DNA of 64,000 nt from Escherichia phage AV124. The stretch lies in sequence record OR352954. One strand, written 5' to 3'. Under the pieces are notes generated by a model. That model had not been told where the DNA came from and did not search any database. It worked only from the letters and a program-made list of their open reading frames with translations. Shown here one piece after another: positions 1-64,000 of the stretch; within the stretch, counting starts at the first letter, position 1, and each line of letters opens with the position of its first letter. The translations under genes were made by a program, and so were the position numbers.

Positions 1-1200
1 AGGCCCGTGCATGACAAGGACTATGTTTGTGTCGGGTACACACACGAAGAGATGATCGCCGCCGGATTTACACAGGTTGGTGCAAATTTTGCAGTATACC
101 TTCATCCTGAAACCAAAGAAGAATACGCACTGGCCCGTACTGAGCGCAAAACGGGTGAGGGCCATACTGGCTTTGAGACCTTCTTCAGCCCGGATGTAAC
201 TCTGGAAGAGGATTTATCGCGTCGTGACCTGACGATCAATGCGATGGCTAAAGACATGGAAACAGGATTTATCATTGATCCGTTCAACGGTATGCATGAC
301 CTGTGCAACAGGACTCTTCGTCATACCACTTCGGCATTCATGGATGACCCATTACGTATCCTGCGACTTTTCCGATTCAAGGCCCAGCTGGGTGATGGTT
401 GGACTGTCGATCATGAGACATATAGTCTCGCTTACAACAACCGTTACCGCCTGGCAGAAATTAGCCCAGAACGCAAATGGAAGGAGATGGAGAAAGCTCT
501 TAATTCCAACAACTTTATGAGTTATGCTTACGAAATGGCCGTGCTTGGTGAACTCCCAGAGCTAGATGCCCTTCATGGTGTAGAGCAACCACCTGAGCAT
601 CATCCAGAGGGTGATGCCTTCATCCACACCCTGATGTGCCTGGAGCAGGCAGACAAAACCTTTTGCTCTCCTCAGGTGAAATTTGCGGTGCTGTGCCATG
701 ACTTTGGAAAGGCGATCACTTTCCGTAAGTACGGTAATCTCCTCGGTCATGAAGAAGCTGGTCTTGATCCTGTGCGGACGCTGTGCAGTCGAATTCGAGT
801 TCCTAACGAATTCAGGGATATTGCACTGTACGTGACAGAGCACCATACTCGTGTGCATTGCATTTTGGGCCGTGGGAATAATAAAGGAATCAAGCCACGT
901 TCCATGATGAAGCTTTTCGAAGCCGCAGGTAACGTGGCTAGTCAGAAGACACAGGACAAGGTGTTTGCCTTAGCAGACGCTTGTTTCTGCGATGCCCGTG
1001 GTCGTGGTGCCACGCACGCAGATAAGGAATACCCGCAAGGAAAAATTCTCCTTGATGCTTTCGATGCGGTTGTAAATACGGACAGCAAGGCGGTATCTTC
1101 AGCAATGCTGGAGAAAGGAAAAAGCGGCAAGGAGATCGGTGAGGCGATCCGTGTTGCACGTATTGATGCAATTCGTAATGTCCTTAAGGAGAGATCATGA
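1..1200 (+). CDS. cca: tRNA nucleotidyltransferase (CCA-adding enzyme) with HD domain; 5' end truncated by window edge
   Basis: Frame open from base 1; translation (DKDYVCVGYTHEEMIAAGFTQVG, YALARTERK, RRDLTINA, HHPEGDAFIHTLM, CHDFGKA) matches head and HD-domain motifs of bacterial class II CCA enzymes; track start at 7 is an internal GTG. Confidence 0.85.
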   Translation, partial: RPVHDKDYVCVGYTHEEMIAAGFTQVGANFAVYLHPETKEEYALARTERKTGEGHTGFETFFSPDVTLEEDLSRRDLTINAMAKDMETGFIIDPFNGMHDLCNRTLRHTTSAFMDDPLRILRLFRFKAQLGDGWTVDHETYSLAYNNRYRLAEISPERKWKEMEKALNSNNFMSYAYEMAVLGELPELDALHGVEQPPEHHPEGDAFIHTLMCLEQADKTFCSPQVKFAVLCHDFGKAITFRKYGNLLGHEEAGLDPVRTLCSRIRVPNEFRDIALYVTEHHTRVHCILGRGNNKGIKPRSMMKLFEAAGNVASQKTQDKVFALADACFCDARGRGATHADKEYPQGKILLDAFDAVVNTDSKAVSSAMLEKGKSGKEIGEAIRVARIDAIRNVLKERS

Positions 1201-1655
1201 AACTTGTAAGTCACGAAGATTTTAACTTGTGGTGGATAAGACGTTCTCCAAAGAATATTATAGACGCGAAGGCAGAGTATGCTCGACTTGTGGCGAGATG
1301 TGATTACCCGGCTTGGGAATTCCTTAAGTTCTTGGAAAAAGAGGCGAACAACTTTAGGACTGCAAATGAAGGGAAAAGGAAATTTCTTGTGTGGAAAAAT
1401 GGAGAGCTTCCTTTCCGCATAGAGAAGGTGGAAATCTTCGATATAACTGAGTATGGGGCTGATCACGCAATCAGTTTTAAAGGAATTTCTTGGGCGACTC
1501 TGTTTGAGAGAACGCTGCTCAACCATGCGTTAGCAAGACTTTTCAACCTGGCAGACAGCCACACGGAAAAAGATGAGAAACTGCTTGAACTTGAATCTTT
1601 CCAACAGACCAGAAATGAACTTGGGAATTGGCTGGAGGAGCAGAATAATGCCTAA
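1197..1655 (+). CDS. hypothetical protein
   Basis: ORF overlapping cca stop by 4 nt (coupled); no recognisable motif. Confidence 0.45.
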   Translation: MKLVSHEDFNLWWIRRSPKNIIDAKAEYARLVARCDYPAWEFLKFLEKEANNFRTANEGKRKFLVWKNGELPFRIEKVEIFDITEYGADHAISFKGISWATLFERTLLNHALARLFNLADSHTEKDEKLLELESFQQTRNELGNWLEEQNNA

Positions 1656-1857
1656 GGACAAAGAGGAGTACACTTACGAGAAACACCATTTCTTTCTGGA
1701 CAAACACGCAGGGAAACAAGTTTGTGCTTGGTGCGGCTTAGTCGCCCTGCGTAACAAGGCCACAGACTGGTGTATCGAAAAAGGTTGTAATTATCGCTTG
1801 CATCCAAGCTACAAGGGTGCTATGTTTAAATACACAGAGTTCTTTAAAAAAGGATAG
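1648..1857 (+). CDS. hypothetical small Cys-containing protein
   Basis: ATG at 1648 preceded by GGAGGAG; track ORF 1573..1857 shortened to SD-supported start. Confidence 0.4.
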   Translation: MPKDKEEYTYEKHHFFLDKHAGKQVCAWCGLVALRNKATDWCIEKGCNYRLHPSYKGAMFKYTEFFKKG

Positions 1858-1861
1858 AAAA

Positions 1862-2173
1862 ATGAATTATCTTGATGACGTTGTACTCCCTGTATGGAGA
1901 TTTATTTTTGATAACGCAGCCTTGTTGGTTATCGTTCTAAGCATCTTGGCTGGATTGTGTGTTGGTATCGTTTATCGTGCAGAGGATGATACAATCTGGG
2001 ATAAGTATGGAATACCGGCTTTTATAGCTGCTATGTGCGGTTTATTCCTTCCGGTGATTATAGGCTTGGGTATTCTACTTCTTCCTGCATTTATATTCCT
2101 CGCCATAACTGCGGCTATCAGTTTGGGGGTGTTCCTTCTGGTTAAGTTTGTGAAGGAAAGGAAAGAAAAATGA
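1862..2173 (+). CDS. hypothetical membrane protein
   Basis: ATG at 1862 after AAGGA; two long hydrophobic stretches. Confidence 0.45.
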   Translation: MNYLDDVVLPVWRFIFDNAALLVIVLSILAGLCVGIVYRAEDDTIWDKYGIPAFIAAMCGLFLPVIIGLGILLLPAFIFLAITAAISLGVFLLVKFVKERKEK

Positions 2174-2385
2174 TTTTTGCCATTATCTATATTATTCTCA
2201 GTATTATCACAGCGGGAGCTGTAATTTATTACACCCTTCGTGAACAAGATTTGCTGAGGGTAGAAGATATTTTAACTTCCCTGATCTGCGGTGTTTTTTG
2301 GTGGTTAACTATTTTATGCGGCGCCCGTGCTTGGATAGGAAAGCATCTTAATAGCAGGACAGTTGTGTATAGGAGAAAGAAATAA
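2170..2385 (+). CDS. hypothetical small membrane protein
   Basis: ATGA overlap with upstream gene; hydrophobic N-terminal half. Confidence 0.45.
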   Translation: MIFAIIYIILSIITAGAVIYYTLREQDLLRVEDILTSLICGVFWWLTILCGARAWIGKHLNSRTVVYRRKK

Positions 2386-2876
2386 TGAAGACACGCATGT
2401 ATTGCGTAGTAAATCAGTATATTGCAGGTATCCATGCCGGAATTCAGTCTGCTCATGCCATGACTGAAGTGTTCTTAGACTACCCACAGCGTAGGAACAA
2501 GGCCAGCAACCTGTTGTGGGACTGGGCGGATAGCGATAAGACGATGATCGTCCTTAATGGTGGCTACCAGTCAAACTTACAGGACCTTTGTTCAAAATTG
2601 CGGTTTCTCAGTGGCACTTACCCGTGGGCATTTTTCTGTGAAGAACACGATGCTCTAAACGGGGCAATGACAGCAGTTGCTGTTGTACTGCCGGAGTATA
2701 TGTACAACCCACAATACATGGAAGTTACGGATCTCGTATATCGACCAGGCCAACTCGTAGGGCCGCAGATTGCTAACCAGTACCGGGACGAGCTGGGCAA
2801 TGTGGTCCACAACTACACCCAAACAGAGAAAGACTTGATCACCATGATCAAATCCTTCCGCCTGAAAGGCGAATAA
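2385..2876 (+). CDS. peptidyl-tRNA hydrolase, Pth2-like
   Basis: GIHAGIQSAHAMTEV and PQRRN...MIVLNGG resemble the GKxAAQCSHAA / IQRRN...KVVVK core of Pth2-family hydrolases. Confidence 0.5.
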   Translation: MKTRMYCVVNQYIAGIHAGIQSAHAMTEVFLDYPQRRNKASNLLWDWADSDKTMIVLNGGYQSNLQDLCSKLRFLSGTYPWAFFCEEHDALNGAMTAVAVVLPEYMYNPQYMEVTDLVYRPGQLVGPQIANQYRDELGNVVHNYTQTEKDLITMIKSFRLKGE

Positions 2877-2877
2877 T

Positions 2878-3252
2878 ATGAATGATGTTCGTGGTGATAC
2901 TCTCAAGGTCGGCGACTCAGTTTATATTTATTTCGGGTACAATGAACTAAAACCTGGTATTGTAAAGCAGATCCGTGGTAAGCTGGCTAAGGTGCTGGTT
3001 GATGCATACCCTAACCGGGAAGACGACGAGAGTCGTTATTCCCTATCTAAGTGGAAACCTGGTGTCTGCATGATCAAGGCTGATGAGCCTACAGGTTGGT
3101 ATCCCGACGAGGTTATCCTACTCTTAGAAGAGATCCGCAGGTTGCGGGATGAGGCCCCTAGTAACAAAGAAGGTTTACCGACTAAACAACTATGCCAATA
3201 CCTCTTGAATTATTGGGATAGAAAACGACCATGTAACCTAGTCTGTTCATAA
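2878..3252 (+). CDS. hypothetical protein
   Basis: ORF directly after upstream stop; no motif. Confidence 0.5.
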   Translation: MNDVRGDTLKVGDSVYIYFGYNELKPGIVKQIRGKLAKVLVDAYPNREDDESRYSLSKWKPGVCMIKADEPTGWYPDEVILLLEEIRRLRDEAPSNKEGLPTKQLCQYLLNYWDRKRPCNLVCS

Positions 3253-3261
3253 GGAGAGATA

Positions 3262-4332
3262 ATGGAAAAGTTTGAAGTGATGCGATGCTATTCCGGTAGC
3301 CTCGCTTATGGCACAAATCTTCCAACTAGTGATGTGGATATTCGGGGTCTGTTCTGCGCCCCACCTAAATTCATCCGCACGCCGTTCTTTAACATCAAAG
3401 AGCAAACCTTGGAAGATGAAGAGGATGGGAAGATTTATGAGTTGACAAACTTCATGAGATTGTTTTCAGAGATGAACCCCAACATCATTGAACTGATGTT
3501 TGTCGATGACAAAGACATTTTACAAACCTCTGAAGTTTATGAATATCTTCGCACAATGGCCCCGGCACTGCTGACCAGTAAGGTAGCGTTCTCCTTCTCT
3601 GGGTATGCGATGGCACAGCTTAAACGTATTCGCGGTCATGATAAGTGGATCAGCAATCCGCAGCCTGAAGAAAAGCCTACGCAAAAAGAGTTCTTCCGAT
3701 TAGTTCACAACTATAGTGAGAACGAATTCCTTGCCGGGGCAATTAAGCACGATCGCTTCATGGAAGCAATGAACAATCTCAACGATATGTGTATCCTTGT
3801 ACCTTATGGGAACGATATCTATGGGGTGATGGAAAACTTCAGTAGCTCAGGGATGTTCAATGCTAACGGTTCAATTCGCCATGTTGACTATCAGCAACTT
3901 TCTGACTCTGACAAGCGGAGAAAACCTGTCTTTATTGTCAAATATTTGGCAGAGGAACACAAACAGGCCAAAGAGAAGCATCGTAACTATTGGACATGGA
4001 AACAGAACCGAAATGAAGTTCGTCACCAGCTCGAAGTTGATTTTGGTTATGACACGAAACATGCGATGCACCTTGTGCGCCTGATGCGTATGGCAGAAGA
4101 GATTCTTTCTGATGGGAAGGTCCTAGTGAAGCGTCCTGATGCTCAGGAACTTCTCGACATCCGGGCAGGTAAGTGGACTCTTGACGAACTGCTCTCTTGG
4201 GCTGATGAGAAGGACCGTTATATTCGTGAGGATCTGTACAAAAAGACACAGCTTCCTAAAATGGCGGATCTTGACCTGTTTGCTAGGGTTCTCATGACGG
4301 CTCAGGATATGTGTTGGAGTAAACTGGTATGA
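3262..4332 (+). CDS. Pol-beta superfamily nucleotidyltransferase
   Basis: N-terminal GS-x9-DVD motif (YSGSLAYGTNLPTSDVDIRG) typical of Pol-beta-fold nucleotidyltransferases; SD GGAGAG upstream. Confidence 0.55.
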   Translation: MEKFEVMRCYSGSLAYGTNLPTSDVDIRGLFCAPPKFIRTPFFNIKEQTLEDEEDGKIYELTNFMRLFSEMNPNIIELMFVDDKDILQTSEVYEYLRTMAPALLTSKVAFSFSGYAMAQLKRIRGHDKWISNPQPEEKPTQKEFFRLVHNYSENEFLAGAIKHDRFMEAMNNLNDMCILVPYGNDIYGVMENFSSSGMFNANGSIRHVDYQQLSDSDKRRKPVFIVKYLAEEHKQAKEKHRNYWTWKQNRNEVRHQLEVDFGYDTKHAMHLVRLMRMAEEILSDGKVLVKRPDAQELLDIRAGKWTLDELLSWADEKDRYIREDLYKKTQLPKMADLDLFARVLMTAQDMCWSKLV

Positions 4333-4541
4333 TTGAAGCACTGGTAGGAATATTTGGTGTTGCATATTCAATCATTGGCGTGATATACTCAATCAGGATG
4401 GAAAAGGACACAGTCCTTAAGCAAATCTATAAAGCCAAGACGGACCGGGACTGGTCTGAAATTTGTTTCACCATCGGTTTTGCATGGCCCTTCGGGGCCT
4501 TAATCCACTATGTTATGAGGAGAAGAAATGCGACAGCTTGA
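4329..4541 (+). CDS. hypothetical small membrane protein
   Basis: ATGA overlap with upstream gene; hydrophobic segments. Confidence 0.4.
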   Translation: MIEALVGIFGVAYSIIGVIYSIRMEKDTVLKQIYKAKTDRDWSEICFTIGFAWPFGALIHYVMRRRNATA

Positions 4542-4704
4542 GTTTATGGGGAGAATGGTAGAACTGGTTTCCGAATGGCAATCAGAATATAAGATGCACA
4601 GGAATCTCTCCGAAGAGCCTGAGAACTGGCCCGACACCAGAGATCAGGAAGATTGGTTGGGTGATTTCTTTGTTTGGCTACAATGTAAGGGGTATACAGT
4701 ATGA
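4528..4704 (+). CDS. hypothetical small protein (58 aa)
   Basis: ATG at 4528 preceded by GAGGAGAAG; below track size cut-off; fills gap between neighbours. Confidence 0.3.
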   Translation: MRQLEFMGRMVELVSEWQSEYKMHRNLSEEPENWPDTRDQEDWLGDFFVWLQCKGYTV

Positions 4705-4937
4705 GCTATGGGCCACTGACCGCAGAGCAGGCTAAGATCCTGCAAGACCGTTATTATGAGCAGCAAGGTATCAAGAAAGTTGTCTGGCCTTCTCCCGGTG
4801 ATGGTGATACCGGAACTGTGAAATGCATGCACGACGCTTGTCCTAATTGTGGTGGCACGGGTGTCAGAAAAGATGGCACTGGTTTATGCGTTCACGGCAT
4901 CTCTTGCCCTTGCCCTAAATGCAGCTTTAAGTGCTGA
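4701..4937 (+). CDS. hypothetical Cys-rich protein (putative zinc-binding)
   Basis: CPNCGG...CVHGISCPCPKCSFKC cysteine cluster. Confidence 0.4.
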   Translation: MSYGPLTAEQAKILQDRYYEQQGIKKVVWPSPGDGDTGTVKCMHDACPNCGGTGVRKDGTGLCVHGISCPCPKCSFKC

Positions 4938-5009
4938 ATCGTCCCTATCTTATATGATAACCCTGTTTTTCATGATAAAATGGATCTATCATTAAGATAG
5001 GAGGCTAGT

Positions 5010-5489
5010 ATGTTTCAAAAGATTGTACGTGAACACCCTATCCTTCGAGAGCACTGGCATACTCTGCTGGAAAAGGGTTTTATAGAAAACTCAAAAGGTT
5101 GCATCGCTCTCGTAAGGGAGCCTGTGACAGAAGAACGAGTTCTCGTCATAAGGGATGCCAAAAACGGCATCCTTTTTTCTATCAAAGTTGGTCGTCTGGA
5201 CGTCACTAGGGGTTCAAATACCATAAGACCAACAACTTACACTTTTCGTGTTGGAGACATGGGGAAGCTCTATCCAGAACATCTGGAAGAGGCCTTTGAT
5301 AGTTATGAAGGGTTCGAAGCCTCTATTCGTGATCTCTATAGATCGTTGGATAGGATTATCAGTGAACACAAGAAAACGCTAGGTGTAAAATACCGAGTAA
5401 AAGACTGGTTCAGAAATTCCAATAACCGCTGGTTTCTCCTAGCGGCAGTTCTCTACGGCCTGTTGACGGTATTTCTGACCTTGCACTAA
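5010..5489 (+). CDS. hypothetical protein with C-terminal transmembrane helix
   Basis: SD AGGAGG before ATG; C-terminal hydrophobic stretch WFLLAAVLYGLLTVFL. Confidence 0.5.
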   Translation: MFQKIVREHPILREHWHTLLEKGFIENSKGCIALVREPVTEERVLVIRDAKNGILFSIKVGRLDVTRGSNTIRPTTYTFRVGDMGKLYPEHLEEAFDSYEGFEASIRDLYRSLDRIISEHKKTLGVKYRVKDWFRNSNNRWFLLAAVLYGLLTVFLTLH

Positions 5490-5501
5490 GAGGAGATTCT
5501 T

Positions 5502-5876
5502 ATGAGAGATCGTCAGGAGTATTATCGTCAGTATGCCGCCCGTCGTCGTGAGATTGATCGTCAGCGGCGTTCTACACCAGAAGGTAAAGCAGAACAACTT
5601 CGTATCCGTCTTGCCCGTATTGAAGCAGAGAAACGCGCTACCCTTCATAGTGAGTGGGATGAGTTTGTCAGGGATGAGGCTGATCACTTGTGTTCTGTTC
5701 GTTGTGAAGATACTGGTATCAAGTGGGAACCAGACCACATGCTACCACTAAGGGCAACCAAAGTATCCGGCCTTAACTGTGGTGATAATATACAGGTGAT
5801 ACCTGCAACTCTCAACAGGAAGAAGAAAAACCGTATGATTTATACCGAAATGAATGAATGGTTGAAAGATGTATAG
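5502..5876 (+). CDS. HNH endonuclease
   Basis: WEPDHMLPL...GLNCGDNIQVIPATLNRKK resembles the HNH His-Asn-Asn core; SD AGAGGAG. Confidence 0.5.
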   Translation: MRDRQEYYRQYAARRREIDRQRRSTPEGKAEQLRIRLARIEAEKRATLHSEWDEFVRDEADHLCSVRCEDTGIKWEPDHMLPLRATKVSGLNCGDNIQVIPATLNRKKKNRMIYTEMNEWLKDV

Positions 5877-5908
5877 AAAAAACCCGGCGATTGCCGGTTT
5901 TTTTTTTA
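5877..5908. terminator. bidirectional rho-independent terminator
   Basis: A6-CCGGC-GATT-GCCGG-T10; stem-loop flanked by A-run and T-run between convergent genes. Confidence 0.65.
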
Positions 5909-6202
5909 TTGACCTTTGGATAGCTTTTCTATCACGAGATGGTCTGAATCATCCAGGTGCATCAGGTGATCAACTCGGATATCATGCAGGTATGGGAGTC
6001 CATCAACGTGGCAAAGAAACCATGATTCGTGACGAGGATAATATCCATTTACACCGAGAACGGTCTTCTCCAGCACAAGACAACGTTTACCGTTAAGGAT
6101 ATTATTCTCCGAGAATCCATACAACAGGCAGATTGAATCAACACAAACCTTATGGTCTGGCTCATTACGATCAGGCATACCACTATCTTCTAATTTCAGC
6201 AT
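5906..6202 (-). CDS. hypothetical protein
   Basis: Minus-strand ORF inside plus-strand block; overlaps upstream ORF by 7 nt. Confidence 0.4.
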   Translation of the reverse strand: MLKLEDSGMPDRNEPDHKVCVDSICLLYGFSENNILNGKRCLVLEKTVLGVNGYYPRHESWFLCHVDGLPYLHDIRVDHLMHLDDSDHLVIEKLSKGQ

Positions 6203-6435
6203 TTTTTATCTCCAAAGTTAAGTTCGCCATTCAACTTTTGTACACGGTGCGGGAGAATTTCCTGCCACCACCAATCCTTCTCATGAAGACGATAAGACAC
6301 ATAGACCTCTACGGTATCCTCGTCCTTACGGACAGTCCTGGTATAGATATCCCGAATGGTTGCTTCGAATTGACCGTCAACAAGGACGACCTCGTAAATT
6401 TTGTACTTGTCTTGTTCAAGAATTTGTTCTGACAT
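6196..6435 (-). CDS. hypothetical protein
   Basis: Minus-strand ORF, first gene of a two-gene opposite-strand cassette. Confidence 0.4.
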   Translation of the reverse strand: MSEQILEQDKYKIYEVVLVDGQFEATIRDIYTRTVRKDEDTVEVYVSYRLHEKDWWWQEILPHRVQKLNGELNFGDKKC

Positions 6436-6644
6436 TTTATCTCCTATTTGATTCTTTTTCCACCATGTTTTTCATAGATGGAGATGACTTTTTCTAAGTC
6501 TAGCACAGAAACGGTCTCGACAAACTCCACTCATCCTGTTCAAGCTCTTCTGCACAAGTAACACCGAAATCACTATAGTTCAAAATCAACCTCCTCTAAA
6601 GTCTGTACGGGGAGTATACCAACAAATTTGGTATCAATCAACTG

Positions 6645-6672
6645 TTGACACGACCTCTTTTTCTGTCATAAT
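6645..6672 (+). promoter_or_regulatory. sigma70-like promoter (TTGACA-N16-CATAAT)
   Basis: Consensus -35 hexamer and near-consensus -10 in intergenic region. Confidence 0.4.
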
Positions 6673-6842
6673 GCCAAGAAAAACAATTTCAGAGGAGAAA
6701 TCCTTGAGCATATTGTCAAAGCTGTCACCAACAACCAGAAAAAGAGAGACCAGTTTGAGAGAGGCTCATTAAATCGGGCAGTGATGACAGTGGCTATCGA
6801 TGAGCTTTTGTATGTTGGAGATTTCATAATGAAGAGGGGCGC

Positions 6843-6992
6843 ATGAAAAAATTCTGCGTCTATGGGTGGGTGAGCGTTGACAACGGCTGGTATTTGTGCA
6901 AATCTAGTGTCAGTGAAGACGAGCTTGCCAAGTTGCTGGACTACTACCGTAAAACTTGGCGTTATGTTAAGGGGATTTCTTACAATGAATAA
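6843..6992 (+). CDS. hypothetical small protein (49 aa)
   Basis: ATG after AAGAGGGG; below track cut-off. Confidence 0.3.
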   Translation: MKKFCVYGWVSVDNGWYLCKSSVSEDELAKLLDYYRKTWRYVKGISYNE

Positions 6993-7281
6993 ATTTAGGC
7001 TAAAATGTCAGGGTGGGCGATGGTGGGTTCAGGAAAAGTTCTTTGGATTCATGTGGCTAACCATTTGGAATTCCTCTTTGACGAAAGAAAGTGCAATGGC
7101 AAAGATTGCAGAGCACGTTCAGGAAAAGGAGGATGAGTGCATTTACTATCCAACACAGGAAGAGATTATCTCCGCAGTCTCTGCTAAAATGGTGCGACCA
7201 AGTACACCTCCCTCTCCACCAGCAGACTACTCTTTAAAAAGGAGACAGATATGTTCGAATGGTTTAAGCGAAGAAAGCTAA
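6988..7281 (+). CDS. hypothetical protein
   Basis: Track ORF 6877..7281 trimmed to internal ATG overlapping upstream stop (ATGAATAA). Confidence 0.4.
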   Translation, partial: NKFRLKCQGGRWWVQEKFFGFMWLTIWNSSLTKESAMAKIAEHVQEKEDECIYYPTQEEIISAVSAKMVRPSTPPSPPADYSLKRRQICSNGLSEES

Positions 7282-7520
7282 ACCTGATAGGTACATCAAA
7301 GTGGCAAATCAACTGGACAGATACAGGGTGTCAAGAGAAAGGGGTGTGGCTATATTACCAGTCAGAAAGTGGTAGACGGGAGATCGAATCATCTGCCATT
7401 CCCTGGGTCTATAAAGGTATGGGTGGTGAAACTCGCCTCCCAGGATATCCTGAGGCCCTGACGTGGTTGCGAGGAGGCACCCTACCAAAAAGCTTTGTTG
7501 GTGTTAAGGAGACGTTATGA
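7251..7520 (+). CDS. hypothetical protein
   Basis: SD AAGGAG before ATG. Confidence 0.45.
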   Translation: MFEWFKRRKLNLIGTSKWQINWTDTGCQEKGVWLYYQSESGRREIESSAIPWVYKGMGGETRLPGYPEALTWLRGGTLPKSFVGVKETL

Positions 7521-7762
7521 TTCAAGACGATTTTGAGTTGATAAAAAGAAACCTTCAGGAGTCTAGGAGCAATGGGATTTATTTCCGTGACCCGGCATGG
7601 CTGAAAGGAATTTACATCTATCTTTCCCAAAAAGGTAGTTTGTACATGGTCTACAACTTGGAGGACATGTTTGGAGGTGAGGGTTATCGATACACCCAGA
7701 TCAACGAGTACGATCTCCCTAACCTCGGTTGTAACTTTGAGATTTGGGAAGGTTCTGTATGA
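7517..7762 (+). CDS. hypothetical protein
   Basis: ATGA overlap with upstream gene. Confidence 0.45.
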   Translation: MIQDDFELIKRNLQESRSNGIYFRDPAWLKGIYIYLSQKGSLYMVYNLEDMFGGEGYRYTQINEYDLPNLGCNFEIWEGSV

Positions 7763-7935
7763 TTGAAATCTGGAAAACCTTGGGGTGTGTCATCATGACC
7801 ATTATTATGGGGACTGGCTTGGTGCTGACAACAGAATTCCGTGAATTCTTAGGGATGTTGTTGTTTGGAATGGCATTCGCATTCTGGGCTAACCTTTTCC
7901 TTGTCCGTTTTTGGCGGCTATTAGAAAATTATTAG
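7759..7935 (+). CDS. hypothetical small membrane protein
   Basis: ATG after GGGAAGG; hydrophobic throughout. Confidence 0.4.
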   Translation: MIEIWKTLGCVIMTIIMGTGLVLTTEFREFLGMLLFGMAFAFWANLFLVRFWRLLENY

Positions 7936-7943
7936 GAGACCAC

Positions 7944-8102
7944 ATGGGAAGCACTTTTACTGTTCAATACTGGACAAACGCCTACGAAGGCGAGTATAAA
8001 TACTACGTGTTCTGGCAGGGCGAGAGCTTTGACGAGGCCATTCGGCAGATGGTAAAATGTAAGGACAAAGGCTACGGTTGCGTGAAGCTGGAATGGCGTT
8101 AA
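7944..8102 (+). CDS. hypothetical small protein
   Basis: ATG after AGGAGAC; track ORF 7911..8102 trimmed. Confidence 0.35.
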   Translation: MGSTFTVQYWTNAYEGEYKYYVFWQGESFDEAIRQMVKCKDKGYGCVKLEWR

Positions 8103-8196
8103 CATATGGGCGCGAAGCGCCGCGCCGCCTCAATCCAGTACCCCCGCTACGCCGGGGCCTGGATTTTGCCGTCGATCTTTTTGTGAAGGAGTTTTC

Positions 8197-8304
8197 GTGG
8201 AAAATGTTAAAAAGGCATTAGAGCATCTTGATACAACGCGTCCCGGTATTCGATGGGCGGAAGGAGTTTCTAAGTTAATACCGACACCGGGAGTTATGAA
8301 ATGA
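8197..8304 (+). CDS. hypothetical small protein (35 aa)
   Basis: GTG after AAGGAG; ends in ATGA overlap with next gene. Confidence 0.25.
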   Translation: MENVKKALEHLDTTRPGIRWAEGVSKLIPTPGVMK

Positions 8305-8495
8305 CCACAGAAGAATACCTGAAAGAACTCTCTGATGAGCGACTGATTGAGTATGCCGAGACGGCAGAGAGTTACCTGGTAGAACACCCAGAACCTGAAA
8401 TTCTAAAAGGTCGTAGCCAAGTCCGTAAATGGGCCAGCTTTGCTCGTGAAGAGCTGGAACGTCGTAGATTAACGAAGGTGGGGAATGGAAAATAA
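8301..8495 (+). CDS. hypothetical protein
   Basis: ORF in co-directional array. Confidence 0.45.
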   Translation: MTTEEYLKELSDERLIEYAETAESYLVEHPEPEILKGRSQVRKWASFAREELERRRLTKVGNGK

Positions 8496-8805
8496 CATAA
8501 CCAGTCTTATTAGAAAGATAAGAGATATTTTCCCGCCTCAAGTAGACGTCAGTTGGGTAGGAAAAAACGGAAAATGTTATCAAGTAGCCTTGGTGCTCAG
8601 ACACATTTTCCCGGATTCAGAAATATGTTACTCCCCAAGTGAAGGCCATGTTTATACCAAAATAGGGAAGGTGTTCTACGATATAGAGGGGGCACATTTA
8701 TCCGTCCCTCCCGATACCACCAGATTGGATCATAACCGTGGGCACAAGCCGCACAGATGGCATAAAAGCTTTGGTGACATACCTATCGATAAATGGATAA
8801 TATGA
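8485..8805 (+). CDS. hypothetical protein
   Basis: ORF overlapping upstream gene end. Confidence 0.45.
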   Translation: MENNITSLIRKIRDIFPPQVDVSWVGKNGKCYQVALVLRHIFPDSEICYSPSEGHVYTKIGKVFYDIEGAHLSVPPDTTRLDHNRGHKPHRWHKSFGDIPIDKWII

Positions 8806-8806
8806 G

Positions 8807-9043
8807 ATGAACACCCTAAACACCTACACGAAAGTCTTTCACTTCTGGTGGCAAAATCTGGGAAGGCTCGATGTCGGCTCAAAAGATGAGGCACTCAGAG
8901 GTTGGCGAGACTGTATGCTTAAGCAGCACGAAATCAATGACAAAGGGAGTATCCTTCGGGGAACAGATGCTTATTGCTTGGGGTGGAACGCCGCTGTCGA
9001 GTTTATTCTTGGGGAGAATTACTATGGCTTACAGAACATTTGA
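8807..9043 (+). CDS. hypothetical protein
   Basis: ORF starting 2 nt after upstream stop. Confidence 0.45.
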   Translation: MNTLNTYTKVFHFWWQNLGRLDVGSKDEALRGWRDCMLKQHEINDKGSILRGTDAYCLGWNAAVEFILGENYYGLQNI

Positions 9044-9227
9044 TGAATGGAACGCCCGTGGGAGGATCGTCAAAAAGGGCGAGAAAGCTATGGGTCACCT
9101 TCTTGACGGAACTGCTCTTTTTGGGAAGGAACAGACCAAAGGGAAAAAGAGTCGTGACTGGGGAGAGACTGACCTGGGTGATGCGCCAGACTCCTGGTAC
9201 ATGGGTGGGCCTGAGGATTATTATTAA
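9024..9227 (+). CDS. hypothetical protein
   Basis: Track ORF 8871..9227 trimmed to internal ATG near upstream stop. Confidence 0.35.
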   Translation: MAYRTFDEWNARGRIVKKGEKAMGHLLDGTALFGKEQTKGKKSRDWGETDLGDAPDSWYMGGPEDYY

Positions 9228-9511
9228 TGAAACATATCCTACTGAAGAAGTGCAAACCTATAACCTACTGCAAATTCTGCAAAGCCATTGGTATACGCAG
9301 GCGTTGCACAGTTATGACGAAATACCAACCGCCGTGGGGACTGCGTGACTGGTACAAGCATTACGCCTGTGATGAACACAAACACCTGATTGAAGACCCC
9401 GACCCACGGGGAATCATGGAAGCTGCTGCAAAGAACCCTGCCCCACCACAAAAAGTTGCACGTGATGAGCACCACACAGAAGCTGACTATCAAACCTGGA
9501 TGAGGCTATAA
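9227..9511 (+). CDS. hypothetical Cys-containing protein
   Basis: ORF in array; CKFCK and CDEHKH motifs. Confidence 0.45.
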   Translation: MKHILLKKCKPITYCKFCKAIGIRRRCTVMTKYQPPWGLRDWYKHYACDEHKHLIEDPDPRGIMEAAAKNPAPPQKVARDEHHTEADYQTWMRL

Positions 9512-9940
9512 ATGATAAAACATTGCCATAATTGCAGTGCCTGTTGTGAAGTTATCGCCATAGATAACATCACGCACGAAGAATTTCACGAAAAGGTCAG
9601 GACCGGAAGAGTATCGGCTATCCACGGGGAGATGATGAAACCAATCTCCAGGGATGAGGCCTACAAACGGAATCCTCTTGTTGTTACAGGTCGTGAAGAG
9701 GTTGGTAAAGGAACAAAACACTTCACCAGCTACTTTACCTGCACAAAGCTGAAAGACAACAAGTGCTCAATATACGGGGATCGCCCGTACATGTGCAGCG
9801 GATATCCGTTCTATGACCGAGTGCCTGTGGACACACAATCACATGCTTCTCTGTGCAAGACACAGCTTCGCAGGAAGGACACCCCGTACTCCTCAACATG
9901 CACGTATGTCCCAAACCTGATCGCAGTCAAGAATATCTGA
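9512..9940 (+). CDS. YkgJ-like putative zinc/iron-chelating protein
   Basis: CHNCSACC near N-terminus and GDRPYMCSGYPF resemble the CxxCxxCC / RPxxC signature of the YkgJ family. Confidence 0.4.
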   Translation: MIKHCHNCSACCEVIAIDNITHEEFHEKVRTGRVSAIHGEMMKPISRDEAYKRNPLVVTGREEVGKGTKHFTSYFTCTKLKDNKCSIYGDRPYMCSGYPFYDRVPVDTQSHASLCKTQLRRKDTPYSSTCTYVPNLIAVKNI

Positions 9941-9950
9941 CCCACACAAC

Positions 9951-9981
9951 AAGGGAGCCTGAAGAGGCTCCTTTTCTTTTA
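9951..9981 (+). terminator. rho-independent terminator
   Basis: GGAGCCT-GAAG-AGGCTCC stem-loop followed by TTTTCTTTT, directly after last plus-strand gene. Confidence 0.6.
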
Positions 9982-9993
9982 TCTAAATTTTCC

Positions 9994-10022
9994 TTGACGT
10001 AAACAGTCAGCCCTGATATAGT
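9994..10022 (+). promoter_or_regulatory. sigma70-like promoter (TTGACG-N17-TATAGT) reading into ORF-poor region
   Basis: Hexamers with 17 nt spacing just past the terminator. Confidence 0.35.
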
Positions 10023-10834
10023 CATTATACGCCAAATCTCCTGAAGCGGGAGGATACAATCACCACCCCTGCGTGAAAGGTTGCACATCCCATTAACACA
10101 CATAATATGAAGGGTCTCCCCGATATGTCGATAAAACACCATTTCATAAACACATTGCCGTAACGTGTCGATGCCATAAACATTACGGTGCGAAGCACTT
10201 TGCCAAAGGCAAAAACCTCCGGTGCTATAAATATATCGCCTTGGGCGATTAGCCAGAGGCTAACCCGTACACGGGTAAATATATCGCGTAAACAGGCCCC
10301 TGTTTTCCCCGTATAACCACCCCTTCCCCCCGTGGGGAAATCAAAACATACCCCCTGCCGAAAATATCACTTGCCGAAAAATATCATGGCTTGGTCCTTG
10401 GGTAAAAAATATTGTATTCGCACCATCTGCGGTGTTAGACGGACAGCTCCGGGCGTCAACTATCTTTACGGATCTTTACAAAATATCATGGGCAAGGTCG
10501 ATCCGGTTCCCGGTTCCTCGGGGCCTCTTCAGGCATGATAGTTACTTGCCGAAACTAATAATAATTGGGTGTGTCAGATAGCAAGCTTATGGTTTGCCAG
10601 CTTAGAGCACGATTTGCTATTGACTTGTTTATATTTATATGAATTACACCATTTAACATAAAACACGTTATACGCACTGACCAACAACGCATAGCAGACT
10701 AATAATGCCCCAATGTTACCAGTGTGACGCATAGGACAGCCGCTTCAGGTCATTACATGGTGTGACTGTTACTGTGGTGATAGTTTCATATGTGATTATT
10801 CATGTTTTAGGGTTGTTTTGTGAATGAGACGACG

Positions 10835-10889
10835 AATGAGAATCATTATTATTTCGATTTCGAATTCAATTTCGAAATGAGAATCATTC
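10835..10889. repeat. two copies of palindrome AATGAGAATCATT flanking TTCGA-rich palindromic core
   Basis: AATGAGAATCATT at 10835-10847 and 10877-10889; related copies at 19711-19723 and 19744-19758. Confidence 0.6.
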
Positions 10890-11179
10890 CGCAAATATAA
10901 ATATTTTGTAAATTTATAAATAAAAGCTTGACGAGGGAAGAGAATCGTGTTTAGCAATACATACTCTTTGAGCATCATTATCATTTGCGACTAATTCCCA
11001 TAAACCCTTGCTACGCAAGGGATTGATAGATATTTTCGATAATAAAAACACTTGACACTTCAGATAAAATCATGCTCAAAAACAAGCCTTTTCTCATAAG
11101 ATACGATCATCATTCTAATGGTTTGTCAACCATTAAACACGAATTAATTTGATTAAACTGCTAATTGTTTACAGGGTTT

Positions 11180-11530
11180 ACTATCATCAGCGACACAATA
11201 ACACAATGCCCTTCGGGTTGTTTTCGCCACGGAAAACAATGTCCAGATTGACCAAAGGGGTTTTGTGAATCCCCTTTATCTGGACACAATAACACTAGGG
11301 CGATCAACGATAGTTGATCGGTGTTATCGTGGCGATGTGATAAAGTTTCATTGCTAATCATTACAGATGTAATGATAATATACTGTGATAATTTCGTCCT
11401 TGATCGTAGCGTCTACGAGCCACGATAACGCGAACGAGAATGCGATTTGTTCGCATTTGAGTTACCCTAGTGTTATTGTGTCGCTCGCTCCGCTCGCGCC
11501 ACTCCCCACGATTCGCGAACGAGAAATTTT
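11180..11530. repeat. nested inverted- and direct-repeat cluster (origin- or operator-like)
   Basis: GGACACAATAACACTAGGG (11283) vs reverse complement at 11464; GATCAAC-GATA-GTTGATC; GTTATCGTGG vs CCACGATAAC; CGAACGAGAA twice; several GC hairpins. Confidence 0.55.
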
Positions 11531-12142
11531 ATTGACAGAAAATGATTTCTATGCTCATAAAAAGCCAGTTCACACAATGAGTTAGATGAGGAAAGTTATC
11601 ATTATAGTGATTTATGCTCATATTCACTTCCAGTGCATAGAAATTCATGATTTATTCAGTTAATAACATGCGTTATTAATTAGGTGGGGTTGTGGGGTGA
11701 AAAGCCAGGACCGACACACAATTAAACGCAATATAAAGCGTTTTGAGCGTGGTTATCGGTTACCCTCATCATGGTATGTCTTGTGTTAGATCTCAATTAT
11801 GCACTTTTTTGCATAGCGGCGGGGCCGTGGTGTGGGTTGTTTATGGTGTGGATCTGCAAAGAGAAAAGCCAGGTAAAAACCTGGCCTTTGTGTGATTGTC
11901 TTATGACTGGCTAGCCATATTGTTTTAGATAGTTTACAGCGGAAATTATTGCTTGTGCTCGGCTGTACTCTTCGCCGTTCACACGATAGCGCCGCGCGCC
12001 TTTATGGCACTGGGTGATCATAACCTGGATTATTCCATCCATAACATAGAATGCTTTACTTACGAATAAAATCATCTGATACTTTGCAACCGTGATCCGT
12101 GGCGTATGTTATCGCGTCATCAATTTTTAACATGTCACAACC

Positions 12143-12355
12143 TCATTCATTGATTAGTTTAAATTCCGCTTCAGGGTGATAAAGATCAGCCATATAGCGC
12201 ATTTTGTAATAGAAAGATACTTCCACAATGTGAGGCGCTTCGATTTCTATTTGTGTGATGAGAACGCTACCCGGCTTAAATCCTGGGGCGATGTCCGGTA
12301 ATTCGATAATCATTCCGCCTTTTAAATCTTTCGCTTTTACAGTTCCCATGATCAT
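12143..12355 (-). CDS. hypothetical protein
   Basis: First ORF of leftward block; ATGA overlap with upstream gene. Confidence 0.45.
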   Translation of the reverse strand: MIMGTVKAKDLKGGMIIELPDIAPGFKPGSVLITQIEIEAPHIVEVSFYYKMRYMADLYHPEAEFKLINE

Positions 12356-12585
12356 TAGCCTTTTTTACGTTTCATTACTTTGATCGCTTTTATGCCTTTT
12401 TGTTCGAAAAATTCCGGGCTTCGCAATTGTGCGGCACTGCTACGGCTTTTTACCTTAGTAGACAATACACCATAATAGCGCCCGTCATCATACTGACCAA
12501 TAAAATAAAAATCGTTTACGCCATATTTTTCATCCCCTGCTTTCTGGATGATTTCGGATAACTTGTCAATACTAATATTAATCAT
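12355..12585 (-). CDS. hypothetical protein
   Basis: ORF in co-directional minus-strand array. Confidence 0.45.
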   Translation of the reverse strand: MINISIDKLSEIIQKAGDEKYGVNDFYFIGQYDDGRYYGVLSTKVKSRSSAAQLRSPEFFEQKGIKAIKVMKRKKG

Positions 12586-12633
12586 AATTGCTTTACCTCA
12601 AAGGATAGCGGGGCGGCTAGCGCCCCGGTTTGA

Positions 12634-12963
12634 TTATTTGTTAAGCTCTTTATATTCAGCGATCCAGCGGGTAAAAATCTCATACTGTTTTTGTGCTGCT
12701 TTCGCTGTTTTGTGAGAGATAACAGTTATATACCAGCAATTTCCTAAAACATAACCGGATGAATGATAAACCCACGGATATTTCGGATCGATCTCTTTCA
12801 GTTCTTTTTGACGTTCTGGGGACTCGCTCCAGACGTGAGAGACAAAATCAACGGCAGTATAACGGGGAACTTCAAGCGGGACACGCTGACCGAAAGCGTC
12901 AAACTTAAAATTGTGCGACTCTAAATGCTTGTCTAAAAAGGTGAAAAATTCTGATTTTGTCAT
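12634..12963 (-). CDS. hypothetical protein
   Basis: ORF in minus-strand array. Confidence 0.45.
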   Translation of the reverse strand: MTKSEFFTFLDKHLESHNFKFDAFGQRVPLEVPRYTAVDFVSHVWSESPERQKELKEIDPKYPWVYHSSGYVLGNCWYITVISHKTAKAAQKQYEIFTRWIAEYKELNK

Positions 12964-12969
12964 TTCCGT

Positions 12970-13137
12970 TTACCTCGTCAAGTTGTTTTCGTTTGTTTGC
13001 CCTACGAGATAAATAATAATATAAGCGGGGATCGCTGTAAATAGCTCTTTACGTATCTTTACATTACTGTCGTTGTTGAGAGTAATTCTCATTACCGGAA
13101 TAGCGGGCACCTCCGGTGGCTTTCCTCCGGTATCCAT
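12970..13137 (-). CDS. hypothetical small protein (start uncertain)
   Basis: Track ORF 12970..13242 trimmed to internal ATG; weak SD; hydrophobic C-terminus. Confidence 0.25.
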   Translation of the reverse strand: MDTGGKPPEVPAIPVMRITLNNDSNVKIRKELFTAIPAYIIIYLVGQTNENNLTR

Positions 13138-13210
13138 CGTTGCCGCTTCAAAAAAGAATAGCAAAAACCAGGACCGAAAGCAAGCCCTAGAATTGTAAAG
13201 ATTTTGCCTA

Positions 13211-13678
13211 TCATACCAGGCCGGATCGCTTCGCCTTTGCAATGTCTGAATATAATTTCCTGAAGTATGCCGGGCCTCGCTCGTTTACTCTCACATATTC
13301 ATCACGCGCCGCCAACTGGTGATCGTCGGGTAATAACCCATGATAACCACTGCTAACAACGGCAATCCGCTTTTTGTTGCAGTCATAGTAAACATATGAA
13401 CCATCGGCTAGATAAATTGTGCAGTTCTGCCGGATGTAGGGTATCAAATACGCGTTGCCCTGGTGCCGGATTTTGTAAAGCGCCATTTGTCCATTGTAGA
13501 TCCGGCGGACGTGATAAGGGTCATTGATTGCCTGGTGAATGTTTTCCTTCCAGGCCTGGCGAGCGTTGCCAACATTACGGATCAGCGCTTCCACCTCTGG
13601 GATCACGACGTTAGCACGGGCGGCGGCTTTTGCCTGGTCTGATAATTCATCGTAATAAAACATTCGTACACTAATCAT
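13211..13678 (-). CDS. hypothetical protein
   Basis: ORF in minus-strand array. Confidence 0.45.
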   Translation of the reverse strand: MISVRMFYYDELSDQAKAAARANVVIPEVEALIRNVGNARQAWKENIHQAINDPYHVRRIYNGQMALYKIRHQGNAYLIPYIRQNCTIYLADGSYVYYDCNKKRIAVVSSGYHGLLPDDHQLAARDEYVRVNERGPAYFRKLYSDIAKAKRSGLV

Positions 13679-13873
13679 TTTTTAATCCCCATGAAAGGAA
13701 AGCAAGCCAGATCGGCGGGGCGCAAGTGGTTAACACGTCGCCAGCCTTTTGGCGTTTCAACAAAAACGCGGTTTTCAATCCAGTGATAAATTTTACCAGA
13801 TCGCATATTGAGAAAACGTATCATTTGCGTTTATCCGTAAAAGTTGCCCCGGATCGCCGGGGCCTGGTGTACA

Positions 13874-14644
13874 TTATGCCACAATGGCGGGACGGTTTAC
13901 AACGGTTGTTTTTACGTCCTGATAGGTATCGTGTTTTTTAACGGTAGCCTTAAACTTAACAACCGCGCCAACCGGGCCGAACTCTTTTGATCCGATGTAT
14001 GTTACTAGGTCATCGCCCTGGCGGACTTTGATAATATAGTATGATGATTGATTCCATTCATCAATTTTGAGATAAGAGAAAACGATCTCACCCTCAAAAA
14101 CCAGGCGATCGCCAATGTTACCGATCCAATTGCTTTTTAAATCCTCGGCTTTACGCTCGGCGCGTTTCTGGTCACGGGCTGCAATGTAACCATGATCAAG
14201 AGCATAACCCAAACACGCCGCGCTTAGTGCTTCCATTACCGGGCCGTTATCTGGCTTGTTTGCCATATCAGCAAAAAATAAAACATAGGATTCTTTAACA
14301 TCGGCAAACGTTTTACCGCAATGCTTGCCAAAAGGAAAGCGCCCCGCTTCGATTTCTTCGATCCGGGCGGTATCGACGATCGACAATTTACCGCGACGTT
14401 GCCCCAGCTCAAAATCTGCGTAGCCTGCAAAAACTTGTTCAAAGTTTTCTGTGTTGGCGATCCGCGCGGTTACTCGATCAAAATATTCCTTTGCTTTAGT
14501 TTCTGCTTTTTGGGGATCGGTTGAAAGATTGCAGATGTAAGAATCTGCAAAAACGCCACCGCCAAAGTTACGGCGGCGCAATGTATACATTGCATTCAGC
14601 TTGCCGGAGTCGATGTAATAGGTAACGGTGATTTTAGTAGTCAT
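13874..14644 (-). CDS. hypothetical protein (FPFGKHCGKT motif)
   Basis: 256-aa ORF; hairpin CCCCGG-ATCG-CCGGGG downstream of stop. Confidence 0.5.
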   Translation of the reverse strand: MTTKITVTYYIDSGKLNAMYTLRRRNFGGGVFADSYICNLSTDPQKAETKAKEYFDRVTARIANTENFEQVFAGYADFELGQRRGKLSIVDTARIEEIEAGRFPFGKHCGKTFADVKESYVLFFADMANKPDNGPVMEALSAACLGYALDHGYIAARDQKRAERKAEDLKSNWIGNIGDRLVFEGEIVFSYLKIDEWNQSSYYIIKVRQGDDLVTYIGSKEFGPVGAVVKFKATVKKHDTYQDVKTTVVNRPAIVA

Positions 14645-14751
14645 TCTGTTTTACCTCGATTTGTGGGCCGTCGCATCATTGCCGCCCTATACATTAAATA
14701 TAATAAAAGTCGCTCACGTTTGCAAGCGACTTTTTAGATTAATTTTCTCAA

Positions 14752-15075
14752 TTAGTTAGCACGGAAAACATCGTTTACAATAGCAGTTGTAAACATCCAG
14801 ACCAGATCCGGGGTGGTTATCGGCAGGCTGTCAGCCTGTTTTATTGTTACTCCGCTTCTTTCAAGAGTGTAGGCGATAAAATGACGGTTTTCAAGTTTTC
14901 CACTATGTGATTGAATAGATTTTTCAGTACGGATCAGGACGGTTAAACGGTCCGCTTGTTCGCTGTCATTCTCATGACAAAACACTAACATGGTTTTTTC
15001 TCCCTGGCGATTAAAGTCACAATTAACATTATCGTTAACATTTTCCAGAAAGAAAAATTTGTTTGCCTTTTCCAT
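14752..15075 (-). CDS. hypothetical protein
   Basis: ORF in minus-strand array. Confidence 0.45.
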   Translation of the reverse strand: MEKANKFFFLENVNDNVNCDFNRQGEKTMLVFCHENDSEQADRLTVLIRTEKSIQSHSGKLENRHFIAYTLERSGVTIKQADSLPITTPDLVWMFTTAIVNDVFRAN

Positions 15076-15146
15076 ACTATTTTACCTTTTTGTTAGTGGG
15101 CCAATCTTGCCCGGTCCAAGTAATATAGCCTAACCGGGCCGGGTGA

Positions 15147-15443
15147 TCAATGATTATTTTCTTTTTCGGCGTACATCTGGATCAAGCTGGCTGCGTCGAT
15201 ATTGTCAACAAAAAACGAGGATACCGCCACCGCCGGATCACCGTCTACTGGTTCACCATCCGGCATAGGTTCGACTTCTGGCGATGGTATGCACGCCGGA
15301 TTAATCCAGCGCCCATAGCGCTGATAGTCAACGGCGACGATCTCGCAAGTCAATTGATCATCATAGCTTTCTACTACATAATCGCCACACTGTTTTAAGG
15401 CTAGCGCACTATAAAAACACACACCCGCGAATACTTCGAACAT
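15147..15443 (-). CDS. hypothetical acidic protein
   Basis: ORF in minus-strand array. Confidence 0.45.
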   Translation of the reverse strand: MFEVFAGVCFYSALALKQCGDYVVESYDDQLTCEIVAVDYQRYGRWINPACIPSPEVEPMPDGEPVDGDPAVAVSSFFVDNIDAASLIQMYAEKENNH

Positions 15444-15453
15444 GTTAACCGCC

Positions 15454-15696
15454 TTATTTTTTCAGAGTAATGATCGGGCGCTTGTCGCCCTCTTTGACGC
15501 CAGGATCTAACGTATCGCAGATCCCCACTTGCTCACCCTTTTTCAAAGTGTAGCTGTTTTCGTACACCTCGCAAGCTTGTTCGTCATCAAAAACTTTCTT
15601 TACAGTCCAATCACATTGTAATGACATTGAACTAACAGAAATGTGACAAGCTAATAAAATAAATCCGAACATGGTAGCCGCCTTAATGGGGCGCAA
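15454..15696 (-). CDS. small lipoprotein (predicted lipobox LLAC)
   Basis: N-terminus MRPIKAATMFGFILLAC: basic n-region, hydrophobic core, L-L-A-C lipobox; mature part about 63 aa. Confidence 0.5.
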   Translation of the reverse strand: MRPIKAATMFGFILLACHISVSSMSLQCDWTVKKVFDDEQACEVYENSYTLKKGEQVGICDTLDPGVKEGDKRPIITLKK

Positions 15697-15710
15697 GGCC
15701 CCGCTATTGA

Positions 15711-16034
15711 TTATTTGTTGATCTGGTTTGTCTGATTATAGATCCCATATTGAACACGGGACACGGTAACAGATTGAGGGAGTAAGCAACGAACACGATC
15801 CGCGCGGTTGTCATATTTTTTAATATGCGCCGGAGTATTGTTGCGGGTAAACTTAACACGCAAACGTAATTTATTTGGATCGCGGTCATCGATGCCGGTT
15901 ACCACACCGAAAGCGATTTGGCCATAGTTATGATAAACCATTTTACCCAGAAATTTTGATTCAAGATCGGCGATGTTAGATTTTACGTTTTGCATGTTGT
16001 TTACCTTTTTCAGAGTGGCGGTGAATTCCGCCAC
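15711..16034 (-). CDS. hypothetical protein
   Basis: ORF with SD-like AAAAAGG before ATG. Confidence 0.45.
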   Translation of the reverse strand: MAEFTATLKKVNNMQNVKSNIADLESKFLGKMVYHNYGQIAFGVVTGIDDRDPNKLRLRVKFTRNNTPAHIKKYDNRADRVRCLLPQSVTVSRVQYGIYNQTNQINK

Positions 16035-16295
16035 TGATTAAAGGATAGCATAACGCCGACAGGATGCAACAAATATTTTTAGAATTGTTGAGAACTGTTC
16101 TCATATGCAGTGATATGCATAGAAAATCGCTGTTATGCAATTAGTTTCAACTGGTTACTAAATTTGTGGCGTTTTGAGCGTGGCGCGGCTATCCGATACC
16201 CTCTAAAACGCCCTCAAATCGATTCTAAGCGCTTCAATCTGTAGCCCTGGTAAGTGCATTGCTACGCTGAGATCTCGCTAAATTCACTTTTTTGC

Positions 16296-16324
16296 ATAAA
16301 AAAGCCGGGGATAATTCCCCGGCC
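16296..16324 (-). terminator. rho-independent terminator (minus strand)
   Basis: GCCGGGG-AATTAT-CCCCGGC followed by TTTTTTAT on minus strand just after stop of 16328..16543. Confidence 0.6.
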
Positions 16325-16327
16325 TGG

Positions 16328-16543
16328 TTACTCACCTGTTACGGCGTATCGCTGCAAATTACGTTTACGATCGGCAAGGCGTTTATTTAACTTCGGGTCG
16401 TACTGGTCCGGCGACCATTGAACCGCGATCCGTTCCGGCTTATGCCGTTTATTGTTACGCTCTCGCCGCTCGTTAGTCTCACCAAAAGCAAGGCGATCGC
16501 GCTGGCTTGTCATCTTCTCAAAGTTGCGGCTTTTTGCTGTCAT
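16328..16543 (-). CDS. hypothetical highly basic small protein
   Basis: 71 aa rich in R/K/E (RRERNNKRHKPER); possible nucleic-acid binder. Confidence 0.45.
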   Translation of the reverse strand: MTAKSRNFEKMTSQRDRLAFGETNERRERNNKRHKPERIAVQWSPDQYDPKLNKRLADRKRNLQRYAVTGE

Positions 16544-16880
16544 GTTTTGATCCTCTGTGGTTGTATGTTTCCGCTCGCCATTCCGCGATCTGTTTTTTGC
16601 GATACTCGATCAGCTCTTCGATGTAGTCGAAAGATCCCTCTTTATGTACCAGGACCACGCCGCCCCGGTGTTTAATCTCACAAATCAGGCCGCTACCCTC
16701 CAAATCATTTAACGGCCCGGATCGCCTGGTGTGGTACTCCTCCCCCTGGAAGCAATATTCTATATAATGAAACATTGTTTTAACCCTGTACCAGTAGTAA
16801 AACCACTTCAGAACACGCCAGATCCTGACGTGAATTTTTGCATAATAACAAAATATGAGTAGAATCAAAAATTCTTTCAT
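16518..16880 (-). CDS. hypothetical protein
   Basis: Track ORF 16518..16952 trimmed to ATG adjacent to upstream stop. Confidence 0.35.
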   Translation of the reverse strand: MKEFLILLIFCYYAKIHVRIWRVLKWFYYWYRVKTMFHYIEYCFQGEEYHTRRSGPLNDLEGSGLICEIKHRGGVVLVHKEGSFDYIEELIEYRKKQIAEWRAETYNHRGSKHDSKKPQL

Positions 16881-16881
16881 A

Positions 16882-17277
16882 TTACGCCGCGCTGTTTTTA
16901 AATGGCTTATCCCATGATCCGAACTGTAGATCGATATAGTGACCAACATCAAAATAATCTGTCATCACGTCGCTATTGTTATAATTATCAGTGTCTAGCG
17001 CTTCAATGATTTTTTCAAGCGTTGCGGTAAACTCTTTATCACTCGAATAAGTATGAGCGTTATAATGGTTAACACTGATATATGTAAAGCCGTCCGGGTA
17101 TCCTTCTTTAACTGATTTATGATCCATTTTAGACACAAGATCAAACGGCGCGGATCGGATAGTGCAAACAATAGTTGAATAGTGACGGATCGCAAATGTT
17201 GCTTTCCAACCTTTGGGCAATACAGCTTTTACCGCTTCGACAATTTTCGCTTTCTTCTCTTTATTCATGTAGGCCAT
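16882..17277 (-). CDS. hypothetical protein
   Basis: ORF with SD AAAAGGTAAAC before ATG. Confidence 0.45.
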   Translation of the reverse strand: MAYMNKEKKAKIVEAVKAVLPKGWKATFAIRHYSTIVCTIRSAPFDLVSKMDHKSVKEGYPDGFTYISVNHYNAHTYSSDKEFTATLEKIIEALDTDNYNNSDVMTDYFDVGHYIDLQFGSWDKPFKNSAA

Positions 17278-17336
17278 TTTGTTTACCTTTTAGGTTATGC
17301 CGGGGACAATTCCCCGGCTTTAATCAGTATAGCGGT

Positions 17337-17849
17337 TTAAAGAATCTTTGCAACGTCTTTATAAGACCATGCAAAAAGAGAATTTTGCTTACCTGGTGCA
17401 ACGTCCGCCAGACGTCCAGCAAATCGGGCGCGGTTATGGGGGAACTCAAAGACTACCACGCGCCCGGATATCATTTCCACGCGATCACCGTTTTTCAGAA
17501 GTTTAATCCGGTCAATCAGTGCTTTATGCTCTTTTTTGTGTTTAACATGTTGACGACAAGCGGCGCGCCAATTAACGGAGAATTCATCTTGTTGCGTGGA
17601 TCGCTTAAGGAATTTTTCAGGACAATTGTAATAACACGGGCCGCAGGATTCATCCATATCTTTATAAAAAACCATACCATCTTTGCGGGAAAGGATTGTA
17701 ACACGAATGTAAAGACTTTCATCTCTCGCCCTTGCAAGCTGATAAACTTCATTGCCTACAATAGACGTTTCGATCACGCGGTTATCAGTCAGATAATTTT
17801 CAACAAATTTTTTGTTATTAAGATTAGAATAAATGCTAGTCCAGCCCAT
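17337..17849 (-). CDS. hypothetical protein
   Basis: ORF with SD GAGGTAAATAAA before ATG; downstream of consensus promoter. Confidence 0.5.
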   Translation of the reverse strand: MGWTSIYSNLNNKKFVENYLTDNRVIETSIVGNEVYQLARARDESLYIRVTILSRKDGMVFYKDMDESCGPCYYNCPEKFLKRSTQQDEFSVNWRAACRQHVKHKKEHKALIDRIKLLKNGDRVEMISGRVVVFEFPHNRARFAGRLADVAPGKQNSLFAWSYKDVAKIL

Positions 17850-17891
17850 TTTATTTACCTCGTTTAGTGTTTAATTTGTTGGTGCCTGGTA

Positions 17892-17921
17892 ATTATAGGC
17901 CCTTTCCGGGCCTGGTGTCAA
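17892..17921 (-). promoter_or_regulatory. sigma70 consensus promoter TTGACA-N18-TATAAT with hairpin-forming spacer
   Basis: Minus-strand read: TTGACA CCAGGCCCGGAAAGGGCC TATAAT; -35 overlaps stop of upstream gene. Confidence 0.5.
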
Positions 17922-18703
17922 ATGATACGTTCGAATTTATCGAATCTTTTTGCGGATCTGCCGTGAACGTCGATCACGACGTTGGCGCGTTTACCATCGC
18001 ATAAGCCGCAATCTAAGCAGCTAATGTTGTGAGTGGTATTAACGCAAGTGATCTCGCCCTCCAGGCGGCGCATATTGTGAGTTTTCACGCGGAAAGTTTT
18101 ATAACCCTTGCGCCATGCTGTGATCGCTTGTTTTTCCGTATCGGCTGAGATCTGGCAAATGGTAGCGATACGATGATCAAAATTCTTATGGTGGATCTGG
18201 TGAGTGTACCCCGTATTGCCTTGCGTATGGTTGACCATGTTTTGCCATACCTCAAAAGGGACCGCCGCCGGATCGCCGTAGGAACCTAAACGGATATAAC
18301 GCCCCGCAAAATGTACCAGATCGCGAGAATCAAGATCTTTATAATTGCCTTTTTTGTAAGACTTCCAGACTGACAGCGGGGCCTGGTGTAATGTCACATA
18401 ACAAGCGCCGTTTAAGCTGGTACGATGGGGACACATACCGCAAACAGATGAATCAAGTTTTTTAGCGCTCGCTTCCAGTGGGCTAACATCCTCACGCATG
18501 ATCCAGGTTTGAACCATATCGCCAGTCTTATCGTTAGCGGTTGACATTGTAGCAATGACCACGATCGGGGCCTTATCCAGGACTGACGGGCCTTTATATA
18601 ATACATAACCCTTTTTTGCTGTGGATTTTTTACCCGGTACACTATGCACGATCTCGGATTCAGAGTTGACAACCAGACCATTATTAAGTTTAAACGTAGA
18701 CAT
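17918..18703 (-). CDS. hypothetical protein
   Basis: 261-aa ORF; several Cys (CGMCPH, CLDCGLC). Confidence 0.5.
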   Translation of the reverse strand: MSTFKLNNGLVVNSESEIVHSVPGKKSTAKKGYVLYKGPSVLDKAPIVVIATMSTANDKTGDMVQTWIMREDVSPLEASAKKLDSSVCGMCPHRTSLNGACYVTLHQAPLSVWKSYKKGNYKDLDSRDLVHFAGRYIRLGSYGDPAAVPFEVWQNMVNHTQGNTGYTHQIHHKNFDHRIATICQISADTEKQAITAWRKGYKTFRVKTHNMRRLEGEITCVNTTHNISCLDCGLCDGKRANVVIDVHGRSAKRFDKFERII

Positions 18704-18795
18704 TGCTTTTTACCTCGATTTATCGCGGCCCTTGCCGCCTGAGAAAACACTTTAGCAAGGGCGCTAACTGAAAGCAAGCGCCCAGGGTAAAATAT

Positions 18796-18963
18796 TTTAT
18801 TTAGCTAGTGATAAGGTTTTTCCGTGGTTGATCCCAGGGATAACCCATTGCCCGGCGCCATCTTTAACAGGCTGACGTAAACGCGCCGCCGTGGTTACCT
18901 TGCTGTTAACATTACGGGCAAAAGCGCGGGCCTGGTCACGGGTAGTAAAAGAAATATTTTTCA
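18796..18963 (-). CDS. hypothetical small protein (55 aa)
   Basis: ATG after GAAGAGG on minus strand; below track cut-off. Confidence 0.3.
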
Positions 18964-19252
18964 TGTTGTAGCCTCTTCAGTAGATGTAATTTTGTTTTGC
19001 CCTGGATTTTGGAGATCCTCACCTTTCCGGGCCAGATTGAATCCTCATCGCTTGCGCTTTACTCCACGCCCCACTATTTCAACCGGGGGCCTTGGATTCA
19101 CCCCGCCCCGGTGAGATGAATATTAAGTGATAGCGATCCCCGCGTCAATCCCCTGGATGAAAATAAATTAAAAATATTTTTGTTCGTGTGGGCTTGCGCC
19201 CCGGCCTGGTTAGTGTACTATATAAGGACTCCCACAAATAAAGGTAAACGAA

Positions 19253-19438
19253 ATGGAAAACGCAAAAGTGATAACGAGTGAAACAATGGTTACCCTTTCC
19301 ACCTGGGAGACGGAAAGCGCAGCGCCCCAGGTTAGGATCGTGCCTTTACCCTTCGCGTTGAAAATGTATAATGCAGGATTTACCAGGGTGAGAATTGTTG
19401 CGGAAAATGGGGAAGTGATCGCGGACTCCTGGGAGTAA
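19253..19438 (+). CDS. hypothetical small protein (plus strand, within minus block)
   Basis: ATG after AAAGGTAAACGAA; promoter-like TTGCGC-N16-TACTAT upstream. Confidence 0.3.
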   Translation: MENAKVITSETMVTLSTWETESAAPQVRIVPLPFALKMYNAGFTRVRIVAENGEVIADSWE

Positions 19439-19818
19439 AAAATATTTTATCACGGGGCTTGCAAACGGCCCCGACCTGGGTTATATTTATCAGACAGGAG
19501 AAGAGACGCCACCCCCACGGCGGAAAGGCGGGGCTAACATACCAGGCGCGGCGATCTGGTTGGAAGGTGGATCGCCGGTAGCTCGCCTTAAGCCTGTTTG
19601 TAAAGAATTGTAAAGACGATTGCAACCGGGGGTAGGATATACTATATTATACACATAGCGGGAACATTGAAACCGGAGTACAAAACACCGGGGGTGCCTA
19701 TCATTCAGCAAATGAGAATGATTACCATTCAAATAACTAAATAAGAATGCTTCTCATTCAACAAAAAATTTAAATATTGACTTCTGATTTTTCGTGTGAG
19801 ATACTGAGCGATACCCCT

Positions 19819-20024
19819 AAAAAATTTTTTCGCGTAAGAAAACAAATACGATCTGGAAATTGAGATCTCGATCGAGAACCGGGCCGAAAAATTTTTTCTA
19901 GAGAGAAAACAATTACGATCTCGATTTTGAAAAACCGATCGAGAACCCGGTTGATACAGAGAAAAATTTTTTGATAGTGAGAGCAAATACGTTTTTGAAA
20001 ACGAAAAGTCGATCGAGAACCCAG
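19819..20024. repeat. three tandem imperfect direct repeats of about 70-75 bp
   Basis: Each unit has AAAAATTTTTT, GAGAAAACAA(T)TACG and CGATCGAGAACC; units start near 19819, 19887, 19962. Confidence 0.7.
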
Positions 20025-20297
20025 AGTTTGCTACCTGAAAATTTGAGTTATCTTTTTCGCTTATTTGAGATAAATGTCCAATCTTGATGCCAAGATACCT
20101 ATAGCAATCATACACTTGTGCATCATTTTTCGACATAGCTCCCACAAAGGTTTGAGATAATCTACTCCCAAAACTCTTGATTTAAAAATTTGCAGGGAAG
20201 ATGAAATCCGTTTCAAAAACGATTTTGAAAACCATTTCGAATTTTAAAATATCTTTGGGATATTAAATATCATACAAATATCCCACAGTTTTGAATC

Positions 20298-21134
20298 TTA
20301 TCTGGGATTGAAAATATCCTTCCATTTAATAATATCATAGGTTGTGCCTGTAGAAATTTCATACATTTTAATCTCATCTGGGGTCGGATTACAAATGTCA
20401 ATGAAAAATGTGCTCAATACAGAAATCAGGAACCGTTCTGTCTTTCCTGGGACTGTGTAAACAATACGCATATCACCGGGAATAGGAGAAATGGCCAAGG
20501 AGGTAGGGCCATTCATAAGTGTAACGGTATTATCAGCAATCTTGATACGACCATCGACACCATACACCAAATCATGGACAGAAGAATAATGTGCAAGCAC
20601 CTCTACTACCGGGTTACCGACAAGGTTCACGAGGTAATCAAGATACAGGTCTCGCCATCCACGATTCTGCATCATGTACCGTATATGGGAACCTCCATCA
20701 AACATCTCGCCCAGTTGCTCTGCGATCCAGGCAACACCATTTGCAATGTCTTCTCTGTTCCAAGTGTTGTCGATATCTAAAATATCCTTGCTGAACTTGT
20801 TCAAACGGCGCATAGCATTGAGTACATACTCACCTCTTTCAACGAAGGCACGTTCAGTGTCTTTTGCATAATCGAGAAGCCCTTCAACCTCTGATCCTGT
20901 GGCGTATTGCTTAAGGTCATCAAGCACACTTTCCACACTGGCCTTGGCCTGATTGAAAGTATACTCATCAGTCTCGTCAGTAGAGAATTCTACACCACCA
21001 AGGGCGTATGTAGCATCATCATAGAGCTTTTTGAGATCATGACGCATATCCGGGAAGTCATAACCAACCTTGTTATGAGGGATAAGTTCAAGAGTGTTTA
21101 AAATAGTAGTCATCGTATATCGTCCTGTAATCAA
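20298..21134 (-). CDS. hypothetical protein
   Basis: 278-aa ORF; no motif. Confidence 0.5.
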   Translation of the reverse strand: MITGRYTMTTILNTLELIPHNKVGYDFPDMRHDLKKLYDDATYALGGVEFSTDETDEYTFNQAKASVESVLDDLKQYATGSEVEGLLDYAKDTERAFVERGEYVLNAMRRLNKFSKDILDIDNTWNREDIANGVAWIAEQLGEMFDGGSHIRYMMQNRGWRDLYLDYLVNLVGNPVVEVLAHYSSVHDLVYGVDGRIKIADNTVTLMNGPTSLAISPIPGDMRIVYTVPGKTERFLISVLSTFFIDICNPTPDEIKMYEISTGTTYDIIKWKDIFNPR

Positions 21135-21394
21135 TCCTGAGGCGTTTTATTAAAAGGCAGTACGTTTGCCTATCTTACATGCTAAAAACCCCGCTACGGC
21201 GTTCCTACGCATCATACGGGGTATTCTAGCATCTGTTTTTCAGTCACGTTTCATTTGGTAGCGCATATACGCCATATTCATTCTGTGTTTGACGTTGTAA
21301 GTTACCGGAAGATGACCAAATACAAAGTAACAGACATCATACAGGATCTCCCAGAACTTAAAAACCAAATATTTAGACCGTTTTTCTAAGCTCA

Positions 21395-21805
21395 TCATCT
21401 CACCTCCACAGGTTCAATAAAATAGTTCTGGCCTTGTTTTGTTTGACAAAATGAACCAATGTACCAGACACCGCCGCCGCCATGCTGGGTGATACGGAGA
21501 ATATCATACCCACCAAGCTTTTCTGGTCTTTTGACACTTGCTGGTGCATCGACTATCTTCATCAACAAATCAAACCCAGACATTGACATCAGGAACTTGT
21601 TCCCGTCTTGATCGACCATTTCAATATTCGCAGCAGAACGACCACGACTGAATCCAGTATACTGGAGTTTCAGCTCTCGAATTTCATGACGATCGGAAAC
21701 ATCCACCTTATCTTCCATCTTCCAGTCATGGGCGTACCCGGTATACCAAGCATTACTGCCCTTCAGGTATAGTGCGGGGTATCCGCGCTTTCCTAACTTA
21801 GCCAT
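21395..21805 (-). CDS. hypothetical protein
   Basis: Track ORF trimmed to ATG with GAGGG SD overlapping upstream stop. Confidence 0.45.
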   Translation of the reverse strand: MAKLGKRGYPALYLKGSNAWYTGYAHDWKMEDKVDVSDRHEIRELKLQYTGFSRGRSAANIEMVDQDGNKFLMSMSGFDLLMKIVDAPASVKRPEKLGGYDILRITQHGGGGVWYIGSFCQTKQGQNYFIEPVEVR

Positions 21806-22148
21806 GCTTACCCTCGTTCTTTTCAATACCAAGGATCATACCCTGGAGTTGCTGTTTCATTGGAATCAGGATTGGCATATCGTCAATCCAGACATCTGGT
21901 GTCCAGCGATTTTCTGCACACACCTGTGCCTTTTGTACACCACTACAGTAGATTATCTTGATATCCAGCTCATTAGCCCAGAACTCAATGTCCGAGTTAT
22001 TATCAGTCGGATATCGGAAGGTAACGAAACGAACATCAAAGTCACCCTCGATGACCATCAAATCAACAATGTGATGCCACATGGTTGGATTTAACGTGAA
22101 AGTATCATCGAAGTCAAGTGCTATTTTCTTTTTCTCGAATGGTTTCAC
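21798..22148 (-). CDS. hypothetical protein
   Basis: ORF in minus-strand array. Confidence 0.45.
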   Translation of the reverse strand: MKPFEKKKIALDFDDTFTLNPTMWHHIVDLMVIEGDFDVRFVTFRYPTDNNSDIEFWANELDIKIIYCSGVQKAQVCAENRWTPDVWIDDMPILIPMKQQLQGMILGIEKNEGKHG

Positions 22149-22531
22149 TCAGCCTCCCACTTGACTACAATCCCATGTGCTGACAAATACTTTTCAACAC
22201 TGACCTTGCATTCCAGCCGACACGCATTATGTATTGCTGCCAAATCATCATTGCCGAATTCACCATCAACGTAATCAGATGGTAATCGGCGGGATGCTAG
22301 ATTCACGGTGACGGTGCGGGACTCCAACTGAGAAATCCGCTGCTGCACCTTCTCCAGCGCCTCTACCAGCGCGAGAACGTTGACAGGGTTAGCAAGACTA
22401 ATAAGATTTATCTTTGACTTATGAACGGTACAAATCTGATGGCCTTCCTCAAACCATTCACTGTCGTAATTTTTAATAACGCGCACTGCTGCCGCTTTCA
22501 GGCTCTGCGCCAGTTCGTTGATATCAATCAT
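22145..22531 (-). CDS. hypothetical protein
   Basis: Track ORF trimmed to ATG preceded by AAAAAGGA. Confidence 0.45.
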   Translation of the reverse strand: MIDINELAQSLKAAAVRVIKNYDSEWFEEGHQICTVHKSKINLISLANPVNVLALVEALEKVQQRISQLESRTVTVNLASRRLPSDYVDGEFGNDDLAAIHNACRLECKVSVEKYLSAHGIVVKWEAE

Positions 22532-23174
22532 GCTGAGAATCCTTTTTATCTTCTTTTGTTTTGGCGGCTGCATCCAACTCTTCAGTATATTTCTTGATTT
22601 GAGCATCAAGATACTTAATGGTGCTATCAGCCAGTTGTTGTGTACGTGGTGACTCAACCACATTCTGACCTACATACGCTGCCAGCATCTTATAGGCCGT
22701 CTCTTTCTGCGGCATAAAGTTAGCGTACAGGATACCTAGGAAACATATAACCATGCCAAAGACTGCGATCTTACGTGGACCTTTGGTAACATCCTTTACC
22801 ACAACAGGTGTTGTTGATTGGCCTTCCTTCCGGGTTACTTTGTAGATTGTGGACTGCTTAATATCGTTGCTGGAGACCCTTCCATTCGGCAAGCGAACTC
22901 GAAGCGTATTATCACTGTTCCATACCGTAACGATTTCAATCGTATCCCCGGCCTTACATCCATTCCAGTCTTGATTAAGAATCAGGTTTTCACCTTCGAA
23001 GAACTGATACCCTAAGGCTGTACCATTCTTCTCAAGATCTTCATAAATCTTCTGACCGAAATAGCAACCGGCGTATGCGAGAGCAGAGATAAGCATCAGA
23101 GCAACCCAACCACCATAATTACCGTCTGTAGTCAGAACATCAATTACATAAATCAGAAAAGGCCATGAACCCAT
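22524..23174 (-). CDS. hypothetical membrane protein (two TM segments)
   Basis: Hydrophobic stretches near N-terminus and mid-protein; Lys-rich C-terminus. Confidence 0.5.
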   Translation of the reverse strand: MGSWPFLIYVIDVLTTDGNYGGWVALMLISALAYAGCYFGQKIYEDLEKNGTALGYQFFEGENLILNQDWNGCKAGDTIEIVTVWNSDNTLRVRLPNGRVSSNDIKQSTIYKVTRKEGQSTTPVVVKDVTKGPRKIAVFGMVICFLGILYANFMPQKETAYKMLAAYVGQNVVESPRTQQLADSTIKYLDAQIKKYTEELDAAAKTKEDKKDSQHD

Positions 23175-23199
23175 TTTGTAATCTCCTCTTAGGATAACT

Positions 23200-23460
23200 T
23201 TAATTAAGTGTTAAATTTCCAACAGTTTCAATGAAGCCGAAGGGCATAGAGAATACCTTCACCATATAAATCTTGTCCTTACCATCTTCATAGTAAGGCA
23301 CAACTACAACATCATCAGCTCCCAGAGGAAGCATAGTCATAATCATACCAGAATCTACAACGTATTCAAGCACAGCTTCTTTGGTGGCAGGAATTTCTTT
23401 CTCTGTTTGTTTGCTTTCCAACAGGCCACCACGGTGTTGACGAATACGGATCGTTTTCAT
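23200..23460 (-). CDS. hypothetical protein
   Basis: ORF in minus-strand array. Confidence 0.45.
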   Translation of the reverse strand: MKTIRIRQHRGGLLESKQTEKEIPATKEAVLEYVVDSGMIMTMLPLGADDVVVVPYYEDGKDKIYMVKVFSMPFGFIETVGNLTLN

Positions 23461-23777
23461 TTGTTGTCGGCCTCGCGCCGCCCCCAGTTAAGTCGTTCAT
23501 AAGATTCACTGTCGCCCATGCCTCCATCACATAAGCGAACAAGTTCGCACTTCCACACACATCTAACACCCGTAAACGGGTTAGCTCATGGCTAATCCAC
23601 TTGTGGATGACTGAAGTGATGAATCACTTCCTCTTGAAACTAACTATACACTAACTAAACCATAGATCAAGATCTTTTTATAAAGATCTATGTTTTATGT
23701 TTTTAAGATCTTATGTGTATTATTTTATATATGTATTCATGTGCAAAATTTGCATGACACGAGACGCAAAATTTGCA
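23461..23777. promoter_or_regulatory. operator-like palindromes in intergenic region
   Basis: 32-bp near-perfect palindrome CATAGATCAAGATCTTTTTATAAAGATCTATG (23661-23692); direct repeat GCAAAATTTGCAT at 23743 and 23766. Confidence 0.4.
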
Positions 23778-24056
23778 TCACAAGACGGTGTACTCATACG
23801 TACTCATCCCTCTGCGTTCTGTAGATAGATACCCTAGTGCCACGAGGTTTTTTATGGATGTACTGATTGACCTTTCAGACACACCCGTAGCTTCACTAAT
23901 CGTTTTATAACTAGCAAAGTATTTCTTCCCTTTTGTCTCTAAGTATCCTGCCTTGTACTTTATGTGGAGCAGGACACGAAGATCTGTGCATGACAGGTTC
24001 TTATCATGCAGCTCTTTTTCGTCACAAGCTACCCACTTCTCACTCTTTTTTGGCAT
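23778..24056 (-). CDS. winged-helix DNA-binding protein (putative transcriptional regulator)
   Basis: ASYKTISEATGVSERSISTSIKNLVALGYL is a typical HTH recognition pattern; start trimmed to ATG after GGAG. Confidence 0.45.
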   Translation of the reverse strand: MPKKSEKWVACDEKELHDKNLSCTDLRVLLHIKYKAGYLETKGKKYFASYKTISEATGVSERSISTSIKNLVALGYLSTERRGMSTYEYTVL

Positions 24057-24450
24057 CCAAGTATTTCTCCAAATGAGTGAGTACAACCCCTTGGGCATAC
24101 TCTTGAGATGCATCATTGTGGTGAAGAACAGCCAGATCACATCCAAGTTTGTGCAAACTCCTCTCGAATGGAGACAAGTGTGTCATCATAACTTCGACCA
24201 GACTAAGCTCTTCTTCTGTGATGTGGAGGGGATCATCCGTGAAATCCCTGGAGATGAGAATCTCTCTCTCACCTCCTTCTCCGTGACCATAGACCTCGAC
24301 AATCCTCCTGTTACAGAAAATTTCGTACTGATAGCCGTTCCAATCTTGACCGTCTTGGGCTTCAAAGTTCACAATGAGGCAACAACCAAGCCCCAACAAG
24401 AGTACCTGGAAATCCAAATTGTGAACAATTTTTTTATTTAAAGTGTTCAT
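24040..24450 (-). CDS. hypothetical acidic protein
   Basis: ORF in minus-strand array. Confidence 0.4.
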   Translation of the reverse strand: MNTLNKKIVHNLDFQVLLLGLGCCLIVNFEAQDGQDWNGYQYEIFCNRRIVEVYGHGEGGEREILISRDFTDDPLHITEEELSLVEVMMTHLSPFERSLHKLGCDLAVLHHNDASQEYAQGVVLTHLEKYLDAKKE

Positions 24451-25873
24451 CTAAGTCCACAGCTTTTCCAAATGGTGGAATCCAACCCTTGCGCCCACCG
24501 CAGATAACCCAGAGAGTGTTGTACTTACGCCCCCAGCTTGAGCCACGATGTCTCAGGTCCTCTATGTAACCATCTGTGAAGATTATAACCTCTTTTGCCT
24601 TAGGAATAAACTCATCGATGTACTCAAAAGCACATGCAGCAGTTGTCCCACCAGTCGATGTAACTCTGTAATCCAGAATTTCCTTTATGTTATCCTGTGT
24701 GTACACGTTGACGTTGCCAACTTGGGTTGACCAACAGAACAATGTGATACGGAAACATTGGTACAGGGTGCTCAAAGCGATTATCTCATTGAAGATACGT
24801 GTCATTGTTTGACGAGAGATAGAACCTGAAACGTCAAAACCGATTACAATATCAACAGTCTCTGTTCTTTTTCTGCCAGGCATAACCATGAACTGTTTCT
24901 TAGTTAGAGCGCCGTGATCACGAAGGACTTTTGTCATTCCTCCTGATCGACGACCTAAGACCCGATAAGTACGGTCTGATTTAACACGAGAAATCATTCG
25001 CTGCTTAATGATTTGCAGGTAATTAATCTTCGGTTTACCTTTTTGTGCGATTAATTCTCTGGCTTCTTTTGGCCCTTCACCACCTGCGGCTTTCATAGCA
25101 GCGTCAATCATGTCCTCAGACCAAGACATATCCTCATCTTCCTGATCAGCAGACTTCTGTGGGTGTGGGTCCGTATACCCCAGGATGTCAAGGTCTTTAT
25201 CATAATCCCCTATGTGCGCTCCCAGCGGCTTACCTTCACCGTCACCAATCTCTTCCGGTAGTAGAGCATAAATCTCTTCAGCCGTTTTTCCCTCATATTG
25301 GTAATCGCAATAACAGTAAGCAAGGAAACCAAATTCTTTTGACTTATCAAACACTTGTCGATGAGTGAACCATTTCAAACTCTCGGCTTTCTGGCCCAAC
25401 TCCTTGACTAGGTCAGTATTGATATAGTGATCAGCGGCGATGTTGAAACGTTTGCGATCAAATGTTTTCCCACGAGACATGTGGTCGTTGGTGACATGGC
25501 GGACCTCATGCATCATGATGAATACAATTTCTTTCATGGTCTTTTGACGATAAAATACATTGATGTACTCTTTGTAATCATCTTTTTGCTGTTGTGTCAT
25601 CATCGGATGCTTGTCAATACGAGCAAAGACTTTTTTCTTGCGATCAGCAGGCATACCCATAATGAACTCTGGGTTAAAGTATAGATTGCGATGATCAGTT
25701 GCTGCGGTTGGAAGCCATGCACAGTCAACTATCAGCGGCATACCGCTTAATAATGTCCCATAGAATGGTCGATTAGTAAGTAAAGCGATGCGGGCAGACT
25801 GAACTCTCTTCAGTGCTTCATCAGCCAGTTCCATAATGCTTTCTTTTTCATCAGTATACATTCTTATCTCCAA
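24434..25873 (-). CDS. vWA domain protein with N-terminal HExxH metallopeptidase-like domain
   Basis: HExxH motif (MMHEVRH) in N-terminal half; MIDAS-like DVSGSIS in C-terminal half. Confidence 0.6.
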   Translation of the reverse strand: MEIRMYTDEKESIMELADEALKRVQSARIALLTNRPFYGTLLSGMPLIVDCAWLPTAATDHRNLYFNPEFIMGMPADRKKKVFARIDKHPMMTQQQKDDYKEYINVFYRQKTMKEIVFIMMHEVRHVTNDHMSRGKTFDRKRFNIAADHYINTDLVKELGQKAESLKWFTHRQVFDKSKEFGFLAYCYCDYQYEGKTAEEIYALLPEEIGDGEGKPLGAHIGDYDKDLDILGYTDPHPQKSADQEDEDMSWSEDMIDAAMKAAGGEGPKEARELIAQKGKPKINYLQIIKQRMISRVKSDRTYRVLGRRSGGMTKVLRDHGALTKKQFMVMPGRKRTETVDIVIGFDVSGSISRQTMTRIFNEIIALSTLYQCFRITLFCWSTQVGNVNVYTQDNIKEILDYRVTSTGGTTAACAFEYIDEFIPKAKEVIIFTDGYIEDLRHRGSSWGRKYNTLWVICGGRKGWIPPFGKAVDLDEHFK

Positions 25874-25910
25874 GAAAAAAGGCCATCAGTTACGATGGCC
25901 TTATTATAGG

Positions 25911-26171
25911 TTAATTCATCACCCTTTGCAATGCAATTTGGGGTAAAAATTCATCTATCCCCTCAACCCTGAAACCCCACGCTAATTGTGGACCAGGCGC
26001 TCCCGGAAGGTGAGGAACAGCAAACAAGACGATCCCATCAATAGCTCCGCGAATCGCGTTCTCTGTGAAAGTCTCTACCAGATCCCCGAAATTAAGACCC
26101 GGCCTGAAGCCAGCATTCAGCATTTTTTGCTCTGGCGCGGATGCAGGCCTGCCCAAGATATCTTCGTACAT
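25911..26171 (-). CDS. hypothetical protein
   Basis: ORF in minus-strand array. Confidence 0.4.
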   Translation of the reverse strand: MYEDILGRPASAPEQKMLNAGFRPGLNFGDLVETFTENAIRGAIDGIVLFAVPHLPGAPGPQLAWGFRVEGIDEFLPQIALQRVMN

Positions 26172-27037
26172 TACACCACCTTGTTGAGCATTGCTGCAAC
26201 TTTTGGCAGGCTCAGGCCCGTCTGGATCATCAGTTGGGTCATCGCAGTTTCCATTTTCTTGGAGACAATGATGAAATTATCTTTGGCAAAGCCAATGTTC
26301 AGATCCAGAATCAGAATAGATTTCGGTTCTTCAGTTAATTTTTCACCAGATAAGGCACAGGTGTTGCGAATGTATCGTGCCTTAAATTGCGAATAGGTGA
26401 CCGATACAGACATTCCAGCCTCGTGGAAGGTGTTGCAGTAACGGGCATACGCCAATGCAACAGAGACGTCCTCAGGCAACTTCTGGGCCTCTTTCTGAGC
26501 ACTTGTCTCTTCCGCCGCAGGTTTTTGGTTGTGAACATGTTCTTCGGCATTATCCATAGCGTTCTGCATTGTCTCTTCAGTATTCATTTCGTTCTCCTGT
26601 TGTGGGATATATTTGGTTTTCAGTTTTTCAAGGTGGTCTTTGGACATGTTCAACATCATGGCCTTTACTATTTCGCGATCTAAAGGATCTTGAATCAGTA
26701 TAGATGTTGTCTTGTCAACTAAACGGTCCTTAAGTTGGTTTGCGCGAAGCATAACCACACAGACGTTTCCCCGGACATACCCTTTCGAGTCATCGATTCT
26801 CTCTATAGACGGATACCTTGGGTTAGCTTCCTCACCATCATTCGCGATGTTGGTACTGAAAGGTAGCCCCGTGTAATCACAAGAGCCGTGGCCCAAAAGC
26901 TTGAATCCGAGCATACGCATATCTTGCATTGTTAAATCACAGTCAAGGCCCCGTTTTCGAGCATTCAACTTCTTATGCTTCAAACGATTCCTCAACTTTT
27001 CCACTTCTTCAGGTGTAAACTCTTGTAATACAGACAT
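26171..27037 (-). CDS. HNH endonuclease-like protein
   Basis: CDYTGLPF...PSIERIDDSKGYVRGNVCVVMLRANQLK matches phage HNH nuclease core; SD AAGGAG. Confidence 0.5.
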   Translation of the reverse strand: MSVLQEFTPEEVEKLRNRLKHKKLNARKRGLDCDLTMQDMRMLGFKLLGHGSCDYTGLPFSTNIANDGEEANPRYPSIERIDDSKGYVRGNVCVVMLRANQLKDRLVDKTTSILIQDPLDREIVKAMMLNMSKDHLEKLKTKYIPQQENEMNTEETMQNAMDNAEEHVHNQKPAAEETSAQKEAQKLPEDVSVALAYARYCNTFHEAGMSVSVTYSQFKARYIRNTCALSGEKLTEEPKSILILDLNIGFAKDNFIIVSKKMETAMTQLMIQTGLSLPKVAAMLNKVV

Positions 27038-27076
27038 TTCTAACTCCTTGGGTCTTGCCCGTTCTTAGTAAGGTGA

Positions 27077-27104
27077 TTATCACCATTCGGAAAAGGGTTG
27101 TCAA
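27077..27104 (-). promoter_or_regulatory. sigma70 consensus promoter TTGACA-N17-GATAAT (minus strand) in divergent region
   Basis: Minus-strand read TTGACA ACCCTTTTCCGAATGGT GATAAT upstream of SD AAGGAG and ATG at 27037. Confidence 0.5.
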
Positions 27105-27170
27105 CCCTTGATTTCTAAAAAGTGGCGGTGTATCTTTGTCCATTATTCGTATAAGAGGGTAAGTGAGATT

Positions 27171-28178
27171 ATGAGCAAAGTAGATATTAATGTAAAACCA
27201 AACGAGGCTTGGAATGAGGAGCGAGATTTCATAGATAAGTTGTTACAAGGGAAGCAGGCTGCTCAAGAGAGATTTCTTTCAACTTTTGAGAGGGACAGAC
27301 ATGTTGACAATCCCATCACCCGCTTTATCGAGTATCTTCGTGGGGTGGGGGATCAGAATCCTGTGTTGGAAATTGTTTTGTCTTGCCTTCATAAACTTCC
27401 CACACATGGCGGACCTTTTTATTGGGAATGGTTTGATGGTAATGATGAGGATGTGATGGATTTCGCTTTTGATATGAATCGGAAGACTACCTCTCATTCC
27501 CTATCCAGTATGGTGGCAGAGCATAGAACACATCGCACAGGCGGAAATCATCCTTGGTCAGATCGTTTAACAGAGACAGTGGAACTTTGTTTTCATGGTC
27601 ATGGGAATAGTGAGGCGTTTAAATGCTCGTTCTGGGATTTTTCACACCGTACCCGCAATTTTCTTTATCATTTGAAGCCTCTTCTTGAGGATATGTCGAA
27701 TGGGGATGACCTTCGTTTAGTTGTAGAGTATGCGAGTCATCAAAGAAATGCCTCGATATCGTGGAAGAATCTCCCTGCTGGTCGATTTGAACTTCTGCAT
27801 GTGAGGCTGGTTTGTGGTGACTTGGTTCTTTACTCTGACTATCTTGAGCCTTCGGCGTTCGATCGTGTTTGTAGCCAACTGAACCATTCTGTTATCAACA
27901 TCATGAACAGAAAGATCGCTAATAAGGCACGTAAAGCAATGTTCGTTTGTTCTCCGAAAGAAACGATGTTCCACTTGGAATATGACCCCAAGCTACAGAG
28001 CATGATGGAGGGGGACTCCCCGACAGAAGAAGAACTCATGATGATGTCTATTGCAGGATATGAAGATGAGTTTTGGCTTGACAACGTAAAATCTTTCGAT
28101 AGACTGAACATAAAACCCTTTAACCTAGAGGAAGCTGTCAAATGGTATCAACAGACAAGAGTTGTATTCAAGCTTTAA
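27171..28178 (+). CDS. hypothetical protein
   Basis: First gene of rightward block; track ORF 27108 trimmed to ATG after AGAGGG. Confidence 0.5.
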   Translation: MSKVDINVKPNEAWNEERDFIDKLLQGKQAAQERFLSTFERDRHVDNPITRFIEYLRGVGDQNPVLEIVLSCLHKLPTHGGPFYWEWFDGNDEDVMDFAFDMNRKTTSHSLSSMVAEHRTHRTGGNHPWSDRLTETVELCFHGHGNSEAFKCSFWDFSHRTRNFLYHLKPLLEDMSNGDDLRLVVEYASHQRNASISWKNLPAGRFELLHVRLVCGDLVLYSDYLEPSAFDRVCSQLNHSVINIMNRKIANKARKAMFVCSPKETMFHLEYDPKLQSMMEGDSPTEEELMMMSIAGYEDEFWLDNVKSFDRLNIKPFNLEEAVKWYQQTRVVFKL

Positions 28179-28651
28179 GTCCAGCACAAGAACTTGCTTT
28201 GGCAATTAAAATTGCAGCAGAAGGCCACCTGAATCAGAAAGATAAGGGTGGTAACCCGTACATCCTTCATCCACTGAAGGTAATGCACTACCTGAAGACT
28301 GATGATTTTCAGCTCATGGCTATCGCTGCCCTACATGATGTTATCGAAGATACTGACGTTATGGCGGCTGATCTCGTGATGATGGGATTCTCCAACCGTG
28401 TTGTCTGTGCAGTGGTCCTACTGACGAAGACACCAAACCAGTCACCAGAAGAATATTTTCAGGGTATTGCAAGCAACTACGACGCGGTTCGTGTGAAGCT
28501 TGCAGACCTGCGTCACAACTCTGACGTTCGTCGCCTGAAAGGTCTGACAGATAAGGATTTGTTGCGTGTTCGTAAGTATCACGACATGTATCTTCGTTTG
28601 ACAAAGATGAAAGAACACCACGAAGCGATCAACGTCTTATCTAAACTATAA
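28142..28651 (+). CDS. HD-domain phosphohydrolase, SpoT/RelA (p)ppGpp-hydrolase-like
   Basis: GNPYILHPLKV and AALHDVIEDTD match the SpoT-type HD hydrolase signature. Confidence 0.75.
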   Translation: MVSTDKSCIQALSPAQELALAIKIAAEGHLNQKDKGGNPYILHPLKVMHYLKTDDFQLMAIAALHDVIEDTDVMAADLVMMGFSNRVVCAVVLLTKTPNQSPEEYFQGIASNYDAVRVKLADLRHNSDVRRLKGLTDKDLLRVRKYHDMYLRLTKMKEHHEAINVLSKL

Positions 28652-28710
28652 AGGAGTGCCACTGATGACAATTAAATCAAGTGATGAATTTGAACTGAGG
28701 GGGATAAAAA

Positions 28711-29088
28711 ATGCCTGACTGGAAAACTACTCTTGACATAAGTGATATATGGTCTAAAAGAAATGGTGAATGCGGCAGAGAAGACTGGACAGACAAGACG
28801 GTGCATGAGCTTGCTAAGGAGATAGCTCGTCGTCTTGAACGGAAATTCCCTCGCGAGTCAAACTATGACAACTGGGATAATGGCTGCGATTATGAGCTGT
28901 GTGATATAATTGGCTATTTCCGGGATGTTTCAACATACCCAGATTGGTTAGCCTCTATTGCGGAATGTGAGAATGAGGGGTATGATGCCGACCCAATTCG
29001 CCATTATACACCCTTGCGGGAATTCAACGACATCATGAAAGATTTTTATGATTGGTGTGATGAAAATCGTGTTTGGGTGGATAAATAA
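28711..29088 (+). CDS. hypothetical protein
   Basis: ORF in array; Trp/Asp-rich. Confidence 0.45.
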   Translation: MPDWKTTLDISDIWSKRNGECGREDWTDKTVHELAKEIARRLERKFPRESNYDNWDNGCDYELCDIIGYFRDVSTYPDWLASIAECENEGYDADPIRHYTPLREFNDIMKDFYDWCDENRVWVDK

Positions 29089-29151
29089 TCATTGCAATGG
29101 GGGAGGATCAAATGTATCCTGCTCCCGAATTTCATTTACAGGAGACAAATA

Positions 29152-30348
29152 ATGTCAAGTCGCAACATCTTTTCTGGTAACTGGATCACTTTGCGTGATC
29201 TCCCGCCGCTCGTACAATTTTGCCAGCGTCACAAACGTTCACTGATGATCTTCGGCGGGGCAGGTATTGGTAAAAGTCAGGCTGTGAAGCAAATTGCGGA
29301 TTCTCTTTTCGGGCCTGGTGATAACTTGGTAGACTTCCGCTTGGCTGATAAAGATAACACCGACCTCACCGGGGTGCAGATTCCATACACCGATGACAAT
29401 GGTGTTACTCGCACAGTGTACGCCTTGCCGGATTTCTGGCCTCGTGATCCTAACTGGAAAGGTATTGTGTTCCTTGACGAGCTTCTCCACGCCGAGCCTT
29501 ACCTTCAGAAACTGGCATTCCAAATCATGCTGGACCGTCGAATCGGGACCTACCAGTTCCCTGAAGGGGCTGTACTGGTTGCTGCTGGTAACCGTGCTGG
29601 GGATGGTACTGCCGTGACTGCACTGGAAGCTCCTTTGGCTAACCGTATGATGCTGGTAGAGCTTACCTATAGCGCATCGGTGTTCATCGAAGACTATGCC
29701 ATGCAGAACGGTATTCATTCGTCAATCATTGGTTTTCTGTCTCGTAAGAACAGTGCTATTGAAAACTATGAAGAAATGCTGGATATCGGGTGTCCTTCTT
29801 TCGCCACACCGCGTACTTTAACTTACGCCAGTGATGTATTGTACGATTACGATGCTAATTTGCTGCCTGCCAACCTAGCTAAGGTTGCTCTTCAGGGCTT
29901 CATTGGCACACCTTTAATGGCTGAACTGTGGGCATACCACACTAAGATTCGTAATATGGTCCCGATCGAAGACGTTATGAACGGTACTGCCCAAGACCCC
30001 GGAGACCTTCCATCCGATAGTTTGTGGATTTTAGGTTCCGAAGGTGCTATTTGGTTGCGTAAGGCTATTGCAGATACCAACTACACCGATGATCAGATTA
30101 TTGAATTCTCTGGTAACTTCCTACAGTATCTTTATGATCACTTTATGGACCAGAACCGAGACTTCGTAAGCTCTATTTTCCTGTCGTTCATTAAGGAAAA
30201 TGCATTCGGTAAGGCGCTGTTGACCACTGCAAGCAACCGTGACAAGCTTCCTGCACGTTTGTTGAAGGCAAAGCCCATCATAATGAAAATTATGGCAGAC
30301 TTCCAGGTCAACTACGCTGAAGATATTAAGCTTATCGAAGGAAAATAA
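29152..30348 (+). CDS. AAA+ ATPase (AAA_5/MoxR-like)
   Basis: Walker A GGAGIGKSQ, Walker B VFLDEL, sensor region AAGNRAGDGT; start trimmed to ATG after AGGAGA. Confidence 0.6.
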   Translation: MSSRNIFSGNWITLRDLPPLVQFCQRHKRSLMIFGGAGIGKSQAVKQIADSLFGPGDNLVDFRLADKDNTDLTGVQIPYTDDNGVTRTVYALPDFWPRDPNWKGIVFLDELLHAEPYLQKLAFQIMLDRRIGTYQFPEGAVLVAAGNRAGDGTAVTALEAPLANRMMLVELTYSASVFIEDYAMQNGIHSSIIGFLSRKNSAIENYEEMLDIGCPSFATPRTLTYASDVLYDYDANLLPANLAKVALQGFIGTPLMAELWAYHTKIRNMVPIEDVMNGTAQDPGDLPSDSLWILGSEGAIWLRKAIADTNYTDDQIIEFSGNFLQYLYDHFMDQNRDFVSSIFLSFIKENAFGKALLTTASNRDKLPARLLKAKPIIMKIMADFQVNYAEDIKLIEGK

Positions 30349-30350
30349 TA

Positions 30351-30379
30351 TTGACAGCCCCTCTTGGGGCTGTTATGCT
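30351..30379 (+). promoter_or_regulatory. sigma70-like promoter TTGACA-N17-TATGCT with hairpin in spacer
   Basis: TTGACA GCCCCTCTTGGGGCTGT TATGCT; spacer forms CAGCCCC-TCTT-GGGGCTG stem-loop. Confidence 0.4.
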
Positions 30380-30411
30380 TCATGTATCAAACAAAACGAG
30401 GATAGACTCAA

Positions 30412-30750
30412 ATGCAAATTACTGAAACTCTGAATGATCAACAACGTCTTATGTCTTTGGGACACAAAGAAGCTCTCCAACAGACATTCCCTATTTTCAA
30501 CGAGCTGACTGCTGACGGCTATGAAGTTGAGTTCTATTATGTGGATGGTTTTGGTGGCCTGACCATCGTTCCAAGCGTGAAGCGTATCCGCGTTAAGGCA
30601 AACCAAGAAGCGTTAGCGGATGCTGATTATTGTTCTAGCTTCGCGCACAAAGTACGCCAGTCTTTTGAATCGCGTCTGACTAATCCTAAATTCTTGGCAG
30701 GCCAGAAAATTTCTACCAGACTCAAACACAAGGGTCATTACAGTGTCTAA
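30412..30750 (+). CDS. hypothetical protein
   Basis: SD AGGATAG before ATG. Confidence 0.45.
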   Translation: MQITETLNDQQRLMSLGHKEALQQTFPIFNELTADGYEVEFYYVDGFGGLTIVPSVKRIRVKANQEALADADYCSSFAHKVRQSFESRLTNPKFLAGQKISTRLKHKGHYSV

Positions 30751-30903
30751 TTCTGTGATCTACAAAAACCAGTTTCGTAACATCTGGCGCAAGTTTGTTA
30801 ACGGTAAAGGCTATGTGTCTGGTGACCAAGGCCTCACTTGGACAGAAAACGGTGCCTCTGAGGACTTGATAAAGCGATTACCTTATTACGTGGAGGTTAA
30901 AGT

Positions 30904-31203
30904 ATGATCCGTTCACCCGGTTTTGGTTATATCTACATCCCAGATTTCACTGGGGAAGATCGTCTTGTTAGGATCAGTGATCTTGACATCAGTGATATTG
31001 AAAATCAGGCACGATATGGACAGGCTGAAAAAGAGTGTTATATTCGTACAGATAATGGCTTCTGTCAGACAAGCTGGACATCGGGCATAACTGCAATGGA
31101 AGTTCTTGAGAAGATTGCTAAACACGATAAAGATAATCTTGGAGCCTTCCGTGATTATGCACATCGTAACCGGATTGTCTTAATGAAGGGGGAATTATGG
31201 TAA
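30904..31203 (+). CDS. hypothetical protein
   Basis: SD GGAGG before ATG. Confidence 0.45.
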   Translation: MIRSPGFGYIYIPDFTGEDRLVRISDLDISDIENQARYGQAEKECYIRTDNGFCQTSWTSGITAMEVLEKIAKHDKDNLGAFRDYAHRNRIVLMKGELW

Positions 31204-31523
31204 AAAACTTTTCGAATTCTGACGATATCCCTTCTTCTGTACCAATTACGGAAGAGCATTTCCAGATTGTTGGTAATGCGTGGGAGTTGGTTATGTCATA
31301 CAAACCAATTTGGTATGATGTTGAAGCACTTTCCTACTTCTTCGTGTTCTGCTCTAATCGAGACAGCATGTATAAGCCTGCTTGCGATGCTGTTGATCGA
31401 CTCTATGGTGAGATCAAGAATGAAGGTTGGAACGATAATCGAATTCAGCGTTTCAAGAACTTAGATGCTCTGTCGCGTGAAATTCATGATACGACCCCTG
31501 ATATGTTCGTTCAGGACATGTGA
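31197..31523 (+). CDS. hypothetical protein
   Basis: ORF overlapping upstream stop. Confidence 0.45.
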   Translation: MVKNFSNSDDIPSSVPITEEHFQIVGNAWELVMSYKPIWYDVEALSYFFVFCSNRDSMYKPACDAVDRLYGEIKNEGWNDNRIQRFKNLDALSREIHDTTPDMFVQDM

Positions 31524-31795
31524 TGAGAGACATACCTGAGAGCAAGTATCAATGCTTCTGGAAGTGCCGCCGCTGTGGAACATTCCTACGCCTAGGTGTT
31601 AGGTATTGTGATTGCGGCTGTCAGGAGATCGTTGCAGAGCTTATAGGTCTCGATGTGCTGGCAAGTTATGGCTACCTTCCCGACCGAAAGGTAGAGGTTG
31701 AATTGAAAGGCCAAAAACCTAAAAGGTTAGAAGATTTGCGAAAAGCACAAGCGTATCTGAATGAACTTATCAAACTGGTGGAAGAAGATGGCTAA
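31520..31795 (+). CDS. hypothetical zinc-ribbon protein
   Basis: CFWKCRRCG...CDCGC cysteine pairs. Confidence 0.45.
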   Translation: MMRDIPESKYQCFWKCRRCGTFLRLGVRYCDCGCQEIVAELIGLDVLASYGYLPDRKVEVELKGQKPKRLEDLRKAQAYLNELIKLVEEDG

Positions 31796-31964
31796 GTTTA
31801 AATTCCAGAAATCTGAGCTAAACGAGTGTTGGTGGCTTGACACCGCCGACTGTGTTATGGCAGGATACACCTATCGACGGCATCGGGTTTTTGTTGTCTG
31901 TGCGAAAAATCGTGCGGATGCTATTGAATCCATGAAAGAGTTTAAAGAGAGGAGTTGCAAATGA
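31791..31964 (+). CDS. hypothetical small protein
   Basis: Track ORF trimmed to ATG after GGAAGAAG. Confidence 0.35.
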   Translation, partial: AKFKFQKSELNECWWLDTADCVMAGYTYRRHRVFVVCAKNRADAIESMKEFKERSCK

Positions 31965-32473
31965 AGGAGAGCGAAGAGGCATTGCAGGCACTTAAATCTT
32001 CCTTCTCATATGACCCTGAGACAGGTTTGTTTACTTGTATCAATCCTCTCGCTCGTCGTCATTTTGGTAAGGTTGCAGGCACAAAAAGGAAAGATGGGTA
32101 TATACGCCTCGGTGTTAAGGTAAGCGGCAAGCTGAAAATGTTTCTCGCGCATAGGGTTGCCTGGGCTTTTTATCACGGTGTGTGGCCTGATGGCCTTATT
32201 GACCATAAAGACTGGGACAGACAAAATAATAAAATAGACAATCTCAGGGTTGTTGACAAAAGCACAAATAATTATTATTATTCCCCTTGGAAAGGGAAGT
32301 CACAGACAGGTTACAGGGGTGTTAGGATAGATAAAAGGAGAAATCCTCCCAGATATCAAGCTATTTTCTGCGACACTCATCTTGGGATGTTCTCTACAGC
32401 AGAAGAGGCATATGCTTGCTATCAAAAGTATGTTATGAAGACACAGGAGATTATCGCAGATGCTGAAATATAA
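31955..32473 (+). CDS. HNH homing endonuclease with AP2-like DNA-binding domain
   Basis: HRVAWAFYHG...IDHKDWDRQNNKIDNLRVV (HNH) followed by GYRGVRI...YQA (AP2-like). Confidence 0.65.
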   Translation: MQMKESEEALQALKSSFSYDPETGLFTCINPLARRHFGKVAGTKRKDGYIRLGVKVSGKLKMFLAHRVAWAFYHGVWPDGLIDHKDWDRQNNKIDNLRVVDKSTNNYYYSPWKGKSQTGYRGVRIDKRRNPPRYQAIFCDTHLGMFSTAEEAYACYQKYVMKTQEIIADAEI

Positions 32474-32951
32474 AGTTGGTGATTTGATTAAAGCTATTCA
32501 AGATGGTGAAGTAAATGTTTTTGGTCATGGTTGTAATTGCTTTGTGACTATGGGTAGCGGGATCGCCCCGTTGATCAAAGAAGCATTCCCTAAGATGTAC
32601 GCTGCCGACCTGAAAACTGAGAAGGGCGACAAGACCAAGCTGGGAACCTGTACAATGGCCTTTTTGAATGATGGGTCTCTCGTAGGATTTAATCTGTACT
32701 CACAGTACGGTTATAATCGCCGCAAACAGGGTCTCAGGGACCTTGACTACAATGCCCTGTATGATTCAATGGTTGAAATGAAAAAGCTCTTACAGAGCTA
32801 TACAGACGGCCCTATGGACACCTATCGAATCGGGTTCCCTAAACTAGGTGCTGGGCTTGCAGGGGGTGACTGGAATGTCATCGAAGCAATGATCAAATCA
32901 ATCTTCTTTGATTGTGATGTAACTGTGTACATTCTGCCGGAGAAAAAGTGA
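32460..32951 (+). CDS. macro domain protein (ADP-ribose binding/processing)
   Basis: GDLIKA..VNVFGHGCNCFVTMGSGIAPLI and IGFPKLGAGLAGGDW match macro-domain core motifs. Confidence 0.65.
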   Translation: MLKYKVGDLIKAIQDGEVNVFGHGCNCFVTMGSGIAPLIKEAFPKMYAADLKTEKGDKTKLGTCTMAFLNDGSLVGFNLYSQYGYNRRKQGLRDLDYNALYDSMVEMKKLLQSYTDGPMDTYRIGFPKLGAGLAGGDWNVIEAMIKSIFFDCDVTVYILPEKK

Positions 32952-32952
32952 T

Positions 32953-33126
32953 GACAGAAAAGAAAAACCTACACCCTGATACTGCATATGATCGTATTGT
33001 TGCGGCAATTCGTGCAATCGACCCGAAATTGGTAGACGCCCTTGACAGAAAGGATGCCCTCAACGATATTAATGATGCTTGCTATGAAGTTTTATGGCAA
33101 GATTGGATGGGGGATGATGAATGATT
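32953..33126 (+). CDS. hypothetical small protein (57 aa)
   Basis: Below track cut-off; start overlaps upstream stop, stop overlaps next start. Confidence 0.3.
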
Positions 33127-33330
33127 GAACTTAAAGACGGCATGGTGGCCCACACCAAGAAGATCGACCTTCACGTTGGTAACACAGTGTTTACATACAA
33201 TGCACCACGAGGAAAGAGCTTTGTTGTTCTTCTACTTGGCGTAGAGAAGCCGGATGGTCAAGGAGAAGGTATTCAGATTGACGAATGGCTGAATAGTCGT
33301 GGCTGGAAGCTGGAGGGTCCTGATGAGTAA
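33121..33330 (+). CDS. hypothetical protein
   Basis: ORF in array. Confidence 0.4.
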   Translation: MIELKDGMVAHTKKIDLHVGNTVFTYNAPRGKSFVVLLLGVEKPDGQGEGIQIDEWLNSRGWKLEGPDE

Positions 33331-33541
33331 ATCGGTTTTTGTCATCTATGACACTGTTGACAAATGCCTCTGGAACCACAAAGCCAAGATTGGGTGGATT
33401 AGTTCCGGCGCGGCGAAGAACGCCTGGAATCTTGCCCACGCAACCTGGAGTGGGAAGCAGTATTTTGATGACCAGCAAAGATATGTAGTTCTTGAGCTTT
33501 CTGGCGGACACGTTAGTAAATTATTTGAGGAGAATAAATGA
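33323..33541 (+). CDS. hypothetical protein
   Basis: Track ORF trimmed to ATG after GGAGGG. Confidence 0.4.
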   Translation: MSKSVFVIYDTVDKCLWNHKAKIGWISSGAAKNAWNLAHATWSGKQYFDDQQRYVVLELSGGHVSKLFEENK

Positions 33542-33894
33542 CCATGAATGAATCTGTAGATTCTGCAACCACCCCAATGATCGGTGGTAAGATTTACGCT
33601 GGCGTTATCATCAACGCCCGTCCGTTTGTGGAGGTATGGCCCCGTTGTATTTGTGGTTATCTGGCTGGCAAGGATCATCACAACCGAGGGTTTGATAATG
33701 GCCCTATTCGTACCTCCACGGTGCAAAGCCTGCTGCTGGAGAATGGTAAGCTATTCGCCATCACACTGAATAGCGCTTATCGCCTAGAATCTGTAGATCT
33801 GGCAGCTTTTCTTAATTGTCCTGGGTGGTTCGATGACCTTGATAATTTGATCACTCAGGCTGTAGCTCCTAAAAAGGGGGTGTCCATTGACTAA
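33538..33894 (+). CDS. hypothetical protein
   Basis: ATGA overlap with upstream gene. Confidence 0.45.
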   Translation: MTMNESVDSATTPMIGGKIYAGVIINARPFVEVWPRCICGYLAGKDHHNRGFDNGPIRTSTVQSLLLENGKLFAITLNSAYRLESVDLAAFLNCPGWFDDLDNLITQAVAPKKGVSID

Positions 33895-34930
33895 ACCAAT
33901 TAAATACCCAAGCACCGCACAGTTCCGTCAGGTTATCCGCACCATGCATGATAAACTGACGTTCGACGGTCTTGATGAAGAAGGCAATATCAAGCGTAAG
34001 GTTTTGCCACCGGACGCATACTTGATCCCGTACATTGGTACGGTTAAGCTCCACGGCACAAATGGTAGCGTGGTATTCCACTCTGAGGATGAAGTTGTCT
34101 TCCAGTCCAAAGAGCGTGTCGTTACTGTAGGTGACGATAACAATGGCTTCGCGGCTTTCATGTCTCGAAAAGACACCTCAGAGCTGCTTTCCCAGGTTAA
34201 ATACCTGTGTGAAGTCAATGAAGTTGAGTTCCAGTTCCCGGTTGAAATTGCTGGTGAATGGGCTGGTCGCGGCATTCAGAAAGGTGTTGCCATCACTGAA
34301 GTAGAGCCATTCTTTGCTATCTTCCGTGTGGCTGTAGGCCGGGATGAGGCGACGGATACCCTCAACTGGCTACCACCAACGTTCCAGTTTGGAATGGGAT
34401 TGCCGGATGCTCGTATCTACAGTATCCTTGACTTCGGTTACTGGATGGCTAATATCCCATTCAATGAGCCAGAACTTGTCCAGAATGACTTGGCAGAACT
34501 GACTCGTGAAGTGGAAAACAAATGCCCGGCAGGTAAGTTCTTTGGCGTAGAAGGTATCGGTGAAGGCATTGTCTGGTCTCCAAAAGATCCTGAGCTTTCT
34601 AAAATCTCTGGTCTGTGGTTTAAAGTCAAGGGTGATAAACATTCTGTATCCAAAGTTAAGACCCTGGCAGCGATCGACCCAGAACGCCTCGCAAGTATGC
34701 GTGAGTTCGTTGAGTACGCTGTGACGGAAGCACGTCTTGAGCAGGGTGTTAGCGAAGTCGGTCTTGACCAGACTAAGATTGGTGAATTCATTGGATGGAT
34801 TAACCGAGACATCAACAAGGAAGAGGGTGATGTTCTGGAAGCCAGCTCCATGACCATGAAAGATGTTGGTAAGTTTATCAGCAACAAAGCTCGTGCATGG
34901 TACATGACTCGTCTGAGTGAGGAGGGCTAA
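33887..34930 (+). CDS. RNA ligase, Rnl2-like
   Basis: Nucleotidyltransferase motif I KLHGTN, EIAGEWAGRGIQKGV (cf. T4 Rnl2 FGEFAGPGIQKNV), motif IV EGIVW, motif V WFKVKGDK. Confidence 0.75.
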   Translation: MTKPIKYPSTAQFRQVIRTMHDKLTFDGLDEEGNIKRKVLPPDAYLIPYIGTVKLHGTNGSVVFHSEDEVVFQSKERVVTVGDDNNGFAAFMSRKDTSELLSQVKYLCEVNEVEFQFPVEIAGEWAGRGIQKGVAITEVEPFFAIFRVAVGRDEATDTLNWLPPTFQFGMGLPDARIYSILDFGYWMANIPFNEPELVQNDLAELTREVENKCPAGKFFGVEGIGEGIVWSPKDPELSKISGLWFKVKGDKHSVSKVKTLAAIDPERLASMREFVEYAVTEARLEQGVSEVGLDQTKIGEFIGWINRDINKEEGDVLEASSMTMKDVGKFISNKARAWYMTRLSEEG

Positions 34931-35112
34931 TGGCCCTCATTGTAGCCACAACGCGGTCTGTTGAAAAAAGACCTGGACATTCTTTCACCGAGTGTGATAC
35001 CTTGATTTTCGAAGATGAAGAACAGGGAAAAAAGTTTGTTAAAGATAACAAACAGTTTGTCTATAATGTCCAAAAAGCGAGGGTCATTAAAAATGGTGAG
35101 ACCAGAACCTAA
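34930..35112 (+). CDS. hypothetical small protein
   Basis: ATGGCC overlapping upstream stop. Confidence 0.35.
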   Translation: MALIVATTRSVEKRPGHSFTECDTLIFEDEEQGKKFVKDNKQFVYNVQKARVIKNGETRT

Positions 35113-35278
35113 GTTTAAAGTCGGGCAGACAGTCAAAGATACCTGGAGCGGCAAGGTTGGCCCTATTTCCACCATGTACTTTTCAGAAGGAGACCAGTAC
35201 AACAAGGCAGAATGGGCATATTCTATAGACCATATCGGGTGGTTATTCCATCCAGAGTCTGACTTGGAGTCGGTGTAA
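35093..35278 (+). CDS. hypothetical small protein
   Basis: Track ORF trimmed to ATG after GAGGG. Confidence 0.35.
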   Translation: MVRPEPKFKVGQTVKDTWSGKVGPISTMYFSEGDQYNKAEWAYSIDHIGWLFHPESDLESV

Positions 35279-35697
35279 TGGGTCTTCGTGAATACTTAGC
35301 AGTCAAATTAAAACATGCAAAGGGGCAATCTATGGTTAAAGTGAATGGTAATACCATCACGATCAACGGGAATACCGTCGTTAATGGTGACATCATTGGT
35401 GGAGACTTGAGTATTTCTGCAAATGGGGATAAAATCCTCATCAACGGAAAAGAGGTCTATACCACTTCTGATAAAAACATTACCGTAGTCATCCACGGAA
35501 ATACAGGAAGCATAAACACCACATCTGGTGGTGTGAAGGTGTATGGCACAGCAGGTAATGTTAAGACTGTTTCTGGTGATGTCCGTATCGAAACAGGGTC
35601 ACTTGCAGATGTGACTACCGTCTCAGGAGATGTTATAGCAGAAACCATTGAAGGTAATGTGAAAACAGTTTCAGGAGATGTTTCTCACCGTCGTTGA
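35278..35697 (+). CDS. beta-strand repeat protein (bactofilin/GIN-like repeats)
   Basis: Repeats of TVSGDV / NG-x-I pattern throughout the 139-aa product. Confidence 0.4.
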   Translation: MGLREYLAVKLKHAKGQSMVKVNGNTITINGNTVVNGDIIGGDLSISANGDKILINGKEVYTTSDKNITVVIHGNTGSINTTSGGVKVYGTAGNVKTVSGDVRIETGSLADVTTVSGDVIAETIEGNVKTVSGDVSHRR

Positions 35698-35701
35698 TAT
35701 A

Positions 35702-35724
35702 CAGCCCCATTATGGGGCTTTTTA
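35702..35724 (+). terminator. rho-independent terminator
   Basis: AGCCCCA-TTA-TGGGGCT followed by TTTTT. Confidence 0.55.
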
Positions 35725-35739
35725 ATTTGGAGTGTAAAT

Positions 35740-36270
35740 TTGAAATTGAAAAATATGATTTTGGCAACCGCCTGTATCCTTTCTCTGACTACCACACCTG
35801 TCTTAGCCAAAGAAAGTGTAAAGAAGCCCAAAGTTATCCATCTTTGTAAGAAGGATGACACAGCGGTAAACATTTTAGCCTGCAACATGTACAAAGAAGC
35901 TCGTGGAGAGAGTGATTCCGGGTTAATGTCGATCGCATTCGTAACTTTGAATCGTAAGGATAACGATAAGTACCCTGGAACAGTAAAGAAGATCGTCTAC
36001 CAGCCCGGACAATTCTCCTGGACATCTTCAGGAACAACGTTTAAAGTCTATGAAAAGGATCGCTGGGAGAAGGCACAAGAGTTTGCAAAAGTTCTGATCA
36101 AGATTCATAAACAAAACAGGGTCGTCTACGATGCTCTGGACATAACACATGGAGCAACCCACTACCATTCACGAAAAGTAAAACCCTACTGGACAAAGGC
36201 CATGCTACGCACAGTCAGGATCGATAACCATATCTATTATAAAGAGAAAGAAGATTCTCAGGGGGCATGA
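35740..36270 (+). CDS. secreted cell wall hydrolase, SleB/CwlJ-like
   Basis: N-terminal signal peptide (MKLKNMILATACILSLTTTPVLA); NMYKEARGES...VTLNR...YQPGQFSW matches SleB/CwlJ catalytic-domain motifs. Confidence 0.6.
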   Translation: MKLKNMILATACILSLTTTPVLAKESVKKPKVIHLCKKDDTAVNILACNMYKEARGESDSGLMSIAFVTLNRKDNDKYPGTVKKIVYQPGQFSWTSSGTTFKVYEKDRWEKAQEFAKVLIKIHKQNRVVYDALDITHGATHYHSRKVKPYWTKAMLRTVRIDNHIYYKEKEDSQGA

Positions 36271-36274
36271 ACTC

Positions 36275-36430
36275 ATGAAGAAATTCTTAGCAATATTTGT
36301 TTGCATTACCCCTTTGTGTGTGATATTGTCACTGTCACAGCCCATATATTGGGAACAAATTTGTGGAGCATACGCAATAGGTATGGCTACAGCGGCCTTT
36401 AGACTAAATACAAACAACTGCAAAAAGTAG
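36275..36430 (+). CDS. hypothetical small membrane protein (51 aa)
   Basis: Below track cut-off; hydrophobic; weak SD. Confidence 0.25.
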   Translation: MKKFLAIFVCITPLCVILSLSQPIYWEQICGAYAIGMATAAFRLNTNNCKK

Positions 36431-36439
36431 GAGAAGTAG

Positions 36440-38431
36440 ATGATAATCGAGCGTAATGAGAAGAAGGTAGAAGTTAGTACCAACGTCAAACGCTATCAAG
36501 CTGGTATCGCGATCAATGCTGAAACTTTCAGTATCTTGATCGATGGTATTTATGAGGACAAGATCCTTGCTGCCTGTCGTGAACCCCTGTTCAATGCGGT
36601 AGATGCACACACAGAAGCCGGATGCCGGGACAAACCGATTATCATCCACTCCCCAACGGACTTGGAACCGTGGTATTCTGTCAAGGATGGTGGTATTGGG
36701 ATGGACTTTGACATGGTTACCCAGACCTTCATGATGCTGGGATCGTCCACTAAACGTGAATCCAACGATCTGATCGGTGCGAAAGGTATTGGTTCCAAGG
36801 CCCCGTTCACCGTTACGGACATGTTCAGTGTCATCTCTATCAAAGATGGTACTAAAACTGTGTACTCTGTTCATAAAGACCAAGGTATTCCTGAGGTTGT
36901 TCCTCTTCACGAGTCTAAAACCATAGAAGAAAATGGTGTTGAAATCAAATTCAACGTTGATCCGACAGAGACTGAGAAATACCGCCGTGCAATTATTAGT
37001 TGCCTGCGTTATGCTAAGTTCCCTTACGAGATCAATGACCCGTTTGTGACTTCATCTATTCGAGACCGTACCTACCCGGTGCAGTATACGTTCAAAGATG
37101 AAGAATCTGGTTGGATGCTGGAAATGTATTCGTCGGTATCTAACAACGCCGATAGCGTTGTGGTTATGGGACAACAGCCATACAAGTCAAAGTTTCTGAG
37201 CAATAACCCTGAATGGCCTTTAATGATGGTTTCCATTCCGATCGGGGATTGTGACGTAAACCCAGGACGTGAATGGACTATCGAGGGTAAGAATGACCGT
37301 GGATTCGAAGAGCGTCTTAAGGCATTTGTCCAGACTGCCCTTGATCGTCGTGGTGAAGAAATCTATCATGAACTCCGTAAGCTTTCAAATCTGGCTGATG
37401 TATTAGCTTATATGAAGCGGGTAGGTGGTTGGTTTGCCACTAAATATGGTGCAAAGTACATCGCAGAACTCTTCGCAGAGCACACTAACTCTTTGAATAT
37501 TAAAGAGTGCGTGACTTATAATGGTCATGGTGAAAAGCGGAGGATGGATAAGACATACTCTTACACAGACATGATGAACGGCTTCCACCTTGTCTACAAC
37601 GATATTAATAAACTTGTTCGTAGCCGTTGTAATCAGTTATTTGATGTAACAGGCAAGGCCGTCTATCTGACGGACAATCTTGGTGTGGCACAAATGTGTG
37701 ATAATCCATTCTTTGCGGGAATGGTCCATAAGCTGTCGGATTTGGAAAAGCGTCCAGCATCGAAATCGGATAAAAAGTATGGCGGATATAGCCTGTATGA
37801 ACCAGGGCATCCAGTATGGATCATTGAGCAGAGTGGAGCTATTAGGAAAACACGTATCTCCCGTGCGGAATTTGATGATATCAAATATGCCATGGTCTAT
37901 TCTGGTGGTCAGGCACGAGGGACTTGTGACCTTGGGTCTACGGCGTACCTTTCTAACCGTCATCAACCGGAGACCTTCTTGTCAGATCTTGGTATTGATG
38001 ATAAATTATACATCGTACCTTTAAACCGAGTGAGTTGGCTGGATGATGATGTTAGGATGATTACACAGGACGACCTTTATAAGGTTGCAAGTTCAAACCT
38101 GTTGGATTATCATCTTAGTCAGTTAACCAGACAGCGTGAGTATCGCTCTCTCTTGGACGACTTAAAGGGAATAGGTGTAGAGGTTGTCAAAGATCCTGAA
38201 TACAAGCAAAAGGTTAATATGGCTAACACTCTTTACAATATTAAAGGTTATTATAGTGCAGAAAGAACTGCGAAGAGAATCATCAATGGACGTATTCGTG
38301 TTGGGAAAAGTCTGATTAACAAGGTAAAAGAGCGTTACCCGTTGCTGAAACACGTCCCGATGCAACATTTTAACTCACCAGAGGTGGTTGAGTACCGTAA
38401 ATTTATTGATAGCAAAGGAGAAAATAAATGA
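36440..38431 (+). CDS. rIIA: rIIA protector from prophage-induced early lysis (GHKL ATPase-like N-terminus)
   Basis: N-terminal 150 aa align closely with T4 rIIA (MII..E, REPLFNAVDAH, VKDGGIGMD, ESNDLIGAKGIGSKAPF). Confidence 0.8.
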   Translation: MIIERNEKKVEVSTNVKRYQAGIAINAETFSILIDGIYEDKILAACREPLFNAVDAHTEAGCRDKPIIIHSPTDLEPWYSVKDGGIGMDFDMVTQTFMMLGSSTKRESNDLIGAKGIGSKAPFTVTDMFSVISIKDGTKTVYSVHKDQGIPEVVPLHESKTIEENGVEIKFNVDPTETEKYRRAIISCLRYAKFPYEINDPFVTSSIRDRTYPVQYTFKDEESGWMLEMYSSVSNNADSVVVMGQQPYKSKFLSNNPEWPLMMVSIPIGDCDVNPGREWTIEGKNDRGFEERLKAFVQTALDRRGEEIYHELRKLSNLADVLAYMKRVGGWFATKYGAKYIAELFAEHTNSLNIKECVTYNGHGEKRRMDKTYSYTDMMNGFHLVYNDINKLVRSRCNQLFDVTGKAVYLTDNLGVAQMCDNPFFAGMVHKLSDLEKRPASKSDKKYGGYSLYEPGHPVWIIEQSGAIRKTRISRAEFDDIKYAMVYSGGQARGTCDLGSTAYLSNRHQPETFLSDLGIDDKLYIVPLNRVSWLDDDVRMITQDDLYKVASSNLLDYHLSQLTRQREYRSLLDDLKGIGVEVVKDPEYKQKVNMANTLYNIKGYYSAERTAKRIINGRIRVGKSLINKVKERYPLLKHVPMQHFNSPEVVEYRKFIDSKGENK

Positions 38432-39663
38432 GCAATCTTTTTAAATCCCGTGCAGATGCTCGTGTTTGTGCTGCAAGTCGTGGTATGAAAGTTGTGGACC
38501 GTGGTGTATCTCCGGCGGTCCTGGCAGAGGGGCGTTGGATGGTTGTCCCCAAAGACAGTATTGGTGCTTCCCCGGAAAAGACGATTTCCTTCGATATGGA
38601 AACTTACCCTGCGCCAACTGCTTCTATGTTCTTTGCGAGTCGGGGAGAAGCCCGAGCATTCTCTAAGACTGTACAGAATGCGAAGATTATCGATCATGCA
38701 AAGACAACAGCAGGACATGACAAAGAGGAGGGGGTTGTCAAGGACCTTGGCAAGCGTGGTAAGCGCTGGGAAGTGGTGTTCGTAGTTTCTGATGTAGAAG
38801 TGAGCATTACTGTTCCTCAGCTTCCAGAACCTACACCTGTGCCTATTAAGATTTCGGTTGTTGATGACACGAAAGCTGATCCCATTGTCATCATGACACC
38901 AGGCAACGTTTCCATCACACTTCCCGATGGAACTATTCATACTCTGGGCAGTAACAGCGAAATCTTTAACGACGTTGGTATGTTACTGTTAAACAACAAG
39001 ATCGACGAAGCCGTAGCTCTTATTGAGGCGGGAATCGCTGCAAAAGCTGAGGTGGCAATCGATCTTGGACCGGATATGAAGCTACTCGACGGTGTTCTAT
39101 ACTGGCACGGCATCAAACAAGAAAGCGGTATTGCTCGCCGTATTGTTTCGGATATCGAGACCGGGAAGTTCGATAACCGTTATGTTGAGTTCATGCGTAA
39201 ACTGATGCTCAACCCTTCTTACAAATCGGTTGAAATGCTGTACGACTTCCTGGAGCATAACAAGTTTGAGATCCTGGAGAATGGCAACATCTTGGCCTAC
39301 AAGGGGCTTAAACGCACTGAGAATGGTCCTCGTGACTGGTTCACAGGCTTGGTCCCTAACTGGGCTAACACCACCGTCACGATGCCAAGAAACATGGTTG
39401 AAGATGACCCAACCAAAGCTTGTAGTCAAGGGCTGCACATCGCTTCCAAGGAATATGCCCGCGATTATGGCAATGTGGTTGAGGTTTCTGTTGACCCGGC
39501 AGACATTGTTAGCGTACCATATAACTACAATAACAAGAAATGCCGATGCTGCCGCTATGAAGTATTGACAGGAAAAGAAAAGCCAGCAGGTGCTCCTGAT
39601 GTTATTGTTGTGGGTGTAAGGGGTGCTATCCTGGACGAAATTTATCTCGATAAGGAGGATTAA
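38428..39663 (+). CDS. rIIB: rIIB protector from prophage-induced early lysis
   Basis: C-terminal region matches T4 rIIB (CSQGLHIASKEY vs CSRGLHVCSKSY; IVSVPYNYNNKKCRCCRYEV vs VVSIPIDYNDAKMRTCQYEV); directly downstream of rIIA. Confidence 0.75.
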   Translation: MSNLFKSRADARVCAASRGMKVVDRGVSPAVLAEGRWMVVPKDSIGASPEKTISFDMETYPAPTASMFFASRGEARAFSKTVQNAKIIDHAKTTAGHDKEEGVVKDLGKRGKRWEVVFVVSDVEVSITVPQLPEPTPVPIKISVVDDTKADPIVIMTPGNVSITLPDGTIHTLGSNSEIFNDVGMLLLNNKIDEAVALIEAGIAAKAEVAIDLGPDMKLLDGVLYWHGIKQESGIARRIVSDIETGKFDNRYVEFMRKLMLNPSYKSVEMLYDFLEHNKFEILENGNILAYKGLKRTENGPRDWFTGLVPNWANTTVTMPRNMVEDDPTKACSQGLHIASKEYARDYGNVVEVSVDPADIVSVPYNYNNKKCRCCRYEVLTGKEKPAGAPDVIVVGVRGAILDEIYLDKED

Positions 39664-40970
39664 TGTCTGATTTTGGAGTGGGAACGGAAGAGGCCTTAGG
39701 TGCTATCATTGAAGGCAAAAACGTTTTCATTACGGGGCCGGGGGGCAGTGGCAAGAGCCATCTGATCAAAACAATCCAATCCCTGTATCCAAGTTCAACA
39801 TTAACAGTGGCCCCGACAGGGGTCGCTTCACTTAATGTTGATGGAATGACAACTCATCGAGCTTTCGGGTTATCAATGGGGATAGCCACAGAAGATGATG
39901 GTAAGACAGTAAAAACTAAACCTAAAAAACTTTTAAAAAGCAAATCTCTTGAGCGTATCATTATTGATGAAATATCTATGGTCCGAGCCGACAAATTGTG
40001 GGAAATGGATCAGAAACTGCGTGTTGCGAGAAGGGAGCCTAAGAAAGCTTTCGGCGGTCTTCAGGTCATCATGTTTGGTGATTTCTTTCAGAACCCTCCC
40101 GTTCTGACAGAGTCTGAAGAAAACGCTTACTTTGAACTCCACAGCACAGAATTATCTTGTTTCTCAGACACTTGGGGAGAGATAAGTCCATACCCTGTGC
40201 TTCTTGACAAGATTTATCGTCAAAACAGCGTGCATTTTTCATCGCTATTGAATCATATGAGGAAAGGCGAGCGTATTGATGAAATAGTTAAATTCCTCAA
40301 CAATCAGTGCTATTCAAAGGGTGCAGCACTGAATGCGATTACCCTAACTTCAACTAATGCCGCAGCGGAGCGTATCAACAAAAAGCATTACGATCAGATA
40401 CCGGGTGAAGAGGTTATTTACAAAGCCTCCAAAACAGGAGATTTTGCCCAGCGTCCAGTTGCTGAGAGTCTACACCTCAAGGTAGGGACTCGTGTCATGA
40501 TCACCGTTAATGATCAGAATCCAGATGAAGACGGTCCTAAATTTGTCAACGGAACGAGGGGTATTATCAAGGCTCTCGGAAAATTTTCGGTAGATGTTGA
40601 GCTGGAAAATGGTAAGATCGTAGAGATCGAAAAGAATGTGTGGGAGAATGTAGAATACTTCCCAAGAAAGGTTATCAAGAATGGTAAGACTGAAGAGGAA
40701 TTGGAAAAGATTGTTGTTGGAACATACACAAACTTGCCCATTCGCCTTGGTTATGCAGTGACCATTCACAAAGCTCAAGGCTTGACTTTGCCAGAGGTTA
40801 ATATAGACTTTGGTTATGGAGCTTTTGCTCCTGGGATGGCCTATGTTGCCTTTAGCAGGGCCACTTCTACAAAAGGTTTAAGATTGTTGCGTCCGGTTAA
40901 AGAACGTGATATTATCGTAGACCAAAGAATTGTTAAATTCTACAAAGACACATTCCCAGGAAAATTTTAG
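39663..40970 (+). CDS. SF1B DNA helicase, Dda/RecD-like
   Basis: Walker A ITGPGGSGKSH, Walker B IIIDEISMV, C-terminal TIHKAQGLT motif. Confidence 0.75.
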   Translation: MSDFGVGTEEALGAIIEGKNVFITGPGGSGKSHLIKTIQSLYPSSTLTVAPTGVASLNVDGMTTHRAFGLSMGIATEDDGKTVKTKPKKLLKSKSLERIIIDEISMVRADKLWEMDQKLRVARREPKKAFGGLQVIMFGDFFQNPPVLTESEENAYFELHSTELSCFSDTWGEISPYPVLLDKIYRQNSVHFSSLLNHMRKGERIDEIVKFLNNQCYSKGAALNAITLTSTNAAAERINKKHYDQIPGEEVIYKASKTGDFAQRPVAESLHLKVGTRVMITVNDQNPDEDGPKFVNGTRGIIKALGKFSVDVELENGKIVEIEKNVWENVEYFPRKVIKNGKTEEELEKIVVGTYTNLPIRLGYAVTIHKAQGLTLPEVNIDFGYGAFAPGMAYVAFSRATSTKGLRLLRPVKERDIIVDQRIVKFYKDTFPGKF

Positions 40971-40979
40971 GAGAAAATA

Positions 40980-41438
40980 ATGGCATCATATTCTCGTCTG
41001 GAGCTGGTAGAAAAGTTCCGCAAAGAACTTGAAGTATGGAATCAATGGCAGGTTCCTCGCTCTGAAAAAGCTATGGACACTACCCACATCCAAATGGCCT
41101 CTCTTGACGAGATGATGTCTGCTTATGGGTATGTCCCTCGTCGTCTTTCGAACTTCCCAGAAGTTAAAGATGGTCGCTTTGGCTACCAGCTTGCATTCCC
41201 TCGATGTAAAAAGATTTGTCGCCCATTCTTTATCTCGTTACAGGATGCAGTTAGCATCCATAATGGCAATGGGTACAAGGGGAATCCATTCCGTAGGTTG
41301 GGGGATCGCATGAGTTTTGCTCTACAGAACCGTATTGTTGAGCAGGTGGCGGTTCAGAGGGATAAGTCTTTGGAAGGTGGTATCAAATCAACTAAGAAGT
41401 GGATTAAGTTCTATGAGGAGAACAAAAATGCAGGTTGA
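40980..41438 (+). CDS. hypothetical protein
   Basis: ORF in array. Confidence 0.45.
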   Translation: MASYSRLELVEKFRKELEVWNQWQVPRSEKAMDTTHIQMASLDEMMSAYGYVPRRLSNFPEVKDGRFGYQLAFPRCKKICRPFFISLQDAVSIHNGNGYKGNPFRRLGDRMSFALQNRIVEQVAVQRDKSLEGGIKSTKKWIKFYEENKNAG

Positions 41439-41610
41439 AGATTTTACCGACTTGAGTAAGGTAACAACAGAAAAGCTAATGAAACTCCGTGATATCGCTC
41501 AAGATTATCACGATGAGATGCAGCAAGCTGAACTGGAAGCGTGGGAAAGACTCCAAGATATAATTCATGAAATTGTCAAGAGGGCGAAGAATGTTCAAAC
41601 GTCTAATTAA
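41428..41610 (+). CDS. hypothetical small protein
   Basis: Track ORF trimmed to ATG after GAGGAGAA. Confidence 0.35.
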   Translation: MQVEDFTDLSKVTTEKLMKLRDIAQDYHDEMQQAELEAWERLQDIIHEIVKRAKNVQTSN

Positions 41611-41905
41611 CTGGCTCTTTGCCAAAGAGGATGACACCACAGAAAATGAAGTTCGGGTATTCGACTTCACAGAGCAAGGGCCTGGTCATGACATCACTAT
41701 GCGAGTAATCAATGATGGTGAATATGCAGAGGCAGTGGTTGCCCTGAAACTTGCGGATCTGCCGCCTGCGGTTGGTGACTTCATTGTCGTAGTTTTAGAT
41801 GGTGTCCACAATACTTTTGTGGTAGAAACAGTGGAAGGCGTGAGCCTGACAGTTACTAAATTGACCCTGACTCGTTATGAAGGTGCAGAAGATGAAACAT
41901 CGTGA
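41591..41905 (+). CDS. hypothetical protein
   Basis: Track ORF trimmed to ATG after GAGGG. Confidence 0.4.
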   Translation: MFKRLINWLFAKEDDTTENEVRVFDFTEQGPGHDITMRVINDGEYAEAVVALKLADLPPAVGDFIVVVLDGVHNTFVVETVEGVSLTVTKLTLTRYEGAEDETS

Positions 41906-42374
41906 AAATATTTGTAAGCTTATTGATGATTTGAAGCGCATCGCAAGACAAGCAACACCAGGTAAGTGGTGGATAGATTCACATGGCCATGCTATGGTTG
42001 CATTTTCAACGGAAGATGCTGGCATGGAAACAGTGTTTGTGACAGACGGGAATATGGGTCCGGTTGTGCGCCATGAGAACACAGGTAATCTCTCGGCTTG
42101 GCGCAATGATATGGATGCAACATACATTGCGACTGCCTGCCCTCAGAATGTGCTGGCAGTTCTGGAATATCTAAGTTCTGGTGCTAACGCGTGGAATACC
42201 ATAAGCACTTATATGGAAACTCGCCTGCATGGTGATGCAGCCGCTTTACGTAATGATGTAAGCCGGAAGTTGTTTGATGACGGTTGTCATAGTGCAGCAA
42301 TCCATGCAATTCAGTTTATCGAGGCACTGATTGACCAGAATATTGAATTAAAGGCCGAACTGGAGTCTAAATGA
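41892..42374 (+). CDS. Ead/Ea22-like protein
   Basis: QATPGKWW motif characteristic of the Ead/Ea22 family; start ambiguous (41877 or 41892). Confidence 0.45.
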   Translation: MKHRENICKLIDDLKRIARQATPGKWWIDSHGHAMVAFSTEDAGMETVFVTDGNMGPVVRHENTGNLSAWRNDMDATYIATACPQNVLAVLEYLSSGANAWNTISTYMETRLHGDAAALRNDVSRKLFDDGCHSAAIHAIQFIEALIDQNIELKAELESK

Positions 42375-42607
42375 TAAAAGATTGTTTTGGGAATGAGGCG
42401 AGAGTTGGCGACAAGATCGCCTTCTCTCAAGGCAATGCTGGAGCAAAAAAGTGGGAATTCGGGGAGATTACCCGGATAACCGATAAGTGCATATATTTTC
42501 ATGGTCGCGCCGGGGGAATGTTCCGTGACTGGCGTGATGATACCGAGCTTCGCCGTGGAGAAGGCGCGTTCGTAATTAATTTAGAAGCGAGAGGACTTAA
42601 TGAGTAA
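42371..42607 (+). CDS. hypothetical protein
   Basis: ATGA overlap with upstream gene. Confidence 0.45.
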   Translation: MIKDCFGNEARVGDKIAFSQGNAGAKKWEFGEITRITDKCIYFHGRAGGMFRDWRDDTELRRGEGAFVINLEARGLNE

Positions 42608-42884
42608 AGCCGCACTTCCTGTAGAGATCGAATTCAGTTATGACCACCCTACTGCTGGTGTCGTCACCGTCGAAGCACTTTATTCTGTGATGGAAGGCGA
42701 CCGTAACAGTCGTGAAAGCGATGTAGATTACAACGGTTTCCAGGATCTGGAGTATTATGCTGTATTCTCTGGAGATAAACAGATCTACGTTGACATTCCA
42801 GATGATGTCCTATACCATCATTTACGCGAGTATATCCGCAATCTTGAAATTGTAGGTTGCTTCCAGGAAGAGGAGGATTTTTAA
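42600..42884 (+). CDS. hypothetical protein
   Basis: ORF in array. Confidence 0.45.
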   Translation: MSKAALPVEIEFSYDHPTAGVVTVEALYSVMEGDRNSRESDVDYNGFQDLEYYAVFSGDKQIYVDIPDDVLYHHLREYIRNLEIVGCFQEEEDF

Positions 42885-43102
42885 TGAAACACGAAGTTAA
42901 AGTCGTTGAATTCGAATTCGGTAAACACAGAGGTCCAGACTATGTGGCTAAAGTGTTGGCAGAACATCTTGATGAAGGATATACTATCGTAGGGCAATCT
43001 GAAAGTGCTAGATATCTGACCTACACTCTAGTTAAAATTATCCCAATTTCCATGACGGGTACGGTAACAAATGCCGATCACCAAGGGGTCAGTTTCCACT
43101 AA
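42884..43102 (+). CDS. hypothetical protein
   Basis: ATG after GAGGAGGA. Confidence 0.4.
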   Translation: MKHEVKVVEFEFGKHRGPDYVAKVLAEHLDEGYTIVGQSESARYLTYTLVKIIPISMTGTVTNADHQGVSFH

Positions 43103-43805
43103 GGGAGGCCGTTTGAAGAAGAAAGTGATCATTCTTTATGATTACACTTCGGTCATGGCGCGTCCTTGGTTAGAGGCTGGCTATGAAGTTTGGACTTTTG
43201 ATGGTCAACATTCACCAGGAGTCACCCGCGAGGGTGACCTTGTTAAAGTCGGGATGTGGTTCTTCCACGACAAGACCGTTCAACAAGCTCAAGAGATCAA
43301 AGAAATGGTTGGTGACAATGTTCACATCGTCTTTGGTTTCCCGGAATGTACTCACCTGACCAATGCGGGTTCACGTCATTGGGCTAAGAAAAGAGCAGCA
43401 AACCCTAACTTCCAGAAGGAAGCAATGGAACTTTGCCTATTGGTAGAGAAGGTTGGAGATTTATATAATGTTCCGTGGGCCTTTGAAAACCCTGTCGGTG
43501 TTCTTTCTTCAATGTATCGAAAACCTGATTACATGTTTGATCCTAAGGATTACGGCGGGTATCTCCCAGCCAATGATATACACCCACTATATCCGCACGT
43601 ATACCCTCCTCAGGACGCGTATAACAAGAAGACGTGTATTTGGATGGGTAATGGCGCAAAACAGCCTGACAAGCTTCCTGTGAAGGAATTGTACAAGGAC
43701 AATCCGGGCTGGAAGAAGTGTGGTGGCAAATCCACCAAGACTAAAAATATTCGTAGTTGTACACCTCGCGGTTTTGCGGAGGCGTTTTACCAGAAAAATA
43801 AATGA
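43071..43805 (+). CDS. DNA cytosine-5 methyltransferase-like protein with degenerate SAM-binding motif (start ambiguous; alternative TTG at 43113)
   Basis: LEAGYEV (post-motif I region), FGFPECTHLTNAG (motif IV-like PC), AFENPVG (motif VI-like ENV); canonical FxGxGG replaced by YDYTSVMARP. Confidence 0.35.
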   Translation: MPITKGSVSTKGGRLKKKVIILYDYTSVMARPWLEAGYEVWTFDGQHSPGVTREGDLVKVGMWFFHDKTVQQAQEIKEMVGDNVHIVFGFPECTHLTNAGSRHWAKKRAANPNFQKEAMELCLLVEKVGDLYNVPWAFENPVGVLSSMYRKPDYMFDPKDYGGYLPANDIHPLYPHVYPPQDAYNKKTCIWMGNGAKQPDKLPVKELYKDNPGWKKCGGKSTKTKNIRSCTPRGFAEAFYQKNK

Positions 43806-45877
43806 GAGGGATAATGGGAAATGGACCGGATTGGGCGGCGTATCGCAAAGGCGGCAATGAAAACCCAAGAGCAGGTTTTGGAAGTAATCGCGGAGGCAAG
43901 TTGAGTTATAGTAACAATCGAGTAGAAGAGACCCTGGAATCAGTGCTGTCTGGCACCCGCATCATGGCTGTTCCCGAAATGAGTCTCTCTCTTGAAGCAG
44001 CACAGTATTTTAAGATCCGTTCTGCGGTATCCCCGGCGGATGGTATCACCCCGGTAGCAACATACTTGCCATATTATGATAAGTATGGGAAACTGACAGG
44101 ATTCAAGAAACGTGACTGGACGCTACAAAAGGAGAAGACGGGACACTTTTCAACTGTTGGCGCTGTGAAGGCATCATCTCAGTTCTTCGGGCAGCATGAA
44201 GCCTCTATGGGTGTTGGTCGTAAACAGATCAATATCGTAGAAGGTGAAGGTGACGTATGCGCAGCATGGCAGGCAGCGTATGAGATGGTCAAGGCTATGT
44301 CTACCAGCCCAAAAGCCAGTAAAGGCGTTAAGGACTGGGCCGATAGCATCCTAAAAGGTATCCGTCATATCCAGAACGACGAAGACATTGGCGGTCTTCC
44401 GACACTACCTTATGTCGGATTAAACTGTGGTACTGCAAACGCTGTTGATACTTTCGCAAACAACGAAAAGTTCATTCGCAGTTATGAGAAGGTAGTCTTA
44501 GGTTTTGATAACGATGAAGCAACAGCGTTAGAAAAAGAAAAGAAAATAAAGAAAGGTAAAGAAGCAACCGACGATGTAGCCAGCTTCCTGCTGTCAGAAA
44601 ACATTTACGTTGTGCGATATCCCAACGAGCGTAATGACCCGGATGGCTTTAAAGACATTCGTGACATGTTTGATGCTGGTAAGATACGTGAACTTTACGC
44701 AATGTTCACCAAAGCAGACGATCGCTATGTTCCTGATAAATTGATCGGTCTTAAGGATATCACCATTGAAAACCTTCGTAAGAAGAAAAAAGATGGTGTT
44801 CCATTACCGGGTATGCCGGGGCTTTACAACCTTACCAGAGGCCCTCGTACTGGTGAGCTTTGGACATTGACCGGGCCGTCTGGTGGTGGTAAGTCTACAA
44901 TCTCTCGTAAGATTGAATACGCAATCATTGATTATCTTCGTGATATGTCAATTCCCCGCCTCGATGGCTGGACCGAGAGTGAGAAAGTAGCTATCATCCG
45001 GCTGGAAGAGGATGAAGAAGAGTCTGTAAACAGCTTGTATGCTGAAGAGCTGAAGGTGGACCCTAAGGCATTTGTTGCTGACCCGGAGCAGTTCTTAACC
45101 GAAGAGCAACACCTTGAAATTCACCAACGCTGGATTAGGGAAGATAAGATTAAGATCTTCGATCACTTTGGTTCTATCCCGACAGACCAGCTTATTCAGA
45201 AACTTAAGCAGATGGTGTTCCTTGATGGTTGTAAATGGATCATCCTCGATCACCTGTCGATGGTAATCTCTGGTCTTAAGTCCGACAACGAACGTCGAGA
45301 CCTTGATAACATCATGACCGAGCTGGCGGCTTTCTGTAAGAAGTACGATGTTTTCATCTTATCAATCAGTCACATGAAGCGTAAAGAACTTCAGCTTCCG
45401 AAAGATAAAGATGGGAATCTATTACCGTTCTGGTATCCGGTCCGTAAAGAAGACCTGCGCGGTTCTGCGGCCCTTGAACAACTCTCATGGGTGGTTCTGG
45501 GTGTTGAACCAGAAGAGCTTCCTGACCGCTCCCGTGGACGTGTACGTATCGTGGTGCTGAAGAACCGCCCACACAAAAAACTGGGTATCGCTGATACAAT
45601 GGTTATGGATGACAACGGGCAGTTCTCCGATGCTTCCGGCTGGGAATGGGAAGATGGGATGTTCAAGCTTAATGGTGAAGTTATGCTTCGTCCTCAGAGT
45701 CTGATCCATCAACTCTCTCTGGAAACTCCGGTTGGAAAGGTAAATGTTCCGGCACCTGAGTATAAGCCAACCATCGATCTTGATAGGACACCAGTCCCTA
45801 CTCTTGATCCTGACGATGATACGCCTTTCGCCCCGATAGGATTGCAATACGCAAAACATGCAATTTATGTAATTTAA
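43802..45877 (+). CDS. primase-helicase (TOPRIM primase fused to DnaB-like helicase, T7 gp4-like)
   Basis: TOPRIM motifs IVEGEGD and GFDNDEA; helicase Walker A GPSGGGKST and DnaB-like WIILDHLS. Confidence 0.8.
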   Translation: MRGIMGNGPDWAAYRKGGNENPRAGFGSNRGGKLSYSNNRVEETLESVLSGTRIMAVPEMSLSLEAAQYFKIRSAVSPADGITPVATYLPYYDKYGKLTGFKKRDWTLQKEKTGHFSTVGAVKASSQFFGQHEASMGVGRKQINIVEGEGDVCAAWQAAYEMVKAMSTSPKASKGVKDWADSILKGIRHIQNDEDIGGLPTLPYVGLNCGTANAVDTFANNEKFIRSYEKVVLGFDNDEATALEKEKKIKKGKEATDDVASFLLSENIYVVRYPNERNDPDGFKDIRDMFDAGKIRELYAMFTKADDRYVPDKLIGLKDITIENLRKKKKDGVPLPGMPGLYNLTRGPRTGELWTLTGPSGGGKSTISRKIEYAIIDYLRDMSIPRLDGWTESEKVAIIRLEEDEEESVNSLYAEELKVDPKAFVADPEQFLTEEQHLEIHQRWIREDKIKIFDHFGSIPTDQLIQKLKQMVFLDGCKWIILDHLSMVISGLKSDNERRDLDNIMTELAAFCKKYDVFILSISHMKRKELQLPKDKDGNLLPFWYPVRKEDLRGSAALEQLSWVVLGVEPEELPDRSRGRVRIVVLKNRPHKKLGIADTMVMDDNGQFSDASGWEWEDGMFKLNGEVMLRPQSLIHQLSLETPVGKVNVPAPEYKPTIDLDRTPVPTLDPDDDTPFAPIGLQYAKHAIYVI

Positions 45878-45933
45878 TACCAACTGAGAGGTGGGCGACG
45901 GTACAGTCTAGCCCACTTTGAATAGGAGGAATC

Positions 45934-48300
45934 ATTAAAGGTCTGTTTATACTGGATAACGAGGCCGATGGCCTGTTAGACGAAGTAACTAAGTACCATT
46001 GTACTTTGCTGAAAGAATTCGGAGTCAACAACTGGAACCTGTTTTTAGACCCCGCACACCCTGAATATGAAAGCGCTGTAGCCTTTGCCAGGAGCAAGAA
46101 GGATGCTAATCTTACAATTCGTTCATACGACGAGCTGGAAAGCTTCCTGAAGACTTGTAGAGCCATTGCGTGTCACAACCTGTTTGGTTATGACCTGCGC
46201 CTGTGGAAGAAGTTATCGGGCATTGAATATGATATGTTCAAAGACCCGAAGTGCATGGGGACGATTGGGGATACACAGGTAAATCTCTACGACACCCTCT
46301 CTATGAGCCGTGTGCTTTATCCTGACCGTCCATTACCTAACGGTTGCCCTGACTCTGTTCTTAACCCGGTAACCGGGAAGCGAGACCGTGTAGGTCCTCA
46401 TGGCCTGTTGGCCTGGGGCTACCGCGTAGCAAACAAGAAAGTTCAGATCGATGACTGGCGTAACCAACCCTTGTGGGAATACGTTAATCGTGTCTGGGAA
46501 GACGTTTTAATCAACGAGTTAGTATGGCAATCCCTGATCGATGAATCTACAGGTGCTCGCTGGCCTGATGACAAGCAGTTCATGTACAAAGATAAACCGG
46601 AAGGGATGCGGCAGATCAACTGGAAGAACGCGCTACGCCGCCGTATGTTGACTGATTACCTGATGATTGAGCAAGAAATTCAGGGTGTTCCATTCAATAA
46701 GCATGAAGCTGAAAAGCTGAGAGACCGTATTGATGTAATGATGAAAGAGATTGAGGAAGAAGTAGAACCTCAACTCCCGCTCAAAGAGATGACGAAGTCT
46801 CAACAGCCAAAATTCCCTGCTAATCCTTTTGATGGTGCAGGAAGAATTTCCCATCACGGGTGGAATTGGTTAGAATACAAGCTGGGATATCCAGTTAATC
46901 GTGAAGCGCTGGAATTCAAAGGTCCACCGAAGACGGCGTTTAAAGGTAACGGTGATGTAAGTGCAGCAGGGGAAAGATACTGTATCCAGAATGGTGTTGA
47001 AGACCCGGCAGCGATGCCAGACTTCATTAGAAGCCAGATAAAGAAAGAGAATACCCTTGTCCCATTGCCACCAGACCTAATGGAAAAGGCAATTGCCGAT
47101 CTTCGTGCTGGAAAGATGCCAGACCTGATGGTTCCGATGAAGATCTCGAACCAGGACGACATCAAGAAGTACCTGATCCGCGATGCGGGATGGAAACCAA
47201 CGCTCTGGCGTGTTAAAGATGTGACGAAAGACCAGTTCAAAAAGACCCGCGATGATGCGGAGGTTGATGGTCTGGTGCGTAAGTACATCGAAGAACTTGG
47301 AGAGTCCGAGTATAAATCTCTGATTCTTGAGCACTTAAATAATAGTGACGCAAAGTTCAATATCTCGGAAAACAAGTTCGACCATCGTCATGGTTCTGAT
47401 CGTGTTTACGAGGAGGTCTTCAAGAAGTTCCGACGCAAAGCTCGTCAACTGCCGACTTCACCACAGTTGAAGGATAACTTTGGCAAGCTGTGTCCTAACC
47501 TTGAAGTTATCGATGTTCACTTGGCTAAACAGATTGTTAAGTGGCTGTCATTACGTAACCGTCGTTCTGTTCTCGACCCTATTGACGAGGATAAAAACGA
47601 TACAGGGCTGTTGAATCATCCTCGCCTGGCGATTGATGGAAAACTTCCAGCTCGTTTCTCTGGTATCACTAACACCGGGCGTTGTAAGCACACCATTTGT
47701 GCAAACATGCCTAAGCCAGATCCTAAGGTGTTGTTGGGTAAAGAGATGCGTGGTCTCTGGGGTGTGACCGATGAATATTACCAGGTCGGTATCGATGGTT
47801 CTAACCTCGAAGGTATGATCGCGGCATGGGGTGCATATCAGTTCGATGGTGGTGAATACCTCCGTATCATGGAAAGTGGAGATGCCCACGCACGAAACGC
47901 CGAGGCATACACCAAAGCTTCTGGTACTCTGGTAACGCGTAACGGTGGTAAAGGGGTAACCTACGGCATCATGTATGGTGCTCAGGCAGCTAAGATTGCA
48001 GCAATGCTTCACATTTCCCTTGACAAGGCACAGGCGGTAATCGATGCTTTCTGGGATAGTAACTTTGGTTTGAAAGGTCGTAAGGAATGGCTTGAAAACT
48101 TCTGGGAAGCAACGGGTAAACGTTATATCCCTGGTCTCGATGGTCGTAAGATTTGGACCCGTTCTAAGCACTCTCTTCTGAATGCTTTCCAGCAAAACGG
48201 TGGTGCATCTCTATTCGATCTGGTTGGTATCCTGCTTCACTGGGAACTGATCAAACGTGGCTGGTATGATGATGACGTTCGTCGCCTGATTTACTACCAT
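45934..48300 (+). CDS. DNA polymerase, family A (T7 gp5-like), 5' exon; apparent non-canonical start
   Basis: Alignable to T7 gp5 (LDNEADGLLDEVTKYHC exo I region, GPHGLLAWGYRV, motif B KGVTYGIMYG); frame open from 45922 with no ATG/GTG/TTG before conserved exo I motif; exon ends at YYH just before motif C. Confidence 0.75.
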
Positions 48301-49071
48301 AAATAACATTGTGGCTTTGTGAGGTAACTCACATCGAATAACTCCTTTAATTGCTGGGAGGCTAAGGTTGATATTCACTCGATAATAGAGTAAAATACAA
48401 CTATGTTAATCAGCAGCGAAGAGGATCAATGAAAAGTGTAAACTACCACGGATATGTGGTTTACGAAGACGGAACCATTATCGGAAGGCGCGGGAAACCG
48501 ATGCAAAAGGTAGATAATGGGAGGGGCTACCTAATTGTAAGTCTCTACCTTAATAAAAGAACAACGACAAAAGCTGTGCATGTTTTAGTGGCTGAGTGTT
48601 TCGTTCCCAACCCGGATAACCTCCCAGAGGTTGACCACAAGGATGGTGATAAGACCAACAACCACTACACCAACCTCCGCTGGGTAACAAGAGGTAAGAA
48701 CATAGAACATTGCTACACGTTGGAAGGTAGAAGTGCAACAGGTATTGCCAATGCAAACAGTAAGTTGTCAGAGGGAGAAGTGGAGAAAATCTGCTACCTC
48801 TTGCAGGAAGGCTTTAGTCAAGCTGCCATCCGAGACATGGGCTACCCATACGGAACAGTTAGGGCCATCAAGCAGAGACGACAATGGCTGCATATATCAT
48901 CTTCGTATCATTGGTCTTAACGTTCAGAGGCCAGCCGAAAGGCGTAGACGAGCGAGTGCCGTCGAAATGGGGAGCATCCTGAAAAGGATGGTGATATGGT
49001 CCGATCCTACGTGAAAACGTATGGCAACACGTAATGGTGTGGGCGAGATTAACGACCTCGCTAAACTTTTG
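48301..49071 (+). mobile_element. putative group I intron in DNA polymerase gene, carrying HNH homing endonuclease
   Basis: Polymerase frame stops at YYH-K-stop; in-frame C-terminal continuation DEYQ resumes at 49072 and restores motif C HDE; upstream exon ends in T, intron ends in G; internal ORF has own SD. Confidence 0.6.
48429..48920 (+). CDS. HNH homing endonuclease (intron-encoded)
   Basis: EVDHKDGDKTNNHYTNLRWVTRGKN HNH core; SD GAGGA before ATG. Confidence 0.7.
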   Translation: MKSVNYHGYVVYEDGTIIGRRGKPMQKVDNGRGYLIVSLYLNKRTTTKAVHVLVAECFVPNPDNLPEVDHKDGDKTNNHYTNLRWVTRGKNIEHCYTLEGRSATGIANANSKLSEGEVEKICYLLQEGFSQAAIRDMGYPYGTVRAIKQRRQWLHISSSYHWS

Positions 49072-49419
49072 GATGAATACCAGCTCCAGGTTCCTAAGAA
49101 ATACCTGAAGAAGTGGGAGTTCGACACCCTGGAAGAGGCAACAGCTTTCGTCAAAGAATGGGAAGCAAAAGGCCGGGTATTTGACGGACATGAATGGAGA
49201 AAGGCCGTCAAAGATGACAACGGTGATAAAGTCAAGGATGCGGAAGGCAATACAGTCTACGAAGGTATTTTCGGGGACGATGGTAAAATCCACATCCAGT
49301 ATTGCCCTGTTGGTGAAATGGTCGTAAGATGTGTAGAGAAGGCCGCTCGTATCATGGGCAGTCCTGTACATATCACAGGGGCATATCTTACGGGCGCCAA
49401 TTGGGCGCAATGTCATTGA
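49072..49419 (+). CDS. DNA polymerase, family A, 3' exon (motif C to C-terminus)
   Basis: DEYQ...TLEEATAFVKEWEAKGRVFDGHEW...ANWAQCH aligns with T7 gp5 C-terminus (HDEIQ...RTEEIAQVV...WVGDHW...PNWAICH). Confidence 0.65.
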   Translation, partial: DEYQLQVPKKYLKKWEFDTLEEATAFVKEWEAKGRVFDGHEWRKAVKDDNGDKVKDAEGNTVYEGIFGDDGKIHIQYCPVGEMVVRCVEKAARIMGSPVHITGAYLTGANWAQCH

Positions 49420-49437
49420 TATATAAGGATATTTTAT

Positions 49438-50073
49438 ATGGAATTATGGAAAGACATCCCCTCTACGGAGGGGAGATACCAAGTAAGTAATTATGGAAGA
49501 ATAAAAAGGCAACGGTATTCTCGCATAAACAGCAATCAAGCAGCAAGTTGGGAGCAAGTATATGAAACAAAGATATTAAAGCCTTCAAAGGACACACACG
49601 GTTACCTACAAGCTTGTTACCTTGTGGAAGGAGAGAGGACTATAGCCCTGGTCCATAGGCTTGTTGCAGAAGCCTTCCTTGCACCGCCAAGTCAAGAGTT
49701 GATAGATGAATGTATGAAGGCTGGTCACAAAGTGGTTCTTGTCAACCACAAGGATGGAAACCCACTTAACAACCATGTTGACAACCTTGAGTGGTGTACT
49801 CCTTCTTACAACAATGAGTATAGTCCCCAAGATTATTCAAATAGGTCTGGGGATAACTGTAAACATGCGGTTCTTAAAGAATCTGATGTTGACAAAATAC
49901 TGGAACTACGTGGTAAAATGAGTCAGCAGGCCATCGCGGATATGTTCGATGTGAAACAGATCACTATCAGCAACATTTTCACCGGAAGGTCTTGGTCTTC
50001 TTATACCGGAATACCTCGCAAAGAGCGTAACAAAGGAAAACGTGCAGCTAAGACCAAACTGTTATCACAATAG
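49438..50073 (+). CDS. HNH homing endonuclease (free-standing, NUMOD-like N-terminus)
   Basis: IPSTEGRYQVSNYGRIKR N-terminal module; HNH core VNHKDGNPLNNHVDNLEW. Confidence 0.7.
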   Translation: MELWKDIPSTEGRYQVSNYGRIKRQRYSRINSNQAASWEQVYETKILKPSKDTHGYLQACYLVEGERTIALVHRLVAEAFLAPPSQELIDECMKAGHKVVLVNHKDGNPLNNHVDNLEWCTPSYNNEYSPQDYSNRSGDNCKHAVLKESDVDKILELRGKMSQQAIADMFDVKQITISNIFTGRSWSSYTGIPRKERNKGKRAAKTKLLSQ

Positions 50074-50081
50074 GAGATACC

Positions 50082-50309
50082 ATGTTTCCGAACAAACCTA
50101 AAGAAGCCACCCATTATTTTATGTATCCAGGGCATCCTACTCCGGGTGGTAATTGGGCATACTATGTCAGCTTTTTCAGGAAAGTTGCAGGTGAGTGGAT
50201 GGTGTACACTACCGATACCGACAATGAGTACCCAGGCTGGACATTAGCTTCTCGACGCTATAAGAATAAAAGCTTAGAGACTATGATTGAATATTTGCAA
50301 GAAATTTAA
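50082..50309 (+). CDS. hypothetical protein
   Basis: SD GGAGA before ATG. Confidence 0.45.
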   Translation: MFPNKPKEATHYFMYPGHPTPGGNWAYYVSFFRKVAGEWMVYTTDTDNEYPGWTLASRRYKNKSLETMIEYLQEI

Positions 50310-50405
50310 AAAATAGTGTTGACACCCGTTTCGAATAGCATTAAAGTGTATCACATGAAGACGAGAGATCTCGCTTCAAAACAACCTCACAAACAGGAGA
50401 ACGAA

Positions 50406-52436
50406 ATGACCGCAAAATATGAAACCGTACCTTATGCTGACTTCGTAAAAGCTCTGAAAGCTCAGTTCGCTGTCATGCAAGCGCTGGGTGCGCTTTACAC
50501 GGTCGATGTACCGAAAGATGAACTGTACGACCTGTACCTTGATTCTTTCCCGGAAGGCACCAACCTGATGTATAAAGAGCGCCGTGAATACGACTGCAAC
50601 TGCTGCAAGAGCTACATCCGTACTCTGGGCCGCGTAGTTGCTATTCACAACGGCAAGCTGGTATCTATTTGGGACGTTAAAGTTGGTGGTTATTACCAAG
50701 TAGTTGCCGATGCGATGAAAGCGCGTGTTGAAAGCTCCGAGATCCGCGATCGCTTCTTCCACTTCGAAGGCCGCGTTGGTACTGAGAGCAACGTAGTTCT
50801 CCTGGAAAATGGGAAAACCAAAACCTGGACCCACTTCCATCAGGCCCTGCCTCGCGAACTGGTTAAACGTGGTGAAGATATCCCTTCTGCCCTGGGTGAG
50901 TACCGTGACAACGCAACTGTGCTGGCACGTTCTCTGAAAGATATCGATATGGACTCTGCCGAAACGGTAATGGACCTGATCAACCAAGGCTCTCTGTACC
51001 GTGGTGATGAGAAAAAGCACATTGTTGCTGCCTTTATTAAGGCGAAACGTGCATACGACAAAACGCCGGAAGACCAGCGAATGAACTTCTGCTGGAAACA
51101 AAGTGAAACGCTGGGTAGACTGGGTCGCTTCCGTAATGATGTCATCGGAACACTGATGAGCGATCTGGCAGAAGGTGTTGATCTTGAAGCCGCAGTGAAG
51201 TCCTTTGAAGACAAAGTCTCAGGGACCAACTACAAACGTACTACTGCTCTGGTAACTCCGGGCATGATCAAGGCAGCACAAGAGAAAGTTGAAGCCCTCG
51301 GCTTGACTGAATCTCTGGCACGTCGCTTTGCGGTGACCTCTGACCTGACGATCAACAACGTGTTGTTTGCTGACCGTTCTGCAAAGGCCCAAATGAACGT
51401 ATTCGAGCAACTGGCAGCGTCAACCAAAAACGCGCCTAAGTCACTGTCGAAAGTGGAAGAGATCAGCATTGAGGATTTCATCAACAACGTTCTACCGAAA
51501 GCGGACACTATCGAAGCGCTGGTTGAAGGTCGTCTGACACCGAACCTGATGAGCTTGGTTGCCCCGGCAAACGCAGGTGCTCCTAACCTGTTCAAATGGG
51601 ATAACGGCTTCTCCTGGTCGTATAATGGCGAAGTAACTGACTCCATCAAGGAGCGTGTGAAAGCCGCTGGCGGCAGCGTGACTGGTGACCTGCGTGTTTC
51701 GTTGTCTTGGTACAACAGTGATGACCTCGACCTGCACGTATTCGAGCCTGGTGGCGGTCAAATTTACTTCGGTAACAAACGTGGTCGCTCAACGGGTACG
51801 CTGGATGTGGATATGAATGCCTATGGCAAGTCAGACGCACACCATCCGGTTGAGAACGTTACGTGGGAAAATGAGCGTAATATCACGGAAGGTGTTTACA
51901 AGGTTGTTGTTAACAACTATAATAAGCGCATGACTGATCGCGTTGGCTTCGAAGTCCAGATGGAATACAAAGGCCAAGTGTTCAACTTCGCATACCCGCA
52001 AGCTTTGGGTAATAGCAAGAGCCAGACCGTTGTAACATTTAAGTATTCTCGTGCGAAAGGTGTTGAAATTGTAGACAGCATCGGGCATACTAAGCAATCT
52101 AAAGAAGTGTGGGGCGTCTCTACCGAGACCTTCCAGAAAGTTTCTCTGGTGCTAAATTCTCCTAACTTCTGGGATGGTCAGACCAAAGGTAACAAACACT
52201 ACTTCTTTATGCTGGAAGGTTGCATTAACCCTGACGATACTCGTGGCTTCTACAATGAGTATCTGCGTGACGAGCTGCATGAGCATCGTAAAGTGTTCGA
52301 AGTGTTGGGTTCCAAGCTCAAAGCTGAACACTCCGCTGATCAACTGAGCGGCCTGGGCTTCTCGTCTACCCAGCGTAATGAGTTGGTTGTGAAGGTGACT
52401 GGTTCTTTCAACCGCACCCTGAAGATTAAGTTCTAA
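50406..52436 (+). CDS. hypothetical protein (676 aa), strongly codon-optimised
   Basis: ATG after AGGAGAACGAA; CTG/CGT/GGT/GAA/AAA-dominated codon usage and higher GC than flanks; hairpin after stop; track start 50316 likely upstream extension. Confidence 0.6.
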   Translation: MTAKYETVPYADFVKALKAQFAVMQALGALYTVDVPKDELYDLYLDSFPEGTNLMYKERREYDCNCCKSYIRTLGRVVAIHNGKLVSIWDVKVGGYYQVVADAMKARVESSEIRDRFFHFEGRVGTESNVVLLENGKTKTWTHFHQALPRELVKRGEDIPSALGEYRDNATVLARSLKDIDMDSAETVMDLINQGSLYRGDEKKHIVAAFIKAKRAYDKTPEDQRMNFCWKQSETLGRLGRFRNDVIGTLMSDLAEGVDLEAAVKSFEDKVSGTNYKRTTALVTPGMIKAAQEKVEALGLTESLARRFAVTSDLTINNVLFADRSAKAQMNVFEQLAASTKNAPKSLSKVEEISIEDFINNVLPKADTIEALVEGRLTPNLMSLVAPANAGAPNLFKWDNGFSWSYNGEVTDSIKERVKAAGGSVTGDLRVSLSWYNSDDLDLHVFEPGGGQIYFGNKRGRSTGTLDVDMNAYGKSDAHHPVENVTWENERNITEGVYKVVVNNYNKRMTDRVGFEVQMEYKGQVFNFAYPQALGNSKSQTVVTFKYSRAKGVEIVDSIGHTKQSKEVWGVSTETFQKVSLVLNSPNFWDGQTKGNKHYFFMLEGCINPDDTRGFYNEYLRDELHEHRKVFEVLGSKLKAEHSADQLSGLGFSSTQRNELVVKVTGSFNRTLKIKF

Positions 52437-52486
52437 TTAAACAGCCCCTTCGGGGGCTAATATTGAAATCATAGAGGAGATAAAAG

Positions 52487-52882
52487 ATGACCACTACTAA
52501 CCTGTTCGAAGTTGCCACCCGTAAAAAACTGCGTTTTGCAAGTCCGAAAGGTCTACTGACCACAGAAGATCTGTGGGATCTGCCGATGACTGGTAATACC
52601 AGCCTAGATACGGTTTCCAAACTGGCTAACCGTGATGTGAAAGCATCTGCTGAAGAAAGTTTCGTTGTCGAGGCCAGTGCTGTAAATGGCGAAGCAAACC
52701 TGAAGCTGGATATCCTGAAGTACATCATCTCGGTGCGTAAAGCGGAGATCGCGGATCGCCAGGCAGCGAAAGAGAAGGTTGAGCGTAAGCGTAAACTTCT
52801 GGACCTGCTGGCAGAGAAGGATAACGAGAAAGATGCAGCGATGACTCGTGAAGAAATCCTGAAAGAGCTGGAATCTCTGTAA
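52487..52882 (+). CDS. hypothetical protein (131 aa), strongly codon-optimised
   Basis: ATG after AGGAGATAAAAG; same codon bias as upstream gene; followed by terminator. Confidence 0.55.
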   Translation: MTTTNLFEVATRKKLRFASPKGLLTTEDLWDLPMTGNTSLDTVSKLANRDVKASAEESFVVEASAVNGEANLKLDILKYIISVRKAEIADRQAAKEKVERKRKLLDLLAEKDNEKDAAMTREEILKELESL

Positions 52883-52889
52883 TCTGCCC

Positions 52890-52914
52890 GCCAAGGCCCT
52901 TCGGGGCCTTTTTG
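52890..52914 (+). terminator. rho-independent terminator
   Basis: AAGGCCC-TTCG-GGGCCTT followed by TTTTT. Confidence 0.6.
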
Positions 52915-52927
52915 CATTGGAGAAAAA

Positions 52928-53287
52928 ATGAAAGTAACTGGCAAACAAACTGTTGTACAGAACGTGGAAGTAGATATCTCTGATGAAGAGATCATGAATA
53001 TTGTCAAGGCACAAACACCAGACTACCTCGCAGATGTCCTCACCAAAGAACTGCTGAGGAACTTCATCTATAGCTTGCCAGCAGATTTTACTGGTGAGCG
53101 GGCCGTGTGGGAAACACGTAAAAGAGGATATGAACCGTTTCTTGTACTTGTCCATGTAGACGCTTGGTGGGACTACCACAACAATGTTGGTGTGGATGAA
53201 GAAGTCAGACCGCTCACCGAAGAAGAAACGGCAAAATATAATATGATTTGCGGTTTGCGGGACTACATTAAGCATCTGCAAAAATAA
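52928..53287 (+). CDS. hypothetical protein
   Basis: SD GGAGAAAAA before ATG. Confidence 0.5.
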   Translation: MKVTGKQTVVQNVEVDISDEEIMNIVKAQTPDYLADVLTKELLRNFIYSLPADFTGERAVWETRKRGYEPFLVLVHVDAWWDYHNNVGVDEEVRPLTEEETAKYNMICGLRDYIKHLQK

Positions 53288-53356
53288 TTCAAAAGCCTCT
53301 TGACTTCATGGTTGAGGGGCTTTATTGTTATGGAAGCTAAATAACCTGGGGGGTGT

Positions 53357-53524
53357 ATGTTAGAGGCAATCAATTATTTCTTTTTAGTTCTGGCAGCAGT
53401 GGCCTGTGTTTCTTGTGCCTTCGGTGCTGTCTTTTCAAAAGATGAAACACACCGTACGGTGTACGTGCTTTGTGCAGTCATCAACGCCGCTTTTACGGTG
53501 CATCTCTGGAGTATCGCCCTATGA
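53357..53524 (+). CDS. hypothetical small membrane protein (55 aa)
   Basis: ATG after GGGGGG; hydrophobic; below track cut-off. Confidence 0.3.
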   Translation: MLEAINYFFLVLAAVACVSCAFGAVFSKDETHRTVYVLCAVINAAFTVHLWSIAL

Positions 53525-53715
53525 AGCTTTCACATTTTATTTATGCTGTGTTAGGCCTTATGGCCCTGACCATGCTGACAACGTTGGGGCTTTCATTTAC
53601 AGCAGGTCATGAGCAACAAACAAAAGAAATTTTGGGCGCAGGTTTCGGTATGTTCATGCTTGAATTCTTCCTGCTTCTTTTGGGAGGCGTGATTGTGGAT
53701 ACTTCCGGCTGGTAA
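53521..53715 (+). CDS. hypothetical small membrane protein
   Basis: ATGA overlap; two hydrophobic helices. Confidence 0.4.
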   Translation: MKLSHFIYAVLGLMALTMLTTLGLSFTAGHEQQTKEILGAGFGMFMLEFFLLLLGGVIVDTSGW

Positions 53716-53725
53716 GGAGAAATAA

Positions 53726-53932
53726 ATGCGTGGATTTATGCCTTTGGTGAAACCTTTAGTAATCGTTGGAATAATTGTGGTAGTGGCGCTTTTTATTGTT
53801 GACACAGCAGATACCGTCACTCATAATTGTAAGCCTAACGGTGAGCAACGCCTTGCAAACAGTGCGGATGGCATTGTCGTTGAGAACAAACTGATCTGCG
53901 ACGGTGGTCGCGTGAAGTGGTCTCGCTACTAA
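53726..53932 (+). CDS. hypothetical small membrane protein
   Basis: SD AAGGAGAAA; N-terminal TM helix. Confidence 0.45.
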   Translation: MRGFMPLVKPLVIVGIIVVVALFIVDTADTVTHNCKPNGEQRLANSADGIVVENKLICDGGRVKWSRY

Positions 53933-53967
53933 ATCCTGACTAAATAATCTCAAGAGGAGAAAAACAA

Positions 53968-55056
53968 ATGACGATTACTCGCGGCCTTATCTTCGGGAAG
54001 TTTGCACCCCTGACCAACGGGCATATTGAATTCATTCGCCAGGCGGCTTCGCAGGTTAGTGCTCTGTACCTGTTCCTGTCATATGATCAGAAATTCGTTG
54101 ATGCACAACCAGAATGGATTCGTCCAAAGCTGGGGCTTGCTGATCGTTATCGTGACCTGCTGGATGTTATTGCCGATGAGGGACTTGACAACGTGAAGGT
54201 AGACTACGTTGATGAGTCGAATATCCCAGGATACCCTGAAGGCAGTGCTGCCTATGCAAAACTGATCCGTGAAAAGCAACCGTTCGTTAAGTACGATTTT
54301 GCTTTCTCTTCTGAGCCGGAGTATGAGTCTTACTTCAGTGAGTTCTTCCCTGAAGCGAAGCATGTAGTTATCGACGCAGAACGTAAAGCTGTTCCTATCT
54401 CAGCCACGATGATCCGTAATGATCCGTACAACAACTTCTACAACCTAGCGTGGCCTGCACGTAAGCGCTTCATGAAGAAGGTTGCCATCATTGGTGTTGA
54501 GAGTACGGGCAAGACAACCCTGACAAAACATCTGGCGCATACCTTCGGTGCTGGTTGGATTCCTGAGATCGGACGGCTTATCTGTGAGCGTGAATATCAC
54601 TCCAGTGAGTTCGCAATGTCTCGTGAAGACTACCTGCGTATCGCTATGGAGCACCGCCTGAAGGAGATGGAGTTGGCTGGTTGGGGTGATCGTGGGGTTA
54701 TGTTCTCTGACACCACAAACCTGATCACACACTTCTCTGGTGTTTGTGCTGATAAGATCGACTACGCAGACCTGTTGTTCCGGACACTAAGCCGTGAAGA
54801 GAGCTACAACTTCTATGACCTGTTCCTGCTCCTCACACCAGAGGTTCCGTGGGTTGCTGATCCTCTTCGCTTGCAGGATACACCAGAGAAACGTAAAGAA
54901 ACCCATTCTTTGCTTGACACAATGATCAGAGCATCTTACGATACAAGCAAGGTGGTGGTTATCTCCGGCAGTGATTACGAAGAGCGTACTCAGAGAGCTG
55001 AAGAAGCTGTCCGTAAATTGCTGAATATCAAAGGAGAACAAGATGGATCAAACTAA
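53968..55056 (+). CDS. nadR: bifunctional NMN adenylyltransferase / ribosylnicotinamide kinase (NadR-like, no HTH domain)
   Basis: N-terminal nucleotidyltransferase signature GKFAPLTNGHIEFI (GxFxPxHxGH); C-terminal P-loop GVESTGKTT; layout as NadR catalytic domains. Confidence 0.75.
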   Translation: MTITRGLIFGKFAPLTNGHIEFIRQAASQVSALYLFLSYDQKFVDAQPEWIRPKLGLADRYRDLLDVIADEGLDNVKVDYVDESNIPGYPEGSAAYAKLIREKQPFVKYDFAFSSEPEYESYFSEFFPEAKHVVIDAERKAVPISATMIRNDPYNNFYNLAWPARKRFMKKVAIIGVESTGKTTLTKHLAHTFGAGWIPEIGRLICEREYHSSEFAMSREDYLRIAMEHRLKEMELAGWGDRGVMFSDTTNLITHFSGVCADKIDYADLLFRTLSREESYNFYDLFLLLTPEVPWVADPLRLQDTPEKRKETHSLLDTMIRASYDTSKVVVISGSDYEERTQRAEEAVRKLLNIKGEQDGSN

Positions 55057-55468
55057 TCTGGCAATTCTTCAGTTCTTGAAAGAGGATTTGGAGAGAACCG
55101 AGGCATGGACTTTCCACTATGTTATTGAGGAGGCCTTAGACCTCAGTCCGATGGTGGTGGACATCTCCCTCACGCAACTGGAGCAGGGTAAGATGATCAC
55201 TCGCTGCCTGTGTGGTTGCAATGGCATTATGATTGCCCCTGGTGGGTATGAGGTGCTTCCAAAGCCTGAAAAGAAAGAGCAGATTCTGGTCTGGAAAACA
55301 GCACAAGGAGATGTTGTCAGGTTGACTCATATGGCAGATGATCATCTCCGTAACGCGATGGTATGGCTTCTGGAGCAGCCCTATTTGAGCGAAGAATACG
55401 AAGGTGTTGGTATAACGACATGGCTCAAGGAGATGTCAATTGAACTGCACAGGAGATTTTCACTATAA
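55043..55468 (+). CDS. hypothetical protein
   Basis: ORF overlapping nadR stop. Confidence 0.45.
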   Translation: MDQTNLAILQFLKEDLERTEAWTFHYVIEEALDLSPMVVDISLTQLEQGKMITRCLCGCNGIMIAPGGYEVLPKPEKKEQILVWKTAQGDVVRLTHMADDHLRNAMVWLLEQPYLSEEYEGVGITTWLKEMSIELHRRFSL

Positions 55469-55662
55469 TGGCGATCAAAGTAATCTCCGAAGGTACTCCG
55501 TTTACGGCAACGTGTAAGAGTTGCAGGTCTGTGGTTGAATACAATTACACGGATACCTATGTATATTCCTACACTGTTGCTCGTGGAATGCGGGTAGGTC
55601 ATGGTGCGTACCGCTGCATCACCTGTCCTGTGTGCTCATCAAGGATCAGGCATAATGGCTAA
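55468..55662 (+). CDS. hypothetical zinc-ribbon protein
   Basis: CKSC and CITCPVC motifs. Confidence 0.4.
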   Translation: MAIKVISEGTPFTATCKSCRSVVEYNYTDTYVYSYTVARGMRVGHGAYRCITCPVCSSRIRHNG

Positions 55663-56008
55663 GGTGCTCAACTTCTACCACATTGGTAAAGTGATCCCTG
55701 AAAATGCCGAATACATGGGGCGAGCAATGCCCCATCTAGGCCTGAAGCAATCTAAATTCGCTAACCCATATAAGTTGTCGAAGGATGAGCCTCGTGGAGC
55801 CACCATTGAGCGCTATCGCGTGTGGTTGTGGCAACAGATCCGTTCTGGGAAAATTACTATTCAAGATCTTCTTGACTTGGATGGTAAAGACCTTGTATGC
55901 TTCTGTAAACAGCCGAACAAAGAGGTGGCATGTCATTGTGATGTGATACTTGCGGCAATCGAATGGGCAAAACAGAGGAAGACAAATGGCAATTCATGCA
56001 AAAAGTAA
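55655..56008 (+). CDS. hypothetical protein (conserved Cys/His motif)
   Basis: Track ORF trimmed to ATG; VCFCKQP...CHCDVILAAIEW motif. Confidence 0.4.
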   Translation: MAKVLNFYHIGKVIPENAEYMGRAMPHLGLKQSKFANPYKLSKDEPRGATIERYRVWLWQQIRSGKITIQDLLDLDGKDLVCFCKQPNKEVACHCDVILAAIEWAKQRKTNGNSCKK

Positions 56009-56222
56009 TGGTCTGCTGATCGGCGGTAAGATCATCGAGGAGACACTGACAGGCTGGGTTTTCCAGGCAATGGATAACAAAGGTACTAATTTTGTGTTCA
56101 AGTCAGATGAGAAGAACCAAGTTTTTGACGGACCGAATGCTGTTGACGAAGCAATGGCTTGGCAAACTAAAGTCCGGGCAGAAATGAAAAATAAAAAGAG
56201 AAAGGGGCGCAAAAATGGCTAA
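55986..56222 (+). CDS. hypothetical protein
   Basis: Track ORF trimmed to ATG after GAGGAAG. Confidence 0.4.
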   Translation: MAIHAKSNGLLIGGKIIEETLTGWVFQAMDNKGTNFVFKSDEKNQVFDGPNAVDEAMAWQTKVRAEMKNKKRKGRKNG

Positions 56223-56475
56223 AGATACATGGGAAGTATTTCAGGATGACGACGAAATAAAGGTCATTGTCTCAGGCTCTCTTGAGGTAGGTGCCGGGTG
56301 GCGATCTTACAGCGACGTGTGTTCAGAGATTAATAACCTTGATGATGCAAAACTCATTGCCGCAGCACCTGAATTGCTTGACGCGGTTCTGGATCTGAAG
56401 TATAAGTTATACGGTAACGGCGCAGCAAGTCCTAAAATCGAGGCACTGTTGAAACGCTTGGAGAGAATTACATGA
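56215..56475 (+). CDS. hypothetical protein
   Basis: ORF in array. Confidence 0.45.
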   Translation: MAKDTWEVFQDDDEIKVIVSGSLEVGAGWRSYSDVCSEINNLDDAKLIAAAPELLDAVLDLKYKLYGNGAASPKIEALLKRLERIT

Positions 56476-56702
56476 ACAAATACTACTTCGCCTTCGGAAT
56501 GAACCAAGAAACGAAGGATGGTATGTCTCTCGGTAATTACTACGTCTGCATCGAAGCCAAACACCATTACGATGCCAGATTTGAGATGTTCGATGCTCGT
56601 GGCAGTTCTTGGTCTTTTTGCTACACAGAAGAAGAATTTGCTGGACAACCAGAAAAATATGGATTAAAGTCTATTTCGTTAGACGAAGTTCGTATCCGAT
56701 AA
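56472..56702 (+). CDS. hypothetical protein
   Basis: ATGA overlap with upstream gene. Confidence 0.45.
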   Translation: MNKYYFAFGMNQETKDGMSLGNYYVCIEAKHHYDARFEMFDARGSSWSFCYTEEEFAGQPEKYGLKSISLDEVRIR

Positions 56703-56722
56703 ACAATAGGAGAAAAGATTAC

Positions 56723-57424
56723 ATGATGAATCTATACGTAAAAACAACCTGGACAGACTTCTATGGTTGGACAAAACTCGAATACCTTTGGCTTCTAATC
56801 TGTTCTGCATCCATTGCAACGGTCTCTATCGTTACAGGTGGTACGGTGGTGGAGTTTATTTCCTCCGTCACAGGCATCGTCGGTGCGATTCTGGTTGCGA
56901 AAGGTAAACTTTCCAGCTACTATTGGGGCTTCATTGCCACGGTTCTGTATGCATATATCTCTTTCACGTACAAGTTGTACGGTGAGACGATTATGTACAC
57001 CCTGTTGTTCACCCCCATGCAGGTCATTGGCGGGGTGATCTGGGCGCGTAAGTTAACCGTCTCTGCGGATGGTGAGCGTGCGGATGTCATAAAGAAATAT
57101 CTGACCACAAAACAGCGCTGGATTGTTGGTATCGGGACATTGGTGACGATCGGATTATACGCCGAGTTCGTTAGCCTATTGAAAGGAAGTATGCCGGGTC
57201 TAGATTCTGCGACAGCAATCCTGTCAGTTCTAGCAACCTACCTGATGATGGTTCGTTATGCAGAACAATGGCTGATTTGGCTACTGGTGAACACTGTTGC
57301 AATTGTTATGTGGGTACAAGCTACGATTCATCATCAAGGAGCTGGTTCTGCAATTTTGGCTATGTGGGTCACATTCTGGCTCAACTCTCTTTATGGTTGG
57401 TATAAGTGGAGAAAGAATGGCTAG
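56723..57424 (+). CDS. pnuC: nicotinamide riboside transporter PnuC
   Basis: Multi-TM protein; TGIVGAILVAKGKLSSYYWGFIATVLYAYISF and C-terminal WLIWLLVNTVAIVMW resemble conserved PnuC segments; ATG after AGGAG; track start 56609 is upstream extension. Confidence 0.7.
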   Translation: MMNLYVKTTWTDFYGWTKLEYLWLLICSASIATVSIVTGGTVVEFISSVTGIVGAILVAKGKLSSYYWGFIATVLYAYISFTYKLYGETIMYTLLFTPMQVIGGVIWARKLTVSADGERADVIKKYLTTKQRWIVGIGTLVTIGLYAEFVSLLKGSMPGLDSATAILSVLATYLMMVRYAEQWLIWLLVNTVAIVMWVQATIHHQGAGSAILAMWVTFWLNSLYGWYKWRKNG

Positions 57425-57538
57425 AAAACTAGTGTACGGGGTGGGCGAGTGATTCAACGCTTTACGGAAGTTCTAGACGGTATACTGGAAGACATTTCAA
57501 ATTTACGTGAAACAACCAATTTTGGAGGGGGGTAATAT

Positions 57539-57910
57539 ATGATTGGATTTTGGGAATGGTTGACCATGCACAACAACTGGGTTCCTGGCGTTATCATGTA
57601 TGCAATGATGTTGCTATGGGCTTTGGTCATCGCTTTCCGTAGTACGTGGAAAGGGTATGTTGTTGCAATCGTCTTGATGGCTGGTGTTGGTGGTACACTG
57701 TTTAACTTCCTCAGCACATACCTTGACGGTTATGGAATGTATCAGCGCCATTATACTACTTGCGCAAAGCCAGAGGCTGTGGTATCATTCTATGTGTTTG
57801 ATGCAAAGAAAGAGCGCTGTTATAAACCTGTTGTTGGATTTGCACCTGTTGATGATAATCAGGTAAAGACTCTGACACCGAAACAAATGGAGACTGGAGA
57901 ATGGCTTTAA
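57539..57910 (+). CDS. hypothetical membrane protein
   Basis: SD GGAGGGGGG; two TM helices. Confidence 0.45.
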   Translation: MIGFWEWLTMHNNWVPGVIMYAMMLLWALVIAFRSTWKGYVVAIVLMAGVGGTLFNFLSTYLDGYGMYQRHYTTCAKPEAVVSFYVFDAKKERCYKPVVGFAPVDDNQVKTLTPKQMETGEWL

Positions 57911-58185
57911 CTCGTGAAGAACGCACAGGTGCCAAGTTTGTCGAGATGTATGAAGCAAGCTTAGGGGACAATCCTAATCTGGAAGAACAGTTAGTTCTCT
58001 CATATTTCAAGAAAAATGTAGAGGACCTGCCCGTGGACTTGTCTGATCCAACAAGTTTCCACAAAGCATTCCGGCAGGTTGACATCTGCCGTAAAGGTTA
58101 TCAAGACATGGTGATTTGGTCCCTGATGTCTGGTGGAGAATTAAATACAATCTGGAAAGTTTTGGAGGAATTTTATGCTAATTGA
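57901..58185 (+). CDS. hypothetical protein
   Basis: ORF overlapping upstream stop. Confidence 0.45.
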   Translation: MALTREERTGAKFVEMYEASLGDNPNLEEQLVLSYFKKNVEDLPVDLSDPTSFHKAFRQVDICRKGYQDMVIWSLMSGGELNTIWKVLEEFYAN

Positions 58186-58477
58186 TGAACTTGGTGTTAG
58201 TGGCCTTGTCCCAGATGCTTGGGCAGAGGCATATGGTAAGCCACAAGCTGATCCTCATTCTGTTTTCGCAGAGCTGCTTGGTGTAACACGACAACAAGCG
58301 AAGGTAATCAATTATGAGTATATGTACTCTGAAGAGGCCAAGCATGTTCGGGCGATCAAACTGTGGCATCTGGCGGGAAAAGAAACTCGGTATGTTTACC
58401 GGAAGCTTGCTAACCTCTTGTTGGAGAATGGGGTTATTGTTCCTCCACTGAGAGAAATTCTTGAAGAGATGGATTGA
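58175..58477 (+). CDS. hypothetical protein
   Basis: ORF in array. Confidence 0.45.
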   Translation: MLIDELGVSGLVPDAWAEAYGKPQADPHSVFAELLGVTRQQAKVINYEYMYSEEAKHVRAIKLWHLAGKETRYVYRKLANLLLENGVIVPPLREILEEMD

Positions 58478-58478
58478 A

Positions 58479-58883
58479 ATGACTAAAATCCGAAAATTTT
58501 TCAAATGGTTATTGGGGTTATTCAGTACAACAACGGTCGTATCTATAGGGAAAGGAAACAGCACTTTTGTTAGCCAAACAACCAAGGTGACCACAATATC
58601 TTCTGAAGAGCTTAATGAGATGCTCAACAAAGCCTTTCGTCAAGCAAGACAAAATAGTGAGCGTAGATTGAAAATGTCACCCCCAACGCCACCTTCACCG
58701 CCTAAAAGACGTGTGGTCGTGGAGGATGGCGGTTATCGCCGGAGAAATGATGATGCGGCGATCATCAATACAACCACGATTAGTGATACGTATACCCATC
58801 ATACGCCAAGTCACTCGTCAAGTAGTCATGACTCGTATTCCTCCTGTGATTCGAGTTCATCATTTTCAGGTAGTTGTGATTAA
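58479..58883 (+). CDS. hypothetical membrane-anchored protein with Ser-rich C-terminus
   Basis: N-terminal TM helix; Pro-rich linker; Ser/Cys-rich tail. Confidence 0.4.
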   Translation: MTKIRKFFKWLLGLFSTTTVVSIGKGNSTFVSQTTKVTTISSEELNEMLNKAFRQARQNSERRLKMSPPTPPSPPKRRVVVEDGGYRRRNDDAAIINTTTISDTYTHHTPSHSSSSHDSYSSCDSSSSFSGSCD

Positions 58884-58892
58884 GGAGATAAA

Positions 58893-59114
58893 ATGAAAAT
58901 TGGTTTCTTAGGTCTTTTGGCGTTGGTATTTATCACGCTTAAACTGTGCGGCGTGATCGCCTGGTCTTGGTGGCTTGTTCTACTGCCGCTCTACTTCGGG
59001 TTGGCACTTGTTGTTAGTTTCGGGGTGGTTTTTGTTCTCGGAGCTTTCGGTGTATTCGCTGCTTCTGCGCTTATTGAAAAACTCAAATTCTGGAATAAAA
59101 AATCTGGAAAATAA
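58893..59114 (+). CDS. hypothetical small membrane protein
   Basis: SD AAGGAGATAAA; two TM helices. Confidence 0.45.
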   Translation: MKIGFLGLLALVFITLKLCGVIAWSWWLVLLPLYFGLALVVSFGVVFVLGAFGVFAASALIEKLKFWNKKSGK

Positions 59115-59117
59115 TTA

Positions 59118-59146
59118 TTGACATAACGAGTGTAAAGGGGTAAGAT
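59118..59146 (+). promoter_or_regulatory. sigma70-like promoter TTGACA-N17-TAAGAT
   Basis: Consensus -35 with 17-nt spacer; hairpin AAGGGG-TAAGATA-CCCCTT overlaps -10. Confidence 0.4.
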
Positions 59147-59173
59147 ACCCCTTCACTCATAAATGGAGGATTG

Positions 59174-59512
59174 ATGACTGAAGAAGTAACCCCTACCAAC
59201 GAAGCACGATTCCTTGGACTAGACCCCAATCAGTTCGGAACTGTGGTCTTCCTCTCAAGTGCCAGCGTTCAGATGGCTGACCATATCAATTCTGAACCCG
59301 TCAGAAAAGAAATGGAACGTTTAATCAGTGAAGGCAAACACGAAACTATCGAAACGGCGTTGGCCTGGGTTCGTGGTCAGCGTAATGCTGTGATGCAACT
59401 GAGCGGAGCTTCAACCTTCGCGCAAAACCTTTTGGCGCAAGTTGAAGATATGTTGGTTGATCAACTTCTTGCTGTACCAGTTACACAAGCCGTTGAAGAA
59501 AAATCTGAGTAA
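59174..59512 (+). CDS. hypothetical protein
   Basis: SD GGAGG before ATG. Confidence 0.45.
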   Translation: MTEEVTPTNEARFLGLDPNQFGTVVFLSSASVQMADHINSEPVRKEMERLISEGKHETIETALAWVRGQRNAVMQLSGASTFAQNLLAQVEDMLVDQLLAVPVTQAVEEKSE

Positions 59513-59525
59513 TAAAGGAGAGAAG

Positions 59526-60713
59526 ATGAGCGTAGTAAACGAATACAAAGACCCAATGTCCGGCAAAGTAAACCACTTCGCAAAAGGCAGCATCAAATTC
59601 ATCAGCATCAAACCCGTGAAGAATGCTGATCAAGATGGTATTAAGCGTACCCACATCCCTGCACGTAACGGTCAACCTGCTAAGGTGATTGAAGCCACCC
59701 ACACTATCAGCTTTTTAATGCAGGAAGTTGATGCGGATAATAACGTGGTAGACCCACAGAGCCAAGGCGATTGGATTGGTATGGGTGAGAAGAAACTTCA
59801 CGCCAGCCACACGGATAAGGTTCAGGTCAAGTTTGATTCCGGTTATAAAGATATTCTAGCTGGCATGGTTGTATCTTTCCCGCTGAAAGTCTCTAAGAAT
59901 GGGGATAAAACCTATATCAACGGCACTTTAAGCGGTAAGACATTCAACATTCTGGATGAAAGCAAAGCGGGCCAAGCTGCCCCTCGTCAACAGCAGTCTT
60001 CTGCCCAGGCAGCACAGTCGGGCGGTGGTGTTAAGATCTATGGTGAGATTACCGAAATCGTAGGTAATCTGGCGACTGTTAATGACGAGAAGAACGGCCC
60101 CGGCGGTGTAGTTCTTTCCGATGAACAACTGGCACAGGTATCTGTTGGTGGACGAATGACTGCCTTTGTGGATATGTCTAACGGTAACATCCTGAATGGA
60201 TTCAAAGCTTACGGCCCCGCAGGTCAGAACAACGGCGGTTCTGGTGGTAAAAAGAGTGGTGGGTACGACCAATTTGGTGTTGAAACAGGGCACGCCATTA
60301 ACGGTCTGAAAGAGTTGATGGGTGCTGGTTATAAAGTGAAGGATGAGCTGGAGACAGCTAAAGCCATTCACCGTGCCACATTGGATATGAAAGCGTTCGT
60401 TGCGGAGCGTACTGGTAAGCCAGTCGATTCTAACCCGGTTGGTGCAAGTGCAGGCAACGCAATTCTGGTTGCATGTAGCCGTTTCAATGCTAAGTCAGAT
60501 GTTTCTGAAGCAACGATTCTGAACGCAGCCAAAGATGTGTATACAAAGCTCTCTGAGCCGCTTTATACGTTCATTAGTGAAAGTGCCAAGGGTGCCGATC
60601 AAACTCCGTCACAGCCCGTCCAGGAGCGTTTAACGACACCTCCTGCCCAAGAGGCGCCCGCTATGGATTTTGATGAGCCACCGATGGACTGGGACGAAGA
60701 AATACCGTTTTGA
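59526..60713 (+). CDS. single-stranded DNA-binding protein (SSB-like)
   Basis: Gly-rich linker (GQNNGGSGGKKSGG) and acidic C-terminal tail MDFDEPPMDWDEEIPF typical of SSB; ATG after AAGGAGAGAAG. Confidence 0.55.
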   Translation: MSVVNEYKDPMSGKVNHFAKGSIKFISIKPVKNADQDGIKRTHIPARNGQPAKVIEATHTISFLMQEVDADNNVVDPQSQGDWIGMGEKKLHASHTDKVQVKFDSGYKDILAGMVVSFPLKVSKNGDKTYINGTLSGKTFNILDESKAGQAAPRQQQSSAQAAQSGGGVKIYGEITEIVGNLATVNDEKNGPGGVVLSDEQLAQVSVGGRMTAFVDMSNGNILNGFKAYGPAGQNNGGSGGKKSGGYDQFGVETGHAINGLKELMGAGYKVKDELETAKAIHRATLDMKAFVAERTGKPVDSNPVGASAGNAILVACSRFNAKSDVSEATILNAAKDVYTKLSEPLYTFISESAKGADQTPSQPVQERLTTPPAQEAPAMDFDEPPMDWDEEIPF

Positions 60714-60715
60714 TA

Positions 60716-61141
60716 ATGAAAAGATGTTCTAATTGTGGGGCTGAAAAGCCCCTTGAACAATTTCAGATCAGGAGGGCTTCTAAGGATGGATATACCGCAT
60801 CGTGCAAGATTTGTCTTAAGGAACGCGACCGAATCAGGGACCAAGATCCTGAACGTAAAGCAATGAAAGAACGATACGTTAAAGGTATCGGAAGAGAAGC
60901 GGCAGCACGAGCAAAGCGGAAGTATATCGAGAAGAATCCGAAGAAGAGATCTGTGCATATAAAAACAGGTAATGCGATCCGTGACGGCAAGATATTTAAA
61001 CAGCCTTGTGAAGTTTGCGGAAGTGAAAATGTACAAGCTCATCATTGTGATTACGATAAACCTTTAGAGGTTATGTGGCTATGTCCTATTCATCATGAAG
61101 AGTGGCACAGGCAATACGGCGAGGCAAAGAACGCTATATAA
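60716..61141 (+). CDS. HNH endonuclease (zinc-finger type)
   Basis: CSNCG...CKIC zinc-finger pair and HHCDYDKPLEVMWLCPIHHEEWH HNH core. Confidence 0.65.
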   Translation: MKRCSNCGAEKPLEQFQIRRASKDGYTASCKICLKERDRIRDQDPERKAMKERYVKGIGREAAARAKRKYIEKNPKKRSVHIKTGNAIRDGKIFKQPCEVCGSENVQAHHCDYDKPLEVMWLCPIHHEEWHRQYGEAKNAI

Positions 61142-61173
61142 AAGAAAAGGCTCCCAAATGGGAGCCTTTTTTA
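61142..61173. terminator. bidirectional rho-independent terminator at strand switch
   Basis: A-run, GGCTCCC-AAAT-GGGAGCC, T6; between convergent HNH (+) and tail fibre (-) genes. Confidence 0.7.
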
Positions 61174-62934
61174 TTACGGTCTTTGATAGACAGCTACATC
61201 ATAGACAGTCCCTCTTCCACAATAGGTTACTTGTAGAATTGTAACTGAATTTGCAGTAGTGCTGATCGTACCACCATTTATGATTTTATAAGATGCATCA
61301 AGGGTGACGGCATGTCCGCCAGTTGCATCCTGGAACAGATAGATCGTGGCAGTAAAAGCACTACCAAGATTTGCCCAAGGCCCGATAGTTAAAGTATTTG
61401 TCACATCTACGTTGTAGATGTTATTCATCTTCGTCAGATCAGAGCCTGTCCCTCCTGGTGTCCAAGTTGTTCCTGCGGAAGGTGTGGTAACAGAACCAGG
61501 GGTTGTTCCTACAAAATTCGCAGTGACCTTAGGAGCCGTTGCTTCACCCGTAATAACGAGGGATGCACCTTTTAGAGACCCGTATGCCTCTATTGTGGTG
61601 GTTGCCAGAACGGAGTTAGGGTTAATGTCCTTCCCGTTGACATCAACAGAAACGCCCGTTAGAGTACCAAGTACGTTAAGATTGTTTACAGTTGTTGTGC
61701 CTGTCCCACCATTATTAAGGTTGGCGTTTCCAGTAACTGTAAGGTTGGTGCTTACCGTAGCTGCCCCAGTAACTGCAAGCAGGCCCGTGATGGAGAGGTT
61801 TCCTGCAACAGAGCTAGCACTACCGGCTGTAAATCCCCCAGTTAATGTGCTGTTTCCATCGACTGTTAATGAACTTACTACGCCTAAATTCTGAATAGAG
61901 GCACTTCCGAGAGTTGTTACACCGTTTACAGTTAGATCAGACCCTATCTCGGCTGTTGTCGTTGTGGCAATAGAGTTGGGGAGAATGTCTAAGCCATCAA
62001 CACCGACATTGACACCGGACAACGAACCCGTTACTCTTACGTTTTCAAGTTCTGTCGTTCCGGTTACCTTAAGTCTTGGTTCCGTAGAGGCCTTGGAAGA
62101 GTTCCCTCGGATATACACATAGTCGAAGGTGTTATTACCGACACCAGTTAATGACATTGTGGTGTTATCTGCACTAGCTGTCCCATTCACAATAACTGCG
62201 GAAGTCAGATTATTGGTTTGAACAGAGTTCGGAGATATGATAGTCTTCAGATAGTTAGAGGCAGCGGTGTAGTCAAAAGAAAGAGTGGCAGTTTGTCCAG
62301 ATAACGAAATTTTCTGGAATTTACCAAGCACACCAGAGGCATCAAGCGTCCCACCAAATTGGGATGTCCCAGAAACAACCAATGTGTTAAGGGTTGAAGC
62401 ACCAACCACCGTAAGAGCAGCATAACTTGGAGAAGACCCAGCAAGAGAATTGATCGCTGCTGCGACAGCCAAGTTGACAAATGCAGTTGTCGCTATTGCA
62501 CCACTATTACTTCCCTGAGCAGGGGTAGGCGCTGTCGGAGAACCGACAAATGCAGGGGTATTAAGAGGTGCAAATTTTTCAGAAACTACAACGGAGTCAT
62601 TATAAACTTTCCAAGCGGTGCTTGTGGACGGATCGGCAGGTAAAGTGATAGGTGTAGATGGTGACGCTCCTGGGGCATACCACCAGAAAGTCCCTGCTGA
62701 ATTGGTGAAGGAATACAGTTGATTAAAAACTGTCGCCTGTGTACCAGCCACCCAAGGTTGTGGTGGTGTTTTAAAATACACATTGTCAAGAAGCGCTTTA
62801 CGTAATGTTGGAATCGTGCTACCATCTTCTACAATAACAGTGTCGATCGCCGATCCGTTGACCACCTTATGGAGACGCTCAGAATCCTCGATAACCTGAT
62901 CCACAGCCTGTTCAAATTGTGTTGTATCAGCCAT
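61174..62934 (-). CDS. tail fibre protein
   Basis: 586 aa, Gly/Ser/Thr/Asn-rich with repeated TVxG / LTVTG beta-rich segments typical of phage fibres. Confidence 0.6.
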   Translation of the reverse strand: MADTTQFEQAVDQVIEDSERLHKVVNGSAIDTVIVEDGSTIPTLRKALLDNVYFKTPPQPWVAGTQATVFNQLYSFTNSAGTFWWYAPGASPSTPITLPADPSTSTAWKVYNDSVVVSEKFAPLNTPAFVGSPTAPTPAQGSNSGAIATTAFVNLAVAAAINSLAGSSPSYAALTVVGASTLNTLVVSGTSQFGGTLDASGVLGKFQKISLSGQTATLSFDYTAASNYLKTIISPNSVQTNNLTSAVIVNGTASADNTTMSLTGVGNNTFDYVYIRGNSSKASTEPRLKVTGTTELENVRVTGSLSGVNVGVDGLDILPNSIATTTTAEIGSDLTVNGVTTLGSASIQNLGVVSSLTVDGNSTLTGGFTAGSASSVAGNLSITGLLAVTGAATVSTNLTVTGNANLNNGGTGTTTVNNLNVLGTLTGVSVDVNGKDINPNSVLATTTIEAYGSLKGASLVITGEATAPKVTANFVGTTPGSVTTPSAGTTWTPGGTGSDLTKMNNIYNVDVTNTLTIGPWANLGSAFTATIYLFQDATGGHAVTLDASYKIINGGTISTTANSVTILQVTYCGRGTVYDVAVYQRP

Positions 62935-62945
62935 TTAAGGTCTCC

Positions 62946-63221
62946 TTATTTAATTTCTTGTTTATCTTCATCTTCCGCTGCCTTTATAGCTAAACCCCAG
63001 CGAAGTGAGATTAGCTTGCTTATAAGTTGTGGAGCTGCTACAGTAGGTGCATATACCCACATGTACCATTCTGTAAGGGTTCCTTTAAATCCCCAGTACA
63101 GGAAAACAGCCGTCATGGATGCCAGACCTATATTGCTCCAAAACTTGGTATGTGAGGCCTTATCAGGGTCTATAGGGGACCTGACTAAGTCCTTTAGGAA
63201 CTTCATTATTCGAGTTGGCAT
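62946..63221 (-). CDS. hypothetical small membrane protein (holin-like?)
   Basis: Track ORF trimmed to ATG after GAGGT; two TM segments, charged C-terminus. Confidence 0.35.
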   Translation of the reverse strand: MPTRIMKFLKDLVRSPIDPDKASHTKFWSNIGLASMTAVFLYWGFKGTLTEWYMWVYAPTVAAPQLISKLISLRWGLAIKAAEDEDKQEIK

Positions 63222-63234
63222 TTTACCTCGGGGA

Positions 63235-63708
63235 TCAATGAGTGAAGAATGGTAATGCCCTGGCAATCACCAACAGGCTTATGACAGTTGCAGTTTTTAT
63301 CCATTCCTTTATCGTCGTGTCTTTAAAATTTGCACAAAGTATGATAATTTCCATCCAAGTTTGGTAGGAAGAATTTATTACAAAATCAAAGAGTCCGGGG
63401 ATTATTAACGGAAACTGCATGGATATTATCTGGCAGAAGAGAATTGGCACTGCTACAGAGAGTGTTAGCTTTTTCTTCCATCCCGATAATATACACGCAG
63501 CACCAAAGATAAAAGAGATATCTAGGAACCAACATAGATTAAGGTAAAGAGATAGATCGAAAAACTGGGTGTTTGAAGAAAACCACCATAGGAGGGTATT
63601 CTCAAGAAAGATATGGACCATGCCAAAAACAGACATGATCCTTATACCTTTGTCAGAATGAAACAACAAAATAATAAAGCACAGAAAATAGAATACTGAG
63701 CTTATCAT
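63235..63708 (-). CDS. hypothetical multi-pass membrane protein
   Basis: At least four hydrophobic helices; ATGA overlap with upstream gene. Confidence 0.45.
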   Translation of the reverse strand: MISSVFYFLCFIILLFHSDKGIRIMSVFGMVHIFLENTLLWWFSSNTQFFDLSLYLNLCWFLDISFIFGAACILSGWKKKLTLSVAVPILFCQIISMQFPLIIPGLFDFVINSSYQTWMEIIILCANFKDTTIKEWIKTATVISLLVIARALPFFTH

Positions 63709-64000
63709 TTTGCGGATCTTTCCATTAACATCTGGAATTGCTTGGTGAGGTCTGTTCTTAAATCACCAACATCTCCCTTGATGTCCCTTCTAAGATCGGA
63801 AACATCATCCCTAATCGCTTTTAGCTTTTTATCTAAGATATCATCCAGCTTTTCTTTAGTGACCATTTCGGCCCTTATACGGATGATATCTTTGTCAAGC
63901 TCATCAAGGCGCTCTTGAGTCTTTTTGTAATCCGAGTACGTTATTCTTAGGACTCCGATCAGGACAAAGGTAATAACCCCCCAGACCGCCTTCAGGATAG
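63705..64000 (-). CDS. hypothetical membrane/coiled-coil protein, 5' end beyond window
   Basis: Minus-strand frame open to window edge; N-terminal-side TM (ILKAVWGVITFVLIGVL) then charged heptad-like region. Confidence 0.4.
   Translation of the reverse strand, partial: ILKAVWGVITFVLIGVLRITYSDYKKTQERLDELDKDIIRIRAEMVTKEKLDDILDKKLKAIRDDVSDLRRDIKGDVGDLRTDLTKQFQMLMERSAK

Follow-up and report, generated by a model that had tools for sequence, protein, structure and literature searches.

A stretch of 64,000 nucleotides of Escherichia phage AV124 (record OR352954; the whole stretch is referred to here as the window) carries a small gene whose product resembles the hydrolases that act on bacterial alarmones, and the question raised by this locus is whether that product removes the (p)ppGpp of the host or acts on some other pyrophosphorylated substrate. 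AV124 is a virulent myovirus, a Mydovirus of the Vequintavirinae. The gene occupies positions 28142..28651 on the plus strand, an ATG..TAA ORF of 169 codons whose end coordinate includes the stop codon, and both of the motifs quoted in the original prediction were found in it, the ORF lying exactly where that prediction had placed it. GNPYILHPLKV corresponds to residues 37-47 (nt 28250-28282) and belongs to the stretch H29-V47 (HLNQKDKGGNPYILHPLKV; 28226..28282, plus strand), which includes the catalytic H29 and H43 and the Aph-type D34; AALHDVIEDTD (residues 62-72; 28325..28357, plus strand) holds the metal-binding HD dyad (H65-D66) as well as the ED pair (E69-D70). A C-terminal specificity region, K119-Y146 (28496..28579, plus strand), contains D122 and N126 (catalytic / ribose contact) together with D128, R131, K145 and Y146. 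A putative Shine-Dalgarno-like hexamer read from the sequence, GAGGAA (28128..28133, plus strand), is located 8 nt before the ATG, within the 3' end of the upstream ORF.

The encoded protein is 100% identical to the one deposited for phage AV124. Since it matches PHROG 990 (1.5e-67), has 3,742 homologues in a large protein collection (E<=1e-3) and displays low dN/dS values (0.068 when compared with the orthologue of phage PVP-SE1 and 0.047 with that of Klebsiella phage Seu621), 28142..28651 is a genuine gene and not a chance ORF; moreover, it is under strong purifying selection.

By sequence comparison and structural modelling, the protein is a single-domain HD hydrolase of the RelA/SpoT superfamily, of the small alarmone hydrolase (SAH) class. 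Its alignment to NCBIfam TIGR00691 is confined to profile positions 1-84 of 687, the N-terminal HD part, and neither Pfam nor TIGR00691 revealed synthetase, TGS or ACT domains in the 169-aa protein, in which it differs from SpoT/Rel; the proposal of a phage-encoded, stand-alone hydrolase of this superfamily lacking a synthetase was therefore borne out. The sole Pfam domain match, HD_4, was weak (21 bits, below the gathering score of 27.2 bits), so that it is the matches in the PDB, PHROG and NCBIfam, together with the structural evidence, that support membership in the family. Pfam by itself would have under-called this protein.

The best match in a single-sequence search of the PDB was Aph1 (adenosine 3'-pyrophosphohydrolase 1 of Bacteroides caccae; 7smg), with an E-value of 3.6e-27, the values for Rel and MESH1 being about 2e-9 and about 1e-5 to 1e-6, respectively. 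With a 32-sequence profile Aph1 reached 5.9e-35 (123 bits), followed by RelSeq with 7.5e-16 (61 bits); both searches taken together, Rel/SpoT domains gave E-values of about 1e-9 to 1e-16. Identity to Aph1 is 39.7% over 136 aa, and the PDB alignment spans Aph1 residues 8-147. The all-helical RSH hydrolase fold is present in the AF2 model of the monomer (pLDDT 93), for which Foldseek returned 7smg as the top match (target-normalised TM 0.93, rmsd 1.2 A, 37% identity) and MESH1 as the runner-up (rmsd 3.6-4.4 A); the top 41 PDB matches of the model were all Aph1, MESH1, SAH, Rel or SpoT hydrolase domains. The C-terminus of the model is formed by a single long helix (residues 137-168) without an extra fold-back helix, and DSSP assigned nine elements to it, one of them a 4-residue turn. 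Both termini are longer than those of Aph1, with about 10 extra residues at the N-terminus and a C-terminal helix extended by about 14 residues. SpoT/Rel hydrolase domains and MESH1 share with the AV124 protein the same HD fold and the H..HD..ED..D..N constellation; however, Aph1 surpasses them by 16-30 orders of magnitude in E-value, and they have at least nine helices as compared with eight in Aph1 (PMC10083569). The Aph family is described as forming homotetramers of compact eight-helix protomers, in which helix 0 and helix 9 of the (p)ppGpp hydrolases are missing. Judged by sequence and model, then, the closest characterised relative is Aph1 (PDB 7SMG), not SpoT.

Residue conservation was evaluated in an alignment of the AV124 SAH, Aph1 and 120 homologues. 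The HD constellation H29, H43, H65-D66, E69-D70, D122 and N126 corresponds to H19, H33, H53-D54, E57-D58, D110 and N114 of Aph1 and is invariant or nearly so among the homologues: H65, D66 and D70 are kept in all 120, E69 in 117, and H29, D34 and H43 in 118 each. Being generic metal and catalytic motifs common to all RSH hydrolases, the two motifs do not amount to the '(p)ppGpp' signature as which they had been originally described. Five out of the six published Aph signature residues are present (D34, D128, R131, K145 and Y146), the last four, equivalent to Aph1 D116, R119, K133 and Y134, being found in every one of the 120 homologues, and D34 being the counterpart of Aph1 D24. The signature is incomplete at its sixth residue, Aph1 R96, which is Gly108 in the query; at this column 93 of the 120 homologues have G, 13 have R and 8 have A, and R96 is the one signature residue that lies away from the active site (PMC10083569). 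In the family-defining C-terminal region of Aph1, Y90-E143, 19/54 residues are identical in the query. Asp34 sits where Rel and SpoT have a guanine-contacting Arg (TtRel R43, the Arg of 'QxRKSG' in helix 2), which is absent in the query; our alignments show this Arg in Rel and also in PaSpo of Salmonella phage SSU5. The signature residues, the role of Aph1 D24 and the structural role of the Rel Arg were all defined in the study of Aph1 (PMC10083569).

Altogether, the specificity residues suggest adenosine (ppApp-type) substrates over ppGpp, and we infer such an adenosine preference for the AV124 SAH from its sequence. According to the competing view, the protein would be a SpoT-like (p)ppGpp hydrolase that lowers host ppGpp, blocks the stringent response and keeps the infected cell metabolically active. 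The HD superfamily is indeed common to the AV124 SAH and the SpoT/Rel hydrolase domains, many database homologues bear the name 'guanosine-3',5'-bis(diphosphate) 3'-pyrophosphohydrolase', and phages can be restricted by the stringent response, as stated in one report (10.64898/2026.01.27.700999). Nevertheless, Asp34 stands in place of the guanine-stacking Arg (TtRel R43), and the room that the guanine O6 would need is taken up by R131; no ppGpp activity could be detected for wild-type Aph1, and it arises only when D24R is combined with R119A (PMC10083569); and Aph1 is far nearer in sequence and fold than any ppGpp hydrolase. Since the specificity residues are of the Aph1 type and Aph1 is the closest relative in both sequence and fold, suppression of the host stringent response, the first role originally suggested, is the less likely one, and we regard a ppGpp hydrolase as improbable. 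Strict adenosine specificity is not assured either: although 12/12 purified Aph homologues hydrolyse ppApp, 2 of them had modest ppGpp activity (PMC10083569), and the PbcSpo member ATfaRel lowered ppGpp in vivo (PMC7229694), observations that also favour the ppGpp view.

Regarding function, the evidence at hand comes from Salmonella phage PVP-SE1, also of the Vequintavirinae, but a Seunavirus growing on Salmonella as opposed to a Mydovirus isolated on E. coli. Its gp220, likewise of 169 aa, is 89.3% identical to the AV124 SAH over 100% of the length; the 18 amino-acid differences are mostly found in the N-terminal 13 residues and at surface positions, and every catalytic and Aph-signature residue is identical. 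The layout of the locus is also shared, comprising a divergent junction, a phrog_10920 ORF with a 37-nt overlap, the SAH gene and then a MoxR-like ATPase. When the complete PVP-SE1 genome was searched by tblastn with the AV124 SAH, Aph1 and SSU5 PaSpo as queries (E<=10), gp220 was the only RSH-type hydrolase detected, and on this sequence evidence it is equated with the "PVP-SE1 SAH (PbcSpo)" of Jimmy et al. 2020, who labelled that protein PbcSpo and stand-alone (PMC7229694). By orthology to the only SAH of PVP-SE1, the AV124 SAH would in turn be assigned to the PbcSpo subfamily.

Upon co-expression in E. coli, the PVP-SE1 SAH neutralises 5/5 tested toxSAS toxins (PMC7229694), a phenotype shown with the PVP-SE1 protein and not with the AV124 one. 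Four of those toxins pyrophosphorylate the CCA end of tRNA, a modification that SAHs can undo (10.1101/2021.04.30.441581), and CapRel defence systems are known in a Salmonella prophage, in Klebsiella pneumoniae and in Enterobacter (PMC9712102). The link to counter-defence and toxSAS that had been suggested for the AV124 gene is thus supported, having already been published for an 89%-identical orthologue (PMC7229694); hence the finding is not new, the AV124 protein being deposited and the SAH of this lineage having been tested in 2020. Our literature searches retrieved no biochemistry on the SAH protein of this lineage, no infection test of the SAH against CapRel or toxSAS in this phage group, and no phage deletion mutant reported as turning sensitive to toxSAS.

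Two other stand-alone or antitoxin SAHs are informative for comparison. ATfaRel of Cellulomonas marina, the type IV antitoxin of FaRel, is a PbcSpo like the PVP-SE1 orthologue according to Jimmy et al. (PMC7229694), a likeness drawn from the subfamily description; its hydrolytic activity neutralises those same five toxSAS toxins (PMC7229694), and in vitro it allows tRNA modified by FaRel2 to be aminoacylated again (10.1101/2021.04.30.441581). ATfaRel sits in a three-gene toxin-antitoxin operon, whereas the phage SAH has no toxin partner. PaSpo of Salmonella phage SSU5 (SSU5_099, 213 aa) is, as in AV124, a phage-encoded stand-alone SAH; it neutralises all five toxSAS (PMC7229694) and is routinely used to detoxify FaRel2, PhRel2 and CapRel in protein expression (10.1101/2021.04.30.441581). 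However, it is 44 residues longer than the AV124 SAH and only 32% identical to it over 115 aa (E 5e-7), and in the PDB it is matched best by Rel, SpoT and MESH1 (about 1e-14 to 1e-11) and less well by Aph1 (2.9e-7); these sequence comparisons place it in another SAH subfamily. Since the same toxins are neutralised by SSU5 PaSpo, which has the Rel-like Arg, an SAH can act against toxSAS without the Aph signature.

The genomic surroundings were examined next to the protein itself. A divergent intergenic region at 27038..27167, defined from the ORF map, marks the start of the rightward operon that holds the SAH gene; it contains a strong leftward promoter-like site (TTGACA-17-GATAAT, 11/12, 27104..27076), and PVP-SE1 has an annotated promoter at the position equivalent to this junction. 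A second sigma-70-like match, TTGACA-16-TAGACT (10/12; 28078..28105, plus strand), a consensus match only, is placed 37 nt upstream of the SAH ATG, inside the upstream ORF. Nine promoter-like matches were counted in the region against 4.7 +/- 2.3 expected, which is weak evidence. Throughout the Vequintavirinae the SAH gene keeps its place in this operon, as the first gene or close to it; in UPEC06 and CR9, which are more distantly related, it comes first after the divergent junction, alone at the operon head. This position suggests that the gene may be expressed early.

The upstream ORF (27168..28178), labelled 'thymidylate kinase' by PHROG, overlaps the SAH gene by 37 nt. It showed no Pfam match, PDB sequence match or Walker A motif, and UPEC06 and CR9 lack it before their SAH gene; being without domain matches and absent in those phages, it was rejected as a conserved partner or toxin. 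This bears on the idea that the SAH could confer immunity to a toxin of the phage itself that synthesises (p)ppApp, modelled on Aph1 and the MuF-fused Apk2 of a Bacteroides prophage. Both Aph1 and the AV124 SAH are phage-borne, and Aph1, the closest characterised homologue, has exactly such a role, beside the MuF-Apk2 toxin in a temperate phage (PMC10083569); alarmone synthetase toxins encoded by phages also exist (PMC7229694). The AV124 gene, on the contrary, is a stand-alone gene in a virulent myovirus. Nothing was found by Pfam in the flanking ORFs, nor any RSH synthetase domain in the neighbours, and a crude six-frame scan of the whole 64 kb gave no ExQxRT-like or DxxGxR-like synthetase motifs, a weak negative from motifs rather than profiles, covering 64 kb of a genome that extends for roughly another 81 kb. 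Furthermore, the gene stands alone at the operon head in UPEC06 and CR9, the PVP-SE1 protein was described as a stand-alone SAH (PMC7229694), and just 0.4% of Aph homologues are near MuF genes (PMC10083569). We give such an immunity role almost no credence.

The reading that we favour, and consider likely, is that the AV124 protein is an Aph1-type stand-alone SAH which acts on 3'-pyrophosphorylated adenosines and thereby counters toxSAS abortive infection. It would be a Mg2+/Mn2+-dependent 3'-pyrophosphohydrolase, with the metal bound by H29, H43, H65-D66 and D122, in which the E69-D70 pair would activate water for cleavage of the 3'-pyrophosphate. The base pocket would be lined by D34, D128 and R131 and favour adenine over guanine, the phosphates being contacted by K145 and Y146. 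Since the active site is of the Aph1 type, adenosine 3'-pyrophosphates are the likely substrates: probably (pp)pApp made by FaRel/Tas1-type synthetases, and probably also the 3'-terminal A76 of tRNA pyrophosphorylated by CapRel, FaRel2, PhRel and PhRel2. Removal of the pyrophosphate would regenerate ATP/ADP or chargeable tRNA, and the toxSAS-type abortive-infection systems of enterobacterial hosts would be defeated in this way. Action of the AV124 SAH on tRNA ends, as well as counter-defence in a real infection, is what we infer from these comparisons.

A narrower version can be put forward tentatively and seems to us rather doubtful, namely that the enzyme is strictly adenosine-specific, that its substrate in infection is the tRNA CCA end pyrophosphorylated by CapRel-type toxSAS, and that it leaves host ppGpp untouched, repairing RNA ends alongside the tRNA/RNA-repair genes of the phage. 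The window contains three such genes, for a CCA-adding enzyme (7..1200), an RlaP nucleotidyltransferase (3262..4332) and an RNA ligase (33887..34930); no tRNA genes are found within it. If tRNA-end repair were true, the Vequintavirinae would carry a built-in and broad counter-defence against toxSAS.

Substrates of yet another kind (NADPH as for MESH1, pGpp or other 3'-phosphorylated nucleotides), or another source of (p)ppApp, such as Tas1/Apk1 delivered by the T6SS of neighbouring bacteria, were also contemplated. SAHs are promiscuous, as MESH1 hydrolyses NADPH, (p)ppGpp, (p)ppApp and pyrophosphorylated tRNA (10.1101/2021.04.30.441581), PaSAH protects against Tas1, and an orphan bacterial SAH is described as metabolically promiscuous in a further report (PMC9765508). 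Matches to MESH1 and PaSAH are, however, much weaker than the match to Aph1, toxSAS neutralisation is the sole demonstrated phenotype of the PVP-SE1 orthologue (PMC7229694), and nothing indicates that T6SS attack matters in a lytic infection that takes only minutes; we therefore judge this alternative to be highly improbable.

Phage alarmone hydrolases are a proposed yet under-tested class of counter-defence against toxSAS and CapRel, and the importance of the present case is modest. The protein of the Vequintavirinae goes under several names, 'metal-dependent phosphohydrolase', 'ppGpp pyrophosphohydrolase', 'GTP pyrophosphokinase' and '(p)ppGpp synthase'; our comparisons would correct this annotation to an Aph1-type hydrolase with adenosine-specificity residues. 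For phage therapy, the SAH gene may broaden host range on CapRel-bearing strains of Klebsiella, E. coli and Salmonella. Finally, the PVP-SE1 type (Aph1-like, Asp) and the SSU5 type (Rel/MESH1-like, Arg) both neutralise the same toxins, thus making this pair well suited for asking whether base specificity matters in the removal of pyrophosphate from tRNA.

The ORF at 28142..28651 (+) runs from ATG to TAA and encodes a 169 AA small alarmone hydrolase (SAH); the coordinates are exactly those of the original prediction, and the motifs GNPYILHPLKV and AALHDVIEDTD were found at residues 37-47 and 62-72, respectively. A GAGGAA hexamer is located 8 nt 5' of the ATG, and the start of the gene overlaps by 37 nt the 3' end of a co-oriented upstream ORF. 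The gene is clearly real, since its product matches PHROG 990 ('metal-dependent phosphohydrolase', 1.5e-67) and a large protein collection contains 3,742 homologues of it (E<=1e-3), its GC content is the same as for the window as a whole (44.7%), and the dN/dS values (Nei-Gojobori) were 0.068 against the orthologue of Salmonella phage PVP-SE1 and 0.047 against Klebsiella phage Seu621.

The protein is a member of the RelA/SpoT HD-hydrolase superfamily. The match to NCBIfam TIGR00691 is confined to the N-terminal, hydrolase portion of that profile (positions 1-84 of 687, E 2e-14), in agreement with the predicted stand-alone alarmone-type hydrolase devoid of a synthetase domain; Pfam HD_4 gave a weak, sub-threshold match. 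The closest solved protein is Aph1 (PDB 7SMG), a (p)ppApp hydrolase of Bacteroides caccae, and not SpoT or Rel: the single-sequence E-value was 3.6e-27, the next best being ~2e-9 (Rel) and 1e-5 to 1e-6 (MESH1), and a 32-sequence profile gave 5.9e-35 (123 bits) against 7.5e-16 (61 bits) for RelSeq. AlphaFold2 produced an all-helical model (mean pLDDT 93.0, pTM 0.88), which Foldseek superposed on Aph1 with an rmsd of 1.2 A, a target-normalised TM of 0.93 and 37% identity, followed by MESH1 with an rmsd of 3.6-4.4 A.

Six residues (D24, R96, D116, R119, K133 and Y134 in Aph1) are conserved among Aph proteins but not among (p)ppGpp hydrolases; the Aph1 double mutant D24R/R119A acquires ppGpp activity, and all 12 purified Aph homologues hydrolysed ppApp, with modest ppGpp activity in only 2 (Ahmad et al., PMC10083569). 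When SAH was aligned with Aph1 and 120 homologues, five of these residues were present (D34, D128, R131, K145 and Y146), each kept in 118-120 of the 120; the sixth, Aph1 R96, the only one away from the active site, is replaced by Gly108. Rel and the SAH of phage SSU5 have an Arg at the position of D34. All the catalytic residues (H29, H43, H65-D66, E69-D70, D122 and N126) are conserved. The base-pocket residues thus argue for adenosine-type rather than guanosine-type substrates, and a (p)ppGpp hydrolase acting on the stringent response would be less likely than a hydrolase of adenosine 3'-pyrophosphates, either (pp)pApp or tRNA-3'PP. The two motifs originally taken as a (p)ppGpp hydrolase signature are generic to RSH hydrolases; of the earlier interpretation, the alarmone-type hydrolase and the idea of a counter-defence against toxSAS (toxic alarmone synthetases) are supported, while the (p)ppGpp role is less likely.

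The counter-defence idea is supported but had been published before. PVP-SE1 gp220 (136782..137291) is 89.3% identical to SAH across its full length; as the single hit of tblastn searches of the PVP-SE1 genome (E<=10; queries SAH, Aph1 and SSU5 PaSpo), it is equated here with the PVP-SE1 SAH of Jimmy et al. (2020), and in E. coli co-expression the PVP-SE1 SAH neutralised all five validated toxSAS, namely CapRel, PhRel2, FaRel2, PhRel and FaRel (PMC7229694, Table 1); its authors explicitly proposed that incoming phages encoding such hydrolases bypass alarmone-based defence (PMC7229694). This activity is known for the 89%-identical orthologue and predicted for the AV124 protein; our literature search found neither enzymology for a protein of this lineage nor a demonstration of counter-defence in a real infection. 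Four of these toxins (CapRel, FaRel2, PhRel and PhRel2) attach a pyrophosphate to the CCA end of tRNA; the SAHs MESH1 and ATfaRel, the latter being the antitoxin of FaRel, reverse this in vitro (10.1101/2021.04.30.441581), and (pp)pApp is a product of FaRel (PMC7229694; 10.1101/2021.04.30.441581). Given these toxin products, we infer that all five toxins yield 3'-pyrophosphorylated adenosine, free or as tRNA A76, which would fit an adenine-type pocket. CapRel systems provide anti-phage defence in E. coli, and a Salmonella prophage as well as Klebsiella pneumoniae and Enterobacter carry them (PMC9712102); these bacteria are hosts of this phage group.

The second phage SAH of the same toxSAS study (PMC7229694), SSU5 PaSpo (SSU5_099, 213 AA), differs from the AV124 protein: identity is just 32% over 115 AA, a Rel-like Arg replaces D34, and its top PDB matches are Rel, SpoT and MESH1 (1e-14 to 1e-11), Aph1 reaching no better than 2.9e-7. 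These contrasts separate two types of phage SAH and, as SSU5 PaSpo neutralises the same toxins, show that the Aph signature is not needed for toxSAS neutralisation, limiting what the signature implies.

A divergent junction (27038-27167) marks the start of the rightward operon of which SAH is the second gene. The first gene, 27168..28178 (+), is labelled 'thymidylate kinase' in PHROG 10920 and in RefSeq relatives; this label looks unsupported, its product having no Pfam match, PDB sequence match or Walker A motif. It was rejected as a conserved partner because UPEC06 and CR9, two Vequintavirinae at a greater distance, lack it at that position and have SAH as the first gene past the junction. 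A toxin-immunity pair resembling that of Aph1 with the MuF-Apk2 toxin is also disfavoured, since no synthetase domain was found in the flanking ORFs and a crude six-frame scan of the whole window detected no RSH-synthetase motif. Downstream lie small ORFs with no assigned function and a MoxR-like ATPase and, farther on, an RNA ligase, rIIA/rIIB, helicases and a DNA polymerase; the region appears to be of early/replication type. Across the junction, the product of 26171..27037 (-) matches both phrog_3118 (HNH endonuclease, 2.7e-94) and T4 Srd 'anti-sigma factor / decoy of sigma70' PHROGs (1.6e-22 and 1.5e-17), with no match in Pfam; its relatives are inconsistently labelled 'anti-sigma factor' or 'HNH endonuclease'.

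AV124 is a Mydovirus from wastewater isolated on ESBL E. coli, with a genome of 144,944 bp and 44.7% GC (OR352954; PMC10844046). The DNA is ~89-93% identical to that of Mydovirus and Seunavirus phages (Vequintavirinae) of Klebsiella, Raoultella, Proteus and Salmonella, and the SAH protein is 100% identical to the deposited 'putative metal dependent phosphohydrolase [Escherichia phage AV124]'. Aph1-like genes are present in 408 phage records, among them Pseudomonas Pakpunavirus, Aeromonas T4-like phages, pneumococcal prophages and Vequintavirinae. Homologues in Escherichia phage UPEC06, Aeromonas phage AS4 and Pseudomonas phage vB_PF_Y1-MI are labelled 'GTP pyrophosphokinase', and that of Erwinia phage pEp_SNUABM_01 'putative (p)ppGpp synthase'; lacking a synthetase domain, they are mis-annotated. 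Four Klebsiella phage records (OY978796.1, OY978784.1, OY757067.1 and OY979426.1) carry unrelated names at the homologous region (Sir2, Rz-like spanin, nicotinamide phosphoribosyl transferase and major head protein), suggesting annotation tables out of register with the sequence. Salmonella phage NINP13076 (MZ326168.1) has two matching places with shortened products of 121 and 126 AA (P0086, P0087); there, the gene may have been duplicated, e.g. as part of terminal repeats, and its copies may be truncated or wrongly called.

The window also encodes a PolyA_pol-head plus HD protein resembling CCA-adding tRNA nucleotidyltransferases (7..1200 (+); PVP-SE1 orthologue annotated tRNA nucleotidyl transferase), an RlaP 'RNA repair pathway' Pol-beta nucleotidyltransferase (3262..4332 (+)) and an RNA ligase (33887..34930 (+); syntenic PVP-SE1 gp239 annotated RnlB RNA ligase 2). 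Together with SAH, these RNA/tRNA-end repair-type genes suggest an investment in functional tRNA 3' ends. ARAGORN found no tRNA genes in the 64-kb window; in the related PVP-SE1, a large tRNA cluster occupies 62.9-70.0 kb of the genome, and the AV124 cluster thus presumably lies outside the window. Finally, the 163 AA ORF at 32460..32951 (+) matches the Macro domain PF01661 with a borderline score of 21.5 bits (cut-off 22 bits; E 2.4e-4), and its positional equivalent in PVP-SE1, gp232, bears the annotation 'putative phosphatase (Tk.4-like)'; its product could be an ADP-ribose-related hydrolase.

Follow-up and report, generated by a model that had tools for sequence, protein, structure and literature searches.

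In a 64,000-nucleotide stretch of DNA (hereafter the window) from a Mydovirus-like (Vequintavirinae) Klebsiella phage, a gene for a macro domain protein is followed on the plus strand by a gene for an Rnl2-like RNA ligase, and the question raised by this locus is whether the two proteins serve one repair pathway. The preliminary description had taken this view, treating positions 31955–34930 as an RNA-repair and ADP-ribose-processing cluster that, together with tRNA enzymes elsewhere in the window, would form a toolkit for cleaved or modified tRNA. Our analysis indicates that the macro protein and the ligase, both ordinary members of known families and already annotated in public relatives (as "phosphatase" and "RNA ligase 2", respectively), probably work independently and not as one repair module.

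Organisation of the locus

Both the macro and the ligase gene stand where they had been placed, whilst the first 519 bases of the interval (31955–32473, plus strand) encode an HNH homing endonuclease that had gone unmentioned (PF13392 HNH_3, 6.9e-15; phrog_99, 2.4e-44). This gene overlaps the macro start by 14 nt and is a mobile insertion directly upstream of the macro gene; using tblastn, a clear homologue (63–68% identity) was found in just 4 of 14 related Vequintavirinae-type loci, and the similarity between the window and the related phage KNP2 breaks off at the macro start. Between the macro and ligase genes, where three small reading frames had been counted, there are four on the plus strand, each with a PHROG match: a variable 58-aa ORF (32948–33124; phrog_35483, 9e-36) present in only 3 related loci, ORFs of 69 aa (33121–33330; phrog_8770, 9e-32; 12 related loci) and 80 aa (33299–33541; phrog_8277, 1e-35; 10 related loci), and a 118-aa ORF (33538–33894), whose last 8 nt are shared with the start of the ligase gene. 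Three further small ORFs of 60, 87 and 139 aa (34930–35697, plus strand; phrog_9816, phrog_3261 and phrog_3163) lie 3' of the ligase, are kept there in 10–14 related loci and putatively share its transcription unit; 48–51-nt repeats (D1, D5) occur inside the 139-aa ORF. The probable end of this unit is a terminator-like GC hairpin followed by a T-run (35703–35719, plus strand), a pattern match recovered by consensus scan and as inverted repeat I5. Most of its stem sequence is common to a hairpin at 30354–30373, which precedes the unit and is straddled by a promoter-like site (30351–30379, plus strand; TTGACA, 17-nt spacer, TATGCT, with TG) at which the unit may begin. A stronger promoter-like match, agreeing at 11 of 12 positions, lies within the HNH gene (32253–32281); since the consensus scan found 28 sites where 17.4 were expected, single promoter-like sites constitute weak evidence. 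The interval is a portion of a block of genes in this Mydovirus-like phage that we infer to be expressed early.

The macro domain protein

The macro gene (32460–32951, plus strand) is a real reading frame encoding a protein of 163 aa, upon the family and fold of which its PHROG assignment, AlphaFold2 and Foldseek agree. Whilst the Pfam Macro profile scored 21.5 bits, 0.5 bit below its 22-bit cut-off, the PHROG match is strong (phrog_335, 3.8e-61), and the AlphaFold2 model (pLDDT 94) returned TARG1, Bt_1257, DarG and Poa1p as top Foldseek matches with TM-scores of 0.71–0.75; the folds of Poa1p and TARG1 are comparably close to that of the window protein. Comparison of the family profile with solved structures placed Bt_1257 at the top (7e-19), followed by SCO6735 in second place (5e-17) and TARG1 (7e-15). 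The protein is homologous to T4 Tk.4/AdfM and falls into the SCO6735/Bt_1257-like subclass of ALC1-like macrodomains; homologues of it occur in 3003 phage records. The ADP-ribose-binding loops, on which the preliminary description had made its reading depend, are intact: the glycine-rich segments GSGIA (residues 32–36) and GAGLAGG (130–136) align with their counterparts in solved macro structures, and N26 and Q82, which are invariant across 33 family members, correspond to Asn27 and Gln85 of SCO6735.

The closest characterised phage protein is T4 Tk.4, with 36% identity over 150 residues (BLASTP, E 2e-28); phrog_335 is common to the window protein, Tk.4 and rV5 ORF209, and the window protein is 35–36% identical to each of the other two. 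The window protein and Tk.4 are of similar size, carry Gln and not Lys at the catalytic position, are both orphan macro domains without a DarT-binding domain and are both phage early accessory genes. They differ in genomic context and in the mobile loop, which is 6 residues longer in the window protein, as it is in SCO6735 and Bt_1257, and the function of the window protein is a prediction. The bacterial chromosomal proteins SCO6735 (Streptomyces coelicolor) and Bt_1257 (Bacteroides) share this long loop and the Asn27/Gln85/Gly87 set (N26/Q82/G84 in the window protein), but are just ~20–25% identical to it. In PADLOC and NCBIfam, DarG was the only match; however, the DarG2 macrodomain (K80) and the chimallivirus AdfM PhiKZ gp104 (K78) possess a catalytic lysine where the window protein has Gln. 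Assignment as a DarG2 antitoxin was rejected: Gln82 occupies the lysine position, the toxin-binding domain is absent, and the 163 aa cover the macro part only of the DarG models, scoring 36.8 bits against an equivalog cut-off of 250 bits.

On these comparisons we predict a DNA (thymidine) ADP-ribosyl glycohydrolase, whose most likely role would be the reversal of DarT2-type ADP-ribosylation of phage DNA. Deletion of tk.4 renders T4 sensitive to DarTG2, as described in the preprint that named Tk.4 AdfM (2025, 10.1101/2025.11.20.689424), and SCO6735 hydrolyses the thymidine-ADP-ribose that DarT makes on DNA, with Gln85 and Asn27 both essential (PMC9411070), although its physiological target is uncertain. 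A NADAR gene is present in KNP2 as well, a parallel to the AdfN and AdfM pair of T4, and in other phages of the Vequintavirinae NADAR proteins reverse DarTG1 (PMC11825919). The preliminary description had also noted that macro domains may undo the ADP-ribosylation of nucleic acids and so counter host defence; given the Tk.4/AdfM homology and the DarG-only library matches, this is the best-supported reading. On this reading the macro protein would be a Tk.4/AdfM-family ADP-ribosyl glycohydrolase that resembles an antitoxin but is an orphan: a host DarT2-type toxin would place ADP-ribose on thymidines of single-stranded phage DNA and so block replication, the two glycine-rich loops would bind the ADP-ribose, and Asn26 and Gln82 would position the distal ribose for hydrolysis of the bond, restoring the DNA. 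The Tk.4 phenotype comes from a preprint, and the activity of the subgroup to which the window protein belongs is predicted by homology; macro domains of the same class also act on protein-linked or RNA-linked ADP-ribose and on soluble derivatives.

The RNA ligase and the 118-aa reading frame

The ligase gene (33887–34930, plus strand) encodes an Rnl2-family ATP-dependent RNA ligase of 347 aa in which a nucleotidyltransferase domain is joined to a helical C-terminal one, and the motifs reported for it (KLHGTN, EGIVW, WFKVKGDK) are all present, as is the catalytic lysine whose loss would have spoken against the assignment (K54, equivalent to T4 K35). It passes PF09414 (33.3 bits, cut-off 27) and matches phrog_548 (2.9e-77), which also holds T4 Rnl2; the AlphaFold2 model (pLDDT 90), with four helices in residues 265–346, finds full-length T4 Rnl2 (2hvr) as its best solved match, and hhalign of the family profile to T4 Rnl2 gave 96% probability, aligning residues 51–341 to T4 32–331. 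Eleven of the 12 checked T4 Rnl2 residues are kept: K54/H56/N59 of motif I (T4 K35/H37/N40), E124 (E99), F146 (F119), E226 (E204) and K246/K248 (K225/K227) of motifs III, IIIa, IV and V, and R283 (R266), D308 (D292) and E312 (E296) of the C-terminal domain, which the family requires for nick sealing. The exception is Asp120 of T4 Rnl2, which is Arg147 in the window ligase and Gly in most homologues. In 30 homologues, 10 of the 11 equivalent residues are invariant and K248 is at least 90% conserved. Despite the common two-domain architecture and the shared motifs (including the motif IIIa Phe) and C-domain Arg/Asp/Glu, the window ligase is only ~23% identical to T4 Rnl2 (gp24.1) in the profile alignment and carries, by eye, a ~20-residue insertion before motif I. 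Because PF09414 is passed whilst the Rnl2 equivalog TIGR02307 (NCBIfam) is missed by a wide margin (20.8 bits, cut-off 197), sequence comparison makes the ligase a member of the Rnl2 family without close equivalence to the T4 enzyme.

Homologues of the ligase occur in 328 phage records, and some of these relatives bear N-terminal fusions that the T4 enzyme lacks. In P0031 and P0034 the fused domain is a 2',3'-phosphoesterase-type metallophosphoesterase, which ties this ligase clade to RNA end-healing. In P0036, P0038, P0062, P0064, P0072 and P0090 the N-terminal extension aligns with the full length of the 118-aa ORF: a profile built from stand-alone copies only matched the ligase extensions at 2.5e-13 to 3e-7, with 0 decoy matches among 9383 sequences. 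Moreover, in the 30 GenBank records listed of the 40 that match, homologues of the 118-aa ORF lie at or next to the ligase wherever a ligase is annotated. These alignments identify the 118-aa ORF as a domain that stands alone in the window but forms the N-terminus of Rnl2-like ligases in other phages, and this fusion link, a direct result, is a modest new point. Since it matches a domain fused to the same ligase elsewhere, its product is probably an accessory subunit of the ligase; the closest Klebsiella relatives are without the ORF, so the ligase is not strictly dependent upon it. The 118-aa ORF matched neither Pfam nor any solved structure, and the PHROG label "methyltransferase" that it carries is unsupported.

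By the chemistry expected of the family, ATP would adenylylate Lys54, the AMP would move on to a 5'-phosphate, and the C-terminal domain would hold the duplex RNA while its 3'-OH/5'-phosphate nick is sealed. The ligase probably mends RNA cut by host ribonucleases once separate enzymes have healed the ends, and probably works with the 118-aa product encoded by the gene overlapping its start.

Neighbours or one module?

The proposed macro and ligase repair cluster was not borne out by gene neighbourhoods, as the linkage is confined to one lineage. A macro gene was found within 6 kb of the ligase in 15 of 80 ligase loci, all of close lineages, and the macro family is ~10-fold more widespread than the ligase; in rV5 no ligase lies within 6 kb of the macro gene, the T4 homologues lie ~48 kb apart, and the intervening genes differ from phage to phage. 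Since the adjacency is conserved only within one phage lineage, it points to shared ancestry and not to recurrent association. In case of the tRNA enzymes assigned to the same toolkit, the CCA-adding enzyme is indeed encoded in the window (7–1200; NF008137, 382 bits), but the distances amount to 5 to 30 kb with a minus-strand gene block between. The SpoT-like HD hydrolase was likewise recovered (28142–28651), its best solved relative being the (p)ppApp hydrolase 7smg (3.6e-27), whilst the "Pth2-like hydrolase" (2385–2876) fell short of the PTH2 cut-off (17 bits, threshold 23) and found no support from solved structures. An RlaP RNA-repair nucleotidyltransferase (3262–4332; PF10127) had been overlooked. 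Within the unit at 30.4–35.7 kb there is no 5' kinase or phosphoesterase; the lineage does possess RNA-repair genes, the window contributing those for the CCA enzyme and RlaP and KNP2 a row that encodes a Pnk-like P-loop kinase, a metallophosphoesterase and an Rnl1-type ligase. The latter row, a candidate heal-and-seal set at 64–67 kb in KNP2, resembles the Clostridium thermocellum Pnkp-type and T4 Pnkp/Rnl1 systems, to which the metallophosphoesterase fusions of window-ligase homologues also bear a likeness; however, it lies beyond the region equivalent to the window, and no healing enzyme sits beside the window ligase. What is likely to be the tRNA heal-and-seal set thus lies outside the window, in a relative.

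We consider it reasonably probable that the locus holds two unrelated accessory functions, a Tk.4/AdfM-type DNA glycohydrolase and an Rnl2-type ligase, that became neighbours through lineage history. A single RNA-repair pathway, in which cleaved tRNA is religated by the ligase whilst by-products or adducts derived from ADP-ribose (for example the ADP-ribose-1''-phosphate that arises when a 2'-phosphate is removed) are cleared by the macro protein, appears very unlikely. Ligases of the Rnl2 type seal a 3'-OH to a 5'-phosphate and the junction carries no 2'-phosphate, so that a Poa1p-like ADP-ribose-1''-phosphate step would receive no substrate from the ligase. The genes do lie 0.9 kb apart on the same strand in an apparently single unit, Poa1p is among the structural matches of the macro model, the Sir2 gene of KNP2 adjoins its Rnl1-type ligase, and a published proposal envisages a KptA/2H/Macro wing in phage RNA repair, with a KptA-like role for some phage sirtuins (PMC9503650). 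Against this stand the limited linkage and variable intervening genes, the DNA-defence phenotype of the T4 homologue and the failure to find a KptA/Tpt1 or 2H partner in a scan of ~50 ORFs of the window or among the genes annotated in the relatives DP and KNP2. A cooperative pathway is more improbable still: host ADP-ribosyltransferases would cap RNA 5'- or 3'-phosphate ends with ADP-ribose, or modify RNA with it, the TARG1-like macro domain would strip the cap to leave a ligatable 5'-phosphate, and the RNA would then be resealed by the Rnl2-type ligase, with the 118-aa accessory domain as its guide. In a weaker form, the 118-aa domain may be a new RNA-targeting or end-healing subunit defining a two-subunit Rnl2 variant.

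Other readings concern one protein at a time. That the macro protein acts not on DNA but on soluble derivatives (O-acetyl-ADP-ribose from phage Sir2, ADP-ribose-1''-phosphate or signalling nucleotides), feeding ADP-ribose to NAD+ salvage, is unlikely, although it would suit a lineage rich in NAD+ genes: the window encodes a NadR-like NMN adenylyltransferase (53968–55056) and a PnuC transporter (56609–57424), and KNP2 a NAMPT-like gene adjacent to a ribose-phosphate pyrophosphokinase-like one, plus Sir2. The macro homologue of Vibrio phage AG74 also adjoins a ribose-phosphate pyrophosphokinase gene, and phage macro domains mostly target soluble derivatives according to Iyer et al. However, these NAD+ genes lie at least 20 kb off or beyond the window, Tk.4 has the DarTG2 phenotype, and the active-site Asn/Gln pair is that of the DNA-acting SCO6735. 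For the ligase, a replication-linked role in place of repair of damaged tRNA or other RNA, for example in sealing ribonucleotide-3'-end nicks in RNA:DNA hybrids, strikes us as distinctly unlikely. On DNA templates, T4 Rnl2 is known to close nicks whose 3'-OH strand is RNA, and in divergent phages the ligase gene most often neighbours one for an ATP-dependent DNA ligase (22 of 80 loci) or for an Rnl1-type ligase (17 of 80) in what amount to "ligase islands"; yet the metallophosphoesterase fusions suggest healing of the 2',3'-cyclic phosphate ends that ribonucleases leave, and RlaP and the CCA-repair enzyme are encoded in the same phage.

The results on both proteins overturn nothing in current understanding. 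Rnl2 is not known to have a defined in vivo role, even in T4, and the window ligase adds a divergent clade to this family; concrete handles on what Rnl2 enzymes repair in vivo come from the fusions to a metallophosphoesterase and from the ~110-aa domain, newly noticed here in fused and split form. Should the macro protein prove to be an AdfM, a ready-made counter to DarTG2 would be present in the Mydovirus-like phages of Klebsiella, some of which are considered for therapy, and together with the KNP2-type NADAR gene the lineage would have both known DarT erasers, which bears on host-range prediction.

Gene calls and the macro protein

The region at 31000-36500 is 91-95% identical to Vequintavirinae myoviruses of Klebsiella, Raoultella, Proteus, Salmonella and Cronobacter, including Mydovirus KB57, KNP2 and DP, and the relative KNP2 is colinear with the window from ~106 kb to the end of its record and on to 18 kb. 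The macro gene (32460-32951, +, 163 aa) and the gene of the Rnl2-like RNA ligase (33887-34930, +, 347 aa) have already been annotated in public records of these relatives, where they are labelled 'putative phosphatase' and 'RNA ligase 2'. The plus-strand ORFs of the preliminary description are all present and both identities hold: the macro protein matches phrog_335 at 3.8e-61 and scores 21.5 bits against the 22-bit cut-off of Pfam Macro, whilst the ligase passes PF09414, matches phrog_548 and contains the three motifs quoted for it (KLHGTN, EGIVW and WFKVKGDK). The number of ORFs between the two genes is four rather than three, and the interval that had been marked out (31955-34930) opens with 519 bases belonging to an HNH homing endonuclease, clear homologues of which occur in some relatives only. 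Searches of the window for tRNA genes and for Rfam matches found none.

The AlphaFold2 model of the macro protein (pLDDT 94) is grouped by Foldseek with TARG1, Bt_1257, DarG, Poa1p and SCO6735, and comparison of the family profile with solved structures placed Bt_1257 (7e-19) and SCO6735 (5e-17) above TARG1, Poa1p and DarG. SCO6735 removes the ADP-ribose that DarT attaches to DNA thymidine: it uses Asn27 together with Gln85, which occupies the position of the catalytic lysine of TARG1/DarG, and activity is lost completely in Gln85 mutants and almost completely in Asn27 mutants (PMC9411070). Checking the ADP-ribose site of the window protein revealed Q82 and N26 at the positions of Gln85 and Asn27, both invariant in 33 homologues. 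With tblastn, macro homologues were recovered from 3003 phage records; the match adjoins the vs gene in T4-like phages, and the homologue of the Vequintavirinae phage rV5 is annotated 'Tk.4'. The window protein is 36% identical to T4 Tk.4 (E 2e-28, with one PHROG common to both) and 35% identical to the rV5 copy, and is thus as distant from the one as from the other; since it also exhibits a longer mobile loop, we assign it to a separate subgroup.

In PADLOC and NCBIfam, DarG was the sole match of the window macro protein. Both the catalytic lysine and the toxin-binding domain of DarG2 are absent from it, and hence it is not of the DarG2 type. In case of T4, transposon sequencing identified tk.4 as the single phage gene required on a DarTG2 host, a requirement confirmed with a clean knockout, and the gene was named adfM (preprint 10.1101/2025.11.20.689424). 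Judged by its sequence, the window macro protein is a homologue of this T4 AdfM and is predicted to work in the same manner. The AdfM of chimalliviruses, shown biochemically, is a different, Lys-type macro protein (PMC13309987). DarTG1 is reversed by NADAR proteins of other Vequintavirinae phages (PMC11825919), and a NADAR gene is present in KNP2 at 73178-73729, outside the window.

Linkage of the macro and ligase genes

The preliminary description had joined the macro protein and the ligase into a toolkit for RNA repair and ADP-ribose processing, for which the nearest published idea is the KptA/2H/Macro RNA-repair scheme (PMC9503650). Searching 80 IMG/VR ligase loci with the macro HMM over a range of 6 kb, we found a macro gene near the ligase in 15, all from close lineages: 13 are of Vequintavirinae type, and in the other two, from Vibrio phages, 4-5 kb separate the macro gene from the ligase. 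Within the same range it is absent from four loci whose ligase is 61-63% identical; rV5 possesses the macro gene with no ligase in 6 kb, the T4 homologues lie ~48 kb apart, and the intervening ORFs vary among relatives. Among the ~50 window ORFs scanned and the annotated genes of DP and KNP2, the partner enzymes of the KptA/2H/Macro scheme were not found, nor was a conserved linkage of the macro and ligase genes found here. With linkage confined to these few loci of close lineages, we reject a conserved macro-ligase module, and the proposed toolkit is not upheld; we conclude that the adjacency reflects lineage history within a plastic early region.

Two similar GC hairpins with a mostly common stem (CAGCCCC...GGGGCTG), at 30354-30373 and at 35701/35703-35719, flank a 5.3-kb block containing both genes and possibly bound this unit; the upstream one falls between the -35 and -10 of a promoter-like site. 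Between 30 and 36.5 kb, the only repeats found were coding repeats and these hairpins. The 139-aa ORF at 35278-35697 (+) contains three in-frame repeats of 48-51 nt with a GNV-K-TVSGDV-type motif, matches DUF7361 weakly and, by tblastn, follows the ligase in 13 of the related loci.

RNA-repair, NAD+ and other genes

Outside the lineage, the genes that recur near the ligase encode an ATP-dependent DNA ligase in 22 loci and an Rnl1-type ligase in 17, whilst a SpoT/Aph1-like HD protein occurs in 14 ligase loci in all, ~6 of them phage loci outside the lineage with the HD homologue 2-4 kb from the ligase. The SpoT-like HD protein and the CCA-adding enzyme described elsewhere in the window were both confirmed. 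The former is a small SpoT/Mesh1-like hydrolase (28142-28651, +) with the (p)ppApp hydrolase 7smg as best solved relative (3.6e-27), possibly acting as a counter to alarmone-synthetase toxins. The latter, an E. coli-type multifunctional CCA-adding/repair enzyme with an HD domain, is truncated by the window start and opens a row of tRNA/RNA-repair-type genes (7-4332, +) that continues with two function-unknown ORFs, a weak PTH2-like hydrolase (the Pth2-like call fell below threshold) and DUF7205, and ends with an RlaP nucleotidyltransferase (PF10127) that the preliminary description does not mention. RlaP adds 1-2 nucleotides at damaged RNA 3' ends ahead of ligation (2025 preprint). The 356-aa ORF at 27108-28178, labelled 'thymidylate kinase' in PHROGs, was considered as a polynucleotide kinase and rejected: it has no Pfam or NCBIfam match and no P-loop by eye. 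In KNP2, a row at 64083-69251 (14083-19251 of locus L086, outside the window) comprises a metallophosphoesterase, an Rnl1-type ligase, a Pnk-like AAA_33 kinase, Sir2 and an ATP-dependent DNA ligase, and is likely the heal-and-seal tRNA repair set of the lineage; its proteins have no match in the window.

For NAD+ salvage, the window encodes a NadR-like NMN adenylyltransferase that includes a kinase-like domain (53968-55056, +) and a PnuC NMN transporter (56609-57424, +); KNP2 carries a NAMPT-like gene beside a ribose-phosphate pyrophosphokinase-like gene (58950-61506), which may constitute a pathway that rebuilds NAD+ and so counters NAD-depleting defences. In the region of the family A DNA polymerase (46006-50073, +), the polymerase ORF ends at profile position 278 of 381; next come a gene for an HNH endonuclease, an ORF of 132 aa and another HNH gene, this one of NUMOD4-HNH type. 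The KNP2 site is ~1.4 kb shorter with an uninterrupted polymerase gene, and the arrangement suggests that mobile endonuclease genes have inserted into the window gene and split it; Rfam gave no intron match in this region. A DUF2201 metallopeptidase/VWA protein (24434-25873, -) and a P-loop ATPase for which Pfam gave no match (29092-30348, +) may form a MoxR/VWA-type pair. In Bas54, another phage of the Vequintavirinae, a MoxR ATPase has been reported as an anti-defence gene; as comparison showed the window ATPase not to be a homologue of the similarly placed rV5 ORF214, we claim no homology to the Bas54 gene. At ~9940-13200, a strand switch contains only short ORFs (up to 109 aa) and no tRNA or Rfam matches were found; the adjoining 8-10 kb segment exhibits an unusually high AT skew of 0.15. 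In Bas54, a no-insertion intergenic region has been reported at a strand switch.

The ligase and the 118-aa ORF upstream

The window ligase (model pLDDT 90) is a divergent member of the Rnl2 family; it has 3594 relatives in a large protein database, and homologues occur in 328 phage records. Among solved structures, full-length T4 Rnl2 matches it best (3.8e-11), with the Rnl3, Rnl5 and Rnl1 types behind, and the profile-profile alignment spans T4 residues 32-331. Residue equivalences were taken from hhalign, because MAFFT misaligned the C-terminal half of T4 Rnl2 against the family: the lysine motif checked for the catalytic lysine is kept, as are E99, F119, E204, K225, K227 and the C-domain residues R266, D292 and E296, the equivalent of D120 being the sole loss.

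Two ligase homologues (P0031 and P0034) carry an N-terminal metallophosphoesterase, and an unannotated extension of ~110 aa is present in six more; fused forms of this extension occur for example in Salmonella phage SSBI34 and Acinetobacter phage ABPH49. The 118-aa ORF (33538-33894, +), whose last 8 nt overlap the start of the ligase gene, aligns with this extension, and a profile built from stand-alone copies alone finds the fused copies at 2.5e-13 to 3e-7 with zero decoy matches. The domain is rare (12 cluster representatives in 1.84 billion proteins, 24 clusters with the profile), all clusters being small phage proteins; it had no match in Pfam, PADLOC or NCBIfam and none among solved structures in a profile search with E up to 10, and the PHROG label 'methyltransferase' is unsupported. 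From its alignment with the fused N-terminal extension, the product is a probable accessory subunit of the ligase, and one dispensable to it, since the nearest Klebsiella relatives are without the ORF. The new detail provided here is that the 118-aa ORF encodes separately, as a split gene, what in other phages is an N-terminal domain of Rnl2-like ligases.

Follow-up and report, generated by a model that had tools for sequence, protein, structure and literature searches.

In canonical cytosine-C5 DNA methyltransferases, motifs I, III and IV surround the cofactor or the target base, and the Asp that ends strand 2 is the motif II acid that binds the ribose (M.HhaI). Bacterial and phage examples are the enzymes of the PF00145 type (E. 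coli Dcm, M.HhaI). Within the phage protein family PHROG 757, cytosine-C5 methylation has been reported only for the Dcm of phage K42, by LC-MS on retron msDNA (10.1101/2023.08.16.553469). Escape mutants of K42 from retron Ec86 disrupt its 711-bp dcm gene, expression of K42 Dcm raises 5-methylcytosine in the msDNA of retron Ec86 as measured by LC-MS, and no such rise is seen with the C82A/E128A/K175A/K176A protein, K175 and K176 having been mutated as predicted substrate-binding residues (preprint 10.1101/2023.08.16.553469). The host in these tests was dcm+ MG1655, and CCWGG was taken over as the target from E. coli Dcm without being mapped; the K42 genome is 95.4% identical to that of the BASEL phage KarlJaspers (10.1101/2023.08.16.553469). 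A further described system is CmoX (PDB 8yf3), a phage DNA cytosine C5-carboxymethyltransferase usually encoded beside CmoA and CmoY-type ligase genes, whose selectivity comes from an extra Arg that contacts the carboxylate (PMC12783734).

The locus compared here with these systems lies in a window of 64,000 nucleotides of Escherichia phage AV124 (sequence record OR352954), the window being the whole stretch of DNA that was analysed. The region is 97% identical to Klebsiella phages KpS8, BIS47 and Mydo (genus Mydovirus, subfamily Vequintavirinae), and the window itself is that of a Mydovirus. From the letters alone, an earlier note had proposed a C5 methyltransferase-like protein at 43071-43805 with a motif IV (FGFPEC), AFENPVG and LEAGYEV, and these are indeed present: the frame is the maximal reading frame on the + strand (244 aa), carries every motif quoted and contains YDYTSVMARPWLEAGYEV, FGFPECTHL and AFENPVG. 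Residue numbers (Cys93, Glu139 etc.) follow the 244-aa form unless stated otherwise. The features of the locus are the following.

43071..43805, + strand: maximal ORF (244 aa), as annotated in relatives, e.g. BIS47_252 'DNA methyltransferase'
43101..43108, + strand: Shine-Dalgarno-like AAGGGAGG, 4 nt upstream of TTG 43113, from direct reading of the sequence
43113..43805, + strand: probable true CDS (230 aa, TTG start), from homologue N-termini, pLDDT and the upstream stop
43134..43169, + strand: motif I equivalent LYDYTSVMARPW, both canonical Gly replaced (G to Y, G to S), from the hhalign mapping and family statistics
43182..43202, + strand: strand 2, YEVWTFD, ending in Asp44 (motif II acid), invariant in alignment A1, with D in 224/235 of the family
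43248..43262, + strand: motif III equivalent VGMWF, Trp63 standing at the Asp position of the 'xDL/GDV' of other family members and DNMT3A
43332..43358, + strand: motif IV, FGFPECTHL, with the predicted nucleophile Cys93 (43347-43349), equivalent to C82 of K42/KarlJaspers Dcm, from hhalign and family statistics
43482..43499, + strand: motif VI, FENPVG, with Glu139 as the ENV glutamate, equivalent to E128 of K42 Dcm, from hhalign and pairwise alignment
43614..43634, + strand: DAYNKKT, its Lys pair equivalent to K175/K176 of K42 Dcm, the first Lys kept in 228/235
43740..43778, + strand: C-terminal TKNIRSCTPRGFA, a block conserved family-wide (Arg 223/235, Ser 211/235)
43802..45877, + strand: DNA primase-helicase (691 aa), its start overlapping the methyltransferase stop by 4 nt (ATGA)

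Public annotations start the gene at ATG 43071, probably in error. The methyltransferase probably starts at TTG 43113 instead, because a GGGAGG at 43103-43108 immediately follows the stop (43100-43102) of the upstream ORF, the N-termini of homologues (MKK/MTKK) align at the position of this TTG in the family alignment, and residues 1-11 of the 244-aa form are disordered in the AlphaFold2 model (pLDDT<50).

The window gene is a member of a known and already annotated family and is not new. Its product matches PHROG 757 'DNA methyltransferase' with E=8.9e-81 (residues 8-244 against profile positions 6-219/247), and the searches recovered 892 close relatives (90% clustering), 1189 representatives (50% clustering) and 1569 phage records; the match is therefore not due to chance. 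The 'DNA methyltransferase' label already stands on identical or near-identical proteins in RefSeq/GenBank, in several records of the KpS8/BIS47/Mydo type, and many family members are labelled 'Dcm-like C5 cytosine methyltransferase', the name used in the BASEL annotations. Nearly all members are 210-260 aa long, and the phages that carry them include Drexlerviridae, E. coli Vequintavirus (rV5, Bas51), Jersey-like phages, Campylobacter phages and the T4-like Phi1. The family signature ([YF]-D-x-[TS]-G, F-P-x-C, E-N-P, D-x-Y-x-K and R-S-x-T-P-R-G) is found entirely in the window protein except that its motif I has S instead of G. General profile libraries were of little help: Pfam gave no match for the window protein even at E<=10 and NCBIfam likewise none, and sequence searches of Pfam, NCBIfam and PDB returned nothing usable with either the single protein or the family profile, weak PF00145 matches being obtained from 4 of 40 relatives (best E=0.0039).

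The relation to C5-cytosine methyltransferases, which the earlier note had put forward from the motifs, was examined by profile comparison and structure prediction and held on both. The family alignment (A2) was compared profile to profile, using hhalign, with a canonical reference alignment (A3) of E. coli Dcm and six phage C5 methyltransferases, and the two aligned along 123 columns, from motif I to motif VI (probability 78.6%, E=1.7e-5), which upholds the motif assignment. In motif I, canonical F-A-G-I-G-G corresponds to F-D-x-T-G-x in the family and to Y-D-Y-T-S-V in the window protein; G95 and G97 of Dcm, invariant in the canonical set, are both replaced, and the absence of the FxGxGG loop that had been noticed from the letters is thus real. 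LEAGYEV aligns with the canonical stretch after motif I. In motif IV, canonical G-F-P-C corresponds to F-P-P-C in the family and F-P-E-C in the window protein, so that with respect to the invariant F175-P176-C177 of the canonical set the Cys is aligned and the preceding Pro has become Glu (P-E-C), Glu92 standing at the Pro of the 'PC' dipeptide. In motif VI, canonical ENV corresponds to ENP in both the family and the window protein, FENPVG aligning with lENV. The C-terminal half stayed unaligned with the canonical enzymes in hhalign, where motifs VIII (QxRxR), IX and X (GNxV) and the target-recognition domain were not found, and a protein of 230 aa leaves no room for the canonical form of this domain. 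Compared with PF00145 enzymes, the window protein has motifs I, IV and VI in the same order and identity and the same catalytic Cys and Glu, but it is without FxGxGG and without a large target-recognition domain, the Pro of PC is replaced and ENV has become ENP. The C-terminal TKNIRSCTPRGFA block, which lies outside the hhalign alignment, is possibly the equivalent of motif X, and the DAYxKK and RSxTPRG blocks may substitute functionally for the canonical C-terminal motifs.

The AlphaFold2 model, built from 24 relatives (pLDDT 88, pTM 0.86), has the C5 methyltransferase fold, and all 11 of its Foldseek hits in PDB at E<=1e-3 are DNMT3A, DNMT3B or DNMT1, the catalytic domains of DNMT3A and DNMT3B being the best structural matches. 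At the profile level the comparison of DNMT3A (sequence checked against PDB 5yx2) with the family by hhalign is statistically weak (probability 14%, E=0.002) but in sensible register. Motif I begins with F-D in both (VLSLFDGIATG in DNMT3A, VISLFDxTG in the family), motif III reads GDV against xDL and motif IV SPCNDLS against FPPCTDLA. DNMT3A nevertheless keeps a Gly after F-D and the Asp of motif III, both missing from the window protein, and DNMT3 further differs in having regulatory domains and partners. Taken together, the fold, the profile comparison and the homology to an experimentally supported member support the relationship of the window protein to C5-cytosine methyltransferases.

The experimentally supported member is K42 Dcm, through its KarlJaspers counterpart. 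In KarlJaspers (Bas06), the 711-bp gene bas06_0055 encodes C82, E128, K175 and K176 at exactly the positions mutated in K42, and its product and the window protein share 43% identity along their full length (E=2e-66). C82/E128/K175/K176 of K42 Dcm correspond to C79/E125/K172/K173 of the window protein in 230-aa numbering, with a constant offset of 3. Both proteins have the same family and architecture (236 and 230 aa) and both genes lie near replication helicase genes. They differ around the pocket: the K42/KarlJaspers Dcm has FDGSGK with both Gly, FPPC and a different motif III region, whereas the window protein has YDYTSV, FPEC and GMWF.

Conservation was counted in the family alignment (n=235), a sample biased towards the query's relatives. 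The first canonical Gly of motif I is present in 5/235, three of these being BASEL proteins added to the sample, and the second in 198/235, while the catalytic Cys is kept in 231/235 and the E, N and P of ENP in 232, 227 and 234 of 235 respectively. The second Gly is missing in 37 members scattered through the alignment while Cys and ENP remain near-invariant family-wide, which suggests that the motif I loop tolerates change. As far as the aligned sequences go, the norm of the phage family is the glycine-poor [YF]-D-x-[TS]-G, not FxGxGG. Accordingly, of the interpretation first attached to this gene, the kinship with C5 methyltransferases stood, and what had been concluded from the missing loop proved weak, a glycine-poor loop being the rule in this family.

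In the window protein and its nearest relatives the loop is YDYTS or YNNTN; both Gly are absent and every catalytic residue is kept. Their clade without the second Gly comprises nine sequences (including P0002-P0008 and P0010), all of which retain Cys, ENP and the motif II Asp, and the window protein keeps the features that in canonical enzymes hold the adenosine part of SAM, i.e. an aromatic residue at the position of the motif I Phe and the Asp ending strand 2. They fall within a sharply defined subfamily, marked by FPEC and GMWF, whose members are about 60% identical against 35-45% elsewhere in the family and include metagenomic and prophage proteins, among them those of Vibrio, Serratia, Rahnella and Neptuniibacter. 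M29, P32, W33, W41, F43 and F90-P91-E92-C93-T94 are invariant in 24 subfamily members; the subfamily shows no exception at Cys93, Glu139, Asn140 and Pro141, which the family as a whole also keeps almost without change. Glu before the Cys and Trp at the motif III Asp position are two further marks of the subfamily: the residue before the Cys is E in 125, P in 92 and V in 11 of the 235 sequences, D and T also occurring, and the motif III Asp position holds W in 116 and D in 30. Judged by sequence, this subclade is at the degenerate extreme of the family's variation in the SAM loop, and that is the slightly unusual part of the finding.

As had been remarked, the primase-helicase follows the gene immediately, with the 4-nt overlap given above; the product of 43802..45877 is called primase/helicase in relatives. 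Vequintavirus (rV5/Bas51 WalterGehring) has a Dcm-like gene of the same family in the same slot, directly upstream of the primase-helicase as in the window. The Bas51 protein is 38% identical to the window protein and near-canonical (FDGSGG, FPPC), and the adjacent primase-helicases are 54% identical. Since proteins from metagenomes and prophages, including those of Vibrio, Serratia and Rahnella, are closer to the window protein (57-66% identity) than that of Bas51 is, the comparison suggests that the slot holds a different subfamily in the window than in E. coli Vequintavirus. In Drexlerviridae the homologue lies near a helicase, in a P2-like prophage of Serratia fonticola (L015, 6001-12468) it is directly upstream of the replication initiator gpA, and in a metagenomic phage it comes after a DEAD helicase and an HNH gene. 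What recurs across unrelated phages is proximity to replication modules and not to cofactor-synthesis genes. No conserved partner gene was found across four subfamily contexts (two Vibrio loci, Serratia and the metagenomic phage), and BLASTP of the window's upstream ORFs against the Vibrio neighbours found no shared neighbour. The small ORFs upstream of the methyltransferase have uninformative annotations in the PHROG scan, which over those ORFs (40980-43102) and four ORFs past the N-terminal part of the polymerase (48429-52436) found no cofactor-synthesis or hypermodification partner. Likewise, no CmoA- or CmoY-like genes were found among the window's neighbouring ORFs or in the four subfamily contexts, in contrast with the usual setting of CmoX.

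Several observations were made alongside on these loci. An identical 234-aa Vibrio cholerae protein (P0029) occurs in two unrelated mobile elements (L005 8001-8705 and L006 8001-8705), one carrying ParB, an integrase and HigB, and a lambdoid prophage in which it lies beside a tRNA-type integrase; no homology links the neighbours in one element to those in the other, and the gene therefore seems to move as a solo cassette. In the Serratia prophage, genes encoding CTD9, MC5 and SMC/AAA_23 domains come after the homologue, possibly forming a defence cassette at a P2 hotspot. Bas51 (L003, 1385-4735) has a 441-aa putative N6-adenine methyltransferase, and in the window (40980-43805) the ORFs lying between the helicase and the methyltransferase gene do not exceed 165 aa; the retron paper on Bas51 (PMC12548924) concerns this N6-adenine methyltransferase and not PHROG 757. 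The ORFs at 41567-41905 (112 aa) and 42857-43102 (81 aa) match 'DNA ligase' PHROGs and are DNA ligase in the BIS47 annotation, and these labels are probably propagated misannotations because the products are far too short for a ligase. Downstream, the DNA polymerase is apparently split over 46006-50073 as listed below; that of BIS47 is a single 2643-bp CDS, and the split looks like a homing-endonuclease or intron insertion.

46006..48306: polymerase ORF, 766 aa
48429..48920: HNH endonuclease ORF
49021..49419: 132-aa ORF corresponding to the C-terminal end of the DNA polymerase PHROG
49438..50073: second HNH endonuclease ORF

For a protein whose family membership, fold and conserved catalytic residues were observed in this analysis, the best explanation is probably an orphan m5C DNA methyltransferase that is active and SAM-dependent, has a SAM loop of non-canonical type and is expressed alongside the replication genes; the activity, the cofactor and the target sequence of the window protein itself we infer by analogy. 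It would be a compact single-domain orphan DNA cytosine-C5 methyltransferase of PHROG 757 (about 230 aa). By analogy with the canonical enzymes, the target cytosine would be flipped out of the helix, Cys93 of motif IV would attack C6, Glu139 of ENP would protonate N3, the methyl group would pass from host-supplied S-adenosylmethionine to C5, and beta-elimination would free the enzyme. Instead of FxGxGG, a non-canonical loop resembling that of DNMT3 (Y-D-x-T-x) would hold the cofactor, with Tyr23 and with Asp44, which is expected to bind the ribose as in canonical C5 methyltransferases, and the short C-terminal region (Lys pair and RS-TPRG block) would stand in for a separate target-recognition domain. 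Because the gene would be co-transcribed with replication genes, phage (and host) DNA would be marked as it is made. Counting against this reading, K42 Dcm (FDGSGK) and the Vequintavirus gene in the same position (FDGSGG) keep both Gly where the window protein has neither, and the latter also has Trp in motif III and Glu in motif IV besides its loss in motif I. It likewise escapes recognition by Pfam PF00145 and NCBIfam, and the K42 support comes from a preprint with the limits on host and target site given above. The literature on Mydovirus, Seunavirus and Certrevirus DNA yielded no measurements of m5C or other cytosine modification, only annotation-level statements such as the HHpred match to Ehmeth for phage CB7.

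The alternative that survives best, though unlikely, is that the subfamily keeps Cys catalysis at cytosine C5 with a remodelled cofactor pocket and uses another donor, e.g. carboxy-SAM, or transfers a non-methyl group. Three pocket-lining motifs change together and are strongly conserved, as the residues invariant in 24 members indicate, and CmoX is a real precedent (PMC12783734). The adenosine-binding features are retained all the same, i.e. the aromatic residue at the Phe position and Asp44, and the residue newly placed beside the Cys is acidic and would be expected to repel a carboxylate where CmoX uses an extra Arg; moreover, the position before the Cys varies in the family (P, E, V, D, T) and its change may be neutral. 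The missing CmoA-like gene, ligase and conserved partner in the four subfamily contexts and among the window's neighbouring ORFs also speak against it, although the absence of CmoA/CmoY neighbours would still be compatible with the use of host Cx-SAM. The altered cofactor use raised in the earlier note is thus possible for the subclade, but the four contexts provide neither a cofactor-synthesis gene nor a conserved partner for it. The wider claim, that the subfamily as a whole (Mydovirus, related Vequintavirinae and the Vibrio/Serratia/Rahnella prophages) has rebuilt its cofactor pocket, through loss of the motif I Gly (both, or the first), motif III Asp to Trp and the Pro of PC to Glu, with new SAM binding or non-methyl transfer to cytosine as the outcome, and hence a kind of DNA modification so far undescribed in these phages, is held to be quite unlikely. 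The idea that the Arg of the C-terminal RS block mimics the Cx-SAM-selecting Arg of CmoX was dropped, the block being family-wide and present in K42 Dcm, which reportedly makes 5mC; it is further weakened by an apparent likeness to the C-terminal GRSWSVP of DNMT3A, noted by eye rather than by a tool alignment.

An active C5 methyltransferase with a substrate other than duplex phage DNA, such as single-stranded DNA at the replication fork or RNA, is improbable. The lack of a separate target-recognition domain (230 aa against >300 in the canonical set) and the position beside primase-helicase or replication initiator genes would suit it, as would the sole reported substrate of the family, the retron msDNA stem-loop; the authors of the K42 study, on the other hand, read the target as double-stranded CCWGG in the msDNA stem, the nearest folds are DNA methyltransferases and an RNA-binding domain is absent.

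The loss of both motif I Gly and of the motif III Asp could also fit a catalytically inactive protein that binds no cofactor and acts in DNA binding or regulation like DNMT3L, but such an inactive regulatory homologue, as the earlier note had envisaged, is likewise improbable, because the adenosine-holding residues are kept and the catalytic Cys and ENP Glu are near-invariant. DNMT3L has lost its catalytic nucleophile; the window protein shows no such loss of catalytic residues, and retention of the nucleophile would be unexpected in a dead enzyme. The subfamily and the Gly-less clade alike show little or no variation at the catalytic Cys, the ENP Glu, the motif II Asp and the Lys pair, and conservation is higher in the subfamily than elsewhere in the family. 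Weakly in favour of inactivity, E. coli Vequintavirinae and relatives were found exceptionally susceptible to the RM systems tested in the BASEL study (PMC8594841), so that a protective modification is not apparent in them; those phages carry the Gly-containing form, and their susceptibility was treated as uninformative.

As it stands, and with the active orphan m5C methyltransferase as the preferred reading, the window gene is an ordinary, already annotated phage orphan methyltransferase whose value is modest, as a pointer. It points to a very large family of about 230-aa proteins, one member of which has reported biochemistry, that dispenses with the FxGxGG SAM loop and with a separate target-recognition domain. 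Learning how such minimal enzymes bind SAM and choose their targets would aid the interpretation of phage methylomes and the prediction of sensitivity to type IV restriction and to sensors of the retron Ec86 type, which a family member reportedly triggers, and the family is possibly a source of very small methyltransferase scaffolds. Should the Gly-less subfamily turn out to use another cofactor, this would amount to a new phage DNA modification.

Follow-up and report, generated by a model that had tools for sequence, protein, structure and literature searches.

An AUU codon as the probable start of the DNA polymerase gene in Klebsiella Mydovirus phages

The family-A (T7-like) DNA polymerase of Klebsiella Mydovirus phages very probably starts at an AUU codon, found here at positions 45934-45936 on the plus strand (probability about 0.87). 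The window, which is the whole stretch of 64,000 nucleotides that was analysed, is DNA of such a phage (Vequintavirinae, rV5-like). A preliminary description of it had suggested that the polymerase starts at a non-canonical codon, and comparison with the starts of orthologous genes supports that view. From these comparative data we infer, with strong support, that ribosomes initiate at the AUU. Aligned with the starts of relatives and conserved among its closest kin, the ATT would be decoded as fMet.

The polymerase gene and its product

Direct reading of the sequence shows that the polymerase frame is closed by a TGA at 45919-45921 (plus strand) and is open from 45922. The open stretch runs ATA GGA GGA ATC ATT AAA GGT CTG TTT ATA CTG GAT AAC GAG GCC GAT GGC CTG TTA GAC GAA GTA ACT AAG TAC CAT TGT ACT TTG, which translates as I G G I I K G L F I L D N E A D G L L D E V T K Y H C T L. 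No in-frame ATG, GTG or TTG was read between the TGA and the TTG at 46006-46008 (plus strand), where the mechanical ORF list begins the polymerase ORF (46006-48306). Within the frame lie ATC at 45931, ATT at 45934, CTG at 45943 and a motif beginning LDNEAD at 45952; the positions given for these in the preliminary description, and for the TGA, the Shine-Dalgarno sequence and the TTG, are all right. The Shine-Dalgarno sequence, AGGAGG (45924-45929, plus strand), is separated from the ATT by the 4-nt spacer AATC, and GGAGG is kept there in all relatives. This spacing class is shared with confident ATG genes of the window (e.g., TAAGGAGGATTA-ATG at 39663), and the corresponding distance at the polymerase gene of relatives is 3-5 nt.

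The upstream gene codes for a DNA primase/helicase (43802-45877, plus strand; from the ORF list, and annotated so in Seu621, NDO71 and others) and ends with a TAA at 45875-45877 in a frame other than that of the polymerase. All three forward frames are closed between this stop and the Shine-Dalgarno sequence, leaving no open route from upstream; a frameshift or a fusion as the source of the N-terminus is therefore ruled out. A promoter and terminator scan of 45300-46300 returned no match.

The product resembles T7 gp5. In a phmmer comparison with T7 gp5 (PDB 6n7w_H), residues 6-177 of the query align with T7 residues 3-145 (E 0.0012). The query segment ILDNEADGLLDEVTKYHC lies opposite T7 VSDIEANALLESVTKFHC, with LDNEA opposite SDIEA and with D8 and E10 matching T7 D5 and E7. 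Asp8-Asn-Glu10 (45955-45963, plus strand) is thereby identified as the Exo I motif of the 3'-5' exonuclease domain, the remainder of which is intact in the same alignment. Since Exo I falls inside the first 10 residues, completeness of the active site depends on which codon serves as the start, and the alignment bears out the earlier remark that a start at TTG 46006 would delete the motif. Both proteins belong to family A and carry an N-terminal 3'-5' exonuclease with Exo I in the first 10 residues, whereas the T7 enzyme has 704 amino acids and the one described here 904, sequence similarity is low, and a predicted group I intron splits the gene of the window. The start codon of T7 gene 5 is ATG. 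The spliced protein of the window scores 34.6 bits against Pfam DNA_pol_A (cut-off 34.3; E 1.3e-8), and its homologues are annotated as DNA polymerase.

The intron was located by comparison with the intron-less polymerase of Seu621. Residues 1-789 of the latter match 45934-48300 at 99.6% identity in tblastn, which defines exon 1 (789 codons, plus strand); exon 2 (115 codons plus stop) occupies 49072-49419 (plus strand). Between them, an insertion of 771 nt (48301-49071, plus strand) interrupts the conserved His-Asp-Glu (YYH/DEY) of the polymerase domain and is precise with respect to Seu621 DNA (2561/2562 = 48300/49072). Its junctions, ...CAT/AAA... and ...TTTTG/GAT, place a T at the end of the 5' exon and a G at the end of the intron, and the exons join in frame into a continuous spliced reading frame of 904 amino acids. 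Rfam Intron_gpI (RF00028) matches 48291-49023 with a score of 39.3 bits (E 1.2e-7), spanning the whole model but staying under its gathering score of 50. Inside lies an ORF of 163 amino acids (48429-48920, plus strand) that matches Pfam HNH_3 (E 4.1e-10) and is predicted to encode a homing endonuclease. By these features, the segment that splits the polymerase gene is a predicted group I intron that carries a gene for an HNH endonuclease.

Start codons in related phages and alternative starts

The codon aligned with ATT 45934 is an ATG, GTG or TTG start in 10 or more relatives, which share the downstream Lys-Gly-Leu (Lys-Gly-Leu-Phe in PVP-SE1, SSE121-like and rV5-like phages, Iguana_ER37 and Erwinia phages); AAA or AGA followed by GGN stands directly after the aligned start codon in all relatives compared. 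It is ATG in PVP-SE1 (where it is the annotated start), in SSE121-like, rV5-like and other contigs, and also in NDO71, K18PH07C1, Mydo and KNP2; GTG in Iguana_ER37; and TTG in Erwinia phage pEp_SNUABM_01 and two other contigs. Two independent sightings of ATA come from Enterobacter phage FENT2 and the metagenome contig JACCDR011913344.1. The ATT itself is widespread: positions 45919-45989 are 100% identical across 13 distinct Klebsiella phages of differing laboratory and country of origin, and the codon recurs in Raoultella phage Ro1 and in three metagenome assemblies (ERZ1027032, ERZ773221 and IMG/VR 3300045988_106185). When the context TAGGAGGAATCATNAAAGGT was searched for in metagenome and viral collections, the polymerase-linked matches all had ATT or ATA and never ATG; pattern matches outside polymerase genes (L027-29, L032, L034-39, L043) were set aside as chance. 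The preliminary description had held that an ATG at the corresponding codon of related phages, together with a SNP in the window, would speak against a non-canonical start. The former is literally true, as Seunavirus has ATG there, but the window does not carry a lone SNP, for ATT is fixed across several species. The ATG of Seunavirus is thus no refutation, because of this fixation and because the codons downstream appear to be under purifying selection.

The evidence for such selection comes from codons 2-25. Over the 24 codons from the ATT to TTG 46006, the protein is identical in the ATT and ATA lineages, and the window and FENT2 differ by 7 synonymous and 0 non-synonymous changes in codons 2-25. 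Against a Mydo/KNP2-type sequence (L011) there are 13 synonymous and 2 non-synonymous changes, and against L016 there are 14 and 2. The ATT clade itself offers only 1-2 synonymous differences. These counts indicate purifying selection on the codons between the ATT and the TTG, an argument that is partly confounded because some of the synonymous changes may be older than the loss of ATG. A crude scan of the 94 ORFs of the window found no second gene in which a long open N-terminal extension occurs together with a strong Shine-Dalgarno sequence and a near-cognate codon, so the phage does not seem to use near-cognate starts generally. Given this singularity, the alignment to T7 gp5 from residue 3 on, the subfamily-wide codon conservation and the many independent genomes, the open extension is more than chance.

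Several other origins of the protein were weighed against initiation at the ATT. As the first canonical start, TTG 46006 (Leu25) is the choice of gene callers and GenBank records; translation from it would leave out 24 residues with Exo I, probably abolish proofreading, and reduce the upstream frame to a decaying remnant. However, sequence reading found no Shine-Dalgarno sequence upstream of this TTG, most relatives have CTT, CTA, CTG or GTA at the aligned codon, the 24 upstream codons remain protein-identical between ATT and ATA lineages despite 7 synonymous changes, and the exonuclease domain is otherwise intact. Frameshifts or non-synonymous changes would moreover be expected of a remnant across KpS8, BIS47, KB57 and Ro1. 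We judge the TTG not to be the true start, its chances being slight. Equally slight are those of another near-cognate codon. ATC 45931, CTG 45943 and ATA 45922 are all in frame and 3' of the TGA, and the preliminary description named the first two as candidates beside the ATT; yet ATC lies 1 nt past the Shine-Dalgarno sequence, CTG 13 nt past it, and ATA before it. In relatives they stand opposite no start, but opposite spacer (AGC, AAC, AGT) or Leu4 codons (TTG, CTT, TTA). Of the candidates proposed, therefore, the ATT agrees with the aligned starts and the 4-nt spacing, whereas ATC and CTG fit neither homology nor spacing.

Termination-reinitiation would require a mini-ORF, TTG 45917 AAT AGG AGG AAT CAT TAA 45936-45938, after which ribosomes would restart at the overlapping ATT. 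KpS8-like phages and Ro1 share this arrangement with the window, the TAA overlapping the ATT as ATTAA. Against it, the TTG at 45917 has no Shine-Dalgarno sequence and sits inside the 3' arm of a conserved hairpin, the Shine-Dalgarno sequence of the polymerase would itself fall within the mini-ORF, and the arrangement is not conserved, because the corresponding frame of FENT2 lacks a stop at the ATA codon. We hold this route to be very improbable. An ATT is also just one base away from ATG, and a canonical start hidden by a sequencing or assembly error had been raised earlier; because the same ATT occurs in the 13 isolates, Ro1 and the three metagenome assemblies, and the TAGGAGGAATCATNAAAGGT context never has ATG, such an error is effectively excluded.

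The hairpin in the polymerase leader

The 5' leader of the polymerase gene contains a conserved hairpin (45889-45918, plus strand) that ends 5 nt before the Shine-Dalgarno sequence. It consists of an 8-bp outer stem, a 3-bp inner stem, a hexaloop GGUACA (45900-45905) and a 2-nt 3' bulge (45909-45910). In an alignment of 12 Vequintavirinae (A1), 88.9% of the cells are paired and 7 of the 11 pairs show compensatory changes, a covariation score that was reached by 0 of 500 shuffles. RNAalifold independently recovers the same helix, as does the MFE fold. A covariance model built for the hairpin (R1), run with filters off over the 64-kb window, found the single copy at 49.7 bits with the next best hit at 13.6; an ad hoc hairpin scan likewise gave no further copies within the 64 kb. 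No Rfam family matches the hairpin. Lacking a U-tract, it does not qualify as a classical intrinsic terminator, and we rejected that role. With 11 bp, its stem is shorter than that of a typical RNase III site.

In sister phages, an HNH homing endonuclease gene is inserted exactly at the polymerase start codon; NDO71 and Iguana encode an HNH enzyme. In the relatives that bear this gene, the hairpin and the Shine-Dalgarno sequence drive its expression, with the polymerase coupled downstream of it. The translational operator of T4/RB69 gp43 is a hairpin plus Shine-Dalgarno sequence bound by the polymerase itself. The present leader resembles it in anatomy only: the hairpin and its loop are conserved, and the hairpin directly precedes the polymerase Shine-Dalgarno sequence. 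The T4/RB69 enzyme belongs to family B and the Mydovirus one to family A, there is no sequence similarity, and we take the resemblance as a lead and do not count the leader among operators of this type. It is conceivable, though unlikely, that the weak AUU/AUA and the hairpin together form a module controlling polymerase dosage, or that the change from ATG to ATH with its 1-nt spacer insertion was fixed by destroying the target of the HNH endonuclease. In such a module, the hairpin may be a putative operator for the polymerase or another phage protein, by analogy with T4 gp43, and an IF3-discriminated AUU may let polymerase synthesis follow the translational state of the host.

Initiation at AUU and its significance

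Under the favoured reading, in which the polymerase starts at the AUU, the strong AGGAGG at 45924-45929, 4 nt upstream of the codon, would position the 30S subunit, and the near-cognate AUU would be read by the initiator fMet-tRNA. The product would begin fMet-Lys-Gly-Leu-Phe-Ile-Leu-Asp8-Asn-Glu10 and so keep the catalytic residues of Exo I. The AUU would have arisen from an ancestral AUG by a change of ATG to ATT, plus a 1-nt insertion of T in the spacer, and would have become fixed in one lineage. If the ATT is the true start, the tryptic peptide GLFILDNEADGLLDEVTK (residues 3-20) belongs to the polymerase; if TTG 46006 is, the N-terminus lies at Leu25 (MLKEFGVNNW...), with a peptide of the MLKEFGVNNWNLFLDPAHPEYESAVAFAR type. 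A literature search retrieved no relevant report of a phage DNA polymerase, or of a Mydovirus gene, that starts at ATT, and no proteomic or Ribo-seq data for the gene.

Initiation at AUU and AUA is documented in bacteria; IF3 discriminates against both codons, and in a reporter they reach about 1-2% of the AUG level (PMC5499595). This weakness of AUU in E. coli reporters is surprising for an essential replication enzyme, though the polymerase is needed only in catalytic amounts. In phage genes, an AUG to AUA mutant of T4 rIIB retained about 15% efficiency, and constructs of the HB-3 murein hydrolase with AUA, AUU or AUC gave 5-7.5% (both as cited in PMC5499595). These cases show that enterobacteria can start phage proteins from AUA and AUU, though less efficiently; unlike these laboratory mutants and constructs, the codon described here is a wild-type one that is naturally fixed in a clade.

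The closest parallels are E. coli infC, which encodes IF3, and pcnB, which encodes poly(A) polymerase. There, too, an AUU stands behind a Shine-Dalgarno sequence where a canonical start is expected and is conserved in related genomes, and IF3 discrimination and low or regulated expression would be expected in all of these cases (PMC5499595). By analogy with infC and pcnB, the AUU would reduce polymerase output from an otherwise strong site and make it respond to IF3 and to host physiology; IF3 sensing or dosage control through the AUU is, for the phage, pure analogy. In contrast to these host genes, the gene here is a phage replication gene, at which the autoregulatory loop of IF3 is not expected. 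Moreover, infC is universally non-canonical, whereas the polymerase site varies within the family among ATG, GTG, TTG, ATT and ATA.

The stretch before Leu25 is unannotated in the records of the 13 Klebsiella Mydovirus phages, Ro1 and FENT2. Among the records inspected, the annotated polymerase start falls at or after Leu25 in Seu621, BIS47, KB57, VLCpiM5b, Ro1 and FENT2, and in the first three it is the codon at TTG 46006. The annotation error is systematic across the clade, and the deposited proteins consequently lack the catalytic residues of Exo I. An enzyme cloned or modelled from these records would be truncated and probably exonuclease-defective, and gene callers limited to ATG, GTG and TTG will go on repeating the error. 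Correct gene models matter for engineering, because these Klebsiella phages are therapeutic candidates.

Initiation at AUU in Mydovirus is a new and well-supported case of a phenomenon known from infC and pcnB; it adds no new mechanism and is a modest advance. What it offers is a natural, clade-fixed AUU, with AUA in a sister lineage, on an essential phage replication gene whose relatives carry ATG, GTG and TTG alleles at the same site. Such an allelic series at one site would be suited to studying the effects of start-codon strength and of discrimination by IF3 on the dosage of the enzyme.

The polymerase reading frame and its initiation codon

Region 45600-46320 was read directly and translated in the three forward frames. 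The primase/helicase ORF stops at a TAA (45875-45877), and a TGA (45919-45921) closes the polymerase frame on its upstream side; the two remaining forward frames are also closed upstream of the polymerase, so no upstream ORF can run into its frame. The frame is open from 45922 on, with the sequence ATA GGA GGA ATC ATT AAA GGT CTG TTT ATA CTG GAT AAC GAG GCC GAT..., including an AGGAGG Shine-Dalgarno (SD) sequence at 45924-45929, and up to TTG 46006 it is translated as I G G I I K G L F I L D N E A D G L L D E V T K Y H C T. As the preliminary description reported, with all coordinates correct, there is no in-frame ATG, GTG or TTG between the TGA and 46006, where a 766-aa ORF begins in the mechanical ORF list.

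Megablast of 45500-48400 matched 77 phage records. The nearest (97-99% identity) are Klebsiella Mydovirus phages, including KpS8, Seu621, BIS47, KB57, VLCpiM5a/b and KP12, while the Seunavirus phages of Salmonella, PVP-SE1 and SSE121, are ~82% identical. By these matches the window is of Klebsiella phage type and belongs to the genus Mydovirus of the Vequintavirinae (rV5-like myoviruses of ~145 kb). In PVP-SE1 the annotated polymerase start is the ATG of ...ATAGGAGGAGC ATG AAA GGT TTG TTT ATA ACG GAC AAC GAA.... When the start site was aligned across GenBank loci and 15 IMG/VR loci retrieved with the N-terminal protein, the codon opposite window ATT 45934-45936 was ATG in PVP-SE1, an SSE121-like contig, an rV5-like contig (L017) and three further loci (L013, L016 and L019), as well as in NDO71, K18PH07C1, Mydo and KNP2; GTG in Iguana_ER37; TTG in Erwinia phage pEp_SNUABM_01 and two loci (L015 and L018); and ATA in Enterobacter phage FENT2 (416-418 of its locus). 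ATT is shared by the window, all KpS8/BIS47/KB57-type phages and Raoultella phage Ro1. In all but the most distant contig, L019, the aligned codon is followed by AAA (or AGA), GGN and a leucine codon, so the start position is fixed across the subfamily and the initiator triplet alone varies.

The preliminary description had left ATC 45931, ATT 45934 and CTG 45943 as candidates. The ATT sits 4 nt past AGGAGG, within the 3-5 nt seen at the same gene in relatives, and confident ATG genes of the window fall in the same spacing class (TAAGGAGG-ATTA-ATG at 39663; TAAGGAG-N5-ATG at 1197, 3262, 7517 and 58893). Initiation at another near-cognate codon is contradicted, since ATC and CTG, respectively 1 and 13 nt past the SD, fit neither the start alignment nor the SD spacing. 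The proposal of a non-canonical start is thus upheld and narrowed to ATT 45934-45936, to which we assign a probability of about 0.87; on sequence the gene has every feature expected of such a start.

Conservation of the ATT and the coding sequence behind it

With a 72-nt query (45919-45990), 45919-45989 is 100% identical in 16 records representing 13 distinct phages, whose genomes were sequenced in several countries, among them Russia, Poland, Spain and the USA. Ro1 carries the ATT in a polymerase region that shares ~92% identity with the window, rising to 97% across the 72-nt stretch, and metagenomes carry it in ERZ1027032 NODE_1, ERZ773221 NODE_163 (the same contig as IMG/VR 3300045988_120042) and IMG/VR 3300045988_106185. 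A scan of metagenome and viral collections with TAGGAGGAATCATNAAAGGT gave polymerase-linked matches with ATT or ATA only and none with ATG; among them was an ATA sequence independent of FENT2, JACCDR011913344.1, separated from it by a single synonymous change. A sequencing error concealing a true ATG, which the preliminary description wished to see checked, is excluded by the ATT of the 13 isolates, Ro1 and the metagenome assemblies.

Initiation at TTG 46006 is likewise contradicted. Counting the ATT as codon 1, this TTG is Leu25, and codons 2-25 show 7 synonymous and 0 non-synonymous codon changes between the window and FENT2, 8 and 2 against PVP-SE1, 13 and 2 against the Mydo/KNP2 type, and 14 and 2 against L016; by this measure they evolve like coding sequence. 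When the N-terminal 286 aa were compared with PDB sequences by phmmer, the sole match was T7 gp5 (6n7w_H, E 0.0012), with ILDNEADGLLDEVTKYHC opposite VSDIEANALLESVTKFHC and Asp8 and Glu10 at the positions of T7 Asp5 and Glu7. In T7 gp5 these two residues bind metal at the 3'-5' exonuclease site, and the D5A/E7A enzyme has no exonuclease activity. A protein begun at Leu25 would therefore be without the Exo I motif, as had been anticipated. No purine-rich SD precedes TTG 46006 (gtaactaagtaccattgtact-TTG), and most relatives have CTT, CTA, CTG or GTA at the aligned position; on this comparison TTG 46006 is an ordinary leucine codon. A mini-ORF running from TTG 45917 to TAA 45936-45938 overlaps the ATT and could suggest termination-reinitiation, but its TTG lacks an SD and lies inside the 3' arm of a hairpin, and in FENT2 the same frame has no stop at the start codon.

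The annotated polymerase starts of Seu621, BIS47 and KB57 map to TTG 46006, and that of VLCpiM5b lies still further downstream. Beneath 45919-45989, 15 of the 16 matching records have no annotated feature (in the remaining one, from ENA, the feature table is apparently shifted), so the first 24 codons are treated as intergenic. The GenBank polymerase of FENT2 is also annotated from a downstream TTG.

FENT2 is otherwise of Seunavirus type in its polymerase (83-85% identical to PVP-SE1/SSE121 versus 79% to the window, nt 150-450), yet it has the same 1-nt T insertion in the spacer as the ATT clade (GGAGGAATC-ATH, where ATH is ATT or ATA, versus GGAGGAAC-ATG in SSE121). The ATH state would thus have either arisen twice or been exchanged between lineages; it persists in two lineages ~20% diverged, with the N-terminal peptide undecayed.

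The leader hairpin and mobile elements at the polymerase gene

A conserved hairpin, GGUGGGC-GAC-GGUACA-GUC-UA-GCCCACU (45889-45918), lies directly 5' of the polymerase SD, 5 nt upstream, and has stems of 8 and 3 bp, a GGUACA hexaloop (consensus RRUAYA among relatives) and a 2-nt bulge. Across 12 Vequintavirinae it is 88.9% paired, with compensatory changes in 7 of 11 pairs and a covariation score reached by 0 of 500 shuffles; RNAalifold predicts it independently, and it is present in Mydovirus, Seunavirus, Erwinia-phage and rV5-like relatives. Neither a U-tract nor an Rfam match accompanies it, and the window contains no second copy. Position 45917 is T in the window and C in all other ATT-clade genomes (GCCCACT versus GCCCACC), turning one G-C pair into G-U. 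Possible roles for the hairpin are translational control as an operator, or mRNA stabilisation or processing; the like position of the T4 gp43 operator relative to its polymerase SD is offered as a lead. In KB57 (434-901 of its locus), VLCpiM5a and KPP-1 an extra small gene follows primase/helicase, with the hairpin and ATT start kept downstream, which marks this junction as an insertion hotspot.

In NDO71 (335-900 of its locus) and Iguana_ER37 (485-1080) an HNH homing-endonuclease gene lies exactly at the polymerase start, making that start a homing site; by sequence, K18PH07C1, Mydo and KNP2 have the same insertion. The inserted gene takes over the hairpin and SD (GGAGGAACA-ATG in NDO71, GGAGGAATA-TTG-AAA in Iguana_ER37); the polymerase gene comes next, with a canonical start, and an ATGA or GTGA overlap couples it to the insert. 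In these Mydoviruses the polymerase gene is unusually diverged over its first ~500 nt (85.6% identity over 45939-46450, whereas the 45939-48300 match as a whole reaches 96.8%), a pattern resembling a co-conversion tract. A homing site at this position raises the idea that the ATT allele is a putative cleavage-resistant variant. We consider it improbable that hairpin and weak start form a dedicated translational control module or, alternatively, that the weak start reflects escape from the endonuclease.

Relative to intron-less Seu621, a precise 771-nt insertion (48301-49071) splits the polymerase gene, and the ORF-list end at 48306 is thus an intron stop. The insertion is flanked by T|...G|, interrupts the polymerase domain at its conserved YYH|DEY, contains an HNH_3 homing-endonuclease ORF (48429-48920) and matches Rfam Intron_gpI across the full model (39.3 bits, E 1.2e-7, under the gathering score); by these features it is a probable group I intron. 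Splicing of exons 45934-48300 and 49072-49419 is predicted to yield a mature protein of 904 aa. Immediately downstream is a free-standing homing-endonuclease-like gene (NUMOD4, HNH_3 and HTH; 49438-50073), also found in Seu621 under a hypothetical-protein annotation.

Probable translation from AUU

The anatomy of the site best supports ordinary initiation, in which the SD would place the 30S subunit and fMet-tRNA would pair with the near-cognate AUU. The recognised non-canonical bacterial initiators are AUU, AUC and AUA, against which IF3 discriminates; in E. coli only infC and pcnB start with AUU (He et al. 2017, PMC5499595). Near-cognate reporters give ~1-2% of AUG output, but context can raise this considerably: IF3 made from infC reaches thousands of molecules per cell, and a T4 rIIB AUG to AUA mutant, summarised in the same paper, retained ~15% of translation. 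At low temperature AUU mRNAs are poor competitors, and nutrient limitation or ppGpp puts all non-AUG mRNAs at a similar disadvantage (He et al. 2017, PMC5499595). A GGAGG core occurs in only 4 of the 40 confident genes of the window, which places the polymerase site otherwise among its strongest initiation sites. ATG-bearing relatives have the same strong SD, so it does not compensate specifically for the weak codon. The ATT allele would, we infer, lower polymerase output from this otherwise strong site, and may couple polymerase synthesis to host physiology.

AUU initiation is already known from infC and pcnB, and phage AUA/AUU starts are known from laboratory constructs; no description of this polymerase start was found in the literature or database records. 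The significance of the finding is modest and lies chiefly in a systematic annotation error among therapeutic-candidate phages, and also in a natural allelic series (ATG, GTG, TTG, ATT and ATA) at one initiation site.
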